A stretch of 64,000 nt of DNA from contig CAZVDQ010000003.1 in assembly GCA_964625435.1 (NCBI GenBank), positions 19,589 to 83,588 on the forward strand. Direction: 5' to 3'. This DNA is from an uncultured Mariniplasma sp. GTDB lineage: Bacteria > Bacillota_I > Bacilli_A > Acholeplasmatales > Acholeplasmataceae. A program made the position numbers and the translations under genes. Positions 1 through 64,000 of this stretch are shown in pieces (positions within the stretch are counted from its first letter, which is position 1; every line of letters begins with the position of its first letter). The notes beneath the pieces were generated by a model, which was not told where the DNA came from, ran no database searches, and saw only the letters and a list, made by a program, of their open reading frames with translations.

Positions 1-24
1 GATTTATTTATCATCTTTTCACTC

Positions 25-849
25 CTAGCTTAATGCTACATCAAGAACCATCATCACTATAAATCCGACCATGACACCAAGTACAGCATAATGCGCCCCT
101 TTTGGTGTTACTTTTTGTTGTGCTTCAGGAATCAACTCTTCAACCACAACATAAATCATAGCTCCAGCAGCAAATGCTAGTGCATAAGGTAATAAAGGTC
201 TAACTATAAGCACCAAGTAAGCACCAAGAACACCAGCCATTGGTTCAACAAAACCAGATGCTTGTCCCAATAAGAATGCCTTTGTACGACTCATACCTTC
301 TTGTCTTAAAGGTATTGAAACCGCTGCACCTTCGGGAAAGTTCTGAATACCAATCCCGATAGCGAGACCAATCGCTGCAAGTGTTGCTCCAGTAGCATCT
401 CCTGTAACATAGTGCACAGCACCGAATGCTACACCAACTGCCAAACCTTCTGGAATATTGTGAAGTGTAATAGCAAATACAAGTAAGACTGTTCTTTTCA
501 ATCTAGTTGGTAATCCTTCTTTCTCATGATTTGGTCCAAAATGCATATGTGGTATAGTTTTATCTGCAAAATATAGAAATAAACCCCCTGATCCAAATCC
601 AACTGCAACAACCAACCAAGCAATCGAACCTTGTTCTTCAGCCATGATAATTGCAGGAGCTAATAAAGACCAAAAACTTGCGGCAATCATGACACCTGAA
701 GCAAATCCTAACATTAAATTAAATACATTTCTTTCAATTGTTTTAAAAAAGAAGACAAGAGCTGCACCCAGTGCAGTTACTCCCCAAGTAAATAGTGTTC
801 CTATCAGTGCTTGCAATACGATATCCAAGCCCATAAACCAATTTAGCAT
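25..849 (-). CDS. zupT: ZIP family divalent metal transporter (ZupT/GufA type)
   Basis: Multi-TM protein with ZIP motifs HNIPEGLAVG and QNFPEGAAVS and a His-containing loop. GAGGTG RBS favours ATG at 849 over the track start at 858. Confidence 0.9.
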   Translation of the reverse strand: MLNWFMGLDIVLQALIGTLFTWGVTALGAALVFFFKTIERNVFNLMLGFASGVMIAASFWSLLAPAIIMAEEQGSIAWLVVAVGFGSGGLFLYFADKTIPHMHFGPNHEKEGLPTRLKRTVLLVFAITLHNIPEGLAVGVAFGAVHYVTGDATGATLAAIGLAIGIGIQNFPEGAAVSIPLRQEGMSRTKAFLLGQASGFVEPMAGVLGAYLVLIVRPLLPYALAFAAGAMIYVVVEELIPEAQQKVTPKGAHYAVLGVMVGFIVMMVLDVALS

Positions 850-872
850 TATACGCACCTCATTCCCATATT

Positions 873-888
873 TTAAGGTTATCCTTAA
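873..888. promoter_or_regulatory. Palindromic operator, DtxR/MntR/SirR-like
   Basis: Perfect TTAAGG-N4-CCTTAA inverted repeat between the zupT -10 and its RBS. Confidence 0.5.
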
Positions 889-898
889 TTCTATATTA

Positions 899-927
899 AG
901 TATAGCATGAATTCAAAAACTTGTCAA
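899..927 (-). promoter_or_regulatory. sigma70-type promoter of zupT
   Basis: TTGACA (927-922), 17-nt spacer, TG-C-TATACT extended -10 (904-899). Confidence 0.75.
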
Positions 928-952
928 TCCAATAATAAAATGAATCAAGCAT

Positions 953-977
953 AAAAAAAGAGAGGACTAAGCCTCTC
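953..977 (-). terminator. Intrinsic terminator after the pmbA remnant
   Basis: GAGAGG-CTTAGT-CCTCTC hairpin followed by a T7 tract on the minus strand. Confidence 0.6.
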
Positions 978-1164
978 CGCCAATCATCATTGATTCAATA
1001 TAAACACTAGGACTTCCGACTCTAGATAATCCAAATTTTAAGTCGGAACCAACACCTTTAACGTGATTTAATACATCAAAGAAGTTTCCAGAAATAACAA
1101 TCATTTTAACTGGATGATCGACTTTTCCATCTACGATTTTAAATCCGCTTGATGTAGTTCGCCC
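967..1164 (-). pseudogene. pmbA: 3' remnant (about 60 codons) of pmbA/tldE, no start codon of its own
   Basis: Frame not in the ORF track reads SSGFKIVDGKVDHPVKMIVISGNFFDVLNHVKGVGSDLKFGLSRVGSPSVYIESMMIGGEA*, matching the TldE/PmbA C-terminus. It is closed upstream by TAA at 1165-1167. Confidence 0.8.
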
Positions 1165-1424
1165 TTAAATGATGCTCGCAAATTTGTAACCAATTTCAAA
1201 ATTGAATCATAAGATACTTGATTAGTAAATCCATAGACTTCATCAATACCTTCTATAAGACGTACGCCTACACCATGAATATTACTAGCATCCACAGAGG
1301 TAACCTCACCGCTGATTACTTTAATAGTTGAAGACACAGAATTCTCAAAAAAGATTTCTGCAAAATCAGCACCTGTTGATAAAGCTTCATTTAGTAATTC
1401 TTGTATTTCTTTCTTCTTTAACAT
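1131..1424 (-). pseudogene. tldD: 5' fragment of tldD (about 88 codons, then out-of-frame run-on)
   Basis: ALSTGADFAEIFFE...GVGVRLI...YGFTN is the TldD/PmbA N-terminal domain. Only 97 aa versus about 460 for the family; the zinc HExxxH region is absent. Confidence 0.8.
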
Positions 1425-1463
1425 TGAAAAGCTTCCTTCGATTGTTATATTTATATTATTTAT

Positions 1464-3266
1464 TTATGATGATAATGCTTCGTTTTCATCATATTGAAGC
1501 TGATAAAGATTAAAGTATAGCCCTTTTAATTTAAGTAACTCCTGGTGACTTCCTTCTTCTTTGATTTCACCTTTTTGCATAACTAAAATTTTATTGCTAT
1601 GTTGAATTGTTGACAATCTATGTGCAACAATTAACATTGTTGAGATATTCATCATTTTTTCTAATGATTCTTGAATTAATTCTTCTGTTTCACTATCAAT
1701 ATTTGCTGTTGCTTCATCTAAAATCATGAGGGTAGGCTTATATACTAATGCTCTAGCAAATGAAATTAATTGTCTTTGACCACTTGAAAAATTGTTCCCT
1801 CTTTCTAAAACCATATGCTCATATGAGGTAGGTAAGCGATCAATAAACGTATTTGCTCCAACATAATTTGATGCTGATTTTACTTCTTCTAGAGTGATTT
1901 CATCATCTCTAAGTGTAATGTTTTCAGTAATTGTTCCACTAAATAAGAAAACATCTTGAAGCATTTGTCCTATATGTTTTCTCAAGGAAGAGCGCTTAAT
2001 CTTTTTAATATCTATACCGTCAATTAAGATTTGTCCTTTTTGAATTTCATAATTTCTAACAATTAAACTTAATATGGTTGTTTTACCTGAACCGGTTGCA
2101 CCAACAAAAGCAACCGTATCTCCTGGATTAACTTTAAAGTTAATTCCTTTTAATACCCATTCATCTTCTAAATAATAAAACCATACATCTTTAAATTCTA
2201 TTGCTCCAGTAAAATGATCCAGTTCAATTGAATCTTTGCTATCATTAATTTCTGGCTTGGTATCCAAAACATCAAATATCTTTTCAGCTGCTGCAAATGC
2301 ACTTTGCATAATATTAAACTGTTCAGCTAATTCTTGAATGGGTTCAAAGAAATCACGAACATAATAGAAATAAGAAAATAATAATCCCGCAGTAAATGCT
2401 GTTGTGATTACTTCTTGATATCCAATATATAAAACGATCAGTGTACCAACCATGGATAATCCATAAATTGTTGGTCTAAAAATACCGAAAACTAATATTT
2501 CTTGTAAATAGCTATTTCTAAGTTTACGACTATGTTCTTTAAATTCTTTCCGTTTCTTTTCTTCTTGATTAAAAATTTGAGTAACCTTCATACCTGATAG
2601 ATTTTCAGATAAGAATGCATTAACCTCTGATAAATTTGCTCTTACTCTACGATATGATGCGCGCGAGAATTTTCTAAACAGATATGCCGCTAGCAATACA
2701 ATCGGAATCACAATTATCACATAAAGCGTGATATGAAAATTCAAGAGAAATAATACAATCAAAATAGCAATTAAATATAAAATATTTCTAATCAGATTAA
2801 TTGCAACTGATGTATACATTTCAGAAATTGTATTGGTATCATTTGTTACTCTTGTCACGAGTTTTCCAACTGGAACTTGATTTATTTGTCCAATTGAAAG
2901 ATTTTCAATATGATTGAAAACATCATTTCTTAAAGTAACTACTGTTTTTTGTCCAACTTTTTGAAGCATATAGTTCTGATAAAAATTAGTGAAATTACCT
3001 ACTAACATCGCAGCAAAGAATGCTCCACCCATCAGTAAGATGTTTAGAACCTGTTGGCTTCTTTCCATGGTATCATTACTCACTAAATCAATTGTATACC
3101 CGATTAATAGGGCAGGTAATAATTGAACCCCAATGCCAACAAACATTAAGAAAATAATTAGCGCAAATTCTTTTTTATATGGTAATGCATAAGCAAATAA
3201 GCGCTTAATAACCTCTTTATCACTACGTTCACGGGTGTTATCCTTAAAATCTTTCAATGGGTTCAC
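1464..3266 (-). CDS. Type IV ABC exporter subunit (TMD+NBD), consensus-Walker-B half of a heterodimer
   Basis: Six-TM N-half; Walker A GATGSGKT, Walker B ILDEAT, non-canonical signature FSSGQ. Confidence 0.9.
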   Translation of the reverse strand: MNPLKDFKDNTRERSDKEVIKRLFAYALPYKKEFALIIFLMFVGIGVQLLPALLIGYTIDLVSNDTMERSQQVLNILLMGGAFFAAMLVGNFTNFYQNYMLQKVGQKTVVTLRNDVFNHIENLSIGQINQVPVGKLVTRVTNDTNTISEMYTSVAINLIRNILYLIAILIVLFLLNFHITLYVIIVIPIVLLAAYLFRKFSRASYRRVRANLSEVNAFLSENLSGMKVTQIFNQEEKKRKEFKEHSRKLRNSYLQEILVFGIFRPTIYGLSMVGTLIVLYIGYQEVITTAFTAGLLFSYFYYVRDFFEPIQELAEQFNIMQSAFAAAEKIFDVLDTKPEINDSKDSIELDHFTGAIEFKDVWFYYLEDEWVLKGINFKVNPGDTVAFVGATGSGKTTILSLIVRNYEIQKGQILIDGIDIKKIKRSSLRKHIGQMLQDVFLFSGTITENITLRDDEITLEEVKSASNYVGANTFIDRLPTSYEHMVLERGNNFSSGQRQLISFARALVYKPTLMILDEATANIDSETEELIQESLEKMMNISTMLIVAHRLSTIQHSNKILVMQKGEIKEEGSHQELLKLKGLYFNLYQLQYDENEALSS

Positions 3267-5016
3267 CTCCCTGAACTATGTTTTCTAATGTTTGGCGTTT
3301 AACCATATCTTGATATAAAGCAGAAGTCTTCATAAGTTGTACGTGGCTACCAATCGCTGAAATCTTACCCTGATCTAACAAGATAATTTTATCCATCTTT
3401 TTAACCGTGGAAATTCTATGGGCAATAAATATGGTCGTTTTACCTTTTCTAACACGATTTAAGTTGGTAATGATTGCATCTTCTGTCTTTGTATCAACAG
3501 CAGAAACAGAATCATCAAGAATCAAAATTTCAGGATTTTTTGCTAAAGCTCTAGCAATACTGATTCTTTGTTTCTGACCACCAGATACTGTGACTCCTCT
3601 TTCACCTAAAATTGTATTGAATTGCTCTTTGAATTCCATAACATTTTCATAAACATCAGATAATTTCGCGGATTCTTTAACCGCTTCTTCATCGGGATTA
3701 TCAAATGCAAAACCAATATTATTTACAATGGTGTCTGAAAATAAGAAATTGTCCTGTGGGACATATCCAATTGCATTTCTGACTGAGCTCAAAGTCAACT
3801 TCATAATGTCGTAATTATCGATAAAGACCTGATTTTCACCCAAGTTATACGTTCTGAGTAAAAGATCAACCAAACTACTCTTACCACTACCTGTTCTTCC
3901 TAAAATGCCCACACTTTCACCAGCTTTGATTTCAAATGAAACATTATCTAAGACGAGTTCATTACCGTCTGGATATTGAAAACATAAGTTTTTAACTGAG
4001 ATGCTTCCCTTTAAATTATCGACAGTAATTGCATCTTCGAAATCCCTGATTTCAACTTCTTCGTCTAAGAACTTATCAATACGGGTTGCACTTGCTCTTG
4101 CTTGAGACTGAATCTGAATAAATCTAGATAATGCCATAACTGGCCAAATGAGTGTAAAGAAGTAACTGATGTATTCGGTTAATTGACCCGTAGTCAAGCC
4201 TGTTCCATCCGTTCTTAGAACTAAAAAGCTGCCATACATAATAATAAGAAGAATGATAAAGTTCAGCGCCATTGATAATGCAATATTGACTCCGATGATA
4301 TATTTAACAAAATGAATATTCTTTTGATATAAATCTTCATTTCTATCACCAAAAAATTTCGCTTCTTTCTTTTCTCTTACAAATGCTTTGATGACGGATA
4401 TGCCTGAGAAATTTTCTTGTGCGAAATCACTTAATTTTTCAAAAGATTCTTGTCTTTTTTTGAATATAGATGAAATTGTTTTACGAATATATACTAAAAC
4501 AACAGTCAATATCAACATAGGTATTGCTGCATATAATGTTAATATAAAGTTAAGGTTTGCCATTCGATAAATTGCAAATGCCCCAAGCATCAAACCATCA
4601 ACTAAAGTTAAGATTCCTGGCCCAAAAGACATTCGTACAGCTTCAAGATCATTAATGAAATAAGCCATGAGTCCGCCAACCTTCTCTTGGCTATAGTAGC
4701 GTTGAGATAGTTTGGATGCATGACCAAACATCGTATTTCTTAAGTGAAATTCAATTCTTCTTGATGCACCAAAAATGGTGTATCTCCAAACAAATCGGCC
4801 GAAAGTAATCATAGCAGCAAGCATTGCAATCCTTAGGATTGAACTTTCAATTGCGGCTGAGTCTGGAGTATCAGAATCTAAGCTGTCGATGATACCACCA
4901 ACAAGCTTTGGAATATCTAATTGTATCCAGTCAACAACGATTAAGATACCTATTCCGACCAAAAAAAATAAAGCATATTTAAGATAATATTTTCTAAAGT
5001 GTTTTCCAAAAAGCAT
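3244..5016 (-). CDS. Type IV ABC exporter subunit (TMD+NBD), degenerate-Walker-B half
   Basis: Walker A GRTGSGKS, signature VSGGQ, Walker B ILDDS (E to D); overlaps its partner gene; AAGGAG RBS. Confidence 0.9.
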   Translation of the reverse strand: MLFGKHFRKYYLKYALFFLVGIGILIVVDWIQLDIPKLVGGIIDSLDSDTPDSAAIESSILRIAMLAAMITFGRFVWRYTIFGASRRIEFHLRNTMFGHASKLSQRYYSQEKVGGLMAYFINDLEAVRMSFGPGILTLVDGLMLGAFAIYRMANLNFILTLYAAIPMLILTVVLVYIRKTISSIFKKRQESFEKLSDFAQENFSGISVIKAFVREKKEAKFFGDRNEDLYQKNIHFVKYIIGVNIALSMALNFIILLIIMYGSFLVLRTDGTGLTTGQLTEYISYFFTLIWPVMALSRFIQIQSQARASATRIDKFLDEEVEIRDFEDAITVDNLKGSISVKNLCFQYPDGNELVLDNVSFEIKAGESVGILGRTGSGKSSLVDLLLRTYNLGENQVFIDNYDIMKLTLSSVRNAIGYVPQDNFLFSDTIVNNIGFAFDNPDEEAVKESAKLSDVYENVMEFKEQFNTILGERGVTVSGGQKQRISIARALAKNPEILILDDSVSAVDTKTEDAIITNLNRVRKGKTTIFIAHRISTVKKMDKIILLDQGKISAIGSHVQLMKTSALYQDMVKRQTLENIVQGGEPIERF

Positions 5017-5124
5017 GCTGTTCTCCTTAATACCTATATCTATTATAATACATTGTCCTCAAATAACAATAAAGACGTTCAGATAAACGCTTTATTGTTA
5101 TAAGAATATTCAATTATTTGTTAT

Positions 5125-5526
5125 TTATTCAACAACGATTCTTACATTATCTCCGTCTGCAGATTCTACGTTAACGATTTCACCCATAACGCCAGCACTG
5201 ATCATTTCTAGTAATGCATCAATATCGATATCAGTATCTTGCAAATTCATGTTAAACTTACCAGTTTTTAATAATTTTGCAAATTCGATAGGGATTTGAA
5301 CTCTAACTTTATCACCATCACTTGAATCTACAAAAATCTTAAGCATTTTAAATGGTGCTTTTTTATTACTTGGAAGAACTACTTGTTCATCAAACTTGTT
5401 TTCTGATGGACGTTCCATCGCACTTAATAATTTTTCAGCATCATCTGATGAGATAACTCCTTTAGCTAATAAATCTAATATTTTCATTCTTTCTTCTTTT
5501 AATTGGTCTTTTGACATTTTATTCAC
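5125..5526 (-). CDS. SHOCT-like domain protein (DUF2089-associated)
   Basis: N-terminal ERMKILDLLAKGVISSDDAEKLL SHOCT-like motif plus a C-terminal beta-rich domain; AAGGTG RBS. Confidence 0.7.
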   Translation of the reverse strand: MNKMSKDQLKEERMKILDLLAKGVISSDDAEKLLSAMERPSENKFDEQVVLPSNKKAPFKMLKIFVDSSDGDKVRVQIPIEFAKLLKTGKFNMNLQDTDIDIDALLEMISAGVMGEIVNVESADGDNVRIVVE

Positions 5527-5541
5527 CTTTTCTTTTTATTA

Positions 5542-5727
5542 TTATCGTACTTCTTGATTTAAATCTTGTAACAACTCAAAATTTGGAGTAGTTTGTTCTT
5601 GAAGATCTGCAATATTTTGCGTATTACTCACTAAAAATCCCGGTCTTGTTAAATATGTAGAGTTAATATGACGGATGCCTGTTGAATTTGTATATTTTGA
5701 TTGTTGATAACGTTGATTTCTTGACAT
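5542..5727 (-). CDS. Small hypothetical protein (61 aa, Q/N/T-rich)
   Basis: AGGTGA RBS 6 nt before ATG; fills the gap between two operon genes. Confidence 0.5.
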   Translation of the reverse strand: MSRNQRYQQSKYTNSTGIRHINSTYLTRPGFLVSNTQNIADLQEQTTPNFELLQDLNQEVR

Positions 5728-5737
5728 TTGATATCAC

Positions 5738-6154
5738 CTATTTTCCTTTCTTGAAGAAATTGATTGCATCTGCAACCGATAGTTCTCCTTTTTCGATCTT
5801 TTCTAAGATGCTTGCGTTATTTGCTTTTGTTGCTTGGGATTCTTTGACTGAAGCTTCTTCATCAAATGGTTCTAAGGAATATCCTAAGCCAACAATTACT
5901 TCGTCTAACATCTTCTTAACAGTTGGGTAACTAATGTTTAATTCTTTTTCAATCACCTTGATGTTTCCTCTATTTTTAATGAATACTTCAATAAAATATA
6001 ATTTTTCTGTTTCAAGATAATTGAACTTTGATAATGTGAAATCTCCTTCGATTGTTGTATCACAATGATCACAATGTAATTTAACAACATCTAAATTATG
6101 TTTGCATACAGGGCAAGTAGCTAATACTGGGTTTACTTTGTTTCTTTCTTTCAT
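5738..6154 (-). CDS. DUF2089 family protein (Zn ribbon + HTH + SHOCT-like tail)
   Basis: CPVC...CDHC zinc ribbon, IEGDF, RGNIKVIEKELNISYPTVK HTH, C-terminal ILEKIEKGELSVADAI; AAGGAG RBS. Confidence 0.85.
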   Translation of the reverse strand: MKERNKVNPVLATCPVCKHNLDVVKLHCDHCDTTIEGDFTLSKFNYLETEKLYFIEVFIKNRGNIKVIEKELNISYPTVKKMLDEVIVGLGYSLEPFDEEASVKESQATKANNASILEKIEKGELSVADAINFFKKGK

Positions 6155-6167
6155 GGTTAATCTCCTT

Positions 6168-6530
6168 TTATATGGTTTTTATAAAGATTCTAACTTTATC
6201 ATGTGTTTTAACATCGACTTTTACTCCCCGAATCGAAATCATATCAATCATTTCTTCGGGAGTTAACGGTAACTGTTCAGTAACAGCACCTCTTTTGTTT
6301 TTAATTCTTCTTGGAATAAACATTTTCACTAAGAACAAAGGAATTGGAAGGAATAAGAGGAAGCTTAATAACATTGTTGCACCTTTACTTTCAGGAATCT
6401 GAATTCTAATAACAATGAATCCAGCCCTTCTTGGTTTTCTTTCTCTCTCTTCTTCAAATAAGAGTTTATATGCTTCTCTTGATTTCATCTTGCTTGTATT
6501 CAATTGATTTAGAACTTCATATTTTGTCAT
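6168..6530 (-). CDS. Hypothetical protein with SHOCT-like N-terminus, distant paralog of 5125..5526
   Basis: EVLNQLNTSKMKSREAYKLL N-terminus; C-terminal EMIDMISIRGVKVDVKTHDKVRIFI resembles ALLEMISAG...VESADGDNVRIVV of the paralog. Confidence 0.65.
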   Translation of the reverse strand: MTKYEVLNQLNTSKMKSREAYKLLFEEERERKPRRAGFIVIRIQIPESKGATMLLSFLLFLPIPLFLVKMFIPRRIKNKRGAVTEQLPLTPEEMIDMISIRGVKVDVKTHDKVRIFIKTI

Positions 6531-6570
6531 TATTTGCCTTTCTTTATTAATAAATTTAACTTACACATTA

Positions 6571-6599
6571 ATTATATTCATTTTTATATCAAATGTCAA
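6571..6599 (-). promoter_or_regulatory. Consensus sigma70 promoter of the DUF2089 operon
   Basis: TTGACA (6599-6594), 17-nt spacer, TATAAT (6576-6571). Confidence 0.8.
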
Positions 6600-6737
6600 C
6601 ACTTTTATTGAAAAAAAGTTAAAAAAATTAATTTTCACCTTAATTTTATTAATAATTTAACAAAAAAAATTAATTTTATGCTATTTTTTTCAATATTTTT
6701 GAGTTATAATAAGATTTAGAAGGAGGTTTTGGAAGAT

Positions 6738-7949
6738 ATGAATAGACTAATTGAACGGTTTTTAAGCTATGTGAAGGTTGATACTCAATCAGATCACAAC
6801 TCAACAACATTCCCATCTACTGAAAAACAAAAAGATTTAAGTCGCTTATTAGTTAAAGAACTTGTTGAAATGGGTCTTGATGCATTTTTAGATGAATATG
6901 GATATGTTTACGCTAAAATTGATAAGAATAAGGAAGGCACGCGTGCGTTAGGGTTTGTCGCACATGTTGATACTTCTCCTGATGCACCTGGCAAGGGAGT
7001 TAATCCAAGAATTATCAAATCCTATGATGGATCAAGTATTCAGCTTAATAAAAATTTGTCCATGGATCCAAATCACTACCCCAGTTTAATAAAAGTGATT
7101 GGTGATGATATTATTGTCACCGATGGAAATACATTACTAGGTGCAGATGATAAATGTGGTGTTGCTGAAATTATGGAGCTTGCAGAGTATTTTGTCAGCC
7201 ACCCAGAAGAAAAACATGGTGATATCTATATTTGCTTTACACCTGATGAAGAAATAGGAAATGGAGCAAACCATTTTAATTACGATTACTTTAAAGCGGA
7301 TTTCGCATATACTGCCGATGGTAGTGAAGTCGGTGGAATTGAATATGAGAATTTTAATGCAGCAACTGCATTTTTAACTTTCACTGGAAAAAGCATTCAT
7401 CCAGGCTCTGCTAAAAACAAATTAATCAACGCACTTCATATCGCAATGGAGTTTCACCAATTACTTCCAACATTTAAAAATCCAGCATTTACTGAAAACT
7501 ATGAAGGATTTAATCATTTAACAACAATGAAAGGCGAAGTAGAGACTGCTCATTCACAATATATCATCAGAAATCATGATATGGCGTTATTCAATGAACA
7601 GAAAAAAGAATTTGAAGCAATCAAAGAATACTTAAATCAAAGTTATGAATATCAAGCTGTCGAATTAGTAATTAAAGACAGTTACTATAATATGTATGAA
7701 AAGATTAAGGATCATATGTATATTATCGAATTGGCTGAACAAGCGACTAAAAACGTAGGACTAGTTCCACACGCTGAACCAATTCGAGGTGGCACAGATG
7801 GAGCAAGACTAACCTATGAAGGCCTATTGTGTCCTAATTTGGGTACTGGTGGATATCAATTTCATGGACGTCTTGAATTTGCATCTATTCAACAAATGGA
7901 AAATGCGGTAAAAGTTTTCATTGAAATTGTTAAATTAAACACACGATAA
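6738..7949 (+). CDS. pepT: Peptidase T (tripeptide aminopeptidase, M20B)
   Basis: AHVDT, LGADDKCG, FTPDEEIG, HPGSAK, IRGGTDG motifs. AGGAGG RBS favours ATG 6738 (track start is TTG 6729). Confidence 0.95.
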   Translation: MNRLIERFLSYVKVDTQSDHNSTTFPSTEKQKDLSRLLVKELVEMGLDAFLDEYGYVYAKIDKNKEGTRALGFVAHVDTSPDAPGKGVNPRIIKSYDGSSIQLNKNLSMDPNHYPSLIKVIGDDIIVTDGNTLLGADDKCGVAEIMELAEYFVSHPEEKHGDIYICFTPDEEIGNGANHFNYDYFKADFAYTADGSEVGGIEYENFNAATAFLTFTGKSIHPGSAKNKLINALHIAMEFHQLLPTFKNPAFTENYEGFNHLTTMKGEVETAHSQYIIRNHDMALFNEQKKEFEAIKEYLNQSYEYQAVELVIKDSYYNMYEKIKDHMYIIELAEQATKNVGLVPHAEPIRGGTDGARLTYEGLLCPNLGTGGYQFHGRLEFASIQQMENAVKVFIEIVKLNTR

Positions 7950-7952
7950 ATC

Positions 7953-8000
7953 AAAAAAGAATTTCTTGAATGCATACGCATTTAAAGAAATTCTTTTTTT
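7953..8000. terminator. Bidirectional intrinsic terminator
   Basis: AAAAAAGAATTTCTT...AAGAAATTCTTTTTTT inverted repeat between convergent genes. Confidence 0.75.
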
Positions 8001-8046
8001 CATGATTTTATTGTTGTGTAGTCAAGAAATTATTTAGTATGAATTA

Positions 8047-8322
8047 TTAAGTTTGATATATAGAAATGAACGGAATAATAATAATACCTAAATAAAGAAT
8101 AATTTTGAGATCTATTGTTAAATTCTCAAATGGTCTTTTAAAAATTTTATCTGAGCGTAATATGATTGCATAATCAATCATAAGAATTAATAAAGAAAGT
8201 AATGAAAATCCTATTTTTACTAATAGATTCCCTTCGAAATATGAAACTGTATATGAAACGATATTAATACCAATATATAGAATTAGACCAAATATTAAAT
8301 ATGCTGTTTTTAGTTTTGCCAT
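8047..8322 (-). CDS. Small membrane protein (about 3 TM), unknown function
   Basis: 91 aa with three hydrophobic segments; overlaps the 3' end of the Sel1 gene by 13 nt. Confidence 0.55.
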   Translation of the reverse strand: MAKLKTAYLIFGLILYIGINIVSYTVSYFEGNLLVKIGFSLLSLLILMIDYAIILRSDKIFKRPFENLTIDLKIILYLGIIIIPFISIYQT

Positions 8323-9572
8323 GTCGATTTTTGTAATTTCTCATAGTTATTGATAGAATACATCAATTTAACAGCAATTTCCAATCCTTGTGCTGCGGCT
8401 TTTTCCCATAACTTTTTAGCTTTTGCTTCATCTTTTTCAACAATAGCACCTTCGAAATAAATCATACCCAAATTGTATTGCGCAATTGCTAAGTTTCCAT
8501 TTGCTGCTTTCTCATACCAAAAAAATGAACGTTTCATATCTTGAGGAACGCCATCTCCTTTTTGATACATAACAGCAAGATTATATTGTGCATGCGGATG
8601 GTCTAAAGCCGCTGCTTGTTCAAGCAATCTTGCAATCACTTTATAATCTTTGTCTTCCTGCTTAATTAAAATCATTGCTAAATGGTATAAAGCATTTCTG
8701 TTCTTTTTAAGCGCTGCTTTTTCATACCAATAAATAGCTTGTTCAATGTTTTGAGGAATACCCTTACCATTTTGATAATAGAGTCCAACATAATATTCCG
8801 CTTCAGTATGATGCTGTTTAGCAGCAACCATGAACCACTCAAAAGCTTTAAGTGGTGATTTAGGTTCTTTTTCATGATAGTAAAGCCCTAAAGTGAACGC
8901 TGCTAGCCCATATTGCTGGTTTGCAGCTTTTTCAAGATAAACAACTGCTGTTGACCATTTCTTTTCTTCAATCGCTGTAACCCCTAATGCATATTGCGCA
9001 TATGGATGGTCTTGTTTAGCAGCCATTTCATAGTATTTCTTAGCTGTTTCAGCTTGATTTTCATTTTCACCAATTGTTTCGTAAATCATACCAAGCATAT
9101 ATTGTGAATCACTATATCCTAAGTCAGCAGATTTTAAAAACCATTCGATTGATTTAAATATATATCTTTGAATATTAAATCCATAATAATAAAAAGTACC
9201 TAATATATGGATACTCACTACATCTTTATGTTCTGCCTCAGCAAGTAACATCGCATAGCTCTTTCTAAAATAATCATTAGCAATTGCATCATCTTGATCT
9301 ACACCCGTTCCGGTATGATGCATTAAACCAATCGCATAATCACATTTAGCGCTCCCTAAAGAAGCTCCTTTATGGTAATATTCTAAGGCTTGATTAAAAT
9401 CAAGTGAAACACCATCACCCAAACCATAAAAACGACCTAAAAAATAATAGGCATCAGCATGTCCTTGAGAAGCTGCAACATTAAAATGTTCAATCGCTAC
9501 CATGATATTCTTTTTGGGTGTATTTAATATATAATTTGATAAACCAGCTTGATAATTCGTATTTGCATTCAT
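8310..9572 (-). CDS. Sel1-like repeat (SLR/TPR) protein
   Basis: About 9-10 repeats of A..G...AQY.LG..Y..G.GV..D...A..WY.KAA. Start uncertain because no clear RBS. Confidence 0.9.
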   Translation of the reverse strand: MNANTNYQAGLSNYILNTPKKNIMVAIEHFNVAASQGHADAYYFLGRFYGLGDGVSLDFNQALEYYHKGASLGSAKCDYAIGLMHHTGTGVDQDDAIANDYFRKSYAMLLAEAEHKDVVSIHILGTFYYYGFNIQRYIFKSIEWFLKSADLGYSDSQYMLGMIYETIGENENQAETAKKYYEMAAKQDHPYAQYALGVTAIEEKKWSTAVVYLEKAANQQYGLAAFTLGLYYHEKEPKSPLKAFEWFMVAAKQHHTEAEYYVGLYYQNGKGIPQNIEQAIYWYEKAALKKNRNALYHLAMILIKQEDKDYKVIARLLEQAAALDHPHAQYNLAVMYQKGDGVPQDMKRSFFWYEKAANGNLAIAQYNLGMIYFEGAIVEKDEAKAKKLWEKAAAQGLEIAVKLMYSINNYEKLQKSTWQN

Positions 9573-9646
9573 ATAATCATGTAAGATTTAAATTGTATTA
9601 AGTTAGAACTTATACACTTTTAAATCTTTGCTCCTTTTCATCTAAT

Positions 9647-11602
9647 TTAATCCTCTGTTTTTAGTTCAAATATTAAATCCCTTAATTCTGCGGCTTTTTC
9701 AAAGTTAAGATTCTTCGCTGCATCTTTCATTTCGGATTCTAATGATTTAATCATCTTATCCCTATCTTTTTTAGTAAGTTTATTATAATCCTTATCTTCT
9801 GCAATTAAATCTTCCTTAAGTGAAATTTTATCTCTAATATCCTTTTGGATTGTGATTGGAACTACATGATTTTTTTCGTTAAACTCTTGTTGTAATTTTC
9901 TTCTTCTATTTGTTTCATTAATAGCAAATTCCATTGCTGGAGATATTTTATCTGCATACATAATGACACGGCCATTCTGATTTCTGGCTGCGCGACCCAT
10001 GGTTTGAATTAAACTTCGTTCACTTCTTAAAAAACCTTGTTTATCAGCATCTAATATAGCAACAAGTGAAACCTCAGGTAAATCAAGTCCTTCTCGTAAA
10101 AGGTTTATCCCAATCAAGACATCATATTTTCCTAATCTTAGATCTCTTAGGATTGTAATGCGCTCAAGAGATTTAATTTCACTATGTAAATATGCAACTT
10201 TTACTCCAAGCTGTTTGAAATATCCAGTTAAATCTTCACTCATTCTTATCGTTAAAGTTGTTATCAGAACGCGTTCATTTTCAAGAACTCTTTTTTTGAT
10301 TTCAAAATATAAATCATCTATTTGTCCCTGTGATGGTCTCACTTCAATAACGGGATCCAAAAGGTAAGTTGGTCTGATGATTTGTTCAACTACAGGAATA
10401 TCTTTATTAAGCTCATAAGGGCCTGGTGTTGCAGATAAATAAACAACATTTTTCATCTTACTTTCAAATTCATCAAACTGTAAAGGTCTATTATCCAGTG
10501 CACTCGGTAATCTAAATCCGTGATCTACGAGTGTTTGTTTTCTTGAGCGATCTCCAAAATACATGCCTCTAACTTGAGGTATAGTGACATGGGATTCATC
10601 GACAATCAATAGAAAATCTTCACCAAAGAAATCCATCAAGGTTGATGGTGTTTCACCAGCTTCTCGCAGTGCAATGTGTCTTGAATAATTTTCTATACCA
10701 CTACAAAATCCTATTTCTTCTAGCATTTCCATATCATATTTTGTTCTTTGTTCTATTCTCTGAGCTTCAAGCAACAAATTATTCCCTTTGAAATAAGCAA
10801 TTTGTTCTTGTAACTCATTTTTGATTCTGCGAATCGATTCATTTAATTTTTCTTTATTGGTCATGAAATGGGAAGCAGGAAAAATAGTAGCAAAACTTAA
10901 TGCTTCAATCGCCTGTCCTGTTAAAACATCAAATCGTTTGATTTCTTCAATCTCATCACCAAAAAATGAAATTCTAATTCCTTGAGCTCTTTCGTATGCA
11001 GGAATGACTTCAATTGAATCACCACGCACACGGAATGTTCCTCTATGAAAATCAATATCGTTTCTTTGATACGTTTGTTCAACTAACTTATTGATCAATA
11101 CATCTCTGCCATATTGATCACCCAGACGTATAGAAATCATAGAGTTTTTATATTCGTCCGGATCTCCAATACCATAGATACATGAAACTGAAGCAACAAC
11201 AATAACATAATCGCTTTCAAGTAATGATGAAGTTGCACTATGTCTCATTTCATCAATTTCATCATTAATTGATGAATCTTTTTCAATGTAGGTATCAGAA
11301 GAAACCACATATGCTTCTGGTTGAAAATAATCATAGTAAGATATGAAATATTCAACACGATTATTAGGAAAAAAAGCCTTAAGCTCGCCATATAACTGGC
11401 CAGCTAAGGTCTTGTTAGGGGCGAGTATTAAGGTTTTCTTTTGCACGTGTGAAACTATATTTGCAATTGTAAATGTCTTACCTGTTCCTGTTGCACCCAA
11501 AAGAACCTGTTCTCTTAATCCATTAAACATGTTGTTTTTCAAGGTTTCAATTGCTTTTATTTGATCCCCTTTAGGTGTAAATGGGGCTATTAATTCAAAC
11601 AT
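9647..11602 (-). CDS. uvrB: Excinuclease ABC subunit B
   Basis: GATGTGKT Walker [11 protein letters not shown] beta-hairpin, [15 protein letters not shown]-terminal UVR coiled coil. Confidence 0.98.
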
Positions 11603-11614
11603 TTCCGCACATCC

Positions 11615-13315
11615 TTAAATATCTTTATCTATCTCGTGTGGTTTTGGTACTAAAATACTTTGCGGTACATATAATGGTTCAATAACTGAACTTGCAATAT
11701 TCATTAAATGATCGCCAATACGTTCAAGATTTGATAATATATCAGGATAATTTGCTGCAACGATGAATGTAATTTCACCCTTCTTTAATCTTTCAATATA
11801 TCGATATCTAAATCTCTCTTCGAGTTCATCAACAACATCTTCATTTTCAACAACTCTTCTTGCAATGATGGGATCTATATTTGCAAAACTTTCAAGTGTA
11901 TCATTTAACATCTGTTCTAAGACGTCATATAATTCATTTAAATCTGCTGTTCCATCAACTGATAAAAATTGAGATTCATTATATCGATCACGGAAAAATT
12001 CAACAATATTTGTCAAGTGATCTCCAATACGTTCAAAATCTTTAATTGTATCAAGATCTCGGGAAAGTTTCTTAGAATCGTTTTTATCTAAACCAGCTTG
12101 TGAAATCTTAATTAGGTAATCATGAAGTTTTTGATCATAAGTATCTATCATCATTTCATGAAGATATGCTTCTTCTACGAGCTTAGAATTTTCTTTAAAA
12201 CTATAGGATCTTGTGATATCAAAATAATCCTTAACAATCGATCCCATATATAACAGGACCTTCCTTACAAATTCTAAGGCAAGGGAAGGCGATTCCTTAA
12301 TCAATTTCTCATCAAACATATGTTCGGGAATTTCCTTGCCAGACTTATCCTTCACCACTAATTTAGCGACAAAGATCATCTGATTAATGAAGAAATATAA
12401 AATAATTGTCATTGTTATATTTTGAACAGCGTGTGCTAATGCAATGGAATACATAGAATATTGTGTTAAGAACCTTGTCTCAAACCATTGAATGAAATTC
12501 TCATATGGTATGAGAATAATTAAGAAGAATATAGCTCCAATCATATTAAACATGACGTGAATAACTGCAGCTCTTTTACTTTCAACATTACCACCAATTG
12601 AAGCTAAGAATGCTGTAATTGTTGTTCCTATATTTGCCCCTAATAAAATGGGGATCGCACCATTTAAAGTGATCGATTGAACATCAACATTCAATGCATA
12701 TAATTTTTCAAGTACACCAATAGCAGCTGATGATGATTGAATGATCGCTGTGAAGAATGTTCCAAATACAGATCCTAAAAACCAGTTTGTAGAGAATGTA
12801 TTGAACATATTTTCAGCAGCTTGAGTTGCTGCAAGTGGCTTAAGCCCGGCTGCCATTGTATTTAACCCAACAAATAACATCCCTAAACCAATTAAAACAC
12901 CACCAAAGTGATTAATCTTCTTCTTTTTAATAAACGACATGACGACGCCAAATGCTACAAATACTAAACCGTAATCAGCAATTGGTAAAGCAACAATGAA
13001 TGCCGTAACGGTGGTACCAATATTTGCACCCATAATAATTCCCACTGATTGTGGTAGAGTCATCAAACCGGCTCTCAATAATCCAATCATCAACGCGGTC
13101 GTTGCTGAAGAAGATTGAATAAGCACTGTCAAGATAATACCGACAAATATTCCTTTCAAAGGTGTATTTGTTGTTTTCTCAATAATTGATTTTAACCTGG
13201 TTCCAGCTGCAGCTTTTAAAGAATCGCTCATGAGAGTAATTCCAAATAGGAAAAGTGCAAGTCCTCCAAAAACACTCATTAAATTATCGCTTAGCGTTAA
13301 GGCTATAACAGTCAT
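11615..13315 (-). CDS. Na+/phosphate cotransporter with C-terminal PhoU-like domain
   Basis: Twin QSSS motifs, GANIGTT twice, PhoU-like ERIGDH repeats; AAGGAG RBS. Confidence 0.9.
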   Translation of the reverse strand: MTVIALTLSDNLMSVFGGLALFLFGITLMSDSLKAAAGTRLKSIIEKTTNTPLKGIFVGIILTVLIQSSSATTALMIGLLRAGLMTLPQSVGIIMGANIGTTVTAFIVALPIADYGLVFVAFGVVMSFIKKKKINHFGGVLIGLGMLFVGLNTMAAGLKPLAATQAAENMFNTFSTNWFLGSVFGTFFTAIIQSSSAAIGVLEKLYALNVDVQSITLNGAIPILLGANIGTTITAFLASIGGNVESKRAAVIHVMFNMIGAIFFLIILIPYENFIQWFETRFLTQYSMYSIALAHAVQNITMTIILYFFINQMIFVAKLVVKDKSGKEIPEHMFDEKLIKESPSLALEFVRKVLLYMGSIVKDYFDITRSYSFKENSKLVEEAYLHEMMIDTYDQKLHDYLIKISQAGLDKNDSKKLSRDLDTIKDFERIGDHLTNIVEFFRDRYNESQFLSVDGTADLNELYDVLEQMLNDTLESFANIDPIIARRVVENEDVVDELEERFRYRYIERLKKGEITFIVAANYPDILSNLERIGDHLMNIASSVIEPLYVPQSILVPKPHEIDKDI

Positions 13316-13360
13316 GACTGATCTCCTTGTAATAACATCATTTATTTTGGCAACCCCATT

Positions 13361-13382
13361 AAAAAAGCATCTCGTGATGCTT
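13361..13382 (-). terminator. Terminator-like hairpin inside the 5' leader of the Na/Pi cotransporter
   Basis: AAGCATC-ACGA-GATGCTT then TTTT on the minus strand, downstream of an extended -10 (TGTTATAAT, 13429-13421). Confidence 0.55.
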
Positions 13383-13476
13383 ATCTAGCTGCCAGGTTAA
13401 AGATTGGTATGTCTACTCGTATTATAACATATAATGTTATCATCAAAAAACAGTATTTGAAGAAAACGTTTTATAC

Positions 13477-13507
13477 AAAAAAGAATGCATCAAATTGATG
13501 CATTCTT
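13477..13507 (-). terminator. Intrinsic terminator of the ABC-ABC-marR operon
   Basis: 12-bp perfect stem AAGAATGCATCA/TGATGCATTCTT plus T tract. Confidence 0.75.
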
Positions 13508-13516
13508 ATCTGTGTT

Positions 13517-13945
13517 TTATTCTATTGTATCGTAAAGTTTAGCAATAATACTTCTTAGTTGAGCGAGTTCTTCCTTTGTCAAAACTTCGAAAACGCGCTG
13601 ATGCATTTTTGCGCCTTGTGCTTTGAAAGCTTTCGCAATTTCTAAACCTTTTTCTGTCAACTTGTATATATTCTTATACTTTGTAATATCTCCTTTTTCA
13701 AGGATTCCGTTTTCTATCAATTCCTTTAAGGCACGAGAAGTATGTGCTTTGTCAAGAAATGATTTTTCAGAAAGTTCGTGTTGCGTCATACCTTCTTTAT
13801 TGGCATTGAGCATCATAAGATAAGGTACATGGGCTTTACCAATATGGTATTTATCCATTATTTTTTGATGTTGTTCCATCATTTTCTTTTGTAAAGCGGA
13901 AAACAGCATGGGGAGTAATGACATATCATGATTCATATGCATCAC
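13517..13945 (-). CDS. MarR family transcriptional regulator
   Basis: MTQHELSEKSFLDKAHTSRALKELIENG wHTH and YKLTEKG wing. Confidence 0.85.
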   Translation of the reverse strand: MMHMNHDMSLLPMLFSALQKKMMEQHQKIMDKYHIGKAHVPYLMMLNANKEGMTQHELSEKSFLDKAHTSRALKELIENGILEKGDITKYKNIYKLTEKGLEIAKAFKAQGAKMHQRVFEVLTKEELAQLRSIIAKLYDTIE

Positions 13946-15805
13946 CTAGGCTGGTTCAAATTGGCTATTGTATAGATCTGCGTAGAAACCATTTTGGTCA
14001 AGCAATTCTTGGTGTTTACCAGTTTCAATAACATTTCCATCCTTTAATACCAATATTAAATCTGCATTCTTAATGGTTGATAATCGGTGAGCAATAACAA
14101 ATGTTGTTCTACCCTTCATGAGTTCATCCATAGCTTCTTGAATAAGTATTTCTGTTCTAACATCGACACTTGATGTTGCTTCATCTAAGATAAGCATAGG
14201 TGCATCAGCAACCATCGCTCTTGCAATGGTTAATAACTGCTTTTGCCCTTGTGAAATATTTGAGTTTTCATCGAGTTCCATTTCATACCCAAATGGGTGT
14301 GATTTGATGAAATGATGTACATTCGCAGTCTTTGCTGCTTCAACGACTTCTTCCATTGTTGCATCTCTTCTACCATAGACCAAATTATCAATAATTTTAC
14401 CTTTAAATAACCATGTATCTTGCAAAACCATACCAAAGAGCTCATGAACATCATTTCTTGACATGTTCTTTGTTGATGTGCCATCAACTAAGATATCTCC
14501 AGAATTAACTTCATAAAAACGCATGAGTAAGTTTACAATTGTTGTTTTACCAGCACCTGTAGGTCCAACAATAGCTATTTTTTGACCTGCTTTAATCTTG
14601 ACATTAAGATTATGAATAATTTCTTTATCTTCTGAGTAACCAAATTTAACGTGTTTAAATTCAACATTTCCCTTAACAGTTCCTACATGATGTGTTTCTA
14701 CTTCTCTACTCATTTCTTCTTCATTTAAAAATTCAAATACTCTTTCAGAAGCAGCGAGTGCTGATTGCGCTTGAGTCATTGACTGAGCAATCTGACCAAG
14801 AGGTTGACTAAATGTTCTTACATACTGTAACATTGCTGCAATATCACCAATAAGGATTGTTCCAGCAACTGCCAAGATACCACCAAATACGGAAATAGCA
14901 ACATAACTTAAATTCCCAACGAAATTCATAATAGGAAACATAAGTCCTGAAATAAACTGGCTTTTCCAAGTTGAAGTGTATAAAGCTTCATTCGATTTTT
15001 CAAATGTTTCGTTTGATTTTTCTTCTGCGTTAAATGCTTTAATAATTTGTTGGCCAGAATATGATTCTTCTATATGTCCATTGAGCTCACCCAATGTTTT
15101 ACGTTGAGATCTAAAATGTTTTTGTGATACTTTAATAATTCTACTCATGATAAATGCACTAAGTGGTAATGAAAGTACCGCAACAATCGTTAAATGCCAA
15201 CTAATTGTGAGCATCATAATGAATACCCCAATAATAAGTGTAATTGATGAGAATAATGTTGATACTGAACTATTTAATGCTTGTCCTATCGTATCAATAT
15301 CATTGGTCATTCTTGATAATGTATCACCATGACTTGTTTTATCAAAATATTTTAAAGGAAGTTTATCCATCTTATCAAAAAGATTAGAACGCATTTCCTT
15401 GGTAATTCTTTGTGTCAATCTTGTAATGATAATACCTTGTGCCAAATTGAAAGCATAACTTGCTACATATAATCCAATTAAAATGTATACAATATTCCAT
15501 ATCACATCAAAATTAATATTTGTAATAAATGTACCTAAAATCGGGTTAAATGAAATTCCATTTTGAACTTCATTGATGATATGTCCTAATAGCTTAGGGC
15601 CGACAATACTAAATCCAGCACCTGCCATTGCAAAGATTATTACTAAAATCATTTTGAAACGGTGTGGTTTTAAATATGCTAATAACTGTTTTAAAGCTTT
15701 TTTGATGGACTTTGGTTTTTCACCAGCGAAACGTCCAGCGGGTCCATGTCCACTACCAGGTCCGCCTCTTACAGGAGTTGATGTCTTTTTTTCTTCATTA
15801 GGCAT
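13946..15805 (-). CDS. Type IV ABC exporter subunit, TM288/EfrB-like
   Basis: GPTGAGKT, signature ISQGQ, ILDEATSSVD, IAHRLS; N-terminal GGPGSGHGP motif. Confidence 0.9.
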   Translation of the reverse strand: MPNEEKKTSTPVRGGPGSGHGPAGRFAGEKPKSIKKALKQLLAYLKPHRFKMILVIIFAMAGAGFSIVGPKLLGHIINEVQNGISFNPILGTFITNINFDVIWNIVYILIGLYVASYAFNLAQGIIITRLTQRITKEMRSNLFDKMDKLPLKYFDKTSHGDTLSRMTNDIDTIGQALNSSVSTLFSSITLIIGVFIMMLTISWHLTIVAVLSLPLSAFIMSRIIKVSQKHFRSQRKTLGELNGHIEESYSGQQIIKAFNAEEKSNETFEKSNEALYTSTWKSQFISGLMFPIMNFVGNLSYVAISVFGGILAVAGTILIGDIAAMLQYVRTFSQPLGQIAQSMTQAQSALAASERVFEFLNEEEMSREVETHHVGTVKGNVEFKHVKFGYSEDKEIIHNLNVKIKAGQKIAIVGPTGAGKTTIVNLLMRFYEVNSGDILVDGTSTKNMSRNDVHELFGMVLQDTWLFKGKIIDNLVYGRRDATMEEVVEAAKTANVHHFIKSHPFGYEMELDENSNISQGQKQLLTIARAMVADAPMLILDEATSSVDVRTEILIQEAMDELMKGRTTFVIAHRLSTIKNADLILVLKDGNVIETGKHQELLDQNGFYADLYNSQFEPA

Positions 15806-17567
15806 GAGTCAGTTCCTCCTTTGATAATTGTGCAAAAGCAATATCTTGATAAGGTTTACATGTTTCAAGTAATTCTTTGTGTGTTCCCTTACCAACAATA
15901 AGCCCTTTATCTAAAACAATGATTTGTTCAGCATCCATAATGGTTCCTATACGTTGTCCAATAATGATTCTTAAAGAATCAGCAGTGACTTTCTTTAACG
16001 CATTACGAAGCGATTTATCGGTTCTATAATCGAGCGCAGAAAATGAATCATCAAATAAATAAATGACTGGTTGTTTTACTAATGCTCTTGCGATAGCCAA
16101 TCTTTGTTTCTGGCCACCTGAGACATTGGTTCCACCTTGATCAATCGTCTGGTGCATTCCTTCTTCTGATTCATTGACATAATCTTTAATTTGAGCAATT
16201 TCTAATGCTTCCATAACTTCTTCTTCAGTAGCATCTTCTCTTCCTAATCTTGCATTAGATAAAATATCTCCTGAAAAGAGTGTTCCCTGTTGAGGTACAT
16301 ACCCCATAAGTTTATAAAGATCATGTAACTTATAAGTTTTTATATCCTTTTTATTAATCAAAATTTGTCCTTCGGAGACTTCATAAAATCTTAAAATGAG
16401 TTGAACGATGGTTGATTTCCCTGAACCTGTAGATCCAATAAATGCTAGTGTTTCACCCTTCTTAACTTTGAAGTTGAGATCTTGTAAGACACATTCCTCA
16501 GCATTTGGATATCTAAAGCAGACATTGATAAATTCGATTTCTACATTATCTGCAGGTTTAATATCAGTTGCATAACGATTGTCTATGATTGGTTTTGTAT
16601 TAATTACAGCTCTTACTCTTTTTGCAGAAACCCATGCTCTTGGTAAAAATATAAAGAGCATAATGAGCATCATAAATGACATCAAAATAACCATTGCATA
16701 AGATGTAAACTGAATTTGAAGTGATAATCCTTCGTATGGTGTAGATCCTAAAAGATTATCTCTAATTAAAAGCGATCCTACTAAAATTAATCCTAAGTTC
16801 ATACTATACATAATAAAGTTCATACCAGGAAAAACAAAGCTCATTGCTGTGTTTACAAATATATTCGTATTCGTTAATCTTGTATTGACCCCTTCAAACT
16901 TCGTCTGTTGAATATCTTCAGCATGATGTGCTCTAACTACACGAATACCCGTGAGAGTTTCTCTAGTTACTTGATTGAGTTCGTCAGTTTGTTTCTGAAT
17001 TTTCCCATATTTTGGACTTACTAGAATAAAGATAATTGTGATTAGTGTAATAATCGAAACAACACCTGCAATAACGACCATTGACATCGTTGCATTAATA
17101 TTGGTAATTTTATTAATTCCAGATATTGCCATAATTGGTGCGGTAATAAGCATCCTAAGCATAATGATTGTTGTCATTTGAATTTGCTGAACATCATTTG
17201 TCGTACGCGTAATTAAGGATGGCGTCGTAAATTTATTGATTTCTTCTGACGAGAACCCTTGAACCTGTTGAAAGACTTTACTTCGGAGCGTATTTGCAAG
17301 TTTTGTTCCAAGTCTTGCAGCAATATAACTCACGATGATTGTTGCGGTAATACTACCTAAAGTAATAAGCAACATCATTCCGCCTTCTTTAAGGATTTCG
17401 GATGTCTGTGATGTATTTAGTGCAATTCCTGTTCCAATTAATGTAATAATTCTTCCCATGTACTCAGGAAGTTTTAAATCGAGTTGTACCTGAAGATAGA
17501 CAAACCCTACAATAAAGAGTATGAAAATCCAGTGATACCATCTAAAAAACTTAAATAATTTAAACAT
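15798..17567 (-). CDS. Type IV ABC exporter subunit, TM287/EfrA-like
   Basis: GSTGSGKS, VSGGQ, degenerate Walker B FDDSFSALD and switch Q (IGQR). Confidence 0.9.
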   Translation of the reverse strand: MFKLFKFFRWYHWIFILFIVGFVYLQVQLDLKLPEYMGRIITLIGTGIALNTSQTSEILKEGGMMLLITLGSITATIIVSYIAARLGTKLANTLRSKVFQQVQGFSSEEINKFTTPSLITRTTNDVQQIQMTTIIMLRMLITAPIMAISGINKITNINATMSMVVIAGVVSIITLITIIFILVSPKYGKIQKQTDELNQVTRETLTGIRVVRAHHAEDIQQTKFEGVNTRLTNTNIFVNTAMSFVFPGMNFIMYSMNLGLILVGSLLIRDNLLGSTPYEGLSLQIQFTSYAMVILMSFMMLIMLFIFLPRAWVSAKRVRAVINTKPIIDNRYATDIKPADNVEIEFINVCFRYPNAEECVLQDLNFKVKKGETLAFIGSTGSGKSTIVQLILRFYEVSEGQILINKKDIKTYKLHDLYKLMGYVPQQGTLFSGDILSNARLGREDATEEEVMEALEIAQIKDYVNESEEGMHQTIDQGGTNVSGGQKQRLAIARALVKQPVIYLFDDSFSALDYRTDKSLRNALKKVTADSLRIIIGQRIGTIMDAEQIIVLDKGLIVGKGTHKELLETCKPYQDIAFAQLSKEELTHA

Positions 17568-17597
17568 AGTTCACCTCTTATTATTATGACTATCTTT

Positions 17598-17628
17598 ATT
17601 ATCCTTATTTTTGTTGATTTGTCAACAA
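17598..17628 (-). promoter_or_regulatory. Promoter with overlapping 7-4-7 palindrome (candidate MarR operator)
   Basis: TTGACA (17625-17620), 16-nt spacer, GATAAT; TTGTTGA-N4-TCAACAA at 17611-17628 covers the -35. Confidence 0.6.
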
Positions 17629-17653
17629 TTTTGCATTTTTTACATAATTTAAT

Positions 17654-17683
17654 AAAAAAAGACACATCGCAATGAATGTGTCT
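17654..17683 (-). terminator. Intrinsic terminator after ppdK
   Basis: GACACAT/ATGTGTC stem plus T7 on the minus strand. Confidence 0.65.
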
Positions 17684-17703
17684 AAATTATTTTTTTAAAT
17701 GAG

Positions 17704-20331
17704 TTACTTTCTAGGGTTCTTGATGTTTGCATGAGCAGCAGCAAGTCTAGCGATTGGAACTCTGAATGGTGAACAAGAAACATAAGATAAGCCAATATTA
17801 TGACAGAATTCAACAGAGATTGGATCTCCACCGTGTTCTCCACAAATACCAAGCTTGATATTAGGTCTTGTTTGTCTTCCAAGTTCAACAGCCATCTTCA
17901 TTAATTTACCAACGCCTAATTGGTCAATGTGAGCAAATGGATCGTTTGCGAAGATTTTCTTTTCATAATAATCCTTTAAGAATTTACCTGCATCATCTCT
18001 TGAGAAACCAAAAGTCATCTGAGTTAAATCATTTGTTCCAAAGCTGAAGAATTCAGCTTCTTTAGCAATTTCATCAGCGATAAGTGCTGCTCTTGGAATT
18101 TCAATCATTGTACCAACATAGTACTTAAGATCAACACCAGCATCTTTAATAATCTTATTTGCTGTTTCAACAACGATGTCTTTAACATATTGCAATTCCT
18201 TTAATTCTCCAACAAGTGGAATCATAATTTCAGGAACAACATTCATACCTTCCTTATTCACTGCAATTGCAGCTTCAATAACTGCTTGAGTTTGCATCTT
18301 AGCAATTTCAGGATAAGTAATACTTAAACGAACACCACGGTGACCCAACATTGGATTTGTTTCATGAAGTTCATCAATCGTTGTTTGAAGAGCTTCATAA
18401 GATAAGCCCATTTCTTTAGCTAAAGCGACGATATCTTCTTTATCTGTTGGAACGAATTCATGTAGTGGTGGATCCAAATAACGAATGGTTACTGCGTAAC
18501 CTTTCATTTCTTTGTATAAACCAATGAAGTCTTCTCTTTGCATTGGAAGGAGCTTAGCTAACGCTTTTTCTCTTTCTTCAACTGTCTTAGAAACAATCAT
18601 TTCACGAACTGCGAAAATACGATCAGCTTCAAAGAACATATGTTCAGTACGGCATAAACCAATACCTTGAGCACCAAAGTCATATGCAACTTTTGCATCT
18701 CTTGGGTTATCAGCATTCGCTCTTACTTCTAAAGCTCTAAATTTATCAGCCCAAGCCATTAAAGTACCGAAATCTCCAGATACTGTCGCATCTTGAGTTT
18801 CAACTTTTTGTCCATAAACCTTACCTGTAGAACCATCTAATGAGATCCATTGACCTTCTTTAAAGAATTCGCCATTGACTTCAAATCGATTATTTTTTTC
18901 ATCTACGTGAATATCACCAGCACCAGCAACACAGCATCTACCCATACCACGAGCAACAACTGCAGCATGTGATGTCATTCCACCACGTGATGTTAATATA
19001 CCAGAAGCAACAATCATACCTTCGATATCTTCAGGAGATGTTTCTTGACGTACTAAAACGACAGGAAGACCATCTTTAGCTTTCATTTCTCTTGCACGAT
19101 CGGCAGTAAATGCGATACGGCCTGTAGCAGCACCCGGAGATGCATTTAATCCAGTAGAAATCACTTTAGCTTTTTTTAAAGCTTTTGGATTAAACTGTGG
19201 ATGTAGTAATGAATCTAATTGTGCAGGTTCTACTTTTAAGATGGCTTCTTCTTCAGTTAAAACACCTTCTTTAACTAAATCAATAGCAATCTTTAAAGCT
19301 GCTTGTGCTGTACGTTTACCATTACGTGTTTGAAGCATATATAATTTACCTCTTTCGATGGTAAACTCCATATCTTGCATATCACGATAATGTTCTTCTA
19401 ATTTTCTAGCAATTTCATTAAATTCCTTAAATAATTTCGGATTATCTGATGCAAGTTCAGAAATGGGTTTCGGTGTACGAATACCAGCAACTACATCTTC
19501 ACCTTGAGCATTAATTAAATATTCTCCATAAAGTTCTTTAGTTCCATCAGATGGATTACGAGTAAAGGCAACACCTGTACCAGAATCTTCACCCATATTA
19601 CCAAAGACCATGCTTTGAACACTTACAGCTGTTCCCCATTCGTAAGGAATGTTATTCATTCTGCGATATGTATTCGCACGTGGGTTATCCCATGATCTAA
19701 ATACTGCAGTTACAGCTTCAATTAATTGTACTTTTGGATCTTGGGGGAATGCTTCACCTTTAAGTTCTTCATACTTAACTAAAAAACGTCCAACTAATTC
19801 AATTAAATCGTTAGCATTTAATTCAGTGTCGAGTTCAACACCTTTTGCTTTTTTCATTTCTTCAAGAAGATGCTCGAAATTTGCTTTTTCAATGTCCATA
19901 ACAACATCAGCAAACATTTGAATGAATCTACGATAAGAATCATAAGCAAATCTTGGATTACCTGTTAATGTTGCTAAACCTTTAACAGATACATCATTTA
20001 ATCCTAGGTTAAGAATTGTGTCCATCATACCTGGCATTGATGCTCTAGCACCAGAACGTACAGATACTAAGAATGGATCTTTTGGATCTCCAAATTTCTT
20101 TCCTGCAATTTTTTCAGTTGCTACTAAGGCCTCGTGAATTTGATCAACGATTTCTTTAGATACAACTTTCTTTTTTGCATAATAATCATTACAAGCTTCT
20201 GTTGTAACGGTAAAACCTTGTGGTACTGGCATACCTAGTGAAGTCATTTCAGCTAGATTGGCACCTTTACCACCAAGAAGGTTTTTCATGGTTGTGTTAC
20301 CTTCTTTAAACAAATAAACATATTTAGCCAT
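17704..20331 (-). CDS. ppdK: Pyruvate, phosphate dikinase
   Basis: LLGGKGANLAEM, SVRSGAR.SMPGMMD, phospho-His motif GGMTSHAAVVARG, GLCRTEHMFF, FSFGTNDLTQ, GICGEHGG. Confidence 0.98.
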   Translation of the reverse strand: MAKYVYLFKEGNTTMKNLLGGKGANLAEMTSLGMPVPQGFTVTTEACNDYYAKKKVVSKEIVDQIHEALVATEKIAGKKFGDPKDPFLVSVRSGARASMPGMMDTILNLGLNDVSVKGLATLTGNPRFAYDSYRRFIQMFADVVMDIEKANFEHLLEEMKKAKGVELDTELNANDLIELVGRFLVKYEELKGEAFPQDPKVQLIEAVTAVFRSWDNPRANTYRRMNNIPYEWGTAVSVQSMVFGNMGEDSGTGVAFTRNPSDGTKELYGEYLINAQGEDVVAGIRTPKPISELASDNPKLFKEFNEIARKLEEHYRDMQDMEFTIERGKLYMLQTRNGKRTAQAALKIAIDLVKEGVLTEEEAILKVEPAQLDSLLHPQFNPKALKKAKVISTGLNASPGAATGRIAFTADRAREMKAKDGLPVVLVRQETSPEDIEGMIVASGILTSRGGMTSHAAVVARGMGRCCVAGAGDIHVDEKNNRFEVNGEFFKEGQWISLDGSTGKVYGQKVETQDATVSGDFGTLMAWADKFRALEVRANADNPRDAKVAYDFGAQGIGLCRTEHMFFEADRIFAVREMIVSKTVEEREKALAKLLPMQREDFIGLYKEMKGYAVTIRYLDPPLHEFVPTDKEDIVALAKEMGLSYEALQTTIDELHETNPMLGHRGVRLSITYPEIAKMQTQAVIEAAIAVNKEGMNVVPEIMIPLVGELKELQYVKDIVVETANKIIKDAGVDLKYYVGTMIEIPRAALIADEIAKEAEFFSFGTNDLTQMTFGFSRDDAGKFLKDYYEKKIFANDPFAHIDQLGVGKLMKMAVELGRQTRPNIKLGICGEHGGDPISVEFCHNIGLSYVSCSPFRVPIARLAAAHANIKNPRK

Positions 20332-20378
20332 TTGTAATTTCCTTTCTATTTACAAAATTTTATTTATCAAAATTTCTT

Positions 20379-21329
20379 TTATGAAACTTTTTTAACTAGT
20401 TTGTACATCTCATTTTTTGGTCTGCTTTGACCAATAACGTTAGCGAATGGTAAGTAAACCATTCTTGAATCTCTGACACCTACGCATACTCCGAAGATAC
20501 CATCATTTAATAATTCAACTGCATAAGTTCCCATTCTTGATCCTAGAATACGATCTTCGGGACATGGAGAACCTCCACGCTGAATGTATCCTAAAACTGT
20601 AGCTCTAGAAGAAAATCCTGCTTTTTCAGTAATTTCTTTAGCAAGAGCAAAGGGATCTGCAATCTTTTCAGTGATGACGACAATAGCATGTCTTCTGCCT
20701 TGTTTTTTATGTTCTCTTAATCTTTTAAACATAAGCTCTTTATCCATTGGGTTTTCAGGTGTAATTATAAATTCTGCTCCACCACAAATACCCGCAAACA
20801 ACGCTAAATCTCCACTATGTCTACCCATGGTTTCAACAATACTGCAACGTTGATGAGAATTTGAGGTATCTCTAAGTTTATCAATAGCATCAACGATTGT
20901 TTCAACTGCTGTATGAAATCCAATTGTGAAATCAGTTCCTGCAATGTCATTATCAATCGTTCCTGGTAAACCAATGGTTTTTACTCCAAGTTTAGCAAGT
21001 TCCATAGCCCCTCTATAGGTGCCATCTCCTCCGATTGCAACCAATGCTTCAATTCCTCGTTTATCTAAGTTTTCTTTAGCTTGTATTCTAAATTCTTCTT
21101 GTAAAAATAGAGATGATCTTGACGTGCCTAAAAAAGTACCACCAAGAGATAGCATACCAGAAACACTATGTGAGGTCAAGAGAACCATATCATCATTAAT
21201 CAATCCACTATATCCATCTTTAATTCCGTATATTTTATGTCCATATAATGTCCCTGCGCGAACAACTGCACGAATTGCAGCATTCATTCCAGGTGCGTCT
21301 CCACCAGAAGTTAAAACACCAATTTTCAT
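20379..21329 (-). CDS. pfkA: ATP-dependent 6-phosphofructokinase
   Basis: TSGGDAPGMNAA, GGDGT and PGTIDND (Gly at both phosphoryl-donor specificity positions), MGR, QRGG. Confidence 0.95.
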   Translation of the reverse strand: MKIGVLTSGGDAPGMNAAIRAVVRAGTLYGHKIYGIKDGYSGLINDDMVLLTSHSVSGMLSLGGTFLGTSRSSLFLQEEFRIQAKENLDKRGIEALVAIGGDGTYRGAMELAKLGVKTIGLPGTIDNDIAGTDFTIGFHTAVETIVDAIDKLRDTSNSHQRCSIVETMGRHSGDLALFAGICGGAEFIITPENPMDKELMFKRLREHKKQGRRHAIVVITEKIADPFALAKEITEKAGFSSRATVLGYIQRGGSPCPEDRILGSRMGTYAVELLNDGIFGVCVGVRDSRMVYLPFANVIGQSRPKNEMYKLVKKVS

Positions 21330-21520
21330 CTTTATTATCTCTCCTTACATAAAAAACGTACTACCTCATATATTATAACACATACTATGTATGAAATACA
21401 CTTGTATCGACTGCATTTTATCACTTATGAAAACGATTTTATAGGCTATTCTGCTTTGATTATCTTTAATTTATGGTAAAATAACAAATGGTAAAATAAA
21501 ACAAAAAGAATGGTGATTTT

Positions 21521-22765
21521 ATGAAAAATTTAGTAGGAGCAGCACTTCTAGGACAATCTGGTGGACCAACCAGTGTTATTAATGCAAGTGCAGCAGGTGT
21601 CTTCATTGAAGCCCTAAAACAAGAAAATATTACAGAAGTATATGGTGCAGTGCACGGAATCAAAGGAATTCTTCATGAGAATTTCTATGATATTAAACAA
21701 GAAGATCCTGAAGAGTTAATGCTTCTTAAGAATACACCATCATCTGCAATAGGTAGTGTACGTTACAAGCTGAAAAATATCAAAGTTGATGATAGTGAAT
21801 ATCAAAGACTTCTTGAAGTGTTCAAAAAATATAATATTCGTTATTTTTTCTACAATGGTGGAAATGATTCAATGGATACGTGTAATAAAATCAGTAAATT
21901 CTTTAAGAAATCTGGTTATGATTGCAATATCATGGGTGTTCCAAAAACGATTGATAACGATCTAAATGCAACAGATCATTCTCCAGGTTATGCAAGTGCT
22001 GCAAAATATGTAGCAACTACATTAATGGAACTTTATCATGATGCAACAGTTTATGATGCACCTCAAGTAACTATTGTTGAAATTATGGGTAGAAATGCAG
22101 GTTGGTTAACTGCTGCAGCTGCCCTAGCTCAATCGAAGGGTCAAGGACCTGATTTAATTTATCTTCCTGAAGTTCCTTTTGATTTTGATGATTTCTTTGT
22201 TCATGTTCAACGTGTACTTGCTGAAAAAGGTAAATGTATTGTTGCTGTGAGTGAAGGTGTGAAAACAGCAGATGGTAAATATATTCCAGAATTATTTAAT
22301 GATTTAAGAAAAGATGCATTTGGACATGTTCAATTAGGTGGAACTGCGCAAGTTCTTGCTGAAGAAGTTGGAAAACGTACAAAAGTAAAAGTTAGAGCCA
22401 TTGAATTTAGTCTATTACAACGTTCTTCTGCACATTTAGCTTCTAAGGTTGATGTTGAAGAAGCTTATCTTTCTGGTAAAAAAGCAGTCAAGGCTGCGAT
22501 TCGTGGAACAACTGATAAAATGGTTGGATTTAAACGTGTTTCAAATAACCCTTATAAGATAAAATACGTCCTACTTCCATTAAAATTAGCTGCAAATACA
22601 GAACAGACAGTTCCTTTGGAATGGATCTTGCCAGATGGAAAAGGAATGACTCAAGAATATCTTGATTATGCATTCCCACTTATCCAAGGTGAAAGCAAAG
22701 CCAAGCTTGTTGATGGACTTCCACACTTTGCTAGACTTAAAAAAATACGAGTTGAAAAGAAATAG
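21521..22765 (+). CDS. pfp: Pyrophosphate-dependent phosphofructokinase (predicted)
   Basis: GQSGGPT, GGNDSMD and PKTIDND (Asp and Lys at the positions that favour PPi), MGRNAGW. Confidence 0.8.
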   Translation: MKNLVGAALLGQSGGPTSVINASAAGVFIEALKQENITEVYGAVHGIKGILHENFYDIKQEDPEELMLLKNTPSSAIGSVRYKLKNIKVDDSEYQRLLEVFKKYNIRYFFYNGGNDSMDTCNKISKFFKKSGYDCNIMGVPKTIDNDLNATDHSPGYASAAKYVATTLMELYHDATVYDAPQVTIVEIMGRNAGWLTAAAALAQSKGQGPDLIYLPEVPFDFDDFFVHVQRVLAEKGKCIVAVSEGVKTADGKYIPELFNDLRKDAFGHVQLGGTAQVLAEEVGKRTKVKVRAIEFSLLQRSSAHLASKVDVEEAYLSGKKAVKAAIRGTTDKMVGFKRVSNNPYKIKYVLLPLKLAANTEQTVPLEWILPDGKGMTQEYLDYAFPLIQGESKAKLVDGLPHFARLKKIRVEKK

Positions 22766-22777
22766 ATGATTAAAAAT

Positions 22778-22808
22778 AAAAAAAGAGCTATTTGCATTGC
22801 TCTTTTTT
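22778..22808. terminator. Bidirectional terminator
   Basis: AAAAAAAGAGC...GCTCTTTTTT between convergent genes. Confidence 0.65.
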
Positions 22809-22828
22809 GTTCATTTTATTCTAAATTG

Positions 22829-23965
22829 TTATTCAATAAAAGTTATTGTAACCTCATAGATGCCACGCATTGATGCTATAAAACGAAGCTCATATGTTGC
22901 TTGAGTAAGTACTACATCATAACCTGGATTCATACTATAAATTCCTAAAAATTTTCCATTAATATCTGACAGATATAATGAGCATCGATATTCTTGATTA
23001 ATCTCTAGATGATATGTTCCAAACTGTGTTGCATTAAATGATAAAGAATCAGCATCAACCCCAAATTGAGAATTGATAGATTGCGGTGTGTTTAAGACCA
23101 TAAAAGTATTTTGTTCCGTTGCTAAAGGATAATCGGGATAATCATCCACTTGATAGGTATCTATCAAAGACAGATCGTGAGTATATGAATTCGTATTATA
23201 AAGAAAATCCACATCTGCAACAACAAAATCTTTATCGAAATCAAGATCGGTATCAATTCTTTCGTTCAAATAATCAACAGTGTCAAAAGAAATATTAAAC
23301 AATGCTCCACTTGATTTATCAATTCCAATGGAGACATCAAAATCAGTATTTGAAAGATCATAAGTCCCGTTTTCTTTTAACGTTGTGTTGTAAACTGTCA
23401 TAAGAAAATACATTGCGTAGCAAGGATTATCTTCAAGAAACGTATTTGCATTCACTTTGAATTGAAAATTACTAAAATTATCATTATCGATTTTTGTTAT
23501 TTCATCAATTTGAAATGTTGGAAGAAAACTGTGATTTGTCCAATCTTTCATGTCACGATAAGCTAAAGTTTGTATAAAACCACTGTCACCTTGATAATAT
23601 GCATAAATCTTTCCATCTATGTTTTGGAAAAAAGCTTGTAAATCTTCTCCATATGCAAAAATATCACCTTGATTAAAAAATGAGTAGTTGTCTGTTCTGA
23701 AATAATCTTGGTTTCCATACTGTCTTTCTCTGTCTATTTGAATTACTAGGTTATAATCGTCTTCACTTTGAATTTGAGCATATGCAGCTACCAAAGCATT
23801 TTGAAATATTGCAACATCAGATAGAGGATTATCTTCTGTGGAATCCGGATTACTGCTACATGCAACCAAAAAAAAGCAAATTACGACTACTAAAGACATA
23901 GACATTATTCTTCGTTTAATGAGATATAGCATTTTAAACCCCCATATACTTACTTTACTAAACAT
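22829..23965 (-). CDS. Putative lipoprotein, unknown function
   Basis: KRR, hydrophobic stretch, lipobox LVA-C, then an acidic beta-rich body. The true start is probably a downstream Met. Confidence 0.65.
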   Translation of the reverse strand: MFSKVSIWGFKMLYLIKRRIMSMSLVVVICFFLVACSSNPDSTEDNPLSDVAIFQNALVAAYAQIQSEDDYNLVIQIDRERQYGNQDYFRTDNYSFFNQGDIFAYGEDLQAFFQNIDGKIYAYYQGDSGFIQTLAYRDMKDWTNHSFLPTFQIDEITKIDNDNFSNFQFKVNANTFLEDNPCYAMYFLMTVYNTTLKENGTYDLSNTDFDVSIGIDKSSGALFNISFDTVDYLNERIDTDLDFDKDFVVADVDFLYNTNSYTHDLSLIDTYQVDDYPDYPLATEQNTFMVLNTPQSINSQFGVDADSLSFNATQFGTYHLEINQEYRCSLYLSDINGKFLGIYSMNPGYDVVLTQATYELRFIASMRGIYEVTITFIE

Positions 23966-24108
23966 TGTAACATAAAAAAATTTAAAATTGAAAACCTAAT
24001 CATACATTTAAGTGAAAACCAAATATTGTAACAACATTCTTTTTACACTAACAAAAGTAACGTTTTCATTATATAATAAAATAAACTAACGAAAAAGAGG
24101 TGCAACTC

Positions 24109-24843
24109 ATGGCATTTTTAAATTCTTGGTGGCTTTATGTGATCATCGGCATTGTTTTTGTCTATGTTCTCTTACAATCCACCGTTTTTTTGTTTAAGGC
24201 AAGAAAGAAAGCACGTGCTTTAGGTTTTACAAATCAACAAATCAACAAGACAACAACATCATCGATGATTTTCAGTATCGCCCCTTCTTTTGCAATCCTG
24301 ATTGGATTGGTTGCTTTAAGTAAGGTGTTTGGACCAATGATTGCAGGAATGCGCTTAGGAACTTTAGGTGCAGTTACTTATGAACTACCTGCAGCAATCA
24401 ATGTTATTAGTGGTGTTTTTAATTTACAAATTGGAGATGTTCTCACGTCTGAAATGATTATTACCGCTTTATGGGTTATGACATTTGGATGTATTCCACC
24501 CTTACTCATTATTCCTTTGTTCTTCAAGAAAATGAATTTAGGATTGGATAAAATAAAGAAAAAAGATTCAACGTGGAATGCTGTAATGATGGATGCATTA
24601 TTTTTAGGTATGATTTCAGCATTTGTGGGTTATGTCTTGGCTCCCAAAGTTATTGAAGGTGAAACACCCTATATATCTATATTGGCAATTCTAGTGCTCG
24701 TATCTTCAGCAATTCTCATTATGATTTTTGGTACGCTTATGAAAAAATTCAAGTGGGATTGGTTAAAAAATTATGCGCTACCCTTATCTATGATTAGTGC
24801 GATGGCACTCGCCATCTTATTTGCAAGTTTGGGGGTAAGATGA
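24109..24843 (+). CDS. DUF5058 family membrane protein
   Basis: NS.WLY...Q...F..KA, IAPS.AI, MRLG.LGAVTYE.PAA pattern. GAGGTG RBS favours ATG 24109. Confidence 0.75.
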   Translation: MAFLNSWWLYVIIGIVFVYVLLQSTVFLFKARKKARALGFTNQQINKTTTSSMIFSIAPSFAILIGLVALSKVFGPMIAGMRLGTLGAVTYELPAAINVISGVFNLQIGDVLTSEMIITALWVMTFGCIPPLLIIPLFFKKMNLGLDKIKKKDSTWNAVMMDALFLGMISAFVGYVLAPKVIEGETPYISILAILVLVSSAILIMIFGTLMKKFKWDWLKNYALPLSMISAMALAILFASLGVR

Positions 24844-24844
24844 A

Positions 24845-25504
24845 ATGAAAAGAACATATCAGAATCAACTTCATTTTGAAGGTAGAATTTGGATGCTTGG
24901 TGCACTTTTCTTATTTATCAGTGTCCCACTTACAATAAGTATCATTACGGGTGAATGGCCAAGTTTCAGAAATTTCTTCCCCGGTTTCATAGCAACTGCA
25001 GTTATCTTTTGGCCAGTAACAACCATTGAAGTATTTACATTTACTCCAATGCTTGGTACAGGAAGTAGTTATCTTGCTTTTGTTACAGGTAATCTTACAA
25101 ATTTAAAGGTTCCGGCAGCTCTTAATGCACAGGATGCATTAAATGTAACCAAGGGAACCGAAGAAGGTGATGTCATTGCTACAATAGCTGTTGCTTCTTC
25201 CAGTATTATGACAACACTAATTATTATTATAGGCGCAGTACTTATTATTCCACTTACTCCTTTTTTGGAATCTGAAATATTAAAACCTGCTTTTGATAAT
25301 ATTATTCCAGCATTATTTGGAGCACTCGGAATCGTTTATATTATGAAAAGATGGCAAGTTGCCATCATTCCACTTATCTTCATGATTATCTTCTTCTTGT
25401 TTGTTCCCGGAAGTGGTGGATTAGTTGGAATCATGGTACCAGTAGGTGTTGCAATCTCACTCGTATCAGCAAGATTCCTCTATAAGAAAGGAAAGATTCG
25501 ATAA
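24845..25504 (+). CDS. Membrane protein typically paired with DUF5058
   Basis: H..GR, IE.FTF.PMLG..SSYLAF.TGN..NLK.PAA, GTEEGD motifs; multiple TM segments; starts 1 nt after the upstream stop. Confidence 0.7.
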   Translation: MKRTYQNQLHFEGRIWMLGALFLFISVPLTISIITGEWPSFRNFFPGFIATAVIFWPVTTIEVFTFTPMLGTGSSYLAFVTGNLTNLKVPAALNAQDALNVTKGTEEGDVIATIAVASSSIMTTLIIIIGAVLIIPLTPFLESEILKPAFDNIIPALFGALGIVYIMKRWQVAIIPLIFMIIFFLFVPGSGGLVGIMVPVGVAISLVSARFLYKKGKIR

Positions 25505-26928
25505 TGGGATGGTATGCATTACTTATTATACCAATAGTCGTTTTCATTATTCTTTTTAATACCTTTAGATTTAAACCAAAAGGTTTACCTGAAATGAGAA
25601 AACGACATGAAATCAATGAACAAAGAGTCGTAGAATCTCTATCGAAAATGCTCCAGTTCAAAACAATTTCAAATCTTGATTCATCATTGATGGACCATCA
25701 GGTATTTGAAGCTTTTAGGGCATTCTTAAAAGAAAGATATCCCCTAATTAATAGTCAAGCAACATATAGCGAACATGAACGTGGGGTTCTCTTTCATCTT
25801 AAAGGACAATCTGATGAATTCCCAACCGTATTCATGTCTCATTATGATGTTGTTCCGGATAATGGGAAATGGAAAGAAGATCCATTTAGTGGACGAGTAG
25901 ATGATAAGACAGTTTTTGGTAGAGGAGCTCTCGATACCAAGCACAGTTTAAATGCAGTAATGGAATCGGTTGAGTATGCTCTAAGCAAAAATAAAGTATT
26001 TAAGAATGACCTGTATTTGGCTTTCTCTGGCGATGAAGAGATATATGGACCTTCAGCTCCAGCAATCGTTAAATATTTCAAAGAGAAAGGTATTAAACCT
26101 TATCTTGTTCTTGATGAGGGTGGAGCAATTGTCAGTAATATGTTCCCCGGTGTAAAGAAAAAAGTAGCTGTTGTAGGCATCGCTGAAAAGGGATTTATGA
26201 ACGTAAGACTCACAGCAACCTCGAAAGGAGGACACGCTTCCACACCTCCAAAAAATACACCACTTACAGATCTATCAAAAGCAATTATTAAGCTTAATAA
26301 TCACCCATCATTCAAACTTAAACTCACACCTCCTGTTAGAGCATTATTTGATACAATTGCACCTTATTCAAACTCATTTGGAATTAGACTATTGTTTGCT
26401 AATCTTTGGCTATTTACACCCATTGTCAAGCTCATAGCAAAACTATCAGGTGGAGAATTCCTATCTATGTTTAAAACAACTCAAGCATTTACATTAGCAA
26501 CTGGAAGTGATGCTGTTAATGTTCTTCCATCAGTAGCAACGATAGGAATAAACTACAGATTAAGACCTGATGAAACTTCTGAACAAGTCCTCAGCAGAGT
26601 TAAAAGAATTATTGGTAATCCTCATATTGAAATAGAGGCACTCGCAATCTTTGAAGCATCAACAATGAGTCTTTTAGATGATGCGTATAAGGTTATTGAA
26701 AAAGCTATTAAGCTGACTTGGTCAGATGTTATCCCTTCTCCTTATCTCATGGTAGCAACTTCTGATTCCAGACATTATCATGAAATATGTGAACATGTTT
26801 ATAAGTTTTCACCTATGGATGTTTCTAAAGCTGATCTAGCCAAGATTCATGGAATAGATGAAGATATAACAATTGAGAATGTCATCAATGGAACTAATTT
26901 TTATTTAAATTTAATTGATCAACTATAA
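25504..26928 (+). CDS. M20/M25/M40 metallo-hydrolase with N-terminal membrane anchor (carboxypeptidase S/PM20D1-like)
   Basis: HYDVVP, GRGALDTK, GDEE, LDEG, GGHAS.P, HGIDE motifs; hydrophobic N-terminus. Confidence 0.85.
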   Translation: MGWYALLIIPIVVFIILFNTFRFKPKGLPEMRKRHEINEQRVVESLSKMLQFKTISNLDSSLMDHQVFEAFRAFLKERYPLINSQATYSEHERGVLFHLKGQSDEFPTVFMSHYDVVPDNGKWKEDPFSGRVDDKTVFGRGALDTKHSLNAVMESVEYALSKNKVFKNDLYLAFSGDEEIYGPSAPAIVKYFKEKGIKPYLVLDEGGAIVSNMFPGVKKKVAVVGIAEKGFMNVRLTATSKGGHASTPPKNTPLTDLSKAIIKLNNHPSFKLKLTPPVRALFDTIAPYSNSFGIRLLFANLWLFTPIVKLIAKLSGGEFLSMFKTTQAFTLATGSDAVNVLPSVATIGINYRLRPDETSEQVLSRVKRIIGNPHIEIEALAIFEASTMSLLDDAYKVIEKAIKLTWSDVIPSPYLMVATSDSRHYHEICEHVYKFSPMDVSKADLAKIHGIDEDITIENVINGTNFYLNLIDQL

Positions 26929-26938
26929 AACACTAAAC

Positions 26939-26972
26939 AAAAAACCGCTTGGAGATTCCAAACGGTTTTTTT
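26939..26972. terminator. Bidirectional terminator
   Basis: AAAAAACCG-c-TTGGA-gat-TCCAA-a-CGGTTTTTTT between convergent genes. Confidence 0.75.
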
Positions 26973-26984
26973 ATTATGCAATTT

Positions 26985-29900
26985 CTATAATAGTAATAAT
27001 GCTGCTGAGATTGAAGCTCTCTTTATTCTAACTGGAGTTGGTCCATCCATTACATAATCATTATTAGCAACCAAACTAGCCTTCTGGAAAGCTGTTAATG
27101 AACTATCAATGATGTCTGCAATCATGTAATATATGATTGTATTTGGACCATCGGATATTGCTTCAACCAATAGTTCAATTTCAATAGGTGTTAAAGCTTT
27201 CAATTTAACAACTGTAATCTGGCTTGCAACATTCGCTATATCTGTAATTGACAGAATATTCATTGAAACAACAATATGACCCATTTCTGCAATCTTAATA
27301 TCATATATAGCTGGAAGTGCTGGCAATCCTGAATCGTAATTTTGATCACCTAAAACTGTATGAGATTCATCTGTATCAATATTTGAATCATTAATACCAA
27401 TTGATATCATACGGTAGATAACTAGTGAATCAACAGCAATAAGGTTCGCCAACATTGTTGGACCGAATGCTGATGGATCTAATCCTACTACCGCATCCGC
27501 TAAAGTAGTTGTTGCTGGATCGTTTGTTGGAACATTTCCAATAACTTTTAATCCATCAATTAATTTGGTTAATTCATCAAACTTCAAATCATATGTATTT
27601 CTATAAGCTGTTGTTGGAACACCATAGTTGAATCCACCTCTTACATCAGATACTGCTGCAATCATTGGTTCGGATAGAATATGAACTATAAGTGGTGAAT
27701 AACCATCAGGATAATTGACTGAATCAGTTGTACCTAAAGCAACTACCTGGTCAAGCTGAGCAAATGTAATTTGTGCTGTAGTAATGCTTCCTGCACCGCT
27801 TGTTCCAATATTTAATATTTCAAGTGCATCTAGAATATTATCAATTTCAGGTCTCTTAATATCCTTCTTGTTAACTAATTCTGTGTAACTTTCATCAGGA
27901 ATATTATCGATACCATCAATCAAAGCTGTAGAAATCATTCTATTCATAATAATTGATTGATCAGGGAATGATTTGAGTGTTGCAACACTTAATGTACTTT
28001 CTGTAACTGTAATCGCAGATACAAGTGTGCTTGAATTTCCACCAGCTAGAGGTAATAATGATTCTTGCATGTAACCAATTTCAGAATCTGTGAGTCTATT
28101 TGCTGGGTTACTTGCAATATATGCTGTATCAGGAATACGAGGTGCACCGAGCATATCTACAACTGAATCAGAAATCATTTGTTTAATAATGACTGAACCG
28201 GTTGCTGTTGTATCTAATGCTTGTGTTTGACCAACTGTTACATCAGTGCTTAATGCATTTACTGAGTCACCTGGAGCACCAAGAACTTCTAATGCATCCG
28301 CAATAGCAACAATTTCTTCATCACTTAAGCGGTCTGTATGGGTTGTATGATAAGCTTCACTTGGTATATTAGCCACACCAAACATCGTAATAACTGAATC
28401 AGAGATGATGAACTTGATGATTGCTGAGCCGTTTGTAGATAGATCTTGTGTTTGACCAACCGTTACATTTGTTGTTGTGATACCTGAAATCTTCGTTGAA
28501 TCATGATCGCCAGGAACGACAACACCAGCAAATACTTCAAGTGCTGATATCATATTAGTTACTTCTGTTGCCTTTAAGTTGTTATTTGAATTATCTGAAA
28601 GATAAGCATCATCAGGTACATTAGCTAAACCAACAGCATCAATGATAGAGTCAGAAATAAGTTTTGTCATAATAATTGATGGTGAAGTTTGAATATCTTT
28701 AAGCTGACCAATCGTAATATCAACATCAATTGTTGATACGGGATCAGTTGGAGCTCCTAAGTATCCTAGGACATCAAGCATATCTGAAATTTCTTGATCA
28801 CTCAAACGGTCTGTATATGTCGCGTGATATGCTGAAGCGGGAATCTTAGGTGCTGTAATCATTGTAATAATTGAATCTGAGATAATAAATTTAATAATAG
28901 ATGAACCCGTACCTGATATATCAAGTGCTTTTGTTTGTCCAATGGTTACATCTGTACTTACTGATGAAACAGCAACATGATCAACTGCATCAGCAGGATC
29001 TCCAGTTACTTTACCAGCTAGTATTTCTAGTGCAAGAATCATGGCTGATACTTCATTTTCAGTTAAATAATTATTTGAATCTCCATTGACATAAGCATCG
29101 AGTGGAACATTTGAAACACCTACTGCATCAATAATCGAATCGCTAATCAGTTTTTCAATAATTAATGATGGTGAAGCATTTAAGCTCTTTAATTGTCCGA
29201 TATTGATATCTGTATCAATTGTTGAAACAGGATCAGCTGAATCACCAAGTACCGATAATACACCTAACATATCTGTAATTTCTTGATCGCTCAAACGACC
29301 AGGATAAGTTGTATTATATGCATCAGCAGGAATCTTAGGTGCTGTAATCATTGTAATAATTGAATCTGAGATAATAAATTTAATAATTGATGAACCCGTT
29401 ACGCTTGTATCTAAATCTTGTGCTTGTCCGATTGTTACATTGGTGCTCACTGAAGAAACCAAGACGGCATCAACATCGCCCGGAATAACTGATCCTGCTA
29501 ATATTTCTAATGCAAGAATCATTTCATCAACTTCTGCTGGTTTTAAGTTATTGCCAGGAGTATCTGAGAGATAAGCATCATCAGGTACATTAGCTAAACC
29601 AACAGCATCTATTATTGAATCTGAGATTAATTTTTCGGTAATTAAGGATATCAAAGCATTTAAGCCTTTCACTTGGCCAATCGTGACATCGGTACCAATT
29701 GTGGAAACTAATAATGCATCATTGCCATTAGCCAATATATCAATTGCATCAATCATGGCAGTAATCTCAGAATCAGTCAAACGATCTGCTGGATCACTAT
29801 TGCGATACGAGGCTACAGGAATATCTCCAACACCAATCATATCAACAACTGCATCTGATATAATTTGTTTAATGATTACTGAATTATTTGTCTTAAGTTG

Positions 29901-32900
29901 TTGTGTCTGTCCATTTGTAACTGTTGTGCTAACTGAAGAAACTAGGACATCGTCAACTTCATCTTCTGGGTCACCAGCAACTTTTCCTGCAAGAATTTCC
30001 AATGCAAGAATCATTTCATCAACTTCTGCTGATTTTAAATTATTACCAGGAATATCTGAGAGATAAGCATCATCAGGTACATTAGCTAAACTAACAGCAT
30101 CTATTATTGAATCTGAGATTAATTTTTCTGTAATTAAGGATGTTAAGGCATTTAAGCCCTTAACTTGCCCAATCGTGACATCGGTACCAATTGCTGTAAC
30201 TAATAATGCATCATTGCCATCAGCCAATATATCAATTGCATCTATCATAGAAACAATTTCAGAATCAGTTAAACGATCAGCTGGATCACTATTGCGATAT
30301 GATGCTACAGGAATATCTCCAACACCAATCATATCAACAACTGCATCTGAGACAATTTGTTTAATGATCACTGAAGCATTTGTCTTAAGCTGTTGCGTCT
30401 GTCCATTTGTAACGGCTGTACTAACTGAAGCAACTAAAACATCATCAACTTCATCTTCTGGATCACCAGCAACTTTTCCTGCAAGAATTTCTAGTGCAAG
30501 AACCATTTCATCAACTTCTGCTGGTTTTAAATTGTTGCCAGGAGTATCTGAGAGATAAGCGTCATCAGGTACATTAGCCAAACCAACAGCATCAATTATT
30601 GCATCTGATATTAATTTTATTGTAATTGATGAAGTAAGTTCGTTTAGGTCTTTAACCTGTCCAATAGTTACATCAGTTGAAATCAATGTGACCGCCAAGT
30701 TATGATCACCATTAGCAAGAATTTCAATAGCATCAATCATTGAATCGATTTCTGCATCTGTTAATCTATTGAGCGGATCACTTAAGATATGTGCTTCATC
30801 AGGAATCTTGCCTGCATCAGTTGGATCGATTGCATCAATGATCGCATCTGATAATAATTGTTTAACGATATAGGAAGGTGTGCCCTTAAATGCGACTGCC
30901 TGTCCTACATTAACATCTGTAGATATTGTTGTAACTAATTCTGTATCTTCACCTAGAATATCTAAGGCATCAATCATTGCATCAATTTCAGTGTCTGTTA
31001 ATCTATTGAGTGGATCGGATCCAATATAAGATTCGTTAGGAACTTTTGCTGCACCTATTGTATCAATTACGGTATCGGATACTAATTGTTTAATAATATA
31101 TGATGGAGTACCCTTAAATTCTTTGACTTGTCCAACAGTAACATCAGTTGAAATATTTGCAACCAATACAAGATCATTATGACCCGATAGTGTATCTAGA
31201 GCATCAATCATAGCTGATATTTCTGCATCAGTTAAACGATTTGTTGATAATCCTCCAATATAAGCTTCACTTGGAATCTTGCCTTCGTCTAGCGGATCAA
31301 TCGTGTCAACAACAGCATCTGAAATAAGTTGTTTAGTTATTGTTGAAGGTAAAAGATTTAAATCTTTAGCTTGTCCAACAGTAACATCTGTAGATATTGC
31401 TGTAACCAAATCTGTATCTTCACCTAAAATACCCAATGCATCAATCATCGCATCTATTTCAGAATCTAAAAGACGTTTATTTGAATCGCCATCAATATGT
31501 GCTTCATCAGGAATTGCGGCTGCGCCTAAAGTATCAATTAAGGCATCAGATACTAATTGTTTAATGATATAGGATGCAGTACCCTTAAAATCTTTGACTT
31601 GTCCAACGGTAACATCTGTAGATATTGCTGTAACAAGTACAGTATCATCATATCCAGATAAAATTTGAAGTGCTTCTACCATTGCAGTGATTTCTTCATC
31701 TGTGAAACGGTTTGTAGCTATACCGTCTTCTCTAGCTTCTAGAGGAATTTTTCCTTCATCTAGTGGATCTATTTGATCTGCTACTTGATCAGAGATTAAT
31801 TGTTTAGTAACAAGCGATGGTAATAAAGCAAGTTCGCTTACTTGACCAACATTAATATCAGTACTTATTGCAGTAACGAGTATTGTAGTATCATCACCAG
31901 CTAATATTTCAAGTGCATCAATCAACGCGTCAATTTCCGCATCTAATAAGCGACCATCGACATCTCCATCAATAAATGCATCAGCAGGCATTGAAGAAGC
32001 TCCAAGTGTATCGACTAAATTATCTGAAATTAATTGTTTAATGATAAATGATTGTGTTCCTTTAAGTTGTATAGCTTTATCAACTGAAACATCTGTTGAG
32101 ACATCAGTAACTAAAACATCTGGATCCCCAGCTAAAATAACTAGAGCATCAATCATTGCTTGTAATTCTGCATCAGATAAACGTGGTGCAGCTGTTCCAG
32201 CAAGTTGAACTGTTCCAGCACCTAATAGGATAATTCCATTGCTTGATCCTGAAGATAAGCCATAAGCATCATCTGGAATGAGGCCAACACCTAATGCATC
32301 AATAATCGCATCAGAAATCATCTGTTTAATGATGGTTGATTCTGTATCTGATAGTGCATCAACATCTCCTACAGTGATTGTAGTAACATCAACTTCTGTA
32401 ATCGTTACTGATGGATCACCACCGCCAAGAATATCAAGTGCAGCAATTAAAGCATCTATTTCAGCTGATGATATTAAGTTATTAATTGGATCGCCTTCAT
32501 AGGCATCATCTGGAATAGAATCTTCGCCCAATGCATCAATGATTGCTTGAGATAATAAGGATTGAACTATCGCAGAATCTGTTTGCGCCAATACATCAGT
32601 AATCTGTCCAATTGTAATCGTTGAAGGATCAATATTATCTAAATCAATATCTAAAATATTAATAGCATTAATGACATCTACTACTTCACTCTTCATAATC
32701 ATATCTGTAAAATCACCGGAGGTTTCAAATGCTGTATCAGGTAAAGTCAGTGTATCTTGTGATTTAATCATTAAATCGATTACAACATAGAGATAAGTAG
32801 AATCTAACAACTCATTAACTTGTGTTTCAGTAAGACTTGTAACTGTATCAATTCCAAGATCAACATTATCAAAATCTGATAAACCTAAAATATTTAATCC

Positions 32901-35900
32901 AGCAAACAAGTCATAAATTTCTTGACTTGTAAGTCTTTCTTCACCAACTGCGCCTTCTGTTGCGGAATCAGGAAGTATAAAATCAGCTGATGTAAATTGT
33001 CCCGCTCCTATCAAATCAATAATTTGATCAGATAATAGAAGTTGAGAAATTTTATCATTTAAATACTTAGATTCAAGGAAACGATCAAAATCATCTTCTC
33101 CTGCTAAATCTTCATTTGCACCAACCATACCCATAATGGTTGCAATAGATATATCTGTTCCATCACTTAATCCTAGCATATCAAATGAGACCATTAAATT
33201 ATGTAATTCAGTTCTTGTCATTAAGTCTTCTTCAACACCAGTTGTACCCTTAGCATCTTCTGGAGCAGACATTGTTAATGTGATTGGATCATCTCCAAAT
33301 GCACCATTGAGCATTTCGCCTATATAATCTCCAAATGCTTCATCTTCAAATAAGCGAGCTAAGATAACATAGATATAATCCGAAGCGATAAATGTTGTAA
33401 AGTCATCTACGGGTACTGTAGGATCTACTAAATTAGAGAATGTATCTAAGCCAATTGTCGATAAATCTCCTAGAACACCTATAGAATTCATCATTCTTCT
33501 GAATTCATCTTTAGGAATTCTATTCACTTCGATGGCTTCATCATCAATAGCATTACCAAGCATAGCATCTGGGGGTGTGATATCAAATGTTGTCATGTTA
33601 GTACCTAGTGATTCGCTTAATGTATCAGCAACGAATGTTCCTATAGCATCTAATTGGAATACTTTGTCTAAAGTTATATATAAAATACCCGAATCGAAAA
33701 CGCGGTCAAAATCATCCTGACCTGTACCAGGATCAATATTACGATCAATTAAGTCTGTAACTGTTTCTAAACCTATTGTGGATAAAGCTTCTGAATCGGT
33801 AACTCCCAAAGAGCGTACAGCAATTAATAAATTACTGACTTCTTCTGCTTTAACGGCACCTTCGATATCTAATAAAATCGGATCAACTGCAAAGAAATCA
33901 TCATCAATAACGAATAGATCTTGAGCCTCGTTCATTGTGTCAACCAAATATGATTGCATATCTGGATTTAATAAGACATCACTTAACATACCTCTGATGA
34001 TCGTTATATCACCTAAGGCATCAAGGCTTTCATCCTCAAGTTGACTATATGCATTAAGATAAGCATCAGTACCTTCTTGAGCTTGAACATCAGCAAGTGT
34101 TGTAACACCCATAGTTTCGAATGCATCACTTGCAACAATAGCTAAACCGTTAATTAATTCAACAATCATACCCGTAGCAAGCATTTCGCCATCAAGGGCA
34201 ATTTCTGGTGTAGTCATTGAAAATCCTAATGATTCGGTTGCTGAACCAGCAAACGTATCAATGATATTTACAAGACTAGTTCTTAGAATTTGTGAAGAGT
34301 CTAGGCTACCAAATGCATCCTCTGCTTTTAATGGATCAGCAAATTGAGTAAATAATTCCATTGAAGCAGTTGACGTATCTTCTGTTAAGCCTAAAACATC
34401 ATGAACTGAGAAGTTCATCACTGATGAACCTTCAAATGATGCACCTAAATCAAGAATAGCACCTAAGAAAGCATTCACTTCAGTTTCCCATACTACACCT
34501 TCGGGATCTTCTGTCGCAAGTGTTGAAGGAATAGCAATATATTCTGACATCGATTCATCTTCACTAAATCTTTGGATATTATAAGCAATATTAGTAAATA
34601 AAAGATTCGAATGATTTTCTAAAGTCGTTGACATTAAATATGATCTAAATGTGTCATCTGCTAATAATGGTGCAAAATCAATATCTTCATAACTTGAATA
34701 ATCTGCCTGATTATCATAAGTATATTTGGCTGCATAATATGCTAAACCTAATACTGAGGCGACATCATCACCTAAATTTACTTCAGATGGAACATATAGT
34801 TCTTCGATACCAAGTGAATCCTTAGCATAGTCTAACGCGCTTATGCCCATGCGATCTAATATTTGTAAATCCTTAAAAGCATCTTCAAATGCTGTAAATT
34901 CAGTATCCGTTAAAGATCCAAACTGAGAAAACAATTCAACCTTTTGATCTAAATCCATGGTTGAAAAATTACCAAGTTCAGAGGCAGTAGTAAATCCATA
35001 AACTGATTCGAGTATTGTTAATAACCCATTGACTTCTTGTCCAAAGTTGAAATCAACAACGCCGCTAACTGGATCGCTAATCAATGCCTCATTGATTAAG
35101 TCATTCAGCATATCATCTGTGACAAATCTATCAACTAAAGCTGGACTTGCAATTTCAATAGCAACATTTACTACTTGACTATCTTCAAAAATATGTGTAA
35201 CAATGGCTCTCATTGATGTCATGTGATTTGCTACAACTTCATCAATAAAACCAAATGTGTCTGCATTTTCACCAAATGCAGTTGATAAACCTAATTGTAG
35301 TGCTTCTGTATAAATATTACCGATATTCATAATTTCAGCATCCCACTCAATTTCATTTAATGCTGTTGTGATATCTTCAGCAAGCTGTTCTTCTATCATC
35401 TGATCACCTAAAACTGTATTGACACCATAATCAACACCAATAGGAATTGCTTCTACAATAAGTTGTAAATCAACAACTTTATCTATAATAGCTCCAATCC
35501 AATCCGGATTTTGAGCATCTAAAAATGCTGCTGGATCACTGATACTATCAAATAGTTCAGTGAGATCAACATCACCATATTCATCTGTAAATATTGTTTC
35601 AATCAACGAAGCAAATCTGTCAATTTCTCCATCTTCGCCAATAAAGAAATCTGGATCGTCTAAAATAAACCCTAAACGATCTTGGATATATGCTTCAACA
35701 TCTAATGGATCAACCCATGTGATTTTTGATTGAACTTCATCAAGAGTTACTGCATAACCAAGTCCCGCATTTAATAAAACGAGCGTTTGCATGTCACCCA
35801 TCGCACGAATAATATCAGTAAATGCCTCTGCTTCTGCTGGAGTCATTTCTAATAATAACTCTGGATTATCTGCATAATTCATTAATTCATCAACTGATCC

Positions 35901-37088
35901 AAAAGTTAACACAGCTTCAACGATGCCATAAATATTCATGAATTCATCTGACCAATCGATACTCGTAAATAACTCAAGTGCTGCAGCTGCATCAGGATTT
36001 TCATATGGATTACCGTACTCTGTAAATTCTGGTAGGGCAACCTGTAAACCATATTGTGTAGCAAAAGGAATTAAGAAATTTAGTAGATCTGAGTTGCTAA
36101 TATAGATAAATATTTGTTCGATATCATCTAAATTATCACTTGATATCGTATTATAATCGAAATTGTCATCAAGATATCCCCCATCAATCAAAATACCAGC
36201 AATACCAAAAATACCCTCAAGTTCCTCACCAAAATTCAATTGAGTTACCTGATCTGATGCATCTTTAACTTGTGTAGTAAATACACGGTTAAAAATATAT
36301 TGTTCAATCGGTTTTCCACCAATCAAAATATCTTTTGTCATTGAGGATAACCCACCTTGATTCATTTCATTAATATTATCTAAGATGTCTTGAATTTCAG
36401 AAGGAATTGCAATGAGTTGTTGGTTACCGGTGCTTAAAGTCTGATTTGATGTATCATCAATAACGACATCAGTTGAAACGACTGATAAATAACCCGAGAA
36501 AACTAAAACGGGTATTAAAAAGACAAAAGCAACAACGAAGCCTCTAACGGCACCCATTGCTCCTCCAAAAAATCTTCCTAAAACATTTTTCTTAAGTTTT
36601 TTACTTTTAACAAACTTCTTATCTACTAAACCTTTTTCTTCAAATATAACTTCTTGTTTTTCATTTTGTTTTTTCAATAATGCTTTTTTTATACCATGCT
36701 TCCAAATTGGTCTAAAAATCGTTAGTGTAAGTGAAAATTTAATGAATGGATATAAAAGAACAAATGCAATAATTCTCAAAACTAAATCCATGATAGCGAC
36801 AATAAATCCCGATAATGCAGGATCTTCTAAATAAGTGATATATTCTGCAGGGACTAATGAACCTGTATATTTCTCTACGAATTGTAAAAGTGAAGCAAGT
36901 GAAAAGGAGGATCCGAAAATCCAACTAAATGAGATGATAGAAACAATCCACAGAGTAATGACCGTCAAGATTATACTTACAATAGTGAAGTAGGTGGACT
37001 TGCTAGAACCTCGTAAAAATCCAATCAAAAAGTGTATTCCTACGAAAAAGCCGATAACTCCCCATTGAATCATTAAGAATGATGGCAT
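26985..37088 (-). CDS. Giant (3367 aa) acidic tandem-repeat surface protein with N-terminal CvpA-like 4-TM anchor
   Basis: Uninterrupted 10.1-kb ORF. GFLRG and GRFFGGAMGAVRGF motifs resemble CvpA. At least 21 copies of an about 80-aa module IP..AY...RL.D.EI..MI.AL.IL...DVT.GQ...II..LISD.IID. Confidence 0.85.
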   Translation of the reverse strand: MPSFLMIQWGVIGFFVGIHFLIGFLRGSSKSTYFTIVSIILTVITLWIVSIISFSWIFGSSFSLASLLQFVEKYTGSLVPAEYITYLEDPALSGFIVAIMDLVLRIIAFVLLYPFIKFSLTLTIFRPIWKHGIKKALLKKQNEKQEVIFEEKGLVDKKFVKSKKLKKNVLGRFFGGAMGAVRGFVVAFVFLIPVLVFSGYLSVVSTDVVIDDTSNQTLSTGNQQLIAIPSEIQDILDNINEMNQGGLSSMTKDILIGGKPIEQYIFNRVFTTQVKDASDQVTQLNFGEELEGIFGIAGILIDGGYLDDNFDYNTISSDNLDDIEQIFIYISNSDLLNFLIPFATQYGLQVALPEFTEYGNPYENPDAAAALELFTSIDWSDEFMNIYGIVEAVLTFGSVDELMNYADNPELLLEMTPAEAEAFTDIIRAMGDMQTLVLLNAGLGYAVTLDEVQSKITWVDPLDVEAYIQDRLGFILDDPDFFIGEDGEIDRFASLIETIFTDEYGDVDLTELFDSISDPAAFLDAQNPDWIGAIIDKVVDLQLIVEAIPIGVDYGVNTVLGDQMIEEQLAEDITTALNEIEWDAEIMNIGNIYTEALQLGLSTAFGENADTFGFIDEVVANHMTSMRAIVTHIFEDSQVVNVAIEIASPALVDRFVTDDMLNDLINEALISDPVSGVVDFNFGQEVNGLLTILESVYGFTTASELGNFSTMDLDQKVELFSQFGSLTDTEFTAFEDAFKDLQILDRMGISALDYAKDSLGIEELYVPSEVNLGDDVASVLGLAYYAAKYTYDNQADYSSYEDIDFAPLLADDTFRSYLMSTTLENHSNLLFTNIAYNIQRFSEDESMSEYIAIPSTLATEDPEGVVWETEVNAFLGAILDLGASFEGSSVMNFSVHDVLGLTEDTSTASMELFTQFADPLKAEDAFGSLDSSQILRTSLVNIIDTFAGSATESLGFSMTTPEIALDGEMLATGMIVELINGLAIVASDAFETMGVTTLADVQAQEGTDAYLNAYSQLEDESLDALGDITIIRGMLSDVLLNPDMQSYLVDTMNEAQDLFVIDDDFFAVDPILLDIEGAVKAEEVSNLLIAVRSLGVTDSEALSTIGLETVTDLIDRNIDPGTGQDDFDRVFDSGILYITLDKVFQLDAIGTFVADTLSESLGTNMTTFDITPPDAMLGNAIDDEAIEVNRIPKDEFRRMMNSIGVLGDLSTIGLDTFSNLVDPTVPVDDFTTFIASDYIYVILARLFEDEAFGDYIGEMLNGAFGDDPITLTMSAPEDAKGTTGVEEDLMTRTELHNLMVSFDMLGLSDGTDISIATIMGMVGANEDLAGEDDFDRFLESKYLNDKISQLLLSDQIIDLIGAGQFTSADFILPDSATEGAVGEERLTSQEIYDLFAGLNILGLSDFDNVDLGIDTVTSLTETQVNELLDSTYLYVVIDLMIKSQDTLTLPDTAFETSGDFTDMIMKSEVVDVINAINILDIDLDNIDPSTITIGQITDVLAQTDSAIVQSLLSQAIIDALGEDSIPDDAYEGDPINNLISSAEIDALIAALDILGGGDPSVTITEVDVTTITVGDVDALSDTESTIIKQMISDAIIDALGVGLIPDDAYGLSSGSSNGIILLGAGTVQLAGTAAPRLSDAELQAMIDALVILAGDPDVLVTDVSTDVSVDKAIQLKGTQSFIIKQLISDNLVDTLGASSMPADAFIDGDVDGRLLDAEIDALIDALEILAGDDTTILVTAISTDINVGQVSELALLPSLVTKQLISDQVADQIDPLDEGKIPLEAREDGIATNRFTDEEITAMVEALQILSGYDDTVLVTAISTDVTVGQVKDFKGTASYIIKQLVSDALIDTLGAAAIPDEAHIDGDSNKRLLDSEIDAMIDALGILGEDTDLVTAISTDVTVGQAKDLNLLPSTITKQLISDAVVDTIDPLDEGKIPSEAYIGGLSTNRLTDAEISAMIDALDTLSGHNDLVLVANISTDVTVGQVKEFKGTPSYIIKQLVSDTVIDTIGAAKVPNESYIGSDPLNRLTDTEIDAMIDALDILGEDTELVTTISTDVNVGQAVAFKGTPSYIVKQLLSDAIIDAIDPTDAGKIPDEAHILSDPLNRLTDAEIDSMIDAIEILANGDHNLAVTLISTDVTIGQVKDLNELTSSITIKLISDAIIDAVGLANVPDDAYLSDTPGNNLKPAEVDEMVLALEILAGKVAGDPEDEVDDVLVASVSTAVTNGQTQQLKTNASVIIKQIVSDAVVDMIGVGDIPVASYRNSDPADRLTDSEIVSMIDAIDILADGNDALLVTAIGTDVTIGQVKGLNALTSLITEKLISDSIIDAVSLANVPDDAYLSDIPGNNLKSAEVDEMILALEILAGKVAGDPEDEVDDVLVSSVSTTVTNGQTQQLKTNNSVIIKQIISDAVVDMIGVGDIPVASYRNSDPADRLTDSEITAMIDAIDILANGNDALLVSTIGTDVTIGQVKGLNALISLITEKLISDSIIDAVGLANVPDDAYLSDTPGNNLKPAEVDEMILALEILAGSVIPGDVDAVLVSSVSTNVTIGQAQDLDTSVTGSSIIKFIISDSIITMITAPKIPADAYNTTYPGRLSDQEITDMLGVLSVLGDSADPVSTIDTDINIGQLKSLNASPSLIIEKLISDSIIDAVGVSNVPLDAYVNGDSNNYLTENEVSAMILALEILAGKVTGDPADAVDHVAVSSVSTDVTIGQTKALDISGTGSSIIKFIISDSIITMITAPKIPASAYHATYTDRLSDQEISDMLDVLGYLGAPTDPVSTIDVDITIGQLKDIQTSPSIIMTKLISDSIIDAVGLANVPDDAYLSDNSNNNLKATEVTNMISALEVFAGVVVPGDHDSTKISGITTTNVTVGQTQDLSTNGSAIIKFIISDSVITMFGVANIPSEAYHTTHTDRLSDEEIVAIADALEVLGAPGDSVNALSTDVTVGQTQALDTTATGSVIIKQMISDSVVDMLGAPRIPDTAYIASNPANRLTDSEIGYMQESLLPLAGGNSSTLVSAITVTESTLSVATLKSFPDQSIIMNRMISTALIDGIDNIPDESYTELVNKKDIKRPEIDNILDALEILNIGTSGAGSITTAQITFAQLDQVVALGTTDSVNYPDGYSPLIVHILSEPMIAAVSDVRGGFNYGVPTTAYRNTYDLKFDELTKLIDGLKVIGNVPTNDPATTTLADAVVGLDPSAFGPTMLANLIAVDSLVIYRMISIGINDSNIDTDESHTVLGDQNYDSGLPALPAIYDIKIAEMGHIVVSMNILSITDIANVASQITVVKLKALTPIEIELLVEAISDGPNTIIYYMIADIIDSSLTAFQKASLVANNDYVMDGPTPVRIKRASISAALLLL
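29470..30660 (-). repeat. Near-identical 492-bp (164-codon) tandem duplication, about 2.4 copies, inside the giant gene
   Basis: GGA(G/A)TATCTGAGAGATAAGC(A/G)TCATCAGGTACATTAGC recurs at 29557, 30049 and 30541 (exact 492 spacing); antisense shadow ORFs at 29683 and 30175 show the same period. Ends approximate. Confidence 0.9.
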
Positions 37089-37232
37089 ATGCTCCCGCCT
37101 TTCTAACTACTTATTTCTTGTATCAATTTTACCAAAAAAGCCCATTAAACACAATCAAATATAACTACGTATATATTTTATGTGTCCAAAAAGCTCTTAT
37201 TTAGTAAAATCTTAATATATCTAAAGCAATTA

Positions 37233-38117
37233 CTATCTATGTGGATTTACATGTACCATACAGTGAAGTACCTCTGGAAACTTCTTTTCAACCTGATGAT
37301 GTACAGTTTCAGCAATTTTATGTGCTTTTTCAAGTGTTAGTGATGCGTCAACTCCAATTTCCACGTCAACATATTCTTTTGTCATATGTTTTCTAACTTT
37401 TAAGTCATCAACACTGATTACGCCTTTGACAGCCATGATAATCGTTTTGATACTTTTTATGTCCTCATCACTCGGTGCTTGATCGGTTAAGTAATCAATT
37501 GATTCTTTAAGAATTTGGATAGCTAATCTTAAGATAAATAGTCCTATCACTATTGAAGCAATGTAGTCAAATATAATTAAATTGAACTGAGAAAGCGTAA
37601 TCCCAATGACAGAAAACAATGTCGCCCATGCATCAATCAAATGATTTCTTGAATCTGCTTTTATCGCAAGACTTCCTGTTTTTTTACTCACCAGCAAATA
37701 ATATCTGAACAGGAAAAGCTTAACAATTAATGCAATTATCGAAATGATGAGAGTCAAAATTGATGGAGCAATCACACTTTCAGGATTTTCAATATAGAGC
37801 AAAATTGATTTTATAGAATTATTTTCAATAAAAATAGCCGTGATTAAGAAAATAATACCTAGTAAAAAATAACCTATTCCTTCATATTTTTCATGTCCAT
37901 AAGGATGATCATGATCAGGTTTTTTCGTAGCTATTCTTAACACAATAAGTAACATCAAACTAATGAAAACATCGGAAAAAGAGTTCAATCCATCGCTTGT
38001 TAAAGCTTCTGAATGCCCTAAGATCCCTGTTGTTAATTTTAAGATTGTCAAAACGATATTGACAATCAAGCCAATCGCAATGGCCTTAAATATATGATTT
38101 CTATTTTCTTTATTCAT
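37233..38117 (-). CDS. Cation diffusion facilitator (FieF-like) transporter
   Basis: SEALTSDGLNS.SD, PD.DHPYGH.KYE, ADS.NH..D, C-terminal HKIAE..H and VHVNP. Confidence 0.9.
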   Translation of the reverse strand: MNKENRNHIFKAIAIGLIVNIVLTILKLTTGILGHSEALTSDGLNSFSDVFISLMLLIVLRIATKKPDHDHPYGHEKYEGIGYFLLGIIFLITAIFIENNSIKSILLYIENPESVIAPSILTLIISIIALIVKLFLFRYYLLVSKKTGSLAIKADSRNHLIDAWATLFSVIGITLSQFNLIIFDYIASIVIGLFILRLAIQILKESIDYLTDQAPSDEDIKSIKTIIMAVKGVISVDDLKVRKHMTKEYVDVEIGVDASLTLEKAHKIAETVHHQVEKKFPEVLHCMVHVNPHR

Positions 38118-38156
38118 TATATCACCCTAAATTTAGAAAACAAATTCTTGGACTCT

Positions 38157-41123
38157 TTAAACAATTCTAACTGATTCAATAACAAATGATTTTTTATTTT
38201 TATAGATGTTTTCTTTGATTCTGAAAATTCTAATCTCGTTTGTTAATAAGTCGGTATATTTTGTATAAACTTCATTAAAAATAGTTGCTTCTATTTGAAT
38301 CATGCCATCATCTAATTCAACAAATGCCATCGTTTTTGATTGTTTGGTTTTAATCGTTTTAATTTTTTTGATGTAAGCTAAAACTTCAATTTCTTTTTGT
38401 GTTTCTAATGCACTTAATGTTCTTAAATGTTGAGATTTAATAATGTCTTGATATGCCATCATGGGATTGTATATGATATTAAACCCAAGCGCTTCCTTCT
38501 CATATTCTGCTTTTTCTGCAAATGAATAATCAGTAGAAATCATCATCTTATAATCCGTTACATATTGTTCGTATCCAGCATTATCAATTTGTTTATGGTC
38601 AATTAGGGTTTTGTGATTCAATTCAAATTTATCAAGTGCTCCACTATGAATCAACATTTCAACATTTTTTTCATTTAAATCTTTTTTCATTCTTAATTTA
38701 AAGTTTTGATAATCTGTAAATTCCCCTTTATCACGTTCTTCAATCACTTTTTGCACAGTTAATCTACCTATGCTTTTTATAGCTAATAAAGGTAAGTATA
38801 TTGCTTGATCATCGTAGATATATTGGTCAGTGGAATGGCTAATTGATGGGGAAAGCACTTTAATCTGATGTCTTTTTACTTCATTAATATAATCAACTGT
38901 CACGCCTTCATTTCCTGTAACACTCGATAAAAGGATTGTCATAAACAATGGAAAATAATTTGCTTTTAAGTAAGCCATTTGATAGGCAACAAGCGCGTAA
39001 GCAACACTGTGGCTTCTGTTAAATCCGTAATCAGCAAATTTAACGATATAGTTATATATTTGTTCGCTAATTTCAGCACTATATGATTTTTCTTGGCACT
39101 TCTTTATAAATCTCTTTCTTTCCTCTTCGAGAATATGCTTATCTTTTTTTGATATACCTCTTCTTAATAGATCAGCTTCAGCTAAAGTATAACCTGCAAA
39201 TTCATTTGCAATTCTCATAATTTGTTCTTGATAAACAATAATTCCGTAAGTAGGTTTTAAAATTGTTTCTAATTTGGGATGAATATAATCAAATGATTTC
39301 CCATTTCTTCTTGCGATATATTCATCTATATTATCCATTGGACCTGGTCTAAATAAAGCTAAAATTGCCACTAAATCTTCAAATTGATTTGGTTTTAATT
39401 TTCTAAGAACAGCACGCATTCCCATTGATTCTAATTGGAATATTCCACTAGTTTCGGCACTTTCTAAAAGTTCATAAGTCTTCTTGTCGTCTAATGTTAA
39501 TTCAGCTAAATTGAATGATTCTCCTGTTTTTTTAATCATTGAAATCACTTCATCGATAACTGCTAGATTTCTAATACCTAAAAAGTCAATTTTTAACAAT
39601 CCTAACGATTCCAGATCTTTAGCTTCTAGTTGACTTTGATAAAAGTCATACAACCCTTTTTGCAAAGGAATATGGTTCATTAAATCCTGCTGAGCCAAAA
39701 TCATACCAGCAGCATGCGTTCCAGTATGTCTAGGGAGACCTTCTATCTTTTTAGCAACGTTCAATAATCTGACCATTTCGTAATCTGTTTCATCAACATC
39801 ATCATTAATTACTCTTTGAATAATACCTTTAACCCTTGATGGGTCAATTTTCATCACTCGAGCAATATCACGTATGGATGATCTAAGTGCGAATGTTCCA
39901 AAAGTAACAATTGAAACAATATGGTGATCACCATATTTTTGTTTTACATATTGGAGCACTTCATCTCTTTTATTATCTGGAAAATCCATATCAATGTCTG
40001 GCATACTGATTCTTTCCGGATTTAAAAATCTTTCAAACAATAAATCATATGTGATTGGATCAACATCTGTAATTCCCAAACAATAAGCAACAAGGGAACC
40101 TGCAGATGATCCACGACCCGGACCCACTAAAATACCATGTGTTTTCGCATACTTAACAAAATCATAAACGATTAAGAAGTAATTATCAAAACCCATTTTA
40201 TGGATGACAGATAATTCATAAAGTAATCTATCTTGATATACCTTAATATTTGCATTTGGAATTTTTGTTAATCTTTTTTTCAATCCAATTTTTGCTAATG
40301 ATCGTAAAAATTGACTTGGTGTTCCATCTTCAACTTGATAAATTGGCATTTCAAATTGGGGTTCTTTCCATTCATAAACGATAGAATCTATCATAAGTTT
40401 TAAACTATCAAATACATAGGGATAATCAGAAAACATTTGAATAAGTTCTTTTTTTGATAAAAATGCATAATTGGCATCTTTTGGCATTTCATTTTTATCA
40501 TCATCAATCTTGATTAATGCTTCATAGACCTCTTTATTCTCTTTTTGAGAATATGATGTTTGATGCAATGGAACCATCTTGATTTTTACTTGTTCTGATA
40601 ATTGATACATCATTGGAGCAACTTTCATTTCATGATCAAATGTATCTAATGATAAACCCAAATAAAAATCATCAAATGATTCTTTACATTTTAAGATCCA
40701 ATATTTTGCTGTATTCAAATCCTCTTTAAGGATTGATTGATCTATTTTAGAATCTCGACCTGAACTGATAAAGATTAAACCTTTTTGCAGCGAAACAAGG
40801 AAATCAAAATCAAATGTTTTTTCATTCATATTCAAAGCGATTTTAAGTAGATTTTGATACCCTACTTCATTTTTCACATAGATTAAAAAGCCTGTTTCAT
40901 CAAGATCGGTTTGAACTTTGATCTTGAGACCTAAAACAGGTTTAAGTTTTTCTTTTTTTGCTTCGCGCATGAGTGACAACATTCCATGTAGATTTTCATC
41001 ACTTAACGCAATAAAATCATATCCCCCCTGTTTTGCTTCCTTTACTAAGGAAGAAAGGGGGATAGTATTTTTCAGCATACTATATGAACTTTGAAGATAA
41101 AGAACACCAAACACATTAATCAC
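38157..41123 (-). CDS. dnaE: DNA polymerase III alpha subunit (DnaE, short type ending at the OB fold)
   Basis: GPGRGSSAGSL, FERFLNPER.SMPDIDMD, HAAG, LLKIDFLG, YGIIVYQEQIM, YGFNRSH. Alternative GTG start at 41114. Confidence 0.97.
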   Translation of the reverse strand: MINVFGVLYLQSSYSMLKNTIPLSSLVKEAKQGGYDFIALSDENLHGMLSLMREAKKEKLKPVLGLKIKVQTDLDETGFLIYVKNEVGYQNLLKIALNMNEKTFDFDFLVSLQKGLIFISSGRDSKIDQSILKEDLNTAKYWILKCKESFDDFYLGLSLDTFDHEMKVAPMMYQLSEQVKIKMVPLHQTSYSQKENKEVYEALIKIDDDKNEMPKDANYAFLSKKELIQMFSDYPYVFDSLKLMIDSIVYEWKEPQFEMPIYQVEDGTPSQFLRSLAKIGLKKRLTKIPNANIKVYQDRLLYELSVIHKMGFDNYFLIVYDFVKYAKTHGILVGPGRGSSAGSLVAYCLGITDVDPITYDLLFERFLNPERISMPDIDMDFPDNKRDEVLQYVKQKYGDHHIVSIVTFGTFALRSSIRDIARVMKIDPSRVKGIIQRVINDDVDETDYEMVRLLNVAKKIEGLPRHTGTHAAGMILAQQDLMNHIPLQKGLYDFYQSQLEAKDLESLGLLKIDFLGIRNLAVIDEVISMIKKTGESFNLAELTLDDKKTYELLESAETSGIFQLESMGMRAVLRKLKPNQFEDLVAILALFRPGPMDNIDEYIARRNGKSFDYIHPKLETILKPTYGIIVYQEQIMRIANEFAGYTLAEADLLRRGISKKDKHILEEERKRFIKKCQEKSYSAEISEQIYNYIVKFADYGFNRSHSVAYALVAYQMAYLKANYFPLFMTILLSSVTGNEGVTVDYINEVKRHQIKVLSPSISHSTDQYIYDDQAIYLPLLAIKSIGRLTVQKVIEERDKGEFTDYQNFKLRMKKDLNEKNVEMLIHSGALDKFELNHKTLIDHKQIDNAGYEQYVTDYKMMISTDYSFAEKAEYEKEALGFNIIYNPMMAYQDIIKSQHLRTLSALETQKEIEVLAYIKKIKTIKTKQSKTMAFVELDDGMIQIEATIFNEVYTKYTDLLTNEIRIFRIKENIYKNKKSFVIESVRIV

Positions 41124-41162
41124 CTAGCTCTATTATACCAATTTAACATTGATTTATTATAT

Positions 41163-41189
41163 AAAAAAAATGCTGACGTAGCATTTTTT
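41163..41189 (-). terminator. Intrinsic terminator after flavodoxin
   Basis: AAAAAATGC-TACGTCA-GCATTTTTTTT on the minus strand. Confidence 0.6.
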
Positions 41190-41197
41190 CAAATTGA

Positions 41198-41626
41198 TTA
41201 GAATTTTGCAAATGCTTCACCAAAAGCAATACAACTTTCTTCTTCTTCACCGCTTGGTGTTGAATTAATTTTAAAACCTTCATCATAAAGAATTGCACCG
41301 ATTTCTTTGACATGTTCTTGCCAAATATCCATCCACTCTCCATCACCCCATCCATATGATCCAAATAGAGCAATCTTTTTACCTTGAAGTGTCTTTTCAA
41401 TCCCATTAAAAAAGGGTTCGAATTCATCTTCTTCAAGATTTTCTACACCCATTGCTGGACATCCAAAAATCAATTTATTGTAATTAGAAACATCATCTAT
41501 ATTAACCTTATATATCGGTTTATAATCTACTTTTGTACCAGTTTTTTCTATTCCTTCTTTTATTTTTTCTGCCATAATTTCAGTATTTCCAGTTCCACTC
41601 CAAAAAGTTAGTAATACATCTGCCAT
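41198..41626 (-). CDS. Short-chain flavodoxin
   Basis: SGTGNTEIMA FMN loop, GCPAMG, LFGSYGWG.G.W; AAGGAG RBS. Confidence 0.95.
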   Translation of the reverse strand: MADVLLTFWSGTGNTEIMAEKIKEGIEKTGTKVDYKPIYKVNIDDVSNYNKLIFGCPAMGVENLEEDEFEPFFNGIEKTLQGKKIALFGSYGWGDGEWMDIWQEHVKEIGAILYDEGFKINSTPSGEEEESCIAFGEAFAKF

Positions 41627-41669
41627 ATTAACAATCTCCTTTTATTAAAACATTTCTATGTCAATAGAC

Positions 41670-41698
41670 ATTATAGAGTAAATGAAATAGTTTGTCAA
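41670..41698 (-). promoter_or_regulatory. Consensus sigma70 promoter of flavodoxin
   Basis: TTGACA (41698-41693), 17-nt spacer, TATAAT (41675-41670). Confidence 0.8.
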
Positions 41699-41708
41699 AG
41701 ACTTGACC

Positions 41709-43781
41709 CTATGTCATTTTACGATATAAATAGTAACAAGCTCCAATCCCAATTAATGTAACCATTAAAACGGGCAAGTAATCTGTGATTTCATTTGTAA
41801 CTTCTCGAGGAGTAATAATTACTTCCCTAACTTGTGTTGTATAGTTACCTCTTTCGTCAGATATAACATAAGTTACTTCTTTTTTTCCTGGATGACTAGT
41901 ATCCAAAATTTCAGGAAATACATGGATTTCTATTTGATTAAGATTATCGAATGTTGTTATTCCTATCAACGGATCAAAATATTCACCTGTATAAAGCGTC
42001 ATTTGTGTCATTTCAACTGATGGAGGAGTTCTATCATCAATTGTGATATATAATTTCTTTTCTGTCCTATTCATCGAATAATCTTGCAACTCATAAGAGA
42101 TAACATAAACACCTAACGATTCATAATCTATATCACCATTTATTGTCATATCATCAACCGACAACATATCATAATTATCAGAAATATCTGAAATATATGA
42201 TGTGAGATTAACGGGTTGTGAAAAGATTTCAAGTGTCAATAATGATTGCTTTAGTGTAAATTCAGGTTCAATTATATCAATAACTATGATTGTTGTCTCT
42301 AATTCCCTAATGTTATTGGATAAATCATATGCGTATACCCAAAGAGTATAAATTCCAATGTTCTCATAATCAACCAATGTATCATCAATTTCAATTGAAA
42401 TTTGATTTACACCATCATAGTTATCGTTAGCTTCAAAATAATAAGTGACATCTTTTGCCATAAAATCAGTGATGATGATGTCATTAAGCTGATTAATCAT
42501 AGGCGGTATACAATCAACAATTTCAACATATGTTCCCAAAAAAGCTTTATTTCCGGATTCATCTGTGACCTCAAAAATAATAGGATATTTTCCAACTTTA
42601 TCCATTTTTACAGATTCACTCATTTTAAAAATCAAATCTTCAAAATCGTCATAATTATCTCCATATTCAACATAATCAATGTAGAAAGGTTCAGCATCAA
42701 AAACATCAAATATTAGAGGAGAAATAAGATGAATAGTTGGTTTCTCATCATCAATCACACTAATTTTCATCTTGAGATCAAAACAATTACCCGATAAATC
42801 TTCAATGTGATAATACACGTCATAGACACCTAACACATTAAACTCGATATCAAACCAAAATTGAACATCCAAAATACTAACTTCATCATAATTATCACTC
42901 ACACTCAATATATAATCGTAAAAGTCAATTTCACTTGGAGATGTGAAAACCGGAATTGGGGGCGGTTGACTTTTAACAATGATAGATGGAGATTCATCAT
43001 CAACAATAATAAGACTATAAAATCTTTCTGTTGACAAAAGATTCTTATCTATTGCAGTAAGTAAAACCACATAAGTTCCTAATTTTTGAAAGTCCACATG
43101 CGTTGTATCAACTACAACATCGGGAAACGGATCATCATTATCAGAAATATCAAAATAATCTTGCCACTCAAATGATTTTCCAAATGGTAAAATCAATGCT
43201 TCTTTTTGAACAATTACCGGTGCGAGATAGTCATATATTTCAAGCGAAGATACTCCTTGTGATATATTACCTGATGAATCTGAAATTTGATAGAATATAT
43301 CATAGGTCCCAACCTGATTTAATATGACTTCAAAGCTATTAACACTTACATTGAGATACTCGGAGTCATCATAATTATCAGATATAATTATTCCCTCAAA
43401 CAAATCTGGCATACGCTCACCTAAAGGTATCCTAAAGATGGGTAATTGGATAATTGTTGGGGAAATAAGATCGACGATATTAAAAACAATATCTTGAGTT
43501 TGGACAATCTGATATGTGGGAAATGTGACGCGATATCGAATGGTAAACGTTCTAATGTAATTTGTTGTGACTACCGAAAAAAAGGTGTGATCTACACCAT
43601 CTCGCTCATAGTACATAAGTGGATCATCAACTTGGATATTTCCGATAAATAGTTGAGCTTCGGGTAGTTCTTTATAATCATCTATTTGTGAGAATAGAGG
43701 AATATCAAGAAAATCATTAATCCAATCAACCCTTACTGATAAAATTGTAAAAAAACTAAAAAAGGATAATAAAAAGGACAT
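41709..43781 (-). CDS. Surface protein with about 7 bacterial Ig-like (DUF5011/HYR-like) repeats and C-terminal TM anchor
   Basis: Repeats start D..(A/S/K)P.I and contain D.YD and G.Y.V.Y...D.SGN; hydrophobic N-terminus; C-terminal TM followed by RK. Confidence 0.8.
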   Translation of the reverse strand: MSFLLSFFSFFTILSVRVDWINDFLDIPLFSQIDDYKELPEAQLFIGNIQVDDPLMYYERDGVDHTFFSVVTTNYIRTFTIRYRVTFPTYQIVQTQDIVFNIVDLISPTIIQLPIFRIPLGERMPDLFEGIIISDNYDDSEYLNVSVNSFEVILNQVGTYDIFYQISDSSGNISQGVSSLEIYDYLAPVIVQKEALILPFGKSFEWQDYFDISDNDDPFPDVVVDTTHVDFQKLGTYVVLLTAIDKNLLSTERFYSLIIVDDESPSIIVKSQPPPIPVFTSPSEIDFYDYILSVSDNYDEVSILDVQFWFDIEFNVLGVYDVYYHIEDLSGNCFDLKMKISVIDDEKPTIHLISPLIFDVFDAEPFYIDYVEYGDNYDDFEDLIFKMSESVKMDKVGKYPIIFEVTDESGNKAFLGTYVEIVDCIPPMINQLNDIIITDFMAKDVTYYFEANDNYDGVNQISIEIDDTLVDYENIGIYTLWVYAYDLSNNIRELETTIIVIDIIEPEFTLKQSLLTLEIFSQPVNLTSYISDISDNYDMLSVDDMTINGDIDYESLGVYVISYELQDYSMNRTEKKLYITIDDRTPPSVEMTQMTLYTGEYFDPLIGITTFDNLNQIEIHVFPEILDTSHPGKKEVTYVISDERGNYTTQVREVIITPREVTNEITDYLPVLMVTLIGIGACYYLYRKMT

Positions 43782-43831
43782 CTAATCACCTCTATCTTAT
43801 GATAGTGTGTACGACGTCCTTTTACTTGAAA

Positions 43832-45670
43832 TCAAAGATTATCTTCGTATTCTTTCGCTTTTTCCTTAATGAATTGATTTCGATAGAGTTCATAGTAAGC
43901 GCCTTTTTTAGCAAGTAACTCCTCATGAGAACCCATTTCAACTATTTCACCCATCTCAAGCATAACAATCAAATCAGAATTAACAATCGTTGATAATCTA
44001 TGTGCTACAATAAAGCTTGTTCGATCGTTTAATAACATATCTGTAGCTTTCTGAATGATTACTTCAGATTCAGAATCAATTGATGATGTTGCTTCATCTA
44101 AAATCAAAATTCTTGGATTTGCCAAAACTGCACGTGAAAATGATATTAATTGTTTTTGTCCAACAGATAATAAATTTCCGCCTTCTCCAACAAATGTCTG
44201 ATATCCTAAATCCATATTTTTAACAAAGTCATCAACACCAACAATTTTGGCGGCATCAATTACTTCATCATCGGTTGCATTTAATCTACCATATCGAATG
44301 TTTTCCATAACTGTCGTGCTAAATAAATGTGGGCTTTGAAGTACGTAACCTAATTTACTATGAAGCCAATGAATACTTCTATCTCGATATTCTTTACCAT
44401 CAATTAAGATAGCTCCGGATTTAGGTTCATAGAACCTTGATAAAAGGTTAACAATTGTTGTTTTTCCAGATCCTGTATGTCCAACTAAAGCTACACTTTG
44501 ACCCGCTTTCACTTTTAAGTTGAAATTGGTTAAAATATTCTCGTTTTCCTTATAATAAAATGTAACATCTCTAAATTCAATATCTCCAACTAAAGGTTCC
44601 CAATTTTCCTTGTGATCATCAAAGAGAGAACCATATTTTTCTTCAACTTCTTTCGTATCTACTAAATCAGATTTTGTCTCTATTAGGCTAACAATGCGTT
44701 CTGCAGAGGCTTGGGCGTTTTGTAGATCAGAGACAATTGTTGACAGTGCCATAACAGGTTCAAAAAAATTAATTGTATAAGCAATAAACATCTGTAAGGT
44801 CCCAATTGTAACAATAGTTTCAAGAACAAATACAGAACCTCTAACTATTGTAGTTGCAACCGCAAAATATGCAATAACTAAGATAATTGATGAGAAAAGA
44901 GCTGATGATATAACTGCCCTTACACTATACCGTTTTAATTGGTATGCCGTTTCAGAAAATTCAAAATAATTGTTATCTTCAATACTTAAACTCTTTGTTG
45001 TTTTTGCTCCTAAAAATCCTTCATTATACTGTGCTGTCAACTGAGAATTATATCTTCTAGCAATTCGATGTTGTTTTAAAATAAGTTTTCTAAAAACAAA
45101 TGCGACAAAAAGCATAATGGGTAATGCAACTGTAATGATTAGTGCTAGTTTAAAAAATGTAAGGTATAAAATAACTAAAATAATGACCATTGAGAAAGTA
45201 GCCCATACAAAATCAATAATTCCCCAAGATATAATCAAAGATAATTTTCTTGCGTCAGAAGTCATTCTGGCCATAATCCAACCTTGTGGTGTTTTATCAA
45301 AATAAGTATGTGATAGCTTTTGAAGATTCTTAAATGCTTGTCTTCTTAGTTCATAGCTAACTTCTGCTTCAATAATTCCTGCTTGATAGATAAAACCCCA
45401 TATGCCAAACCCAAAACCACACGCTACAAGGATATTAACTACTACAAAGTATGGCCATGAAGAATAGTCCCCACCAATGAAAAAGGTATCAATTGCATAT
45501 CGATTAATCAATGGAAACGCACTATCCAAAAGTGCAATGAAACCTGAAAAGAGGATCAAAAGCATAATCCTTTTTTTCGACTTAAATACGATTGTAATTA
45601 TCTTTTTCCAAGTTCCAAGTTGAACTTTATATAAGATATCTTGATCTTCTTCATGATGCATCGCTATCAC
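43832..45670 (-). CDS. Type IV ABC exporter subunit, consensus-Walker-B half
   Basis: GHTGSGKT, signature LSVGQ, ILDEATSSID, VAHRLS. Confidence 0.9.
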   Translation of the reverse strand: MIAMHHEEDQDILYKVQLGTWKKIITIVFKSKKRIMLLILFSGFIALLDSAFPLINRYAIDTFFIGGDYSSWPYFVVVNILVACGFGFGIWGFIYQAGIIEAEVSYELRRQAFKNLQKLSHTYFDKTPQGWIMARMTSDARKLSLIISWGIIDFVWATFSMVIILVILYLTFFKLALIITVALPIMLFVAFVFRKLILKQHRIARRYNSQLTAQYNEGFLGAKTTKSLSIEDNNYFEFSETAYQLKRYSVRAVISSALFSSIILVIAYFAVATTIVRGSVFVLETIVTIGTLQMFIAYTINFFEPVMALSTIVSDLQNAQASAERIVSLIETKSDLVDTKEVEEKYGSLFDDHKENWEPLVGDIEFRDVTFYYKENENILTNFNLKVKAGQSVALVGHTGSGKTTIVNLLSRFYEPKSGAILIDGKEYRDRSIHWLHSKLGYVLQSPHLFSTTVMENIRYGRLNATDDEVIDAAKIVGVDDFVKNMDLGYQTFVGEGGNLLSVGQKQLISFSRAVLANPRILILDEATSSIDSESEVIIQKATDMLLNDRTSFIVAHRLSTIVNSDLIVMLEMGEIVEMGSHEELLAKKGAYYELYRNQFIKEKAKEYEDNL

Positions 45671-47495
45671 CTCTTTTCACAAGATCCTGGAATTCTTTTT
45701 CAAGTTTGCCTTGAATGCTCCATAACTTTTGATATAAACCCGGTGTTTTGCTTAAAGTTTCATGTGTCCCTATAACTTCAATCTTACCTTGTTCCAAAAC
45801 AATTATTAAATCAGCTTCTCTAGCTGTTGTTATTCTATGTGTAATAATGATTGTTGTATGCTTATAGTTTTTATTCTTTAATGCTTCTCTAATCATCGTG
45901 TCAGTTTTTGTATCGACTGCAGAAAGTGCATCATCAAAAATCAAGATTGGTTTATCTGAAACCAAGACTCTAGCAATTGCTACTCTTTGCTTTTGACCAC
46001 CCGAGAGGGTCGTTCCTTTTTCACCAACAATCGTTTCATAACCTTGTTTAAAAGTTTTAATATCTTTTTCTAGTGCAGCAACTTCTGCTGCCATATAAAT
46101 ACGATCTTTTGCAGCATTTTTATGTGCAATAGCAATATTTTCATAAACTGTTTTTGAATAAAGGAATGGATCTTGAAGAACAACACCTACTTGAGTTCTC
46201 ATATGCTTTTTCTTGATATCTCTAAGTGAAATTCCATCAACAAAGATATCCCCATTTTGATATTCGTACATTCTAAGTAATAAATTAATAATTGTCGATT
46301 TACCACTACCTGTTCTACCAATAATTGCAACTGTTTGTCCCGCTTCAATTTTAAAATTAACTTTTTTTAACAAATGCTCATTTGTATCTTCAAATTTAAA
46401 TGATACATCTCTAAATTCAATATTGCCTTGAATTTCTGGAGTTTGTGTACCATCATCATCATATTCGCTTGGTTTATCCAATATTTCATTGATACGATCT
46501 GATGCTACTAGTGCTTTCCCAAAATCATTGATCATTCTACCTAACCCACGTATTGGCCAAATGAGCATACCAACTAAAGCAAGTGATGCAACAACACCTG
46601 CAGCGTCCATCAATCCTCTTTGAACATAGTAAACACCAATTGCTATAATCACTAAGTATTGAGCAATACCAATGAAATCCATTGCACCCCAATATACAGC
46701 AACAATCTTATTTGCTTTGATTAAGGCATCTGCATATTCCTTATTTTTGTTTGTCATTTTTTCAATTTCATACATTTCATTTGCAAATGCTTTTACAACT
46801 CTGGTTCCCGATAAGTTTTCTTGAATAACTGTCATCATTTTTGATTCAGTAAGTTCGATATTCATAAATATTTTATCAATTTTCAAGAAATATATAGTTG
46901 AAGAGACCGCAACAAAAGGAATGATTGCAAGGGATACCCAAACCATTGTTTTATTAATTAAAAATATTTGATAAGCACCAAAAAATAATGTTGCTAACAG
47001 ATGAACAACATCAAGCATTCTTCCCGATAAAAATCCTGTTGTTGATTCAACATCAGTTGTACTTCTTTGAATTAAATCGCCGGTATCTGTATTATTATGA
47101 AACTGATAGCTTAAATCCTGTATATGCCCATATAGGCGAATGCGTAATTTTTCTGCCATTCTTTCCTGTAGATAACCTCTAGACCACATTTCAAAAAATC
47201 TAAGTGAAAATCTAAAGACTTGAAGAATCATTAAAGAAATAGCAATTCTCATAATAATTTCCATAACATTTTGTGTTTTTGTAAAATATGAAAGCAAAAA
47301 AGCAGGCAAATGAACTTCACCTACACTAACATTACCAACCGCAATTCCTGGTTGCGCCATTAATGTTTTGATTAAAAATTGTGTAAACAAGGGAACATTC
47401 GAATAAGTCCATTGATGAATGGCTGTCAATAATGCACCAATTAAAAAAAGTACGAAGAAGCCCTTTGCTAAGCGGAATAGTTTGATAACTCGCAT
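45651..47495 (-). CDS. Type IV ABC exporter subunit, degenerate-Walker-B half
   Basis: GRTGSGKS, LSGGQ, IFDDALSAVD, ITHR; GAGGAGG RBS. Confidence 0.9.
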   Translation of the reverse strand: MRVIKLFRLAKGFFVLFLIGALLTAIHQWTYSNVPLFTQFLIKTLMAQPGIAVGNVSVGEVHLPAFLLSYFTKTQNVMEIIMRIAISLMILQVFRFSLRFFEMWSRGYLQERMAEKLRIRLYGHIQDLSYQFHNNTDTGDLIQRSTTDVESTTGFLSGRMLDVVHLLATLFFGAYQIFLINKTMVWVSLAIIPFVAVSSTIYFLKIDKIFMNIELTESKMMTVIQENLSGTRVVKAFANEMYEIEKMTNKNKEYADALIKANKIVAVYWGAMDFIGIAQYLVIIAIGVYYVQRGLMDAAGVVASLALVGMLIWPIRGLGRMINDFGKALVASDRINEILDKPSEYDDDGTQTPEIQGNIEFRDVSFKFEDTNEHLLKKVNFKIEAGQTVAIIGRTGSGKSTIINLLLRMYEYQNGDIFVDGISLRDIKKKHMRTQVGVVLQDPFLYSKTVYENIAIAHKNAAKDRIYMAAEVAALEKDIKTFKQGYETIVGEKGTTLSGGQKQRVAIARVLVSDKPILIFDDALSAVDTKTDTMIREALKNKNYKHTTIIITHRITTAREADLIIVLEQGKIEVIGTHETLSKTPGLYQKLWSIQGKLEKEFQDLVKRGDSDAS

Positions 47496-47511
47496 ATTGT
47501 TCCCTCCTCAG

Positions 47512-47548
47512 CTTATATAAGTATATAAGATTTTTTAAATTTAGTCAA
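47512..47548 (-). promoter_or_regulatory. Promoter of the third ABC pair with a palindrome over the -10 and start site
   Basis: TTGACT (47548-47543), 17-nt spacer, TATACT (47525-47520); CTTATAT-N4-ATATAAG at 47512-47529. Confidence 0.6.
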
Positions 47549-47607
47549 TTTTTGAATAAAATATGCGTTTTTTTAACTAATAAAAAAGAAAAAGGGATGA
47601 AATATCC

Positions 47608-48870
47608 CTAATCTTCATGTCTATCAGACACGTCTGATTTCCTCAATGTTTTTAATTTTGGTAAATAATGGGTAGTCACTTGAACAGCTTCTTTGTAGTG
47701 TTGGTAATTAGAAAATAGCCTTTGTGCATCTACCATTAAGTAATCTAATACATGATATTCATCAGTTAAGTGTTTGATACCCAATATTTCTCTCCTCAAG
47801 TAATTTAATAATTGACCTTTATCACTATTATATTTATACTTCAGATGTGCGATGAGAATTTTAGATGTATTGCATATCTCTTTTAACTCATCTAGATGGG
47901 TGATGACTTTAACAATTTCTTCGTGCATTTTTTCATAATCTAGCGCCATCAAGTAAAGAATTAGCCATCGGCTTTTATTCCTATAATATAGTTTTCCTAA
48001 AGCAATGGATTCACTATATTTCTGATGATGAAACATTGATTTTGCTAAAGCATAATCATAATCTTCCTGACTTAAACTATACATTTTAGACAATGTTTTT
48101 TCTAGTTCTTTTGGATGTTTGAAGTACGCTTCAAATTTAACGTATTCGCTTCTAATTTCTTGAAGTAGGTGGTAAAGCTCAATATCAACAACTTTATTGA
48201 CATAGAGTGGATAATGATTAAGGACTTCAGATATGCGGTGCATTCTAAATGCATTTAATAATCTCCATTTCAATAAAACCAGAACAACATGATCAGGTAG
48301 ATCATCAAAATTCGGAGCGAGCAATAACAAGTCAAAGGCTTCACTATGCCGATTTTCTTGAAAAAGTTGAATGTTGATAAATATCATGAACAAAGCAAAC
48401 TCTTCATCATTAAGATGTGGAATATACATTTTTAAATCGTAAAACGATTTCATCGCTTCATCGTTATTGTTTTTGAGTGTATGATAACCCATTTGAATGA
48501 GTAATGATTGATAATCACCTTTTATCAAATAAGGCTGTAGATACTCCTCACTGGGAAATGTCCCCGTAATAAAATGATTGCTAATAGTCCTAAGATCTTT
48601 TTCATAATTAACGTTGGTTTCTTCATACATATCTTCTAAACCAAATCGTTTCATTAATGAATTGATAAATTGATTGCTAGGTTCAATCAAATTATTTTCT
48701 AATTTTGATAAATAAGAAACACTACATATACCCTCCGATCCCTCCTCTAACGTCATTTTCATTGATACTCTTTTAAATTTAATTGCAGATCCTAATGGTC
48801 TTGATTCATATATTTTTTTAGTTCTGCGTGCTCGTGCTTGTTTCTTAATATGAAACGTATTTATATTCAT
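47608..48870 (-). CDS. XRE-HTH plus helical (TPR-like) regulator, RRNPP (NprR/PlcR/Rgg)-like
   Basis: IKFKRVSMKMTLEEGSEGICSVSYLSKLENN is the typical N-terminal HTH of this group, followed by about 350 aa of helical sequence. GGAGG RBS gives ATG 48870 (track start 48972 has no RBS). Confidence 0.7.
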   Translation of the reverse strand: MNINTFHIKKQARARRTKKIYESRPLGSAIKFKRVSMKMTLEEGSEGICSVSYLSKLENNLIEPSNQFINSLMKRFGLEDMYEETNVNYEKDLRTISNHFITGTFPSEEYLQPYLIKGDYQSLLIQMGYHTLKNNNDEAMKSFYDLKMYIPHLNDEEFALFMIFINIQLFQENRHSEAFDLLLLAPNFDDLPDHVVLVLLKWRLLNAFRMHRISEVLNHYPLYVNKVVDIELYHLLQEIRSEYVKFEAYFKHPKELEKTLSKMYSLSQEDYDYALAKSMFHHQKYSESIALGKLYYRNKSRWLILYLMALDYEKMHEEIVKVITHLDELKEICNTSKILIAHLKYKYNSDKGQLLNYLRREILGIKHLTDEYHVLDYLMVDAQRLFSNYQHYKEAVQVTTHYLPKLKTLRKSDVSDRHED

Positions 48871-48996
48871 AAGTTCCCTCCCGGATATCTTCTCGATTAT
48901 TATATATTTGCAAAAAAACAAAATCAAAAAATCATTTGATAAATAACTTTTCAAAATGCAAAAAAAACACAAACTTCTAATAAAGTCTGGGTTTTT

Positions 48997-49638
48997 TTAT
49001 TTCTTATCAATGAAATTCTTATCTGGATATTTACATAAATCAATTAATGGACATTTAAAGCACTTGGGTTTTTTAGCTAAACAAAGGTACCTTCCGAAAA
49101 AGATAAATTGATGATGTACTTTTTGCCATAATTCTTTGGGAATTTTTTTCATCAATTTTTTTTCAATCTCAAAGACTGCATCACCTGTTTTAGCTAGTCC
49201 CAATCTCACCGAAACTCTTGCTACATGCGTATCAACAGCTAGTGCAGGTATTCCAAATGCATTACTTAAAACAACATTTGCTGTTTTCCTTCCAACACCA
49301 GGAAGAGACTCTAAATCTACTCTGTTATTCGGTACATCACCTTTAAACTTAGAAGTTATTTCACTCGCAAGCATTTTTATATTTTTAGCTTTATTTCTAA
49401 ATAATCCAATTGACCGAATTAAAGTTTCAACATCTTGAACTTCAGCTTCTGCCAATAATGCAGGGGTTGGATATTTATTAAATAACTTAGGGGTTATTTT
49501 ATTAACACTAATATCTGTTGTCTGAGCACTTAAAACGACGGCTACAAGCAATTCAAAGTTACTATGATGAACAAGTTCAACTGTCGCATCAGGAAACATA
49601 TTGTTTAGAGCATCTAAGACTTGATTGATTCTACTCAT
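48997..49638 (-). CDS. nth: Endonuclease III
   Basis: LSAQTTD, HhH LPGVGRKTANVV, VDTHV.R, 4Fe-4S C.AKKPKC..C.....C. Confidence 0.97.
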   Translation of the reverse strand: MSRINQVLDALNNMFPDATVELVHHSNFELLVAVVLSAQTTDISVNKITPKLFNKYPTPALLAEAEVQDVETLIRSIGLFRNKAKNIKMLASEITSKFKGDVPNNRVDLESLPGVGRKTANVVLSNAFGIPALAVDTHVARVSVRLGLAKTGDAVFEIEKKLMKKIPKELWQKVHHQFIFFGRYLCLAKKPKCFKCPLIDLCKYPDKNFIDKK

Positions 49639-50249
49639 TTAATCTTTTTGAATATTTCATCTAAAGCATTTTCAGTATCCTGATCAATTTCAATTGTTTC
49701 AGGGATAACTTGACTTAATAATCTTTCAATATGTTTGATACTCACTCTATCTTTAGCTGCTGAAATAGCTTGACTAATCTGGTCATGCGTATAATCTTTT
49801 TCATCATACCATCTTCTTATATTTTCAAGTTCATGAGACATTAAAGATCTTCCAAGCCCTTGTTCAATAAGTTTAATTGATCCACTAATTTCATTTTCGT
49901 GAAGTTGTTTGAGCTTTTCAACTTCATCATTTATATATAAATCTTCTATTTTTTTAAATGTTGTATCTAAATCAAAAATTTCTCTTTCTCTACCATCTTT
50001 TTTTTCTAATATGATACTCATAAATCCCTTATTCATTAAAGATTCAACACATGTCCCTATCTCATTTTGATTAAATTCGACTCTTCTAGAAATAGAAGCA
50101 ATCGAAAAAGTTTTTCTTCTCTTATAAATTGAAAATAAGGCAAGTAAAACCGACATCTCTTGCATCGAAAGTTTAAGACGCTTATATTCTTTGATCAATA
50201 TCCGTTCAATTGCTAGATCATAATCCTCATACATTTTCTTTAGAATCAT
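49635..50249 (-). CDS. dnaD: DnaD-family replication protein
   Basis: N-terminal wHTH (YKRLKLS..E..VLL) and C-terminal E..LGR.L...E.E.I..W; the dnaD-nth adjacency is also found in Bacillota. Confidence 0.75.
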   Translation of the reverse strand: MILKKMYEDYDLAIERILIKEYKRLKLSMQEMSVLLALFSIYKRRKTFSIASISRRVEFNQNEIGTCVESLMNKGFMSIILEKKDGREREIFDLDTTFKKIEDLYINDEVEKLKQLHENEISGSIKLIEQGLGRSLMSHELENIRRWYDEKDYTHDQISQAISAAKDRVSIKHIERLLSQVIPETIEIDQDTENALDEIFKKIK

Positions 50250-50901
50250 AATTCCCCTTCTTCAGTGCATCATGTGCAGCACTTTGCTCCGCTTCTTTTT
50301 TTGTTCTTCCCTTACCAACTCCGAGAATGATATGATTATCTAATTTAACGACTGCTTCAAATTCTCGGTCATGTGAAGGGCCTTTTTCTTTAATGATAGA
50401 ATAACTTATATTTCTTTTATCTCCGCTTTGAATGTATTCCTGAAGTGAGGATTTATAATCTTTAATCTCCCATACAAGATGGAAATGAGGAACAACAATT
50501 TTATTAAACACTCGATATACTTCATGGAAACCCAAATCTAAATAAATGGCTCCAAATAGGGCTTCAAAAGCATCAGCAATCATTGAGTCGTTTGCTCCTT
50601 TAACCTGCTCACCCCGACCTAATTTAATATAATCTGTAAGTTTTATCTTTGTTGCGTATTTAACAAGAGCTTCCTCACAAACTGCTTGAGCTCTTTTCTT
50701 TGTCATTGTACCTTCATTATCCAAATCTTCATTATAAAGATAATCGCTCATTAATAATTCAATAACTGCGTCACCTAAAAATTCGAGTTTTTCATTTTTT
50801 TCGGTCTGGTTTTCATAGGCATATGATGAGTGAGTCATTGCCATCACATAAAGTGATTCATCTTTATAAGGGAGATTTAGCTTTTTTAGTAAAGCTTTCA
50901 T
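50227..50901 (-). CDS. rnc: Ribonuclease III
   Basis: THSSY, EKLEFLGDAV, ADAFEA..GAIYLD, dsRBD DYKS.LQE...G.G.TKKEAEQ.AA. Confidence 0.97.
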   Translation of the reverse strand: MKALLKKLNLPYKDESLYVMAMTHSSYAYENQTEKNEKLEFLGDAVIELLMSDYLYNEDLDNEGTMTKKRAQAVCEEALVKYATKIKLTDYIKLGRGEQVKGANDSMIADAFEALFGAIYLDLGFHEVYRVFNKIVVPHFHLVWEIKDYKSSLQEYIQSGDKRNISYSIIKEKGPSHDREFEAVVKLDNHIILGVGKGRTKKEAEQSAAHDALKKGNYDSKENV

Positions 50902-51905
50902 TCTCTTACCGCTTCTTTCTTTGTCAGAACACCTGAAACAATCTCTATGACATTGGCTTCAACCATTTCTTTTGCTTGGCGAATACCATTAAAAAATCCT
51001 TTTTCCTTTGATGATCCTTGGGCTTTAATAACAACAGAGTTGAATCCCATCAATAATGCTCCACCAATTTCAGATGCATCCAAAGACATTTTGAAACGTT
51101 TTAAAGCATTTCTCATAAATATAGCCCCAATGGTTGCAAATATTGAAGATTTAATTTCGCGTTTTAAAACTTGTCCTAAACCTTTGGCAGTACCTTCCAT
51201 GGTTTTCATAACAATATTCGCTGTGAATCCATCAGATAGTAAAATATCCGCTTCAGTTAAAAAGATTTCTTTAGGTTCGAGATTCCCATAAAAATTAATA
51301 TCTTTACTGGCTTTCAGTAAAGCAAATGTTTCTTTATCAAATTCTCTACCTTTACCATCTTCTGTTCCAATATTAATTAATGCCACTTGGGGATTAGATC
51401 TCTTGAGTACTTTTTCAGCCATAATTGATGCATAAACAGCAAATTCAAGAAGATGCTCAGGTTTAAAATCAACGTTAGCTCCAGAATCTAATAATATTCT
51501 TCCTCTACCATCATATGATGGAACTATTGGGGCAATCGCAACTCTGTGCATGCTCGGCATTCTTCTAATAATAAAATGTCCACCAACGACTAATGCTTGA
51601 GTTGGACCAGCACTTACTATTGCATCTGCGTTGCCATCTTTAACAAATTGCATTGCCATGAACATCGATATTTCTTTATTTGTACGATATTGTTTAATTG
51701 GATCTTTTTCACCCATTGACAAATAATGTGATGTGTGTACCACATGAAGTCTGGGATGCTGCTTCAAAAAGGGAGCCATTTTGACTTCATCACCAAATAA
51801 GGTAATTTCGATATTGTCAAATTTTTCAAGTGCCATCATTGTTCCTTTAACGATTGGCTCAGGTGCGTAATCTCCACCCATACCGTCAACTGCTAAACGT
51901 ATCAT
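50898..51905 (-). CDS. plsX: Phosphate acyltransferase PlsX
   Basis: RLAVDGMGGDYAP, VSAGPT, LDSGAN, LINIGTEDGKG, DGFT.N. GAAGGGA RBS favours ATG 51905. Confidence 0.95.
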   Translation of the reverse strand: MIRLAVDGMGGDYAPEPIVKGTMMALEKFDNIEITLFGDEVKMAPFLKQHPRLHVVHTSHYLSMGEKDPIKQYRTNKEISMFMAMQFVKDGNADAIVSAGPTQALVVGGHFIIRRMPSMHRVAIAPIVPSYDGRGRILLDSGANVDFKPEHLLEFAVYASIMAEKVLKRSNPQVALINIGTEDGKGREFDKETFALLKASKDINFYGNLEPKEIFLTEADILLSDGFTANIVMKTMEGTAKGLGQVLKREIKSSIFATIGAIFMRNALKRFKMSLDASEIGGALLMGFNSVVIKAQGSSKEKGFFNGIRQAKEMVEANVIEIVSGVLTKKEAVRE

Positions 51906-51936
51906 AATATCCCTTCTTTCGTTATAAATCATTATA

Positions 51937-53910
51937 TCATATCTTATATGAGTCTGTAATGGTCTTGTTTAAATATTTGTAGATGTGATTGGTTTTGAAA
52001 TCTGGTCTGTCAAGAAGTTCTAAAACATTTTTTTGTGCTTCATATAAAATAGAATAATCATTATTAAGATCTAAAAATTTAAACTTAAAATATCCGCTTT
52101 GCTCAACTCCAAGAAAATCTCCAGGTCCACGAACTTTAAGATCATATTCACTTAAGATAAATCCATCATCAATTTTAGATAACAATTGAAGTCTTTCTAC
52201 ATCGCTTTTTTCAGAAATTAAATAACATGTACTCTTAAGATTTCCTCTGCCCACGCGACCTCTTAACTGATGGAGTTGACTGAGACCAAAATGCTCAGCC
52301 GCATAAATACCAATGAGCGTTGCTGTAGGAATATCAATACCTACTTCAATCATTGTTGTTGCTATTAAAATACTTCCTGGAGTATAGATAAAGTTTTCCA
52401 TCATACGTTCTTTTTCTTCATTTGGAAGTCTTCCGTGCAGTAAATAAATGGGGCAAGTAAATTTAGAACTTATCTCTTCATAGACTGTATCTATATTATC
52501 TGATACTTTCTCTGAATCTATTGCTGGAACAACTAAAAAGACGTGTTCATTTCTTAAAACAGCAGTTTCAATGGACTGGTATAATTCAGTAATCTGATCC
52601 TTTTGTATATATTTGGTTTCAATAGGAATCCTATGTTGTGGTTTTTCTTTAATAAGACTTAAGTGAGAATCACCAAAAGCAATCATCGCAAGTGTCCTAG
52701 GGATTGGTGTTGCTGTTAAATAGATAACATCTTTTGTGTGTGCTTTGCTAATAAGTTCTTCTCTTGTATTTACACCAAATTTATGTTGCTCATCTATAAT
52801 GACCAACCCTAAATTATTGAATATTACATCATCTTCAATCAAGGCATGTGTTCCGATGATAAGATCATATTCATGATTTCTAATAGATTCTTTCATCTGA
52901 TCTTTTGATTTTGTTTTTCCGCTCAATAAGGCGATATTACACGACTTAAACATTGTTGTAAAATATTGATAGTGTTGATTTGCTAGAAGTTCTGTGGGTG
53001 CCATAAATGAAACTTGCTCATGTGCGGTGATTGCCGCATAAATTGCTAAAAGTACAACAACTGTCTTACCAGAACCCACATCTCCTTGAATTAATCTATA
53101 GCTTGAATATGGCTTTTTAAAGTCTCTAAAAATATCATTCACTGCTTCTTTTTGATCTTTTGTTAATTCATATGGAAGTTCTTCAATAAGTGCTTTAACC
53201 TTGTTTAAATCATATAATTTCGGATCTCTTGAGTGATTGGATAAACGTTGTGCTGAAAGCTTTAGATGAAGGTAAAATGCTTCTTCATATTTGAATCTTC
53301 TTTCGGCTTGATGGATTTCATCTAGGTTTTTTGGAAAGTGTAATTTGTAATAAGCATCTTCTCTACTCAAAAGATGGTACTTTGTTATAAACTCTTTGGG
53401 GATGGTTTCAAATATTAATACTTGATGTTGATCGAAAATACTTTTAATGATTGTTGATAAACTTCTATCATGAATTCCTTCTAGATTATATGTGGGTTTA
53501 ATGGGAACAGTTTTATCTAAATTCATTATTGAAGCAGCAACAATTGTTTTTCGATATAAGTGATAAACACCTTTGATGACAATATCATCTTTGACTTTTA
53601 GTTGTTTTAAAAGATATCCTCTTCCGAAGACAATAATTTCAATCGTTTGTTCAAAAACTTTTGCTTTAAATGTAATTCGTTCCCCCTTCGAAAAACGAAA
53701 CATTTGAGGTTCTGTAATTATCGATGCTTGAACTGTTAATGTATCTTTATCATTTGCTCTTTCTAAAGACGTAATACTAAAATCTTCATATGATTTTGGA
53801 TAATTTAAAACAAGGTCATAGGTAGACCATATGTGGTTGTTTCTCAATATTCTTAACGTGTTAGGCCCAATACCTTTAATCTGATCTAACTTAATATCCA
53901 AAATTATCAC
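51937..53910 (-). CDS. recG: ATP-dependent DNA helicase RecG
   Basis: RLIQGDVGSGKT, MAPTELLA.QH, DEQHKFG, TATPIPRT, QLHQLRGRVGRG, RGPGD..G..QSG. Confidence 0.97.
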   Translation of the reverse strand: MIILDIKLDQIKGIGPNTLRILRNNHIWSTYDLVLNYPKSYEDFSITSLERANDKDTLTVQASIITEPQMFRFSKGERITFKAKVFEQTIEIIVFGRGYLLKQLKVKDDIVIKGVYHLYRKTIVAASIMNLDKTVPIKPTYNLEGIHDRSLSTIIKSIFDQHQVLIFETIPKEFITKYHLLSREDAYYKLHFPKNLDEIHQAERRFKYEEAFYLHLKLSAQRLSNHSRDPKLYDLNKVKALIEELPYELTKDQKEAVNDIFRDFKKPYSSYRLIQGDVGSGKTVVVLLAIYAAITAHEQVSFMAPTELLANQHYQYFTTMFKSCNIALLSGKTKSKDQMKESIRNHEYDLIIGTHALIEDDVIFNNLGLVIIDEQHKFGVNTREELISKAHTKDVIYLTATPIPRTLAMIAFGDSHLSLIKEKPQHRIPIETKYIQKDQITELYQSIETAVLRNEHVFLVVPAIDSEKVSDNIDTVYEEISSKFTCPIYLLHGRLPNEEKERMMENFIYTPGSILIATTMIEVGIDIPTATLIGIYAAEHFGLSQLHQLRGRVGRGNLKSTCYLISEKSDVERLQLLSKIDDGFILSEYDLKVRGPGDFLGVEQSGYFKFKFLDLNNDYSILYEAQKNVLELLDRPDFKTNHIYKYLNKTITDSYKI

Positions 53911-53967
53911 CTACCATTATTATACAAGAAATATCTAAACCCATGATGACTTTAAACCAAGCATATG

Positions 53968-53991
53968 AAAAAAGGCAAAATCTGCCTTTTT
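53968..53991 (-). terminator. Terminator of the aro operon
   Basis: AAAAAGGCA-GATTT-TGCCTTTTTT overlapping the aroC stop codon. Confidence 0.7.
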
Positions 53992-54979
53992 ACTGATACG
54001 CTTTATTTAAAAGAAATAAGTCAGCTAAAACAATGGCAAGTGCATTTTCTAAAACAATTCCAACTCTTCGTGCAATACAAGCGTCATGTCTTCCACCAAC
54101 TTTTAGATCTGCAATCTCTTTTGATTCAAAATCGTAGGTTTGCTGTTTCTGTTGAATGCTCGATGTTGGTTTAATGAATACTTTAACTACTAAATCGTTC
54201 CCATTAGACAAACCACCAGAGATTCCTCCACTATGATTTGTCTTGGTATGTCCATTTTCATCGATTATTTCGTCATTGAACTCACTACCTAACATCAATA
54301 ATCCAGAAAATCCAGTTCCAATTTCAACACCTTTAACTGCAGGTATAGAAAACATCATCTTTCCTATCTCTGAATCTAATTTGTTAAAGAATGGTTCTCC
54401 AAGTCCAATAGTCATGTTTTTAACTGATAATTCTATTACTCCTCCAACTGAATCACCCTTTTTAATAATTTCTTCTAAGTAATGATCAAGTTTGGACATA
54501 TCAGTTAATGAACCAACTTGAATAAGCTCATGATGAAATTTAAATGGTAACATCATTTTTGCAATTGCTCCAGCAGCGACGATAGGAGCAGTTAATCTTC
54601 CTGAAAATCTACCTCCACCTCGAAAGTCCTGAAAGCCATTGTATTTTTTTTGTGCAACAAAATCAGCATGCCCTGGTCTTGGTTGCTTTTTTAGATGTTC
54701 ATAGTCTTTAGATCTTAGGTCATTGTTTTCGATCATCAAGTGAATTGGAGATCCAGTTGAATATCCATTAAAAACACCAGATGTAATTTCAAATTGATCC
54801 ATTTCTTTTCTTGAAGTTGTTCCAATTGCACCAGACCGTCTTTTTAATAAATCATCCTTAATTTTAGTTTCATCAATCATAATGCCAGAAGGCATGCCGT
54901 CGATTACAACTCCAATTGCCTTTTGGTGAGATTCACCATATAAAGTAACTTTAAAAATATTGCCGTAACTATTCATCAT
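53990..54979 (-). CDS. aroC: Chorismate synthase
   Basis: GESH, RPGHAD, GGGRFSGR.TA, N.SGGI.GGLSNG, KPTSSI, GRHD.CI. Confidence 0.97.
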   Translation of the reverse strand: MMNSYGNIFKVTLYGESHQKAIGVVIDGMPSGIMIDETKIKDDLLKRRSGAIGTTSRKEMDQFEITSGVFNGYSTGSPIHLMIENNDLRSKDYEHLKKQPRPGHADFVAQKKYNGFQDFRGGGRFSGRLTAPIVAAGAIAKMMLPFKFHHELIQVGSLTDMSKLDHYLEEIIKKGDSVGGVIELSVKNMTIGLGEPFFNKLDSEIGKMMFSIPAVKGVEIGTGFSGLLMLGSEFNDEIIDENGHTKTNHSGGISGGLSNGNDLVVKVFIKPTSSIQQKQQTYDFESKEIADLKVGGRHDACIARRVGIVLENALAIVLADLFLLNKAYQ

Positions 54980-55757
54980 AAATCACTTCCTTCAATGTTT
55001 TCATCAGTTCTTTAGTTAATTCTATTGTTTGATCAAACCAAATTTCTTCGCTCTTTATTGCTTGAATAATGAGCATATGAAGTCCATTATACCCTTTTTT
55101 ACTATCTTTCATAATTTGAGTTACTTTAGGATTATAAACTAGGTCAATCACTATTTTTCCAGCAACTTCTTCTTTTGTAAGTATAGAAACATTCGTATTA
55201 GGATATGTTCCAATGGGTGTTGCTTGTACAAATATATCCACGTGCTTCGTATCAATATCTTTATATTCGATGACATGTTCAAATTTATGTTTATTACTTG
55301 TTAAATTTCTTGTAACAACAGTAACATTAGCACTTGAATCACGCAGTGCATGATAAGCTGCTTTCGCGCCCCCACCTGTGCCCAAAATATAAACATTTTT
55401 GGATTCTACTGAAATATGGTTTGTTTCTAATAAGCCAATAAATCCATCATAATCAGTATTATCACCAACTACTTCATCATTTCTGTAATAGATCGTATTC
55501 ACTGCACCAATCTTATTTGCTTTGTGAGTTAATCTATCCATATATGGGATAACTCTTTCTTTATAAGGCGTAGTCACATTAAATCCGTGGTAATACCCTT
55601 CCTTGAGTAAATCAATTAATTCAGGAATTTCTTCGGCATCAACATTTAACAGTTCATAAGAAATATCAAAATGAAGTTTCTTACTTATGACCTGATGAAT
55701 TAAAGGTGATTTGCTGTAATTGATTTGATTACCAATGAGTCCAAATCGTAAGCTCAT
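54969..55757 (-). CDS. aroE: Shikimate dehydrogenase
   Basis: S.SP.IH, GFNVT.PYK, GAVNT, NTDYDG, G.GGGA, DLVYNP, NGL.ML..QA. Confidence 0.93.
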   Translation of the reverse strand: MSLRFGLIGNQINYSKSPLIHQVISKKLHFDISYELLNVDAEEIPELIDLLKEGYYHGFNVTTPYKERVIPYMDRLTHKANKIGAVNTIYYRNDEVVGDNTDYDGFIGLLETNHISVESKNVYILGTGGGAKAAYHALRDSSANVTVVTRNLTSNKHKFEHVIEYKDIDTKHVDIFVQATPIGTYPNTNVSILTKEEVAGKIVIDLVYNPKVTQIMKDSKKGYNGLHMLIIQAIKSEEIWFDQTIELTKELMKTLKEVIYDE

Positions 55758-56008
55758 TTTTGATTCGCCTTAGAAAGATGCATCATTTCTTTGATAAAAG
55801 ATTCATAGAGTGGCCATTGTTTGTCATCATTAAATTCGATTCTTCTTTTTTCCAACAGTTCTTTTTCTCTTTTTTCATCTAAAACAGGTAATTGATTTGC
55901 TTTTTTATATAGTCCGATTTGTTGTGAGACATTCATTCTTTTTTTAAATAATTCCATCATTTTTCGATCAATTTTATCGATTTCAATTCTTAATAATTCA
56001 AGATTCAC
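55754..56008 (-). CDS. Monofunctional chorismate mutase (AroQ class)
   Basis: LELLRIEID.ID..M..LF..R......IG.YK.....PV.D..RE. AGGAGG RBS favours GTG 56008. Confidence 0.9.
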   Translation of the reverse strand: MNLELLRIEIDKIDRKMMELFKKRMNVSQQIGLYKKANQLPVLDEKREKELLEKRRIEFNDDKQWPLYESFIKEMMHLSKANQK

Positions 56009-57257
56009 GAATGTCACCTCCTAAGGATTTATATACTTTGAAAAAATTAGGATAAGATTTTTTGACAACATCAGCATTTGTTATTGTCACAGGTCCATCA
56101 GCCCGAATTGCTGCAATCGCAATTGCCATAGCAATCCGATGATCACCGAATGAATCAAAAGTCTGATTACCTCTTAATTTCTTTTTACCCGCGATTATTA
56201 CCGTATCATCTATCATTTTAATATCTACACCAAACTTGATGAGTGTCTGATACATTGCGTCGAGTCTGTCAGATTCTTTTATTCGAAGTCGAGAAGCGTT
56301 TGAAAATGTTGTTGTCTTAGAACTGAGGGCTGCTAAAACCATTAATATCGGTCCAAGATCGGGGATTTGACTTAAATCAATTGGAATTCCATATGTTTCG
56401 CTAGGTTTAACCTTATATCTTCGGTCTAAATTCTTATAATCAATTTTGCCTTCCATCTCTTTAATAATATCAACAATCTTATAATCGCCTTGTTTACTAA
56501 TAGGATTTAAATGCGTAAGTTCAATGGGTCCACCAATTAATCCAGCAACCATCCAAAATGCAGCTTGTGAATAATCTGCTTCAACCGTTGCTGTTTGAGG
56601 TGTATAGGTTTGTCCACCTTTGATATAAAAATATTGATCAACTTGTAAGATGTGAATACCAAATATCTTTAAAACTTCTAATGTGAGATCTACATACCCT
56701 TTTGATTCAAGTGGTGTTAATAATTCAATCACAGAGTCTTTTTTAAGTCTTGGTAATGCAAAAAGCAATCCTGTGATGAATTGTGAACTCACATCTCCTC
56801 TCATAAAGTAATATCCAGCCTTAAGTGGCCCTTTAAGTTCTAAAGGAAGATTATCTTCTTCTAATTTTTTATAGTAAATGAGTTTATGATCGAATAAATC
56901 AAAATAGACATCTATTGTTCTTTTTGGTAGTCTACCTTTTCCTGTAAAAATTACTTTTTCATTTTGCAAAAGTGCTAAAGGAATCATAAATCTTAACGTA
57001 GAACCTGACTCATTACAATCAATTGTAGGTTGATTTAAGATCCAATCATGTCCAGTAACCTGTTCTTCATTAAAAGTAACACCAAAAGCACTGAGTGCCT
57101 TTTTGGTAGATTCTATATCATCAGATTTTAAAACATTTTTAATTGTAGAAGTCCCTTGAGCAAGACCGGAAGCAATAATATATCGATGTGATAAAGATTT
57201 AGAAGAGACAACGGGAACGACACCTGTTAAAGGTTTAGGATTAATGGTGATATTCAC
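55998..57257 (-). CDS. aroA: EPSP synthase
   Basis: SKSLSHR, NESGSTLRF, SSQFITGLL, R.KESDR, DHRIAMA, V.KSYP.F. Confidence 0.97.
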   Translation of the reverse strand: MNITINPKPLTGVVPVVSSKSLSHRYIIASGLAQGTSTIKNVLKSDDIESTKKALSAFGVTFNEEQVTGHDWILNQPTIDCNESGSTLRFMIPLALLQNEKVIFTGKGRLPKRTIDVYFDLFDHKLIYYKKLEEDNLPLELKGPLKAGYYFMRGDVSSQFITGLLFALPRLKKDSVIELLTPLESKGYVDLTLEVLKIFGIHILQVDQYFYIKGGQTYTPQTATVEADYSQAAFWMVAGLIGGPIELTHLNPISKQGDYKIVDIIKEMEGKIDYKNLDRRYKVKPSETYGIPIDLSQIPDLGPILMVLAALSSKTTTFSNASRLRIKESDRLDAMYQTLIKFGVDIKMIDDTVIIAGKKKLRGNQTFDSFGDHRIAMAIAIAAIRADGPVTITNADVVKKSYPNFFKVYKSLGGDIRES

Positions 57258-58268
57258 TTAAATATCTCCTTCCTTCAACACAATAATGTCTGATTCTCCA
57301 ACTTTAGGAACAACAATAAAGTGTAGTCCTTCAGCTAAAAACTTTTTATCATGAATAATATCCTTCTTATAATCTTCCATGACCAATAAAGGTTCTTCAA
57401 CCAACCCTCTTTTTAGAAGTAAAGATTTAACTTCGTCATATAATTGTTGATGTGTTTCATGGAGTCTAATTCCTAATTCTAATGCCATAAGCATCCCATA
57501 ACTAATCGCTTCGCCATGTTTATATGTTTCATATTGATGTCTTTTTTCAATCGCGTGTCCAAAAGTATGTCCAAAATTCAAAACCATGCGTTCTTTTTGA
57601 TCATAAGGATCTAAAATGACTAGTTCACGTTTGACTTGAATAGACATAATGATTTCATCTTCAGTGACGCGCTCATGTGATAATAGATGGTGATATAATT
57701 TTTTATCTCCAATTAAACCAGCTTTAATCATTTCAGCTAATCCGTTCGTATATTCTCTTTTTGATAATGTATTAAGAAAATGCATATCTATATATACGAA
57801 TTGAGGATTATAAAAAGCTCCGACGAGGTTCTTACCTTCATCTAGATCAATTCCAACTTTACCACCTATACTACTATCTACCATGGCTAATAAAGTTGTT
57901 GGTATTTGAATAAAGGGGATTCCTCTAAAAAGAGTTGCTGCTACAAATCCAGTGAGATCTCCAACGACACCTCCGCCTAAAGCGATTATTAAATGATGTC
58001 TTTTTATTTGTTTTTGAACCAATTCTTGAATGACTTTCTGATAGGTCATAAAAGATTTTGATTTTTCTCCTGGTTCAACAACAACAAAAAGAGTATTGAA
58101 ATCTTTAAGTGAGTCTTTCAATTTTTGGGCATATAATTTGTTCACATTTTGATCAGTGATGACAAAAACATCATGTCCGTGATAAATTGATTTGACGTAC
58201 TTATTTAGATTCAACAATTGATTGTTCTCGATAAAAATGTCGTATTCAGGCATTTTAATGAACATCAA
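57258..58268 (-). CDS. aroB: 3-dehydroquinate synthase
   Basis: GE..KS, ALGGGVVGDL.GF, PTTLLA.VDSS.GGK, GKN.VG.F, LNFGHT.GHA.E, HGEA. Confidence 0.97.
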   Translation of the reverse strand: MMFIKMPEYDIFIENNQLLNLNKYVKSIYHGHDVFVITDQNVNKLYAQKLKDSLKDFNTLFVVVEPGEKSKSFMTYQKVIQELVQKQIKRHHLIIALGGGVVGDLTGFVAATLFRGIPFIQIPTTLLAMVDSSIGGKVGIDLDEGKNLVGAFYNPQFVYIDMHFLNTLSKREYTNGLAEMIKAGLIGDKKLYHHLLSHERVTEDEIIMSIQVKRELVILDPYDQKERMVLNFGHTFGHAIEKRHQYETYKHGEAISYGMLMALELGIRLHETHQQLYDEVKSLLLKRGLVEEPLLVMEDYKKDIIHDKKFLAEGLHFIVVPKVGESDIIVLKEGDI

Positions 58269-59085
58269 AATCCATCCTCTTTTCCTTTGCTTCTTTGAGG
58301 TATTTCATTAGTGTTTCTTTATCATCGAGTAGAATAAGTTCTTTTACATATTGAAGTTCCTTAGTAAAATCATTTATCTTACTAACTAAAGCTTCTTTAT
58401 TTTCTAAAAATAGTTCACTCCACATCATTTCATTGATTTTAGCAATTCTTGTTAACTCTCTAAATGAATCACCGGTAGCTTCTTTTGTTTCTTTGTATTG
58501 ATCACTTTGCATTAAAGCGACAGCTATCACGTGTGTTAATTGACTAGTAAAGGCAATGAGTTCATCGTGTGTTTGTGCATTTACTACTGTTATTTTACCA
58601 AATTTAAGGTTATTTGCGATAAGTCTCAATACTTTTTGATCCTTTTTATGACTTCTTTTACCTGGTACTATTATAAAATTAGCATTTCTAAACATTCTTT
58701 CATCTCTGGAATCAAAACCACTGGTTTCTTTTCCTGCCATTGGATGATGTGAGGTATAGGAGATGCCTTCAGGTAATAAATTTTCAAGTTGTTCCATCAT
58801 CCATACTTTAGTTCCACTGACATCTGTTACGAATTGTCCAGACTTAAATAACTTCAAATGATTTTTTACAAATTCAATATTGTTTTTTGGGTACAAAGAT
58901 AAAATCACAAGATCAGCTTTTGATAATTGTTCAATCGTATTATCTGATTCAATAAATCCAAGTCTAATCCCTTCACTAATGGGTCTTTCACTTCTATTGT
59001 AAGCATAAACTTTATGTCCGTTTTTATGGAGACCTTCGGCATAGGATGCTCCAATAATCCCTAGACCTACAATGAAGATTTTCAT
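58255..59085 (-). CDS. tyrA: Prephenate dehydrogenase
   Basis: VGLG.IG.S Rossmann motif, D..GTK, HPMAG.E..G, HD...A..SQL.H, TR.A..N..MW. Confidence 0.9.
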   Translation of the reverse strand: MKIFIVGLGIIGASYAEGLHKNGHKVYAYNRSERPISEGIRLGFIESDNTIEQLSKADLVILSLYPKNNIEFVKNHLKLFKSGQFVTDVSGTKVWMMEQLENLLPEGISYTSHHPMAGKETSGFDSRDERMFRNANFIIVPGKRSHKKDQKVLRLIANNLKFGKITVVNAQTHDELIAFTSQLTHVIAVALMQSDQYKETKEATGDSFRELTRIAKINEMMWSELFLENKEALVSKINDFTKELQYVKELILLDDKETLMKYLKEAKEKRMDFDVH

Positions 59086-60101
59086 TTTATTTTTTTCCCT
59101 AAAACATCAGAGACTTTGGTTAGTTCAGCCATCATCTGACTAAATTTGTTTAATTTTAGTGACTGTGCTCCATCACTTAATGCATGTTCAGGATCATGAT
59201 GAACCTCAACAATTAAACCGTGCGCACCAACAGCAAGACCTGCAAGTGATAGTTTTTCAATCATATCCCATCTTCCTGCAGCATGTGAAGGATCAATGAT
59301 CACTGGTAAGTGGGACAATTCCTTAACAGCAAGAACTGCACTAATATCTAATGTATTTCTTGTATATTTTTCATATGTGCGAATACCGCGTTCGCATAAA
59401 ATAACATTATCATTACCACCAGCCATAATATATTCGGCTGACATCAGCCACTCTTCTATGGTTGCTGATAAACCTCTTTTAAGCAAAATAGGTTTATTAC
59501 ATTTACCAAGGGCTTTAAGTAAATGGAAGTTTTGCATATTTCTAGCTCCGACTTGAATGATATCCACATATTCTTCAAATAATGGGATTAAATCAGCACT
59601 AGGTATTTCAGTAACAATCGCCAATCCAGTTTCATCGCCAATTTTCTTTAATAACTTTAAACCTTCTACTTCTAGTCCTTGAAAAGCATAAGGTGAAGTT
59701 CTTGGTTTATATGCTCCCCCTCTTAAAAGATGAGCACCAGATTTTTTGACACTTTTAGCAATGACTCTTAATTGTTCTTCGGATTCAACTGAACATGGAC
59801 CAGCCATAATAACAAACTGGTCTCCTCCGATTTCAATACCATTCTTTATTTTTACAATCGTATCTCTTTTTTTGAAACTTCGACTGGCTTTTTTAAATGG
59901 TGTTGAAACCCTCGTTACTTCTTTAACACCCTCGAATGCATATAAGTCACTTGGATCAATTGCTAACGTGTCACCAATAATACCAAACACACGCACATTA
60001 TCAGTGGATGCATCCTTGATTTCTAGATTCTTTGCTTTTAAGTAGTCAACAATCTTATCATACTCCTTTTTAGTGGAGTTCTTTTTCATTTGTATTATCA
60101 T
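59082..60101 (-). CDS. aroF: DAHP synthase, class I-beta with N-terminal ferredoxin-like regulatory domain
   Basis: AGPCSVES, RGGAYKPRTSPY.FQG, QVGARNMQNF, LKRG, ERGIR, D.SHA.G, EVH..P..ALSDG; AGGAG RBS. Confidence 0.95.
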   Translation of the reverse strand: MIIQMKKNSTKKEYDKIVDYLKAKNLEIKDASTDNVRVFGIIGDTLAIDPSDLYAFEGVKEVTRVSTPFKKASRSFKKRDTIVKIKNGIEIGGDQFVIMAGPCSVESEEQLRVIAKSVKKSGAHLLRGGAYKPRTSPYAFQGLEVEGLKLLKKIGDETGLAIVTEIPSADLIPLFEEYVDIIQVGARNMQNFHLLKALGKCNKPILLKRGLSATIEEWLMSAEYIMAGGNDNVILCERGIRTYEKYTRNTLDISAVLAVKELSHLPVIIDPSHAAGRWDMIEKLSLAGLAVGAHGLIVEVHHDPEHALSDGAQSLKLNKFSQMMAELTKVSDVLGKKIK

Positions 60102-60125
60102 ATCTCATATCTCCTATGTTTTAAT

Positions 60126-60155
60126 AAAAAAATCCCTGAGAGGAACCCCAAGGAT
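60126..60155 (-). terminator. Attenuator terminator in the aroF leader
   Basis: AUCCUUGGG-GUUCCU-CUCAGGGAU (9 bp, 2 G-U) followed by U7, about 25 nt before the aroF start. Confidence 0.8.
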
Positions 60156-60221
60156 GATGATTAATCATTTTTTGGCCGTTCCTTTATTCGCTCAAAAAGG
60201 AATGCCTTGCAATCCTTTTTT

Positions 60222-60266
60222 CTAATAATATGCGTAATAATAGACAGCTTTCATTATTTTTAACAT
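60222..60266 (-). CDS. Tyr-rich leader peptide MLKIMKAVYYYAYY* (predicted attenuator peptide)
   Basis: GAAAGGGA RBS 5 nt before ATG; 5 Tyr codons in the last 6 sense codons; lies between the promoter and the leader terminator of an operon containing tyrA. Confidence 0.85.
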   Translation of the reverse strand: MLKIMKAVYYYAYY

Positions 60267-60291
60267 AGAAATCCCTTTCTTTGTTTGTTTT

Positions 60292-60320
60292 ATCGTATCA
60301 CATTCATTGTCAAAAGACAA
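60292..60320 (-). promoter_or_regulatory. Promoter of the aro operon leader
   Basis: TTGTCT (60320-60315), 17-nt spacer, TG-A-TACGAT extended -10 (60297-60292). Confidence 0.6.
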
Positions 60321-60368
60321 TATTAGACTATAAAATTAAATTTTTTCGTTTTTTTTTATTTTTGGTAT

Positions 60369-60414
60369 TGTGTTTTGCACAGTAACGTTATATAATGGTA
60401 GTGTGCAAAACACA
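60369..60414. promoter_or_regulatory. 13-bp inverted repeat flanking the padR -10 (candidate PadR operators)
   Basis: TGTGTTTTGCACA (60369-60381), 20 nt containing TATAAT, TGTGCAAAACACA (60402-60414). Confidence 0.65.
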
Positions 60415-60429
60415 GTAAGGAGGTATATC

Positions 60430-60753
60430 GTGAACACTCAATTTAAAAAAGGTATATTGGAAATGTGTGTGTTATCTATCATTAACAACCGAGATATGTA
60501 TGGGTATGAAGTTATCGAGAAACTCGCAAGTGATATTGACGTGAATGAAAACACAGTCTATCCAATTTTAAGAAGACTGACCGGTCAAGGATTGTTTGAG
60601 ACCTATATTGAACAAACCAATATTGGAGCTCCACGAAAATACTATCAAATTACCAAAGTCGGAAAAGAAAGATTAGATGAGTATGAAACTGAGTGGAAAA
60701 CATTTTTAAAAGGAGTATTTAGATTATTAGGAGGGAATAACAATGAAAGCTGA
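60430..60753 (+). CDS. PadR family transcriptional regulator
   Basis: QFKKGILEMCVL, YGYE, ENTVYP.LRRL, PRKYY.IT..G. AGGAGG RBS gives GTG 60430. Confidence 0.92.
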   Translation: MNTQFKKGILEMCVLSIINNRDMYGYEVIEKLASDIDVNENTVYPILRRLTGQGLFETYIEQTNIGAPRKYYQITKVGKERLDEYETEWKTFLKGVFRLLGGNNNES

Positions 60754-61837
60754 TTATATTAAAATATTGAAGAATCAATTAGAAGAATTTGACGCGAGCC
60801 GTGCAGACCTAGACGAAATTATCAATGATTATGAACAACTCTACGATGATGCACTCGCAACTGGCAAAACAGATGATGAAGTATATAATTTTTTAGGTGA
60901 TCCAAATAGGGTTGCATATGATTTGATTGATACACTCAAAATCAAACATCATAAAGATAATAGAAATAAAATAGTTGCTTTAATGCCCTTTATTTCCGTT
61001 ATTATCTATATGATTTTAGGGTTTGGCTATGGTTGGTGGAGTACAGGATGGTTAGTTTTCCTATTAATTCCTATTTCTGGAATAGCATTCAATACAAATT
61101 TTAAAAATGGATTTATTGCGTTAACTCCATTTATCAGTGTCCTTGCTTATTTGATTTTGGGTTTTGTCTATGATTTGTGGAACCCAGGTTGGTTGGTCTT
61201 CTTCTTGATTCCAATGACGGCCATTATCTTAAACACTAGATTTAAAGACATGTTTATAGCACTATCACCATTTGTTGCTGTCATAACATTTATGCTTCTA
61301 GGAACCTATTATGACTTATGGAATCCCGCATGGTTAATCTTTTTGATTATTCCTATGCTTGGCATTTTGCAAAAAAGAAACAAGGTTCAAATGCTCATTT
61401 TTGAGTTAACATTTATTGCAGCTATTGCATTTTATCTCTACATGGGATACATTCAAAACAATTGGGCTATAGGAGGTTTAGGATTTATTCTTCCAGTAGC
61501 AACCGCCATTCTATTTGGTGATGTAACTTTTGCTTGGAATATGCCAAAAGGTGGAGAACGTAAAAAAGTAATTTTATTACTATTAACTATTTTGTTCTCT
61601 ATTATAGTATTCTTAGTTCTAGGCTTAGTACTTAATGGATGGGTATATGCTTGGCAGATATTCCTGTTAATTCCTGTTGTATCAATTATTAGTTTTGATA
61701 AGTTTAGATTTACATCAATCTCACCATTTGTTGCAGTTATTCTCTTCTTTTCAATTGGATATTTCTTTCACGTATTCCAGTTATCTTGGTTAGCATTCTT
61801 AATCATTCCAATGGCTGGGATTATAGAAAATGCATAA
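60743..61837 (+). CDS. HAAS (DUF1700-like) domain membrane protein with six about 47-aa TM-hairpin repeats
   Basis: N-terminal Y...L...L......DEII.DY.......G....EV...LGDP; repeated PF......LG....W...WL.F..IP. Confidence 0.8.
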   Translation: MKADYIKILKNQLEEFDASRADLDEIINDYEQLYDDALATGKTDDEVYNFLGDPNRVAYDLIDTLKIKHHKDNRNKIVALMPFISVIIYMILGFGYGWWSTGWLVFLLIPISGIAFNTNFKNGFIALTPFISVLAYLILGFVYDLWNPGWLVFFLIPMTAIILNTRFKDMFIALSPFVAVITFMLLGTYYDLWNPAWLIFLIIPMLGILQKRNKVQMLIFELTFIAAIAFYLYMGYIQNNWAIGGLGFILPVATAILFGDVTFAWNMPKGGERKKVILLLLTILFSIIVFLVLGLVLNGWVYAWQIFLLIPVVSIISFDKFRFTSISPFVAVILFFSIGYFFHVFQLSWLAFLIIPMAGIIENA

Positions 61838-61855
61838 ATCTATCAACATAAAAAT

Positions 61856-61906
61856 AAAAAGATTCCTTTAGCATTCACCTTTGGATGCTAAGAGAATTTT
61901 TTTTTT
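61856..61906. terminator. Bidirectional terminator
   Basis: TTAGCATTC/GGATGCTAA stem with A and T tracts between convergent genes. Confidence 0.6.
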
Positions 61907-63323
61907 ATTTCTCGCAAGAGTTTAATGTCTTTAGAAGTGATTTCATTGCTTGTTTTATTTCACCAATTTCTAATCCTGAATAACCCAATACAAGTGTGGG
62001 TTTATCCTTAATTTCTGAGTTTTTTAGATTGTAGGATTTCAAGCCCGTAACATAAATATTGTTTTTCATTATATGATTCACAATCATTTCTTCAGCTATA
62101 ACAGAGTCAATTTCCATTAGAAAGTGAAGCCCTGTATCATATCCTTTAATTTTTATATTTGGATACAATTCGATCGTTTTAATAATTATTTCAATCTTTT
62201 CTCTATAGGCTTTTTGCATGCGGTTTATATGTCTTTCAAAGAAACCTTCATGCATAAATTTATACATAACAAATTGTTCAAAATTTGGAACTGTACATCC
62301 GTGATATGTCATCATTTTCTGGTATTGAGATAGTAATTTTTTTGGTAAGACCATATAATTCATACGAAATGATGGGGCTAAAGTTTTAGTAAATGTATTC
62401 ATGTAAATGACTTTATCGCTATGATCAAACCCTTGAAGCGCTGGGATAGGTTTTCCCTGGAATCTAAATTCACTGTCATAGTCATCTTCAATGATATATC
62501 GCCCAATAGAGCGGTTTGCCCAATTAAGTAGTTCGTAACGTCTTTGAATAGGCATTACAATTCCCATCGGAAATTGATGAGAGGGTGTGATATGAACAAC
62601 TTGCGCATTTGTATGCTTAAGTTCATCAATAATGATTCCTAAATCATCAAGTGAGACTAGAGATAACTTAACATTGTTTCCTTGATAGATTTGATAATTT
62701 TTCTTATAGCCAGGATTTTCAATTGCATAGTGTTTATCTCTACCTAATAATTCAATCAATATATTTATTAATGATGAACTTCCTGAACCAATAACGATTT
62801 GATCCTCATCTGCTTTTATACCCCGATACAATTCTAAATATCTTGAAATTTCTCTTCTAAGCAAATTTAGTCCTTGAGGATGAATCATATTTAACATTTC
62901 ATGATGATTTTCAGAAAGCACTGTACGAGAGAGTTTTGCCCATGTCATATTAGGAAATAATGATGTGTCAACTACATTCGTTTTAAATGCATATTGATAT
63001 GTCGGTTCTTCCTTAATACTTCTTCTTTGTTCTTGAAGAATTTCTCTTTTATTCGTTTCGATAAGTTCTACTTTCTTATCAACAAAATATCCTTTTTTTT
63101 CAATTGAATAAACATATCCTTCAGCAATTAATTGTTGATAAGCTGCCTCAACTGTTAAAGGACTTAGTTTAAGATCTTGTGCTAATTTCCTTTTTGAAGG
63201 CAACTTTTGTCCCTCGATATACTTATCTTCGATGATTAATGTTTTGACGTGTTTATATAAAGAAACATAGAGTGGTTCTTTCTTTTTTTTACTTGAAATA
63301 TAATCAAACATCATATCACCCAT
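61905..63323 (-). CDS. pdxR: MocR/GabR family regulator (GntR wHTH + PLP-binding domain), PdxR
   Basis: KLPSKR.LA..L..S..TV..AY.QL.AEGY, TPSHQFP.G, IEDDYDSEFR; divergent from pdxS. Confidence 0.88.
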   Translation of the reverse strand: MGDMMFDYISSKKKKEPLYVSLYKHVKTLIIEDKYIEGQKLPSKRKLAQDLKLSPLTVEAAYQQLIAEGYVYSIEKKGYFVDKKVELIETNKREILQEQRRSIKEEPTYQYAFKTNVVDTSLFPNMTWAKLSRTVLSENHHEMLNMIHPQGLNLLRREISRYLELYRGIKADEDQIVIGSGSSSLINILIELLGRDKHYAIENPGYKKNYQIYQGNNVKLSLVSLDDLGIIIDELKHTNAQVVHITPSHQFPMGIVMPIQRRYELLNWANRSIGRYIIEDDYDSEFRFQGKPIPALQGFDHSDKVIYMNTFTKTLAPSFRMNYMVLPKKLLSQYQKMMTYHGCTVPNFEQFVMYKFMHEGFFERHINRMQKAYREKIEIIIKTIELYPNIKIKGYDTGLHFLMEIDSVIAEEMIVNHIMKNNIYVTGLKSYNLKNSEIKDKPTLVLGYSGLEIGEIKQAMKSLLKTLNSCEK

Positions 63324-63368
63324 CTGGTATGCTTATATTTATTCAAACTGAATATTTTAACATACCAG
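63324..63368. promoter_or_regulatory. Candidate PdxR operator (two direct repeats plus one inverted repeat)
   Basis: CTGGTATG (63324), CTGAATAT (63348) and inverted CATACCAG (63361), upstream of TATAAT (63378-63383). Confidence 0.6.
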
Positions 63369-63418
63369 TTATTATTATATAATAGATATGGAAAATTAAC
63401 AAGTGGAGGTATTATGTG

Positions 63419-64000
63419 ATGCAAAATAAACGTTATCAATTAAACAAAGAATTAGCTCAAATGCTCAAGGGTGGAGTCATCATGGATGTATCTAACGTAG
63501 AGCAAGCAAAAATTGCAGAAAAAGCAGGTGCGGTTGCTGTTATGGCACTTGAAAGAATTCCAGCTGATATTAGAACTGCAGGCGGAGTCTCAAGAATGAG
63601 TGATCCAAAAATGATTAAAGAAATACAAAAAGCAGTTTCTATTCCAGTGATGGCAAAAGTTAGAATTGGTCATTTCACAGAAGCTCAAATCTTAGAAGCA
63701 ATAGAAATCGATTATATTGATGAAAGTGAAGTATTATCTCCTGCAGATGACATCTATCATATTGATAAAACTAGATTCAATGTTCCTTTTGTTTGTGGAG
63801 CAAAAGATTTAGGCGAAGCGTTAAGACGAATCAGTGAAGGTGCAGCAATGATTAGAACAAAAGGTGAACCTGGTACTGGTGATATTATTCAAGCAGTTAG
63901 GCATATGCGTTCAATTCAAAAAGAAATACATACTATTCAAGCAATGCAGGAAGATGAACTCTTCATCCTTCAAAAACAATTGGGCGTCTCCCTAGATCTT
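63419..64000 (+). CDS. pdxS: Pyridoxal 5'-phosphate synthase lyase subunit, 5' part (runs off the window end)
   Basis: Not in the ORF track. Reads [24 protein letters not shown]...[22 protein letters not shown]...[13 protein letters not shown]...IDESEV...RTKGEPGTG; GGAGG RBS. Confidence 0.97.

Follow-up and report, generated by a model that had tools for sequence, protein, structure and literature searches.

A conserved hairpin in the leader of a Mariniplasma Na/Pi cotransporter gene, most likely an ordinary and rather weak terminator

The internal terminator of the rpsU-dnaG-rpoD operon of Escherichia coli is a partial intrinsic terminator that has no sensor. The pyrBI type, also from E. coli, is a leader-peptide attenuator, where an open reading frame (ORF) runs into the terminator. 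Na+ riboswitches have an aptamer of approximately 60 nt with two stems, of which P2 competes with the terminator stem, and they use terminator platforms (PMC9337991).

The leader considered here precedes a Na/Pi cotransporter gene of an uncultured Mariniplasma species, a wall-less marine bacterium, and lies in a stretch of 64,000 nucleotides, hereafter the window, whose numbering is used throughout. Similar to the rpsU-dnaG-rpoD terminator, its hairpin has a short GC-containing stem, a small loop, a U-tract, and no associated sensor, and this type of element is placed between a promoter or highly expressed gene and genes that are needed in small amounts. It differs in that one and the same hairpin terminates a gene at its 3' end in some species, while in others it stands in the leader immediately after a promoter. 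With the Na+-I riboswitch (DUF1646 motif, RF03071; PMC9337991), the locus shares a terminator-type platform upstream of a sodium-linked transporter gene. However, the window leader has neither a P1/P2 aptamer with P2 competing against the terminator, nor a covariance-model match. The layout of the pyrBI type, as read from sequence alone, is encountered before the orthologous gene in g7, g31, g24 and genome G045, whereas in the window neither a start codon nor a Shine-Dalgarno sequence precedes the hairpin in the leader. The leader element is most likely an ordinary, rather weak Rho-independent terminator that has been retained in the leader.

The transporter operon and its leader hairpin

The transporter, a protein of 566 aa with Na_Pi_cotrans and PhoU domains (Pfam PF02690, 2.2e-58; PF01895, 1.8e-25), is encoded on the minus strand at 11615-13315. 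Its Shine-Dalgarno sequence AAGGAG (13323-13328, minus strand), seen in the sequence and in the clade alignment, is located 7 nt upstream of the ATG at 13315. The uvrB gene (9647-11602, minus strand; assigned by Pfam) follows 12 nt after the transporter stop codon (gap 11603-11614) in the same transcription unit, and this gap is 8-18 nt in nearly all loci of the genus; thus, the downstream genes need read-through of the hairpin. An ortholog of the transporter gene is present in 37 of the 38 Mariniplasma genomes. The window belongs to a group of nine Mariniplasma species, called clade A below, which is monophyletic in the tree (support 96/99). The nine clade-A leaders were aligned from the promoter to the start codon, and the identities quoted for leader blocks are mean pairwise values.

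A leader of about 100 nt carrying the hairpin AAGCAUC-ACGA-GAUGCUU and a T-run ahead of the ribosome-binding site (RBS) had been described in an earlier note on this DNA, and it was recovered here with a predicted length of approximately 99 nt. The hairpin (13382-13365, minus strand) has 7 bp, three of them G-C, and a 4-nt loop. It runs into a tract of six U residues (13366-13361, minus strand), the first two of which also close the stem. This arrangement, a GC-containing stem-loop and then a U-tract on the transcribed strand, is that of an intrinsic terminator, and the hairpin was called terminator-like by a scan that returned three sites against 0.8 expected. Folded alone, it has a free energy of -7.4 to -7.5 kcal/mol (z -5.6), which places it in the weakest quartile of the reference set for this genome, 346 terminator-like hairpins located 3' of long ORFs (median -9.6 kcal/mol).

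Comparison among relatives clearly points to selection maintaining the hairpin, since identity in clade A is 0.84-1.00 in the arms and U-tract and 0.26-0.50 in the flanks. The 3' arm and the rest of the U-tract are invariant (both 1.00), while the 5' arm has an identity of 0.84 and the loop 0.39. No change in the U-tract was found in the nine clade-A loci or in the 18 aligned loci of species that carry a second pyruvate kinase gene, pyk2, in front of the hairpin (pyk2-type loci, 18/18). Stem positions are paired in 98.4% of the cells of the clade-A alignment and in 95.8% in the pyk2-type loci. The stem sequence is nearly letter-for-letter constant across the genus. The changes are A-U to G-U or C-G to U-G, all of them compatible with pairing in clade A, and no double compensatory change was found within the genus, while the loop varies in both sequence and length. 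The G-U-compatible changes and the variable loop point to an RNA hairpin and not a DNA operator; an operator palindrome was rejected on the same grounds, the spacer length being variable and the changes of the G-U type. A dispersed repeat was also rejected, as only one other GCATC..GATGC terminator with a T-run occurs in 1.76 Mb, and none in the window when two mismatches are allowed. The hairpin stays with the Na/Pi gene although the upstream neighbour differs among members of the genus.

Outside the hairpin, little of the leader is conserved. The conserved blocks in clade A form only three islands, namely the promoter, the hairpin arms with the U-tract, and the RBS (identity of the RBS region 0.66). 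The 5' part of the leader (13383-13412, minus strand; identity 0.50) is unconserved and unstructured, and the 3' part, at 0.26, is the least conserved block of all. Only about 32 nt separate the predicted transcription start from the hairpin, and the nascent RNA of 43 nt that precedes the 3' arm folds with -2.3 kcal/mol (z +0.66). No antiterminator was found in clade A, where the 5' arm and loop are no more complementary to the leader than to shuffled sequences (duplexes average -3.9 kcal/mol, z 0.0). Between the predicted start and the hairpin, the window leader contains no AUG, and clade A has no conserved one, in agreement with the earlier report that an upstream ORF is absent. Past the hairpin there are two mini-ORFs, neither of which is conserved or preceded by a Shine-Dalgarno sequence.

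The earlier note had proposed a riboswitch or a new aptamer motif, and this proposal did not hold. No structured upstream domain with covariation is conserved in the clade-A leaders, for which RNAalifold returns the 7-bp hairpin alone. In the window, no two-stem aptamer competing with the terminator was found. Rfam searches of the leader (13316-13429) gave no match at E<=10, the models of the Na+ (DUF1646) and Li+ (nhaA-I) riboswitches included. At the gathering score, the window and six related loci likewise gave no match in the leader. An outer pairing of UGGCAGC (13394-13388) with GUUGCCA (13354-13348), which had also been suggested, is possible in the window, but only 54% of cells are paired across the clade. 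Alignment of the orthologous leaders thus confirms a conserved hairpin with its pairing kept, but no consensus structure beyond it. Given a leader without an aptamer, no new class of ligand-sensing RNA is to be expected here, and a false riboswitch lead is removed.

Promoters and regulatory sites

The gene order in the window is pfkA, ppdK, the ABC-ABC-marR operon, a AAAACGTTTT site, the promoter P, the hairpin, the Na/Pi gene and uvrB; pyk2 is absent. The strong terminator that the earlier note had assigned to the upstream operon was found as described, with a 12-bp stem (13507-13481) and a T-run to 13477 (13477-13507, minus strand; -14.3 kcal/mol). This terminator insulates P from upstream transcription. 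Its inner stem (13481-13507) has a GCATCA..TGATGC core like that of the leader hairpin, both in this genome and in its nearest relative. Other members of the clade have marR terminators with different inner stems, with covariation. Chance or local conversion could account for the core common to the marR terminator and the leader hairpin.

The core promoter of Mollicutes, including Acholeplasma, has a -10 element of the TRTG-n-TATAAT type, and transcription usually starts 6 nt downstream of it (PMC5138195). P fits this kind of promoter in its motif and its conservation: it has a TRTG-extended -10 element, TATGTTATAAT, at 13431-13421 on the minus strand, without a good -35 element. The extended -10 element had been noted before, and its motif proved to be invariant in all nine clade-A relatives (block identity 0.94). 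Matches to TRTGnTATAAT number three in the window against 1.04 expected. The other two exact ones lie on the minus strand at 21372-21382, approximately 40 nt upstream of the pfkA start, and at 51931-51941. The 6-nt spacer rule (PMC5138195) predicts a start at an A at about 13414 (13413-13415, minus strand) and, thus, a leader of about 99 nt. The transcription start, the RNA 3' ends and the fraction of read-through at the leader hairpin are all predictions from the DNA.

The palindrome AAAACGTTTT (13463-13472), centred approximately 53 nt upstream of the predicted start, looks like a cre or LacI/CcpA-type site upstream of the -35 region. It is retained in eight of the nine clade-A loci. In every context within the genus, before pyk2 as well as before the Na/Pi gene, AAAACGTTTT(C) is found at a fixed distance upstream of a TATGnTATAAT promoter. 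Sites of this type in relatives include L045:905-920, L046:912-925 and those in L055-L060, and in genera g33 and g26 a similar site, of the AAACGTTCGC type, lies nearer to the TAAAAT box. The genome encodes approximately eight LacI-family proteins, none of which passes as a CcpA equivalog (best profile match 286 bits against a cut-off of 442 bits).

A second promoter position, P2, lies behind the hairpin. TAAAAT is present 27-34 nt before the Na/Pi ATG in 11 of 13 loci of genera g26, g33 and g19, and in 11 of 14 pyk2-type loci, where the box is 27-29 nt before the start. It is the sole promoter candidate after the ppdK terminator in g26, g33 and g19, which points to P2 as the ancestral promoter of the Na/Pi gene. 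A TAAAAT-type P2 is kept in none of the nine clade-A loci. At the matching position, the window has TGcCAAAAT (13344-13352, minus strand), which appears to be a degenerate remnant of P2; a sigma-70 scan from the hairpin to the ATG found no site, this motif being all that is there. In the nearest relative (L002), whose protein is 96% identical, both the TG and the final T of the motif are lost.

The pyk2 loci and the leader ORFs of relatives

The second pyruvate kinase gene, pyk2, occurs in 21 of the 38 Mariniplasma genomes. It invariably has ppdK on one side and the Na/Pi gene on the other, and these loci fall in three separate deep lineages of the tree. It is an extra paralog, approximately 46% identical to the main pyruvate kinase, which is present in all 38 genomes and is the only pyruvate kinase of the window genome (G000 contig C16:24260-25675; L063:458-1876, minus strand). 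The order in pyk2-type loci is ppdK, a terminator, the AAAACGTTTT site, a TATGnTATAAT promoter, pyk2, the hairpin, the Na/Pi gene and uvrB. Since pyk2 sits between the same promoter and the same hairpin, the hairpin is also the terminator of pyk2.

Genomes lacking pyk2 differ in what is left between promoter and transporter. G005 and G011 (L012/L013) have the hairpin and, with it, what is left of the 3' end of pyk2, a match that is statistically significant (z 4.5 and 2.6), and G045 has retained the hairpin. Promoter, remnant and hairpin also follow one another in L044, from Peloplasma aerotolerans M4Ah, a cultured member of the genus. No terminator-like site was found in the long leader of another pyk2-less group, clade B, and G016 has a leader of 43 nt without a hairpin. 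Clade A would have lost pyk2, as opposed to never having had it. A by-eye match to pyk2 in the clade-A leaders was rejected as not significant (best z 1.6), so the polarity for this clade is a matter of parsimony only. Clade A may also never have had pyk2, since a look-alike hairpin is found in the pyk2-less leaders of g24. The hairpin of L089 (g24) shares with the window the ACGA loop and an identical 10-mer, and appears by eye to have changed on both sides of two pairs. These apparent A-U to G-C and U-A to U-G changes in g24 were read without a formal alignment. Judged by eye, the g24 hairpin looks homologous to that of Mariniplasma; g24 hairpins have only 4-5 U residues and are not called by the terminator scan.

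Where pyk2 is present, the nucleotides that directly follow its stop codon can pair with the 5' arm and loop of the hairpin. The resulting antiterminator-like duplex has a mean of -9.3 kcal/mol, as compared with -8.5 kcal/mol for the terminator (z -2.7), and is paired in register in 77.5% of cases. Covariation for an antiterminator was sought in these loci and not found; one pair has changed on both sides, and shuffled alignments are not exceeded. In addition, an AUG lies -1 to +6 nt from the pyk2 stop in 17 of 19 loci, in four of them as UAAUG, and the ORF that begins there mostly enters the hairpin. Examples of the AUG-containing complementary stretch are L010:3263-3337(-) and L015:1366-1440(+). 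The stretch could be an antiterminator that is masked by the terminating ribosome, or it could serve as a re-initiation ORF entering the hairpin.

Leader ORFs are found further afield as well. In g7, which belongs to another family (L064-L071), pfkA is followed by a Shine-Dalgarno sequence (AGGTGA) and an ORF of 18-30 codons, located approximately 20-130 nt upstream of the Na/Pi start. Its UAG stop codon is at the border of the loop and the 3' arm of the terminator (AAAGGTGCT..AGCATC+T7) in seven of the eight loci, and the terminator is placed 20-30 nt upstream of the Na/Pi RBS. The leader peptide is poorly conserved between subclades. The g7 leader ORF is a candidate attenuator of the pyrBI kind. 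L093 (g31), L089/L090 (g24) and L051 (G045) have a TATGATATAAT-type promoter and then an ORF of 19-40 codons led by a Shine-Dalgarno sequence. Immediately ahead of the Na/Pi RBS stands a hairpin, and the ORF ends within it or 1-2 nt short of it. The possibility that the short-ORF peptides of relatives are remnants of pyk2 was rejected, as they have no significant similarity to it. Hairpins just upstream of Na/Pi genes thus recur in four genera (Mariniplasma, g24, g31 and g7) and are often entered by an ORF, a hint that read-through may be a regulated step in the family. Neither of the gating elements of the relatives, the leader ORF and the antiterminator-like strand, is found in the clade of the window.

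A partial terminator and alternative explanations

Considering P as the only conserved promoter, a hairpin placed before needed genes, and nothing in the leader that is able to sense or switch, the simplest explanation is a weak partial terminator without a sensor, damping P-driven transcription into the Na/Pi gene and uvrB. The probability of this reading is put at roughly one half. RNA polymerase starting from P would reach the hairpin after approximately 50 nt, where a fraction would terminate and the rest read through, and so the hairpin would set a low, fixed ratio of promoter firing to transporter and uvrB mRNA. Termination would thus be partial and unregulated, and any regulation would act at initiation via the LacI-type site upstream of P. 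In pyk2-type genomes, the hairpin serves to terminate pyk2, and a separate promoter for the transporter, P2, follows it. With pyk2 absent and P2 decayed in clade A, P and read-through of the hairpin are left as the only conserved route of expression. A point against a terminator without a sensor is that the P2-like TGcCAAAAT downstream of the hairpin might still be firing.

The last point leads to a different explanation, in which this P2-like motif (13352-13344) drives the operon and the hairpin merely stops the transcripts from P. The motif lies 28 nt before the ATG, matching the position of TAAAAT in three other genera and in pyk2-type loci, and has a TG one base upstream of its hexamer. 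However, the first T of the hexamer is missing, L002 has lost both the TG and the final T, and five of the nine clade-A loci do not have the motif at all. The 3' leader that would contain this promoter is the least conserved block (0.26, against 0.94 for P), and a promoter feeding just 50 nt of unconserved RNA is not expected to persist; a pure insulator is therefore unlikely. It is less likely still that the hairpin is a neutral relic, left behind as the terminator of a former pyk2 and now functionless. Two other pyk2-less lineages, clade B and G016, did lose the hairpin, which would fit a dispensable element, but in clade A the flanks are near-random (0.26-0.50) while the 3' arm and the U-tract are invariant in nine species, and such invariance amid diverged flanks is not expected without selection. 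At the far end is a ligand-sensing leader, whether a riboswitch or a new motif, in which an aptamer for Na+, Li+ or phosphate controls the terminator. The presence of a terminator in the leader of a sodium-coupled transporter gene made this attractive, as Na+ riboswitches use terminator platforms (PMC9337991). Against it are the missing Rfam matches (neither at E<=10 in the leader nor, across seven sources, at gathering score), the short, unconserved and unstructured stretch of about 32 nt ahead of the hairpin, and an alignment with no alternative pairing and an outer helix paired in only 54% of cells. Moreover, relatives have no room for an aptamer, with only 15-25 nt between the end of the coding gene and the hairpin. 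A sensing leader is, accordingly, highly improbable.

A conditional attenuator without a sensor in cis deserves more weight than these, although it is still an improbable reading. In such a case, an RNA-binding protein, factors of the NusA/NusG type, NTP pools or, in relatives, ribosomes would modulate termination, and the levels of the transporter and uvrB would answer a physiological signal. The stem that is nearly letter-constant across the genus is consistent with this, as are the recurrence of a hairpin and U-run directly before Na/Pi genes in four genera, the g7 ORF that ends inside the terminator in seven of eight loci (with similar cases in g31, g24 and G045), and the complementary strand and nearby AUG (17 of 19 loci) behind pyk2. 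On the other hand, the clade of the window has no upstream ORF and no antiterminator, the antiterminator helix of the relatives has no covariation support, no candidate binding protein was identified, and the g24 hairpins, with their 4-5 U residues, escape the scan. It is tempting to speculate further that read-through before the Na/Pi-PhoU gene (and uvrB) is a regulated, translation-gated step across Acholeplasmatales. The ribosomes that finish pyk2 or a leader ORF would then decide the fate of the hairpin, and clade A would have a stripped version under a trans-acting factor or the NTP level; this broader scheme is rather doubtful.

The locus is a modest but clean case of regulatory re-use. 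One promoter and one terminator enclose a glycolytic gene in some species and adjoin each other in others, where selection has kept the terminator as a leader element before a membrane transporter gene and a DNA-repair gene. Mollicutes have a small repertoire of transcription factors (PMC5138195). The recurrent layout of an ORF running into a terminator in the relatives offers a lead on how expression may be tuned in these genome-reduced bacteria.

Two smaller observations concern the surroundings of the hairpin and the operon. In g7 and in four pyk2-type species, a terminator and an extended -10 promoter are located between the Na/Pi gene and uvrB. Directly 3' of the U-tract, the sequence [A/C]ATG[A/G] (13356-13360 in the window) is near-invariant in the genus, with an identity of 0.81 in clade A. 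Its UGA is the stop codon of the hairpin-crossing ORF in some relatives, and the [A/C]ATG[A/G] sequence belongs to a TTTTCATGAAAA palindrome in three species of clade A.

Follow-up and report, generated by a model that had tools for sequence, protein, structure and literature searches.

The minus strand of the window, by which we mean the whole 64-kb stretch of DNA analysed, carries at 53990–60101 a set of genes for aromatic amino acid biosynthesis preceded by a short leader. The question raised by this locus is how the leader could control these genes and which amino acid it would sense. The original prediction proposed a leader-peptide attenuator with Tyr codons for the aroF-tyrA operon, and the comparative and folding evidence given below supports that core reading. 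With good confidence we regard the leader as a ribosome-mediated transcription attenuator that would read the charging of tRNA-Tyr through the Tyr codons of an upstream open reading frame (uORF) before aroF-tyrA.

A candidate motif with similar properties, uORFC-13-1, was reported in work that took Acholeplasma laidlawii PG-8A as its starting point (Brewer et al. 2021, RNA Biol 18:2417; PMC8632094). As described there, it is confined to Acholeplasma and environmental sequences, where it invariably precedes aroF and adjoins a terminator; candidate −35 and −10 boxes, a ribosome binding site, a start codon and a further covarying stem belong to it. The published outline proposes uORF-dependent attenuation in which a U run with one or more Phe codons would provide phenylalanine sensing (PMC8632094). 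Judged by the published description, the element in the window very probably belongs to the same family. uORFC-13-1 is absent from Rfam 15.

Organization of the operon and its leader

Open reading frames and Pfam assignments identify the operon genes as aroF, tyrA, aroB, aroA, chorismate mutase, aroE and aroC. The aroF product is a DAHP synthase with an N-terminal ferredoxin-like domain (PF00793 and PF18152) and tyrA encodes prephenate dehydrogenase, while a prephenate dehydratase is missing from the operon. Because DAHP synthase, TyrA and chorismate mutase are encoded, the operon makes tyrosine, and aroF and tyrA are adjacent in every locus that bears the leader. A search of the 64-kb window for pheA and trp genes found none; control of the common pathway by tyrosine only would be awkward if it also supplies the organism with Phe or Trp. 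DAHP synthases with an N-terminal ferredoxin-like domain, the Thermotoga type, are feedback-inhibited mainly by Tyr, which would fit control by tyrosine at two levels. A PadR-family regulator is encoded divergently from the operon and is syntenic in Peloplasma.

Reading the minus strand directly, all features listed in the original prediction were found in place. The candidate promoter consists of a −35-like hexamer TTGTCT (60315–60320) and an extended −10 region TGTGATACGAT (60292–60302), in which the hexamer can be taken as GATACG or TACGAT, an ambiguity of 2 nt. Both the hexamers and the predicted 17-nt spacer, between TTGTCT (60320–60315) and TG-A-TACGAT (60300–60292), are present, but with 8 of 12 consensus matches the promoter falls under the threshold of a consensus scan. 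The assignment consequently rests on the position kept in relatives: T(G/A)TGATA(C/A/G)nnT occupies the −10 position in all leader-bearing loci, and TTGT(C/T/A)T lies at equal distance from it in most of them.

A Shine-Dalgarno site GAAAGGGA (60272–60279) is located 5 nt 5′ of the uORF start codon; in relatives it reads AAAGGTGA or AGGTGA at unchanged spacing. The uORF itself (60222–60266; ATG at 60266, TAG at 60224–60222) encodes MLKIMKAVYYYAYY in 14 codons. Tyrosine accounts for five of its last six codons, TAT TAT TAC GCA TAT TAT (60225–60242), which makes codons 9–11, 13 and 14 the presumed regulatory ones. Codons 7–12 coincide with a pairing segment, Z (GCUGUCUAUUAUUACGC, 60232–60248), that can pair with the spacer and segment C when free of ribosomes.

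Only 1 nt past the stop codon begins the A:B hairpin (60194–60220), composed of A (AAAAAGGAUUGC), an AAG loop and B (GCAUUCCUUUUU). Its duplex energy is −12.8 kcal/mol, 91–94% of alignment cells are paired and RNAalifold recovers it. The 3′ end of B is an invariant CCUUUUU, seen as invariant CCTTTT columns in the alignment. Within B, UUCCUUU (60202–60196) is complementary to AAAGGAA (60185–60179), which gives the B:C pairing. The spacer and segment C (GCGAAUAAAGGAACGGCCAAA, 60171–60191) form the contested strand, with Z, B or D as partner. In the antiterminator C:D, AGGAAC..CCAA..AUGAU faces AUCAU..UUGG..GUUCCU over 60183–60141, its 3′ strand being segment D (AUCAUCCUUGGGGUUCCU, 60141–60158), which shares nucleotides with the 5′ arm and the loop of the intrinsic terminator. 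That terminator (60126–60155) was located by a terminator scan and has a 10-bp stem, AUCCUUGGGG/UCUCAGGGAU, a UUCC loop and a U7 tract; the stem-loop AUCCUUGGGG-UUCC-UCUCAGGGAU covers 60155–60132, the U run reaches 60126 and the energy is −10.9 kcal/mol. The aroF ATG at 60101 lies 25 nt past the terminator end.

The leader region exceeds chance expectation by far. Two terminator-like sites, this hairpin among them, were present in the 1-kb region against 0.3 expected from shuffles. The 171-nt leader folds at −42.3 kcal/mol compared with −28.3 ± 3.7 kcal/mol for shuffled sequences (z = −3.78), and none of 200 shuffles equalled it. Among the 1111 short ATG-initiated ORFs of 8–30 codons on both strands of the window, at least four Tyr in six codons occurred at two loci, the leader uORF and an antisense position within a giant gene.

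Conservation of the leader and codon usage

The original prediction suggested looking for conserved Tyr-rich uORFs before aroF in relatives, and genomes and metagenomes of Acholeplasmataceae-like bacteria yielded 34 distinct leaders in front of aroF-tyrA. All 34 have a Shine-Dalgarno site, an ATG, Tyr codons and pairing segments in the same succession; each of the 32 leaders examined for a terminator has one. The uORFs run in frame from ATG to stop over 11–16 codons with divergent N-termini and a retained Tyr run, which begins 5–8 codons ahead of the stop. The number of Tyr codons, which include both TAT and TAC, is 2–6 per leader with a median of 4; in two lineages (L099 and L103) the run is reduced to Y-R-Y. 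Tyrosine makes up 28.8% of leader residues versus 4.2% in the proteins of the window, whereas phenylalanine, at 4.7% versus a background of 4.4%, is not enriched. The conserved and enriched leader codon is thus that for Tyr and not that for Phe. Since the Tyr codons also pair in Z:C, a structural constraint could account for some of their conservation at the nucleotide level.

The nearest aroF proteins bear the names Acholeplasmataceae, Tenericutes or Peloplasma, and the leader-bearing loci include A. oculi and Acholeplasmataceae MAGs. The main set of leaders came from a metagenome scan with a single protein; a scan of genome contigs with a protein alignment gave about eight Acholeplasmatales among the 80 matches listed, most of which were Clostridia. 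The A. oculi-type leaders L003 and L004 (A. oculi itself being L003) were assigned by manual reading and duplex energies: covariance models R1 and R3 left them unmatched (E>1), and R2 matched L003 weakly (20.8 bits). Rumen-type Acholeplasmatales loci (L007, L008 and L119–L135) have neither this leader nor a T-box. Peloplasma aerotolerans (GCA_030012175.1) carries the leader MFNIQKAVYYYAYC. Cultured carriers of the leader include Acholeplasma oculi ATCC 27350 and P. aerotolerans. Aromatic-codon leaders of a similar kind precede aroF in several Clostridia as well.

Predicted folds that exclude one another

Each of three mutually exclusive predicted folds is supported by compensatory changes in the alignments, the antiterminator and the terminator fold among them. 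Since a covariance model was used to fit each alignment to its structure, the alignments favour paired columns, and the counts are given with those of shuffled and slid controls; reverse-strand matches to the palindromic A:B hairpin were kept out by stricter E-values. For A:B with C:D (28 sequences), 91.3% of cells are paired and 10 pairs have changed on both sides, against a shuffle mean of 3.3 and 0–5 pairs in slid controls. For B:C with D:E (31 sequences) the values are 97.5% and 13 pairs, with a shuffle mean of 2.5 and 1–5 pairs in slid controls. The fold Z:C with A:B and D:E (31 sequences) has 90.4% of cells paired and 21 pairs changed on both sides against a shuffle mean of 11.4; 77 of its cells changed on both sides compared with 10–21 in slid controls. 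In none of the three cases did any of 500 shuffles reach the observed value.

The individual helices agree with this. The terminator D:E is paired in 99.6% of cells with compensatory changes in eight of nine pairs, and helices 2–4 of C:D are 84–97% paired with three compensatory pairs each. The Z:C helices show a compensatory change in 14 of 15 pairs (alignment A9), and the Z:C pairing, wrapped around the A:B hairpin, is present in the minimum free energy (MFE) structure of the naked RNA. Duplex energies in the window are −12.7 kcal/mol for B:C, −15.0 kcal/mol for C:D and −14.9 kcal/mol for Z:C. Shuffling C matches both the B and the D pairing energies in at most 1% of trials. In every lineage, an alignment-free check gives duplex energies between −9 and −19 kcal/mol for A:B, B:C, C:D and D:E. 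A plain MAFFT alignment with RNAalifold yields A:B and the terminator only, because the C/D region is misaligned between clades.

The model proposed originally comprised five segments. The pairings among A to E are indeed present, but the sixth segment, Z, and its pairing with C had been overlooked. This matters for the logic, as five segments alone would predict constitutive read-through in the absence of translation, whereas untranslated RNA should terminate by default since Z pairs with the spacer and C.

Folding under ribosome masks

Constrained folding of the window leader reproduces the two states of the original prediction. With a ribosome mask at the stop codon the MFE structure contains B:C and the terminator; with the mask at the first Tyr codon it contains A:B and C:D and the terminator is absent. 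At equilibrium the terminator probability is about 0.33–0.34 for a ribosome at the stop versus 0.09 at the first Tyr. A mask at the last two Tyr codons gives the same probability as the stop-codon mask (about 0.34), since A would be covered in both cases. The YYY triplet at codons 9–11 would therefore be the effective sensor of this uORF.

In these constrained folds of the window leader the MFE switches as the proposed attenuation logic predicts. Equilibrium folding separates the states modestly in the window's clade and not in the more divergent ones, where the terminator dominates every masked state (for example in L112, L113, L115 and L121). In truncated transcripts of the window with a ribosome at the stop, C:D remains the MFE structure, so the model needs kinetic trapping of B:C or Z:C.

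Proposed mechanism

Transcription would start about 20 nt upstream of the 14-codon uORF and produce six successive RNA segments, Z, A, B, C, D and E, of which C may pair with Z, B or D. In the first state the ribosome is absent or has left, Z would take the spacer and C around the A:B hairpin, and D would be free to form the terminator D:E. In the second state tyrosine is plentiful and a ribosome at the stop codon would cover A, after which B captures C and D:E again terminates transcription. In the third state charged tRNA-Tyr is scarce and a ribosome stalled on YYY would cover Z while leaving A exposed; A:B would sequester B, C would pair with D, and the blocked terminator would allow read-through into aroF-tyrA and the downstream genes. 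The A:B hairpin and the invariant U5 may also serve as a pause site that aids coupling. By inference, the uORF would be translated, with ribosomes stalling on its Tyr codons in vivo, transcription would be coupled kinetically to translation, and read-through would respond to tyrosine.

Alternative explanations

Instead of a translating ribosome, a protein or ligand could be the signal, bound at the A:B hairpin or at GGCAUUCCUUUUU and choosing between C:D and D:E, with the uORF incidental or tuning. Such an RNA switch would explain why GCAUUCCUUUUU is conserved far beyond the need for pairing, with CCTTTT invariant while its partner A run varies, and why AAGGA/UCCUU words resembling Shine-Dalgarno and anti-Shine-Dalgarno sequences are repeated. 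The divergent, in Peloplasma syntenic, PadR-family regulator might be named as a candidate protein, but PadR proteins bind DNA, not RNA. The leader is made of simple alternating helices without a complex conserved aptamer-like core, and it matches no Rfam family. Moreover, frame, Shine-Dalgarno site, ATG, Tyr run and stop position are kept despite differing nucleotides, which is hard to explain without translation. We consider an RNA switch improbable.

The same ribosome-dependent scheme could in principle sense phenylalanine, with the speed of Phe incorporation at codons in the U run controlling the terminator, which is how the apparently same motif is interpreted in the published description (PMC8632094). 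Some leaders lend themselves to this: about half of the Tyr-uORFs contain one or two Phe codons, often as codon 2, and segment B of L003 and L004, AUGCAUUCCUUUUUAUAG, could be read as a mini-ORF MHSFL* with the AAGG of A in front of it. In the window and most relatives, however, B reads AAGGCAUUCC and has no AUG, and the invariant CCUUUUU lies past the stop codon of the conserved uORF. The window uORF is devoid of Phe codons, as are 16 of the 34 leader peptides, and the operon has tyrA but lacks a prephenate dehydratase. On the leader codon counts Phe was rejected as the sensed residue, and we give the phenylalanine reading very little credence. The mismatch concerns the interpretation of uORFC-13-1 and not the sequence motif; judged from the codons, the published Phe assignment likely needs correction to Tyr.

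It is harder still to credit a nascent-peptide arrest sensor similar to TnaC, in which a YYY(A/G)Y peptide would stall the ribosome together with free tyrosine or another ligand. The motif A/G-x-YYY-A/G-Y near the C-terminus is fairly conserved inside the main clade. Across clades, though, the Tyr codons are all that is kept and their neighbours change freely (SYYYYYQN, HYYYVYD, WYYPH). The polarity would also be wrong, because stalling leads to read-through here and a Tyr-induced stall would switch on a Tyr-biosynthesis operon when tyrosine is abundant. Finally, a constitutive partial terminator with a uORF and pairings due to chance can practically be dismissed: TAT-rich runs and AAGGA/UCCUU words easily arise at 33% G+C and equilibrium favours the terminator in many relatives whatever the ribosome mask, but three exclusive folds have compensatory changes well above the shuffled and slid controls, the ORF is kept in 34 variants, and C shuffles rarely reach both pairings.

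Significance of a proposed tyrosine attenuator

For a predicted attenuator the evidence is unusually complete, combining covariation in three exclusive folds with a conserved frame. To our knowledge the characterised leader-peptide attenuators respond to Trp, Phe, His, Leu, Thr or Ile/Val, and none to Tyr; an attenuator with a Tyr leader peptide would fill this gap. Bacteria related to the Bacillota are often considered to run transcription uncoupled from translation, and uncoupled transcription in Bacillus is debated against the coupled expressome of Mycoplasma. The element needs a ribosome that keeps pace with RNA polymerase and would be a natural read-out of coupling in an Acholeplasma- or Peloplasma-type organism. 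A practical use lies in annotating how the aro/tyrA operon would be regulated in an Acholeplasmataceae lineage from which cultured carriers are available for testing.

With less assurance than for the Tyr-codon attenuator as such, we lean towards a wider claim. The element would then be the first ribosome-mediated attenuator with tyrosine specificity, at work in a Mollicutes-related lineage, with three suitors for one strand (C taken by Z, B or D, and D alone leading to read-through), and the published Phe assignment would be wrong. If this is true, it would mean, together with the Clostridia aroF leaders, that bacteria related to the Bacillota commonly control the shikimate pathway by ribosome-coupled attenuation.

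Comparison with known systems

In Bacillota the usual sensors of tRNA charging for aromatic and aminoacyl-tRNA synthetase genes are T-box leaders. These share with the present element the input, the ratio of charged to uncharged tRNA, and the output, a choice of antiterminator or terminator. A T-box binds the tRNA directly, whereas the window element has no specifier loop or T-box sequence and would sense charging via the translating ribosome. No Rfam family, including T-box (RF00230), reached its gathering score in the 64-kb window, and no T-box match was found at E≤10 in 59900–60500. The 18 sub-threshold matches at E≤10 in this 600-nt region included none of the Trp, Phe, His, Leu, Thr and leu/phe leaders (Trp_leader, Phe_leader, His_leader, Leu_leader, Thr_leader, leu/phe leader). 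A T-box or other Rfam family was rejected on these unmatched covariance models.

The classical attenuators of Enterobacteria are trpL, pheL-pheA, hisL, leuL, thrL and ilvL. Like the element studied here, they have a short leader with tandem codons for the end product inside the first pairing segment, followed by alternative hairpins and an intrinsic terminator; the untranslated leader terminates, and stalling results in read-through. The classical scheme has four segments (1:2, 2:3 and 3:4), while in the present model C has three rival partners, Z, B and D. The sensed amino acid (Tyr) and the host (Acholeplasmataceae) are different as well, and no similarity exists at the level of sequence or covariance model.

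Among Bacillota and their relatives there are precedents for transcription attenuation that depends on the ribosome. His-leader attenuators have been predicted in Firmicutes including Erysipelotrichales (PMC9413887), and ribosome-mediated attenuators are described for bmrCD (PMC4191407) and yxjB (PMC6851288) of B. subtilis. They differ from the window element in responding to other amino acids or antibiotic signals and are unrelated in sequence.

Our literature search for a characterised Tyr-codon attenuator returned only the Phe-responsive aroR of Corynebacterium glutamicum. In the aroR-aroF attenuator, ribosome stalling enhances transcription (Neshat et al. 2014, as reviewed in PMC11802643); according to that review Phe-Tyr-Phe is encoded in the AroR leader, which reacts to a shortage of Phe, with no effect of Tyr availability. 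An aromatic-codon leader upstream of the DAHP synthase gene aroF is common to both systems. The phylum and the RNA are different, and tyrA does not lie beside aroF as the review presents the locus. The original prediction asked for a literature check of its novelty claim, and this caveat was justified: the search found no characterised Tyr attenuator, but attenuation in this lineage had already been proposed in the published account of uORFC-13-1 (PMC8632094).

The closest known relative is then uORFC-13-1 itself. As far as its published description goes, it shares with the window element the lineage, the position directly upstream of aroF, the terminator immediately downstream, the promoter boxes, the RBS and the start codon. 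It differs in placing Phe in the U run, where the window uORF contains no Phe codon and the U run (60198–60194) follows the stop, and in having one additional stem where six segments and three exclusive folds are seen here. Tyrosine specificity and the competition of Z, B and D for C are refinements of this published candidate motif. From the comparative and folding evidence, the leader is almost certainly a real attenuator with a textbook mechanism and very probably a member of the uORFC-13-1 family.

Leader anatomy and genomic context

The leader lies on the minus strand upstream of aroF, tyrA (prephenate dehydrogenase), aroB, aroA, a CM_2 chorismate mutase gene, aroE and aroC, with recG and plsX coming after aroC. 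The aroF product is a DAHP synthase with an N-terminal ferredoxin-like regulatory domain. Direct reading of this strand gives a −35-like TTGTCT (60320-60315), a 17-nt spacer and an extended −10 element TG-A-TACGAT (60300-60292). The Shine-Dalgarno sequence GAAAGGGA (60279-60272) stands 5 nt before the ATG of the uORF (60266-60222), which reads ATG TTA AAA ATA ATG AAA GCT GTC TAT TAT TAC GCA TAT TAT TAG and encodes MLKIMKAVYYYAYY*. One nucleotide after the uORF end starts the A:B hairpin AAAAAGGAUUGC-AAG-GCAUUCCUUUUU (60220-60194), which is followed by the stretch GAGCGAAUAAAGGAACGGCCAAAAAAUGAUUAAUCAUC, the terminator AUCCUUGGGG-UUCC-UCUCAGGGAU with U7 (60155-60126) and the aroF ATG at 60101. 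The original prediction, a tyrosine-sensing leader-peptide attenuator with five pairing segments (A to E), was correct in all its coordinates.

The terminator was also picked up by a pattern scan (2 sites in 1 kb vs 0.3 expected), and in folding energy the 171-nt leader lies 3.8 SD below dinucleotide shuffles of itself. At least four Tyr in six codons occur in just 2 of the 1111 short ATG ORFs of the 64-kb window, namely the leader uORF and an antisense ORF in a giant gene. An Rfam scan of the whole window gave no family at gathering score, and neither T-box nor leader families appeared around the leader, even at E<=10. The window contains neither pheA nor trp genes.

Divergent from the aro operon, upstream of the leader, are a PadR-family regulator and a HAAS-domain multi-pass membrane protein (60370-61837, plus strand); the pair is syntenic with the operon in Peloplasma aerotolerans too (L161, 1-1160). 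Just past it lies a MocR-type regulator (GntR HTH and aminotransferase class I/II; 61905-63323, minus strand). Elsewhere in the window, a single ORF of 3367 codons occupies 26985-37088 (minus strand), and 41709-43781 encodes a surface protein with Ig-like/internalin domains. At 17704-22765 pyruvate phosphate dikinase adjoins two divergent phosphofructokinase paralogues (316 and 414 aa), a set compatible with the PPi-dependent glycolysis described for Acholeplasma.

Distribution in relatives

Among the matches listed, 160 loci around aroF homologues were gathered. The nearest aroF proteins (76-96% identity) belong to Acholeplasmataceae/'Tenericutes' MAGs and to P. aerotolerans, a cultured isolate that carries the leader (MFNIQKAVYYYAYC; 143 bits against R3, one of three covariance models described below) with PadR-HAAS neighbours like those in the window. 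Where aroF identity is at least 70% and the upstream DNA is long enough, a Tyr-rich uORF occupies the corresponding position in every locus, as it does in A. oculi (L003), UBA4853 (L004) and L005, L121, L126/L133, L137, L138 and L145 (aroF 61-67% identity). The conservation that the original prediction proposed as a check is seen in 34 distinct leader peptides of 11-16 codons. Their N-termini vary freely (MLKIKKAG.., MFRSNKAG.., MLSIHRSIS.., MRHLQFAH.., MTHLFNAS..), and all 34 contain 2-6 Tyr codons (median 4; TAT 100, TAC 32) starting 5-8 codons before the stop. Tyr makes up 28.8% of leader residues vs 4.2% for the proteins of the window. Relatives keep the promoter region (TTGTnT ... TRTGATAnnnT) and the SD (AGGTGA) at matching positions, aroF and tyrA are adjacent in all leader-bearing loci, and a hairpin with a U run closes the leader in 32/32 examined in detail.

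Distant leaders (among L126/L133, L137, L145 and L138) read ..NEWYYPHNLK, ..NKWYYPHSLK (Trp and two Tyr), MALLIGYYYPS and ..FNYYGEYLK, and variants in L099 and L103 have Tyr-Arg(CGA)-Tyr only. They still have the A:B hairpin, the terminator and a strand resembling C, and match R2 and R3. Upstream of aroF in L007, L008, L119-L125 and L127-L136 no Tyr uORF, CATTCCTT motif or T-box was found. These loci are Acholeplasmatales-like, mostly from rumen metagenomes, and keep aroF-tyrA; another gene often ends just 5' of aroF.

Mutually exclusive pairings

RNAalifold on a plain MAFFT alignment recovered the A:B hairpin and the terminator. By eye and duplex folding the whole chain is kept in every lineage (A AAGGA.., B ..UCCUUUUU, C ..AAGGA.., D ..UCCUU/GUUCCU.., E ..AGGGAU), with duplex energies of -10 to -14 (A:B), -9 to -16 (B:C), -9 to -19 (C:D) and -10 to -19 kcal/mol (D:E). 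When C was shuffled, the pairings with both B and D were reached in <=1% of trials for each sequence. Compensatory changes are seen in L112 and L115 (B AUUCC to ACUCC, C GGAAC to GGAG(G/C)), in L115 also in D (GUUCCU to (U)CUCC), and in L121 (C CCAA to CCAC, D UUGG to GUGG), where the terminator is entirely different. In the B:C extension, U-A in L113 stands against C-G in L116 (GUGCAU/AUGUAC vs CACAU/AUGUG).

For formal counts, covariance models were built on the main clade and all leaders realigned. Model R1 (A:B + C:D; 28 sequences, 91.3% of cells paired) has 10 pairs with both partners changed (shuffle mean 3.3, observed value reached in 0/500; slid controls 0-5), and R2 (B:C + D:E; 31 sequences, 97.5%) has 13 (shuffle mean 2.5, 0/500; slid controls 1-5). 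Such alignments are fitted to each structure and biased toward pairing, but shuffled and slid controls gave lower values, in favour of a real signal for both folds. Weak reverse-strand model matches over the A:B hairpin (60169-60262, plus strand, and equivalent sites in relatives) arise because AAAAAGGA...UCCUUUUU is nearly palindromic, and a second element there was rejected as an artefact.

The four pairings of the five-segment scheme hold, but the scheme lacks a sixth segment, and an untranslated leader would on its terms form A:B + C:D and read through. Folded without constraints, the leaders of the window and most relatives have an MFE in which the 3' half of the uORF pairs with the spacer and C; this long helix has the A:B hairpin inside it and does not disturb the terminator. 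The pairing of this segment Z (GCUGUCUAUUAUUACGC, 60248-60232, minus strand, uORF codons 7-12; partner GCGAAUAAAGGAACGGC) is re-invented in other clades (L113 UUUCCUAUUA/UAAUAGGAAA; L112 GGCCCUC../..GAGGGCG; L115 GCGCAUUAUUAUUACG/CGAAUAAUAAGGAGCGC). Model R3 (Z:C + A:B + D:E; 31 sequences, 90.4% of cells paired) has 21 pairs with both partners changed (shuffle mean 11.4, observed value reached in 0/500), and cells of this kind number 77 vs 10-21 in slid controls; 14/15 pairs of the Z:C helix are compensated. An untranslated leader should therefore terminate.

The sensed amino acid

The uORFC-13-1 motif, found starting from A. laidlawii PG-8A, has 24 representatives (Brewer et al. 2021; PMC8632094). 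It occurs in Acholeplasma and environmental sequences only, always upstream of aroF and adjoining an intrinsic terminator, and comprises promoter boxes, RBS, start codon and one extra covarying stem (PMC8632094). Because this description fits so closely, we treat the window leader as a very probable member; Rfam has no entry for the motif. No later mention of the motif was found in the literature.

For uORFC-13-1, attenuation via the speed of phenylalanine incorporation was proposed (PMC8632094), whereas we assign tyrosine. Phenylalanine sensing is not supported by the peptides: Phe is at background (4.7% of leader residues vs 4.4% in the window's proteins) and missing from 16/34. Only in L003 and L004 (A. 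oculi-type) does B start with AUG, giving the mini-ORF AUGCAUUCCUUUUUAUAG (MHSFL*); in the window B is AAGGCAUUCC, and it lacks AUG there and in most relatives. Our guess is that this mini-ORF gave rise to the published reading.

Possible switch mechanism

In the tyrosine-sensing scheme segment C could choose among three partners, Z, B and D. With the ribosome absent or released nothing would be masked, C would pair with Z, and D:E would terminate. A ribosome at the stop would mask about 10 nt beyond it, covering A; B would be free to capture C, and D:E would again terminate. A stall with one of the YYY codons in the A site would put the ribosome's 3' edge 2-11 nt before the stop, covering Z and leaving A free, so that A:B locks B, C pairs with D and transcription reads through.

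Ribosome-masked folding of the window reproduced the predicted alternation, the MFE being B:C + terminator at the stop and A:B + C:D without terminator at the first Tyr, with P(terminator) 0.33 vs 0.09. A stall at the last two Tyr codons masks A and resembles the stop state (0.34). At equilibrium the terminator prevails in the divergent clades whatever the ribosome state, and in truncated transcripts C:D can outcompete B:C even when a ribosome sits on the stop codon; switching would therefore have to be kinetic. CCUUUUU of B (60200-60194, minus strand) is strictly invariant in every leader, and its A-run partner varies and is often unpaired. The A:B hairpin with U5 has the look of a pause signal or weak terminator, where RNA polymerase might wait for the ribosome and be synchronised with it. 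The conserved Tyr run, the covarying exclusive folds and the mask-dependent folding of the window sequence support the Tyr-codon reading, and on the comparative evidence the leader is very probably a ribosome-mediated attenuator sensing Tyr-tRNA.

Comparison with known attenuators

Aromatic-codon-rich uORFs also precede aroF in non-Mollicutes (L058, about 180-115 nt upstream; L067, L064, L010, L009/L053/L077, L148/L154; L026/L054). Examples are MANLFFAAEYYYYYLYSYNFE and MITSATRYYYYFWSF.. (Oscillospiraceae), ..AYFYGYGFSYYYSYGYF.. (Alkalibacter), ..EYYFFYFCFSFFGYGYF.. (Ructibacterium), ..MFWGFFFSAGYF.. (Clostridium spp.) and ..SIYAYYFFYYGV (Brachyspira). Strong intrinsic terminators follow except in Brachyspira, where the scan found none, and Rfam has no matching family. 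Leader-peptide control of aroF may be widespread in Clostridia. The Clostridium loci L009, L053 and L077 have mixed F/W/Y leaders before aroF-aroB-aroA, with no tyrA adjoining aroF; Tyr-dominated leaders (L058, L064, L067, L010 and all Acholeplasma-type loci) precede aroF-tyrA. In this small sample, leader composition seems to follow operon content.

The novelty originally claimed holds in part: no characterised Tyr-codon attenuator was found in the open-access literature, but a candidate motif of this lineage was already published (PMC8632094). With a textbook mechanism and a published candidate, the leader is not categorically new. What is new is the assignment to tyrosine, the scheme of six segments whose three exclusive folds all covary, and the reach of the family into more distant Acholeplasmatales-like lineages, which carry WYYPH and YYYPS variants. 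Ribosome-mediated attenuation is documented for B. subtilis bmrCD (PMC4191407) and yxjB (PMC6851288), and His-codon attenuators are predicted in Firmicutes, Erysipelotrichales included (PMC9413887). The closest experimentally studied analogue is the Corynebacterium glutamicum aroR-aroF leader, which is reported to carry Phe-Tyr-Phe and to react to Phe rather than Tyr (PMC11802643). Kinetic switching would be a trait in common with classical attenuators and, once Z is included, termination of the untranslated leader would match the trp and his systems.
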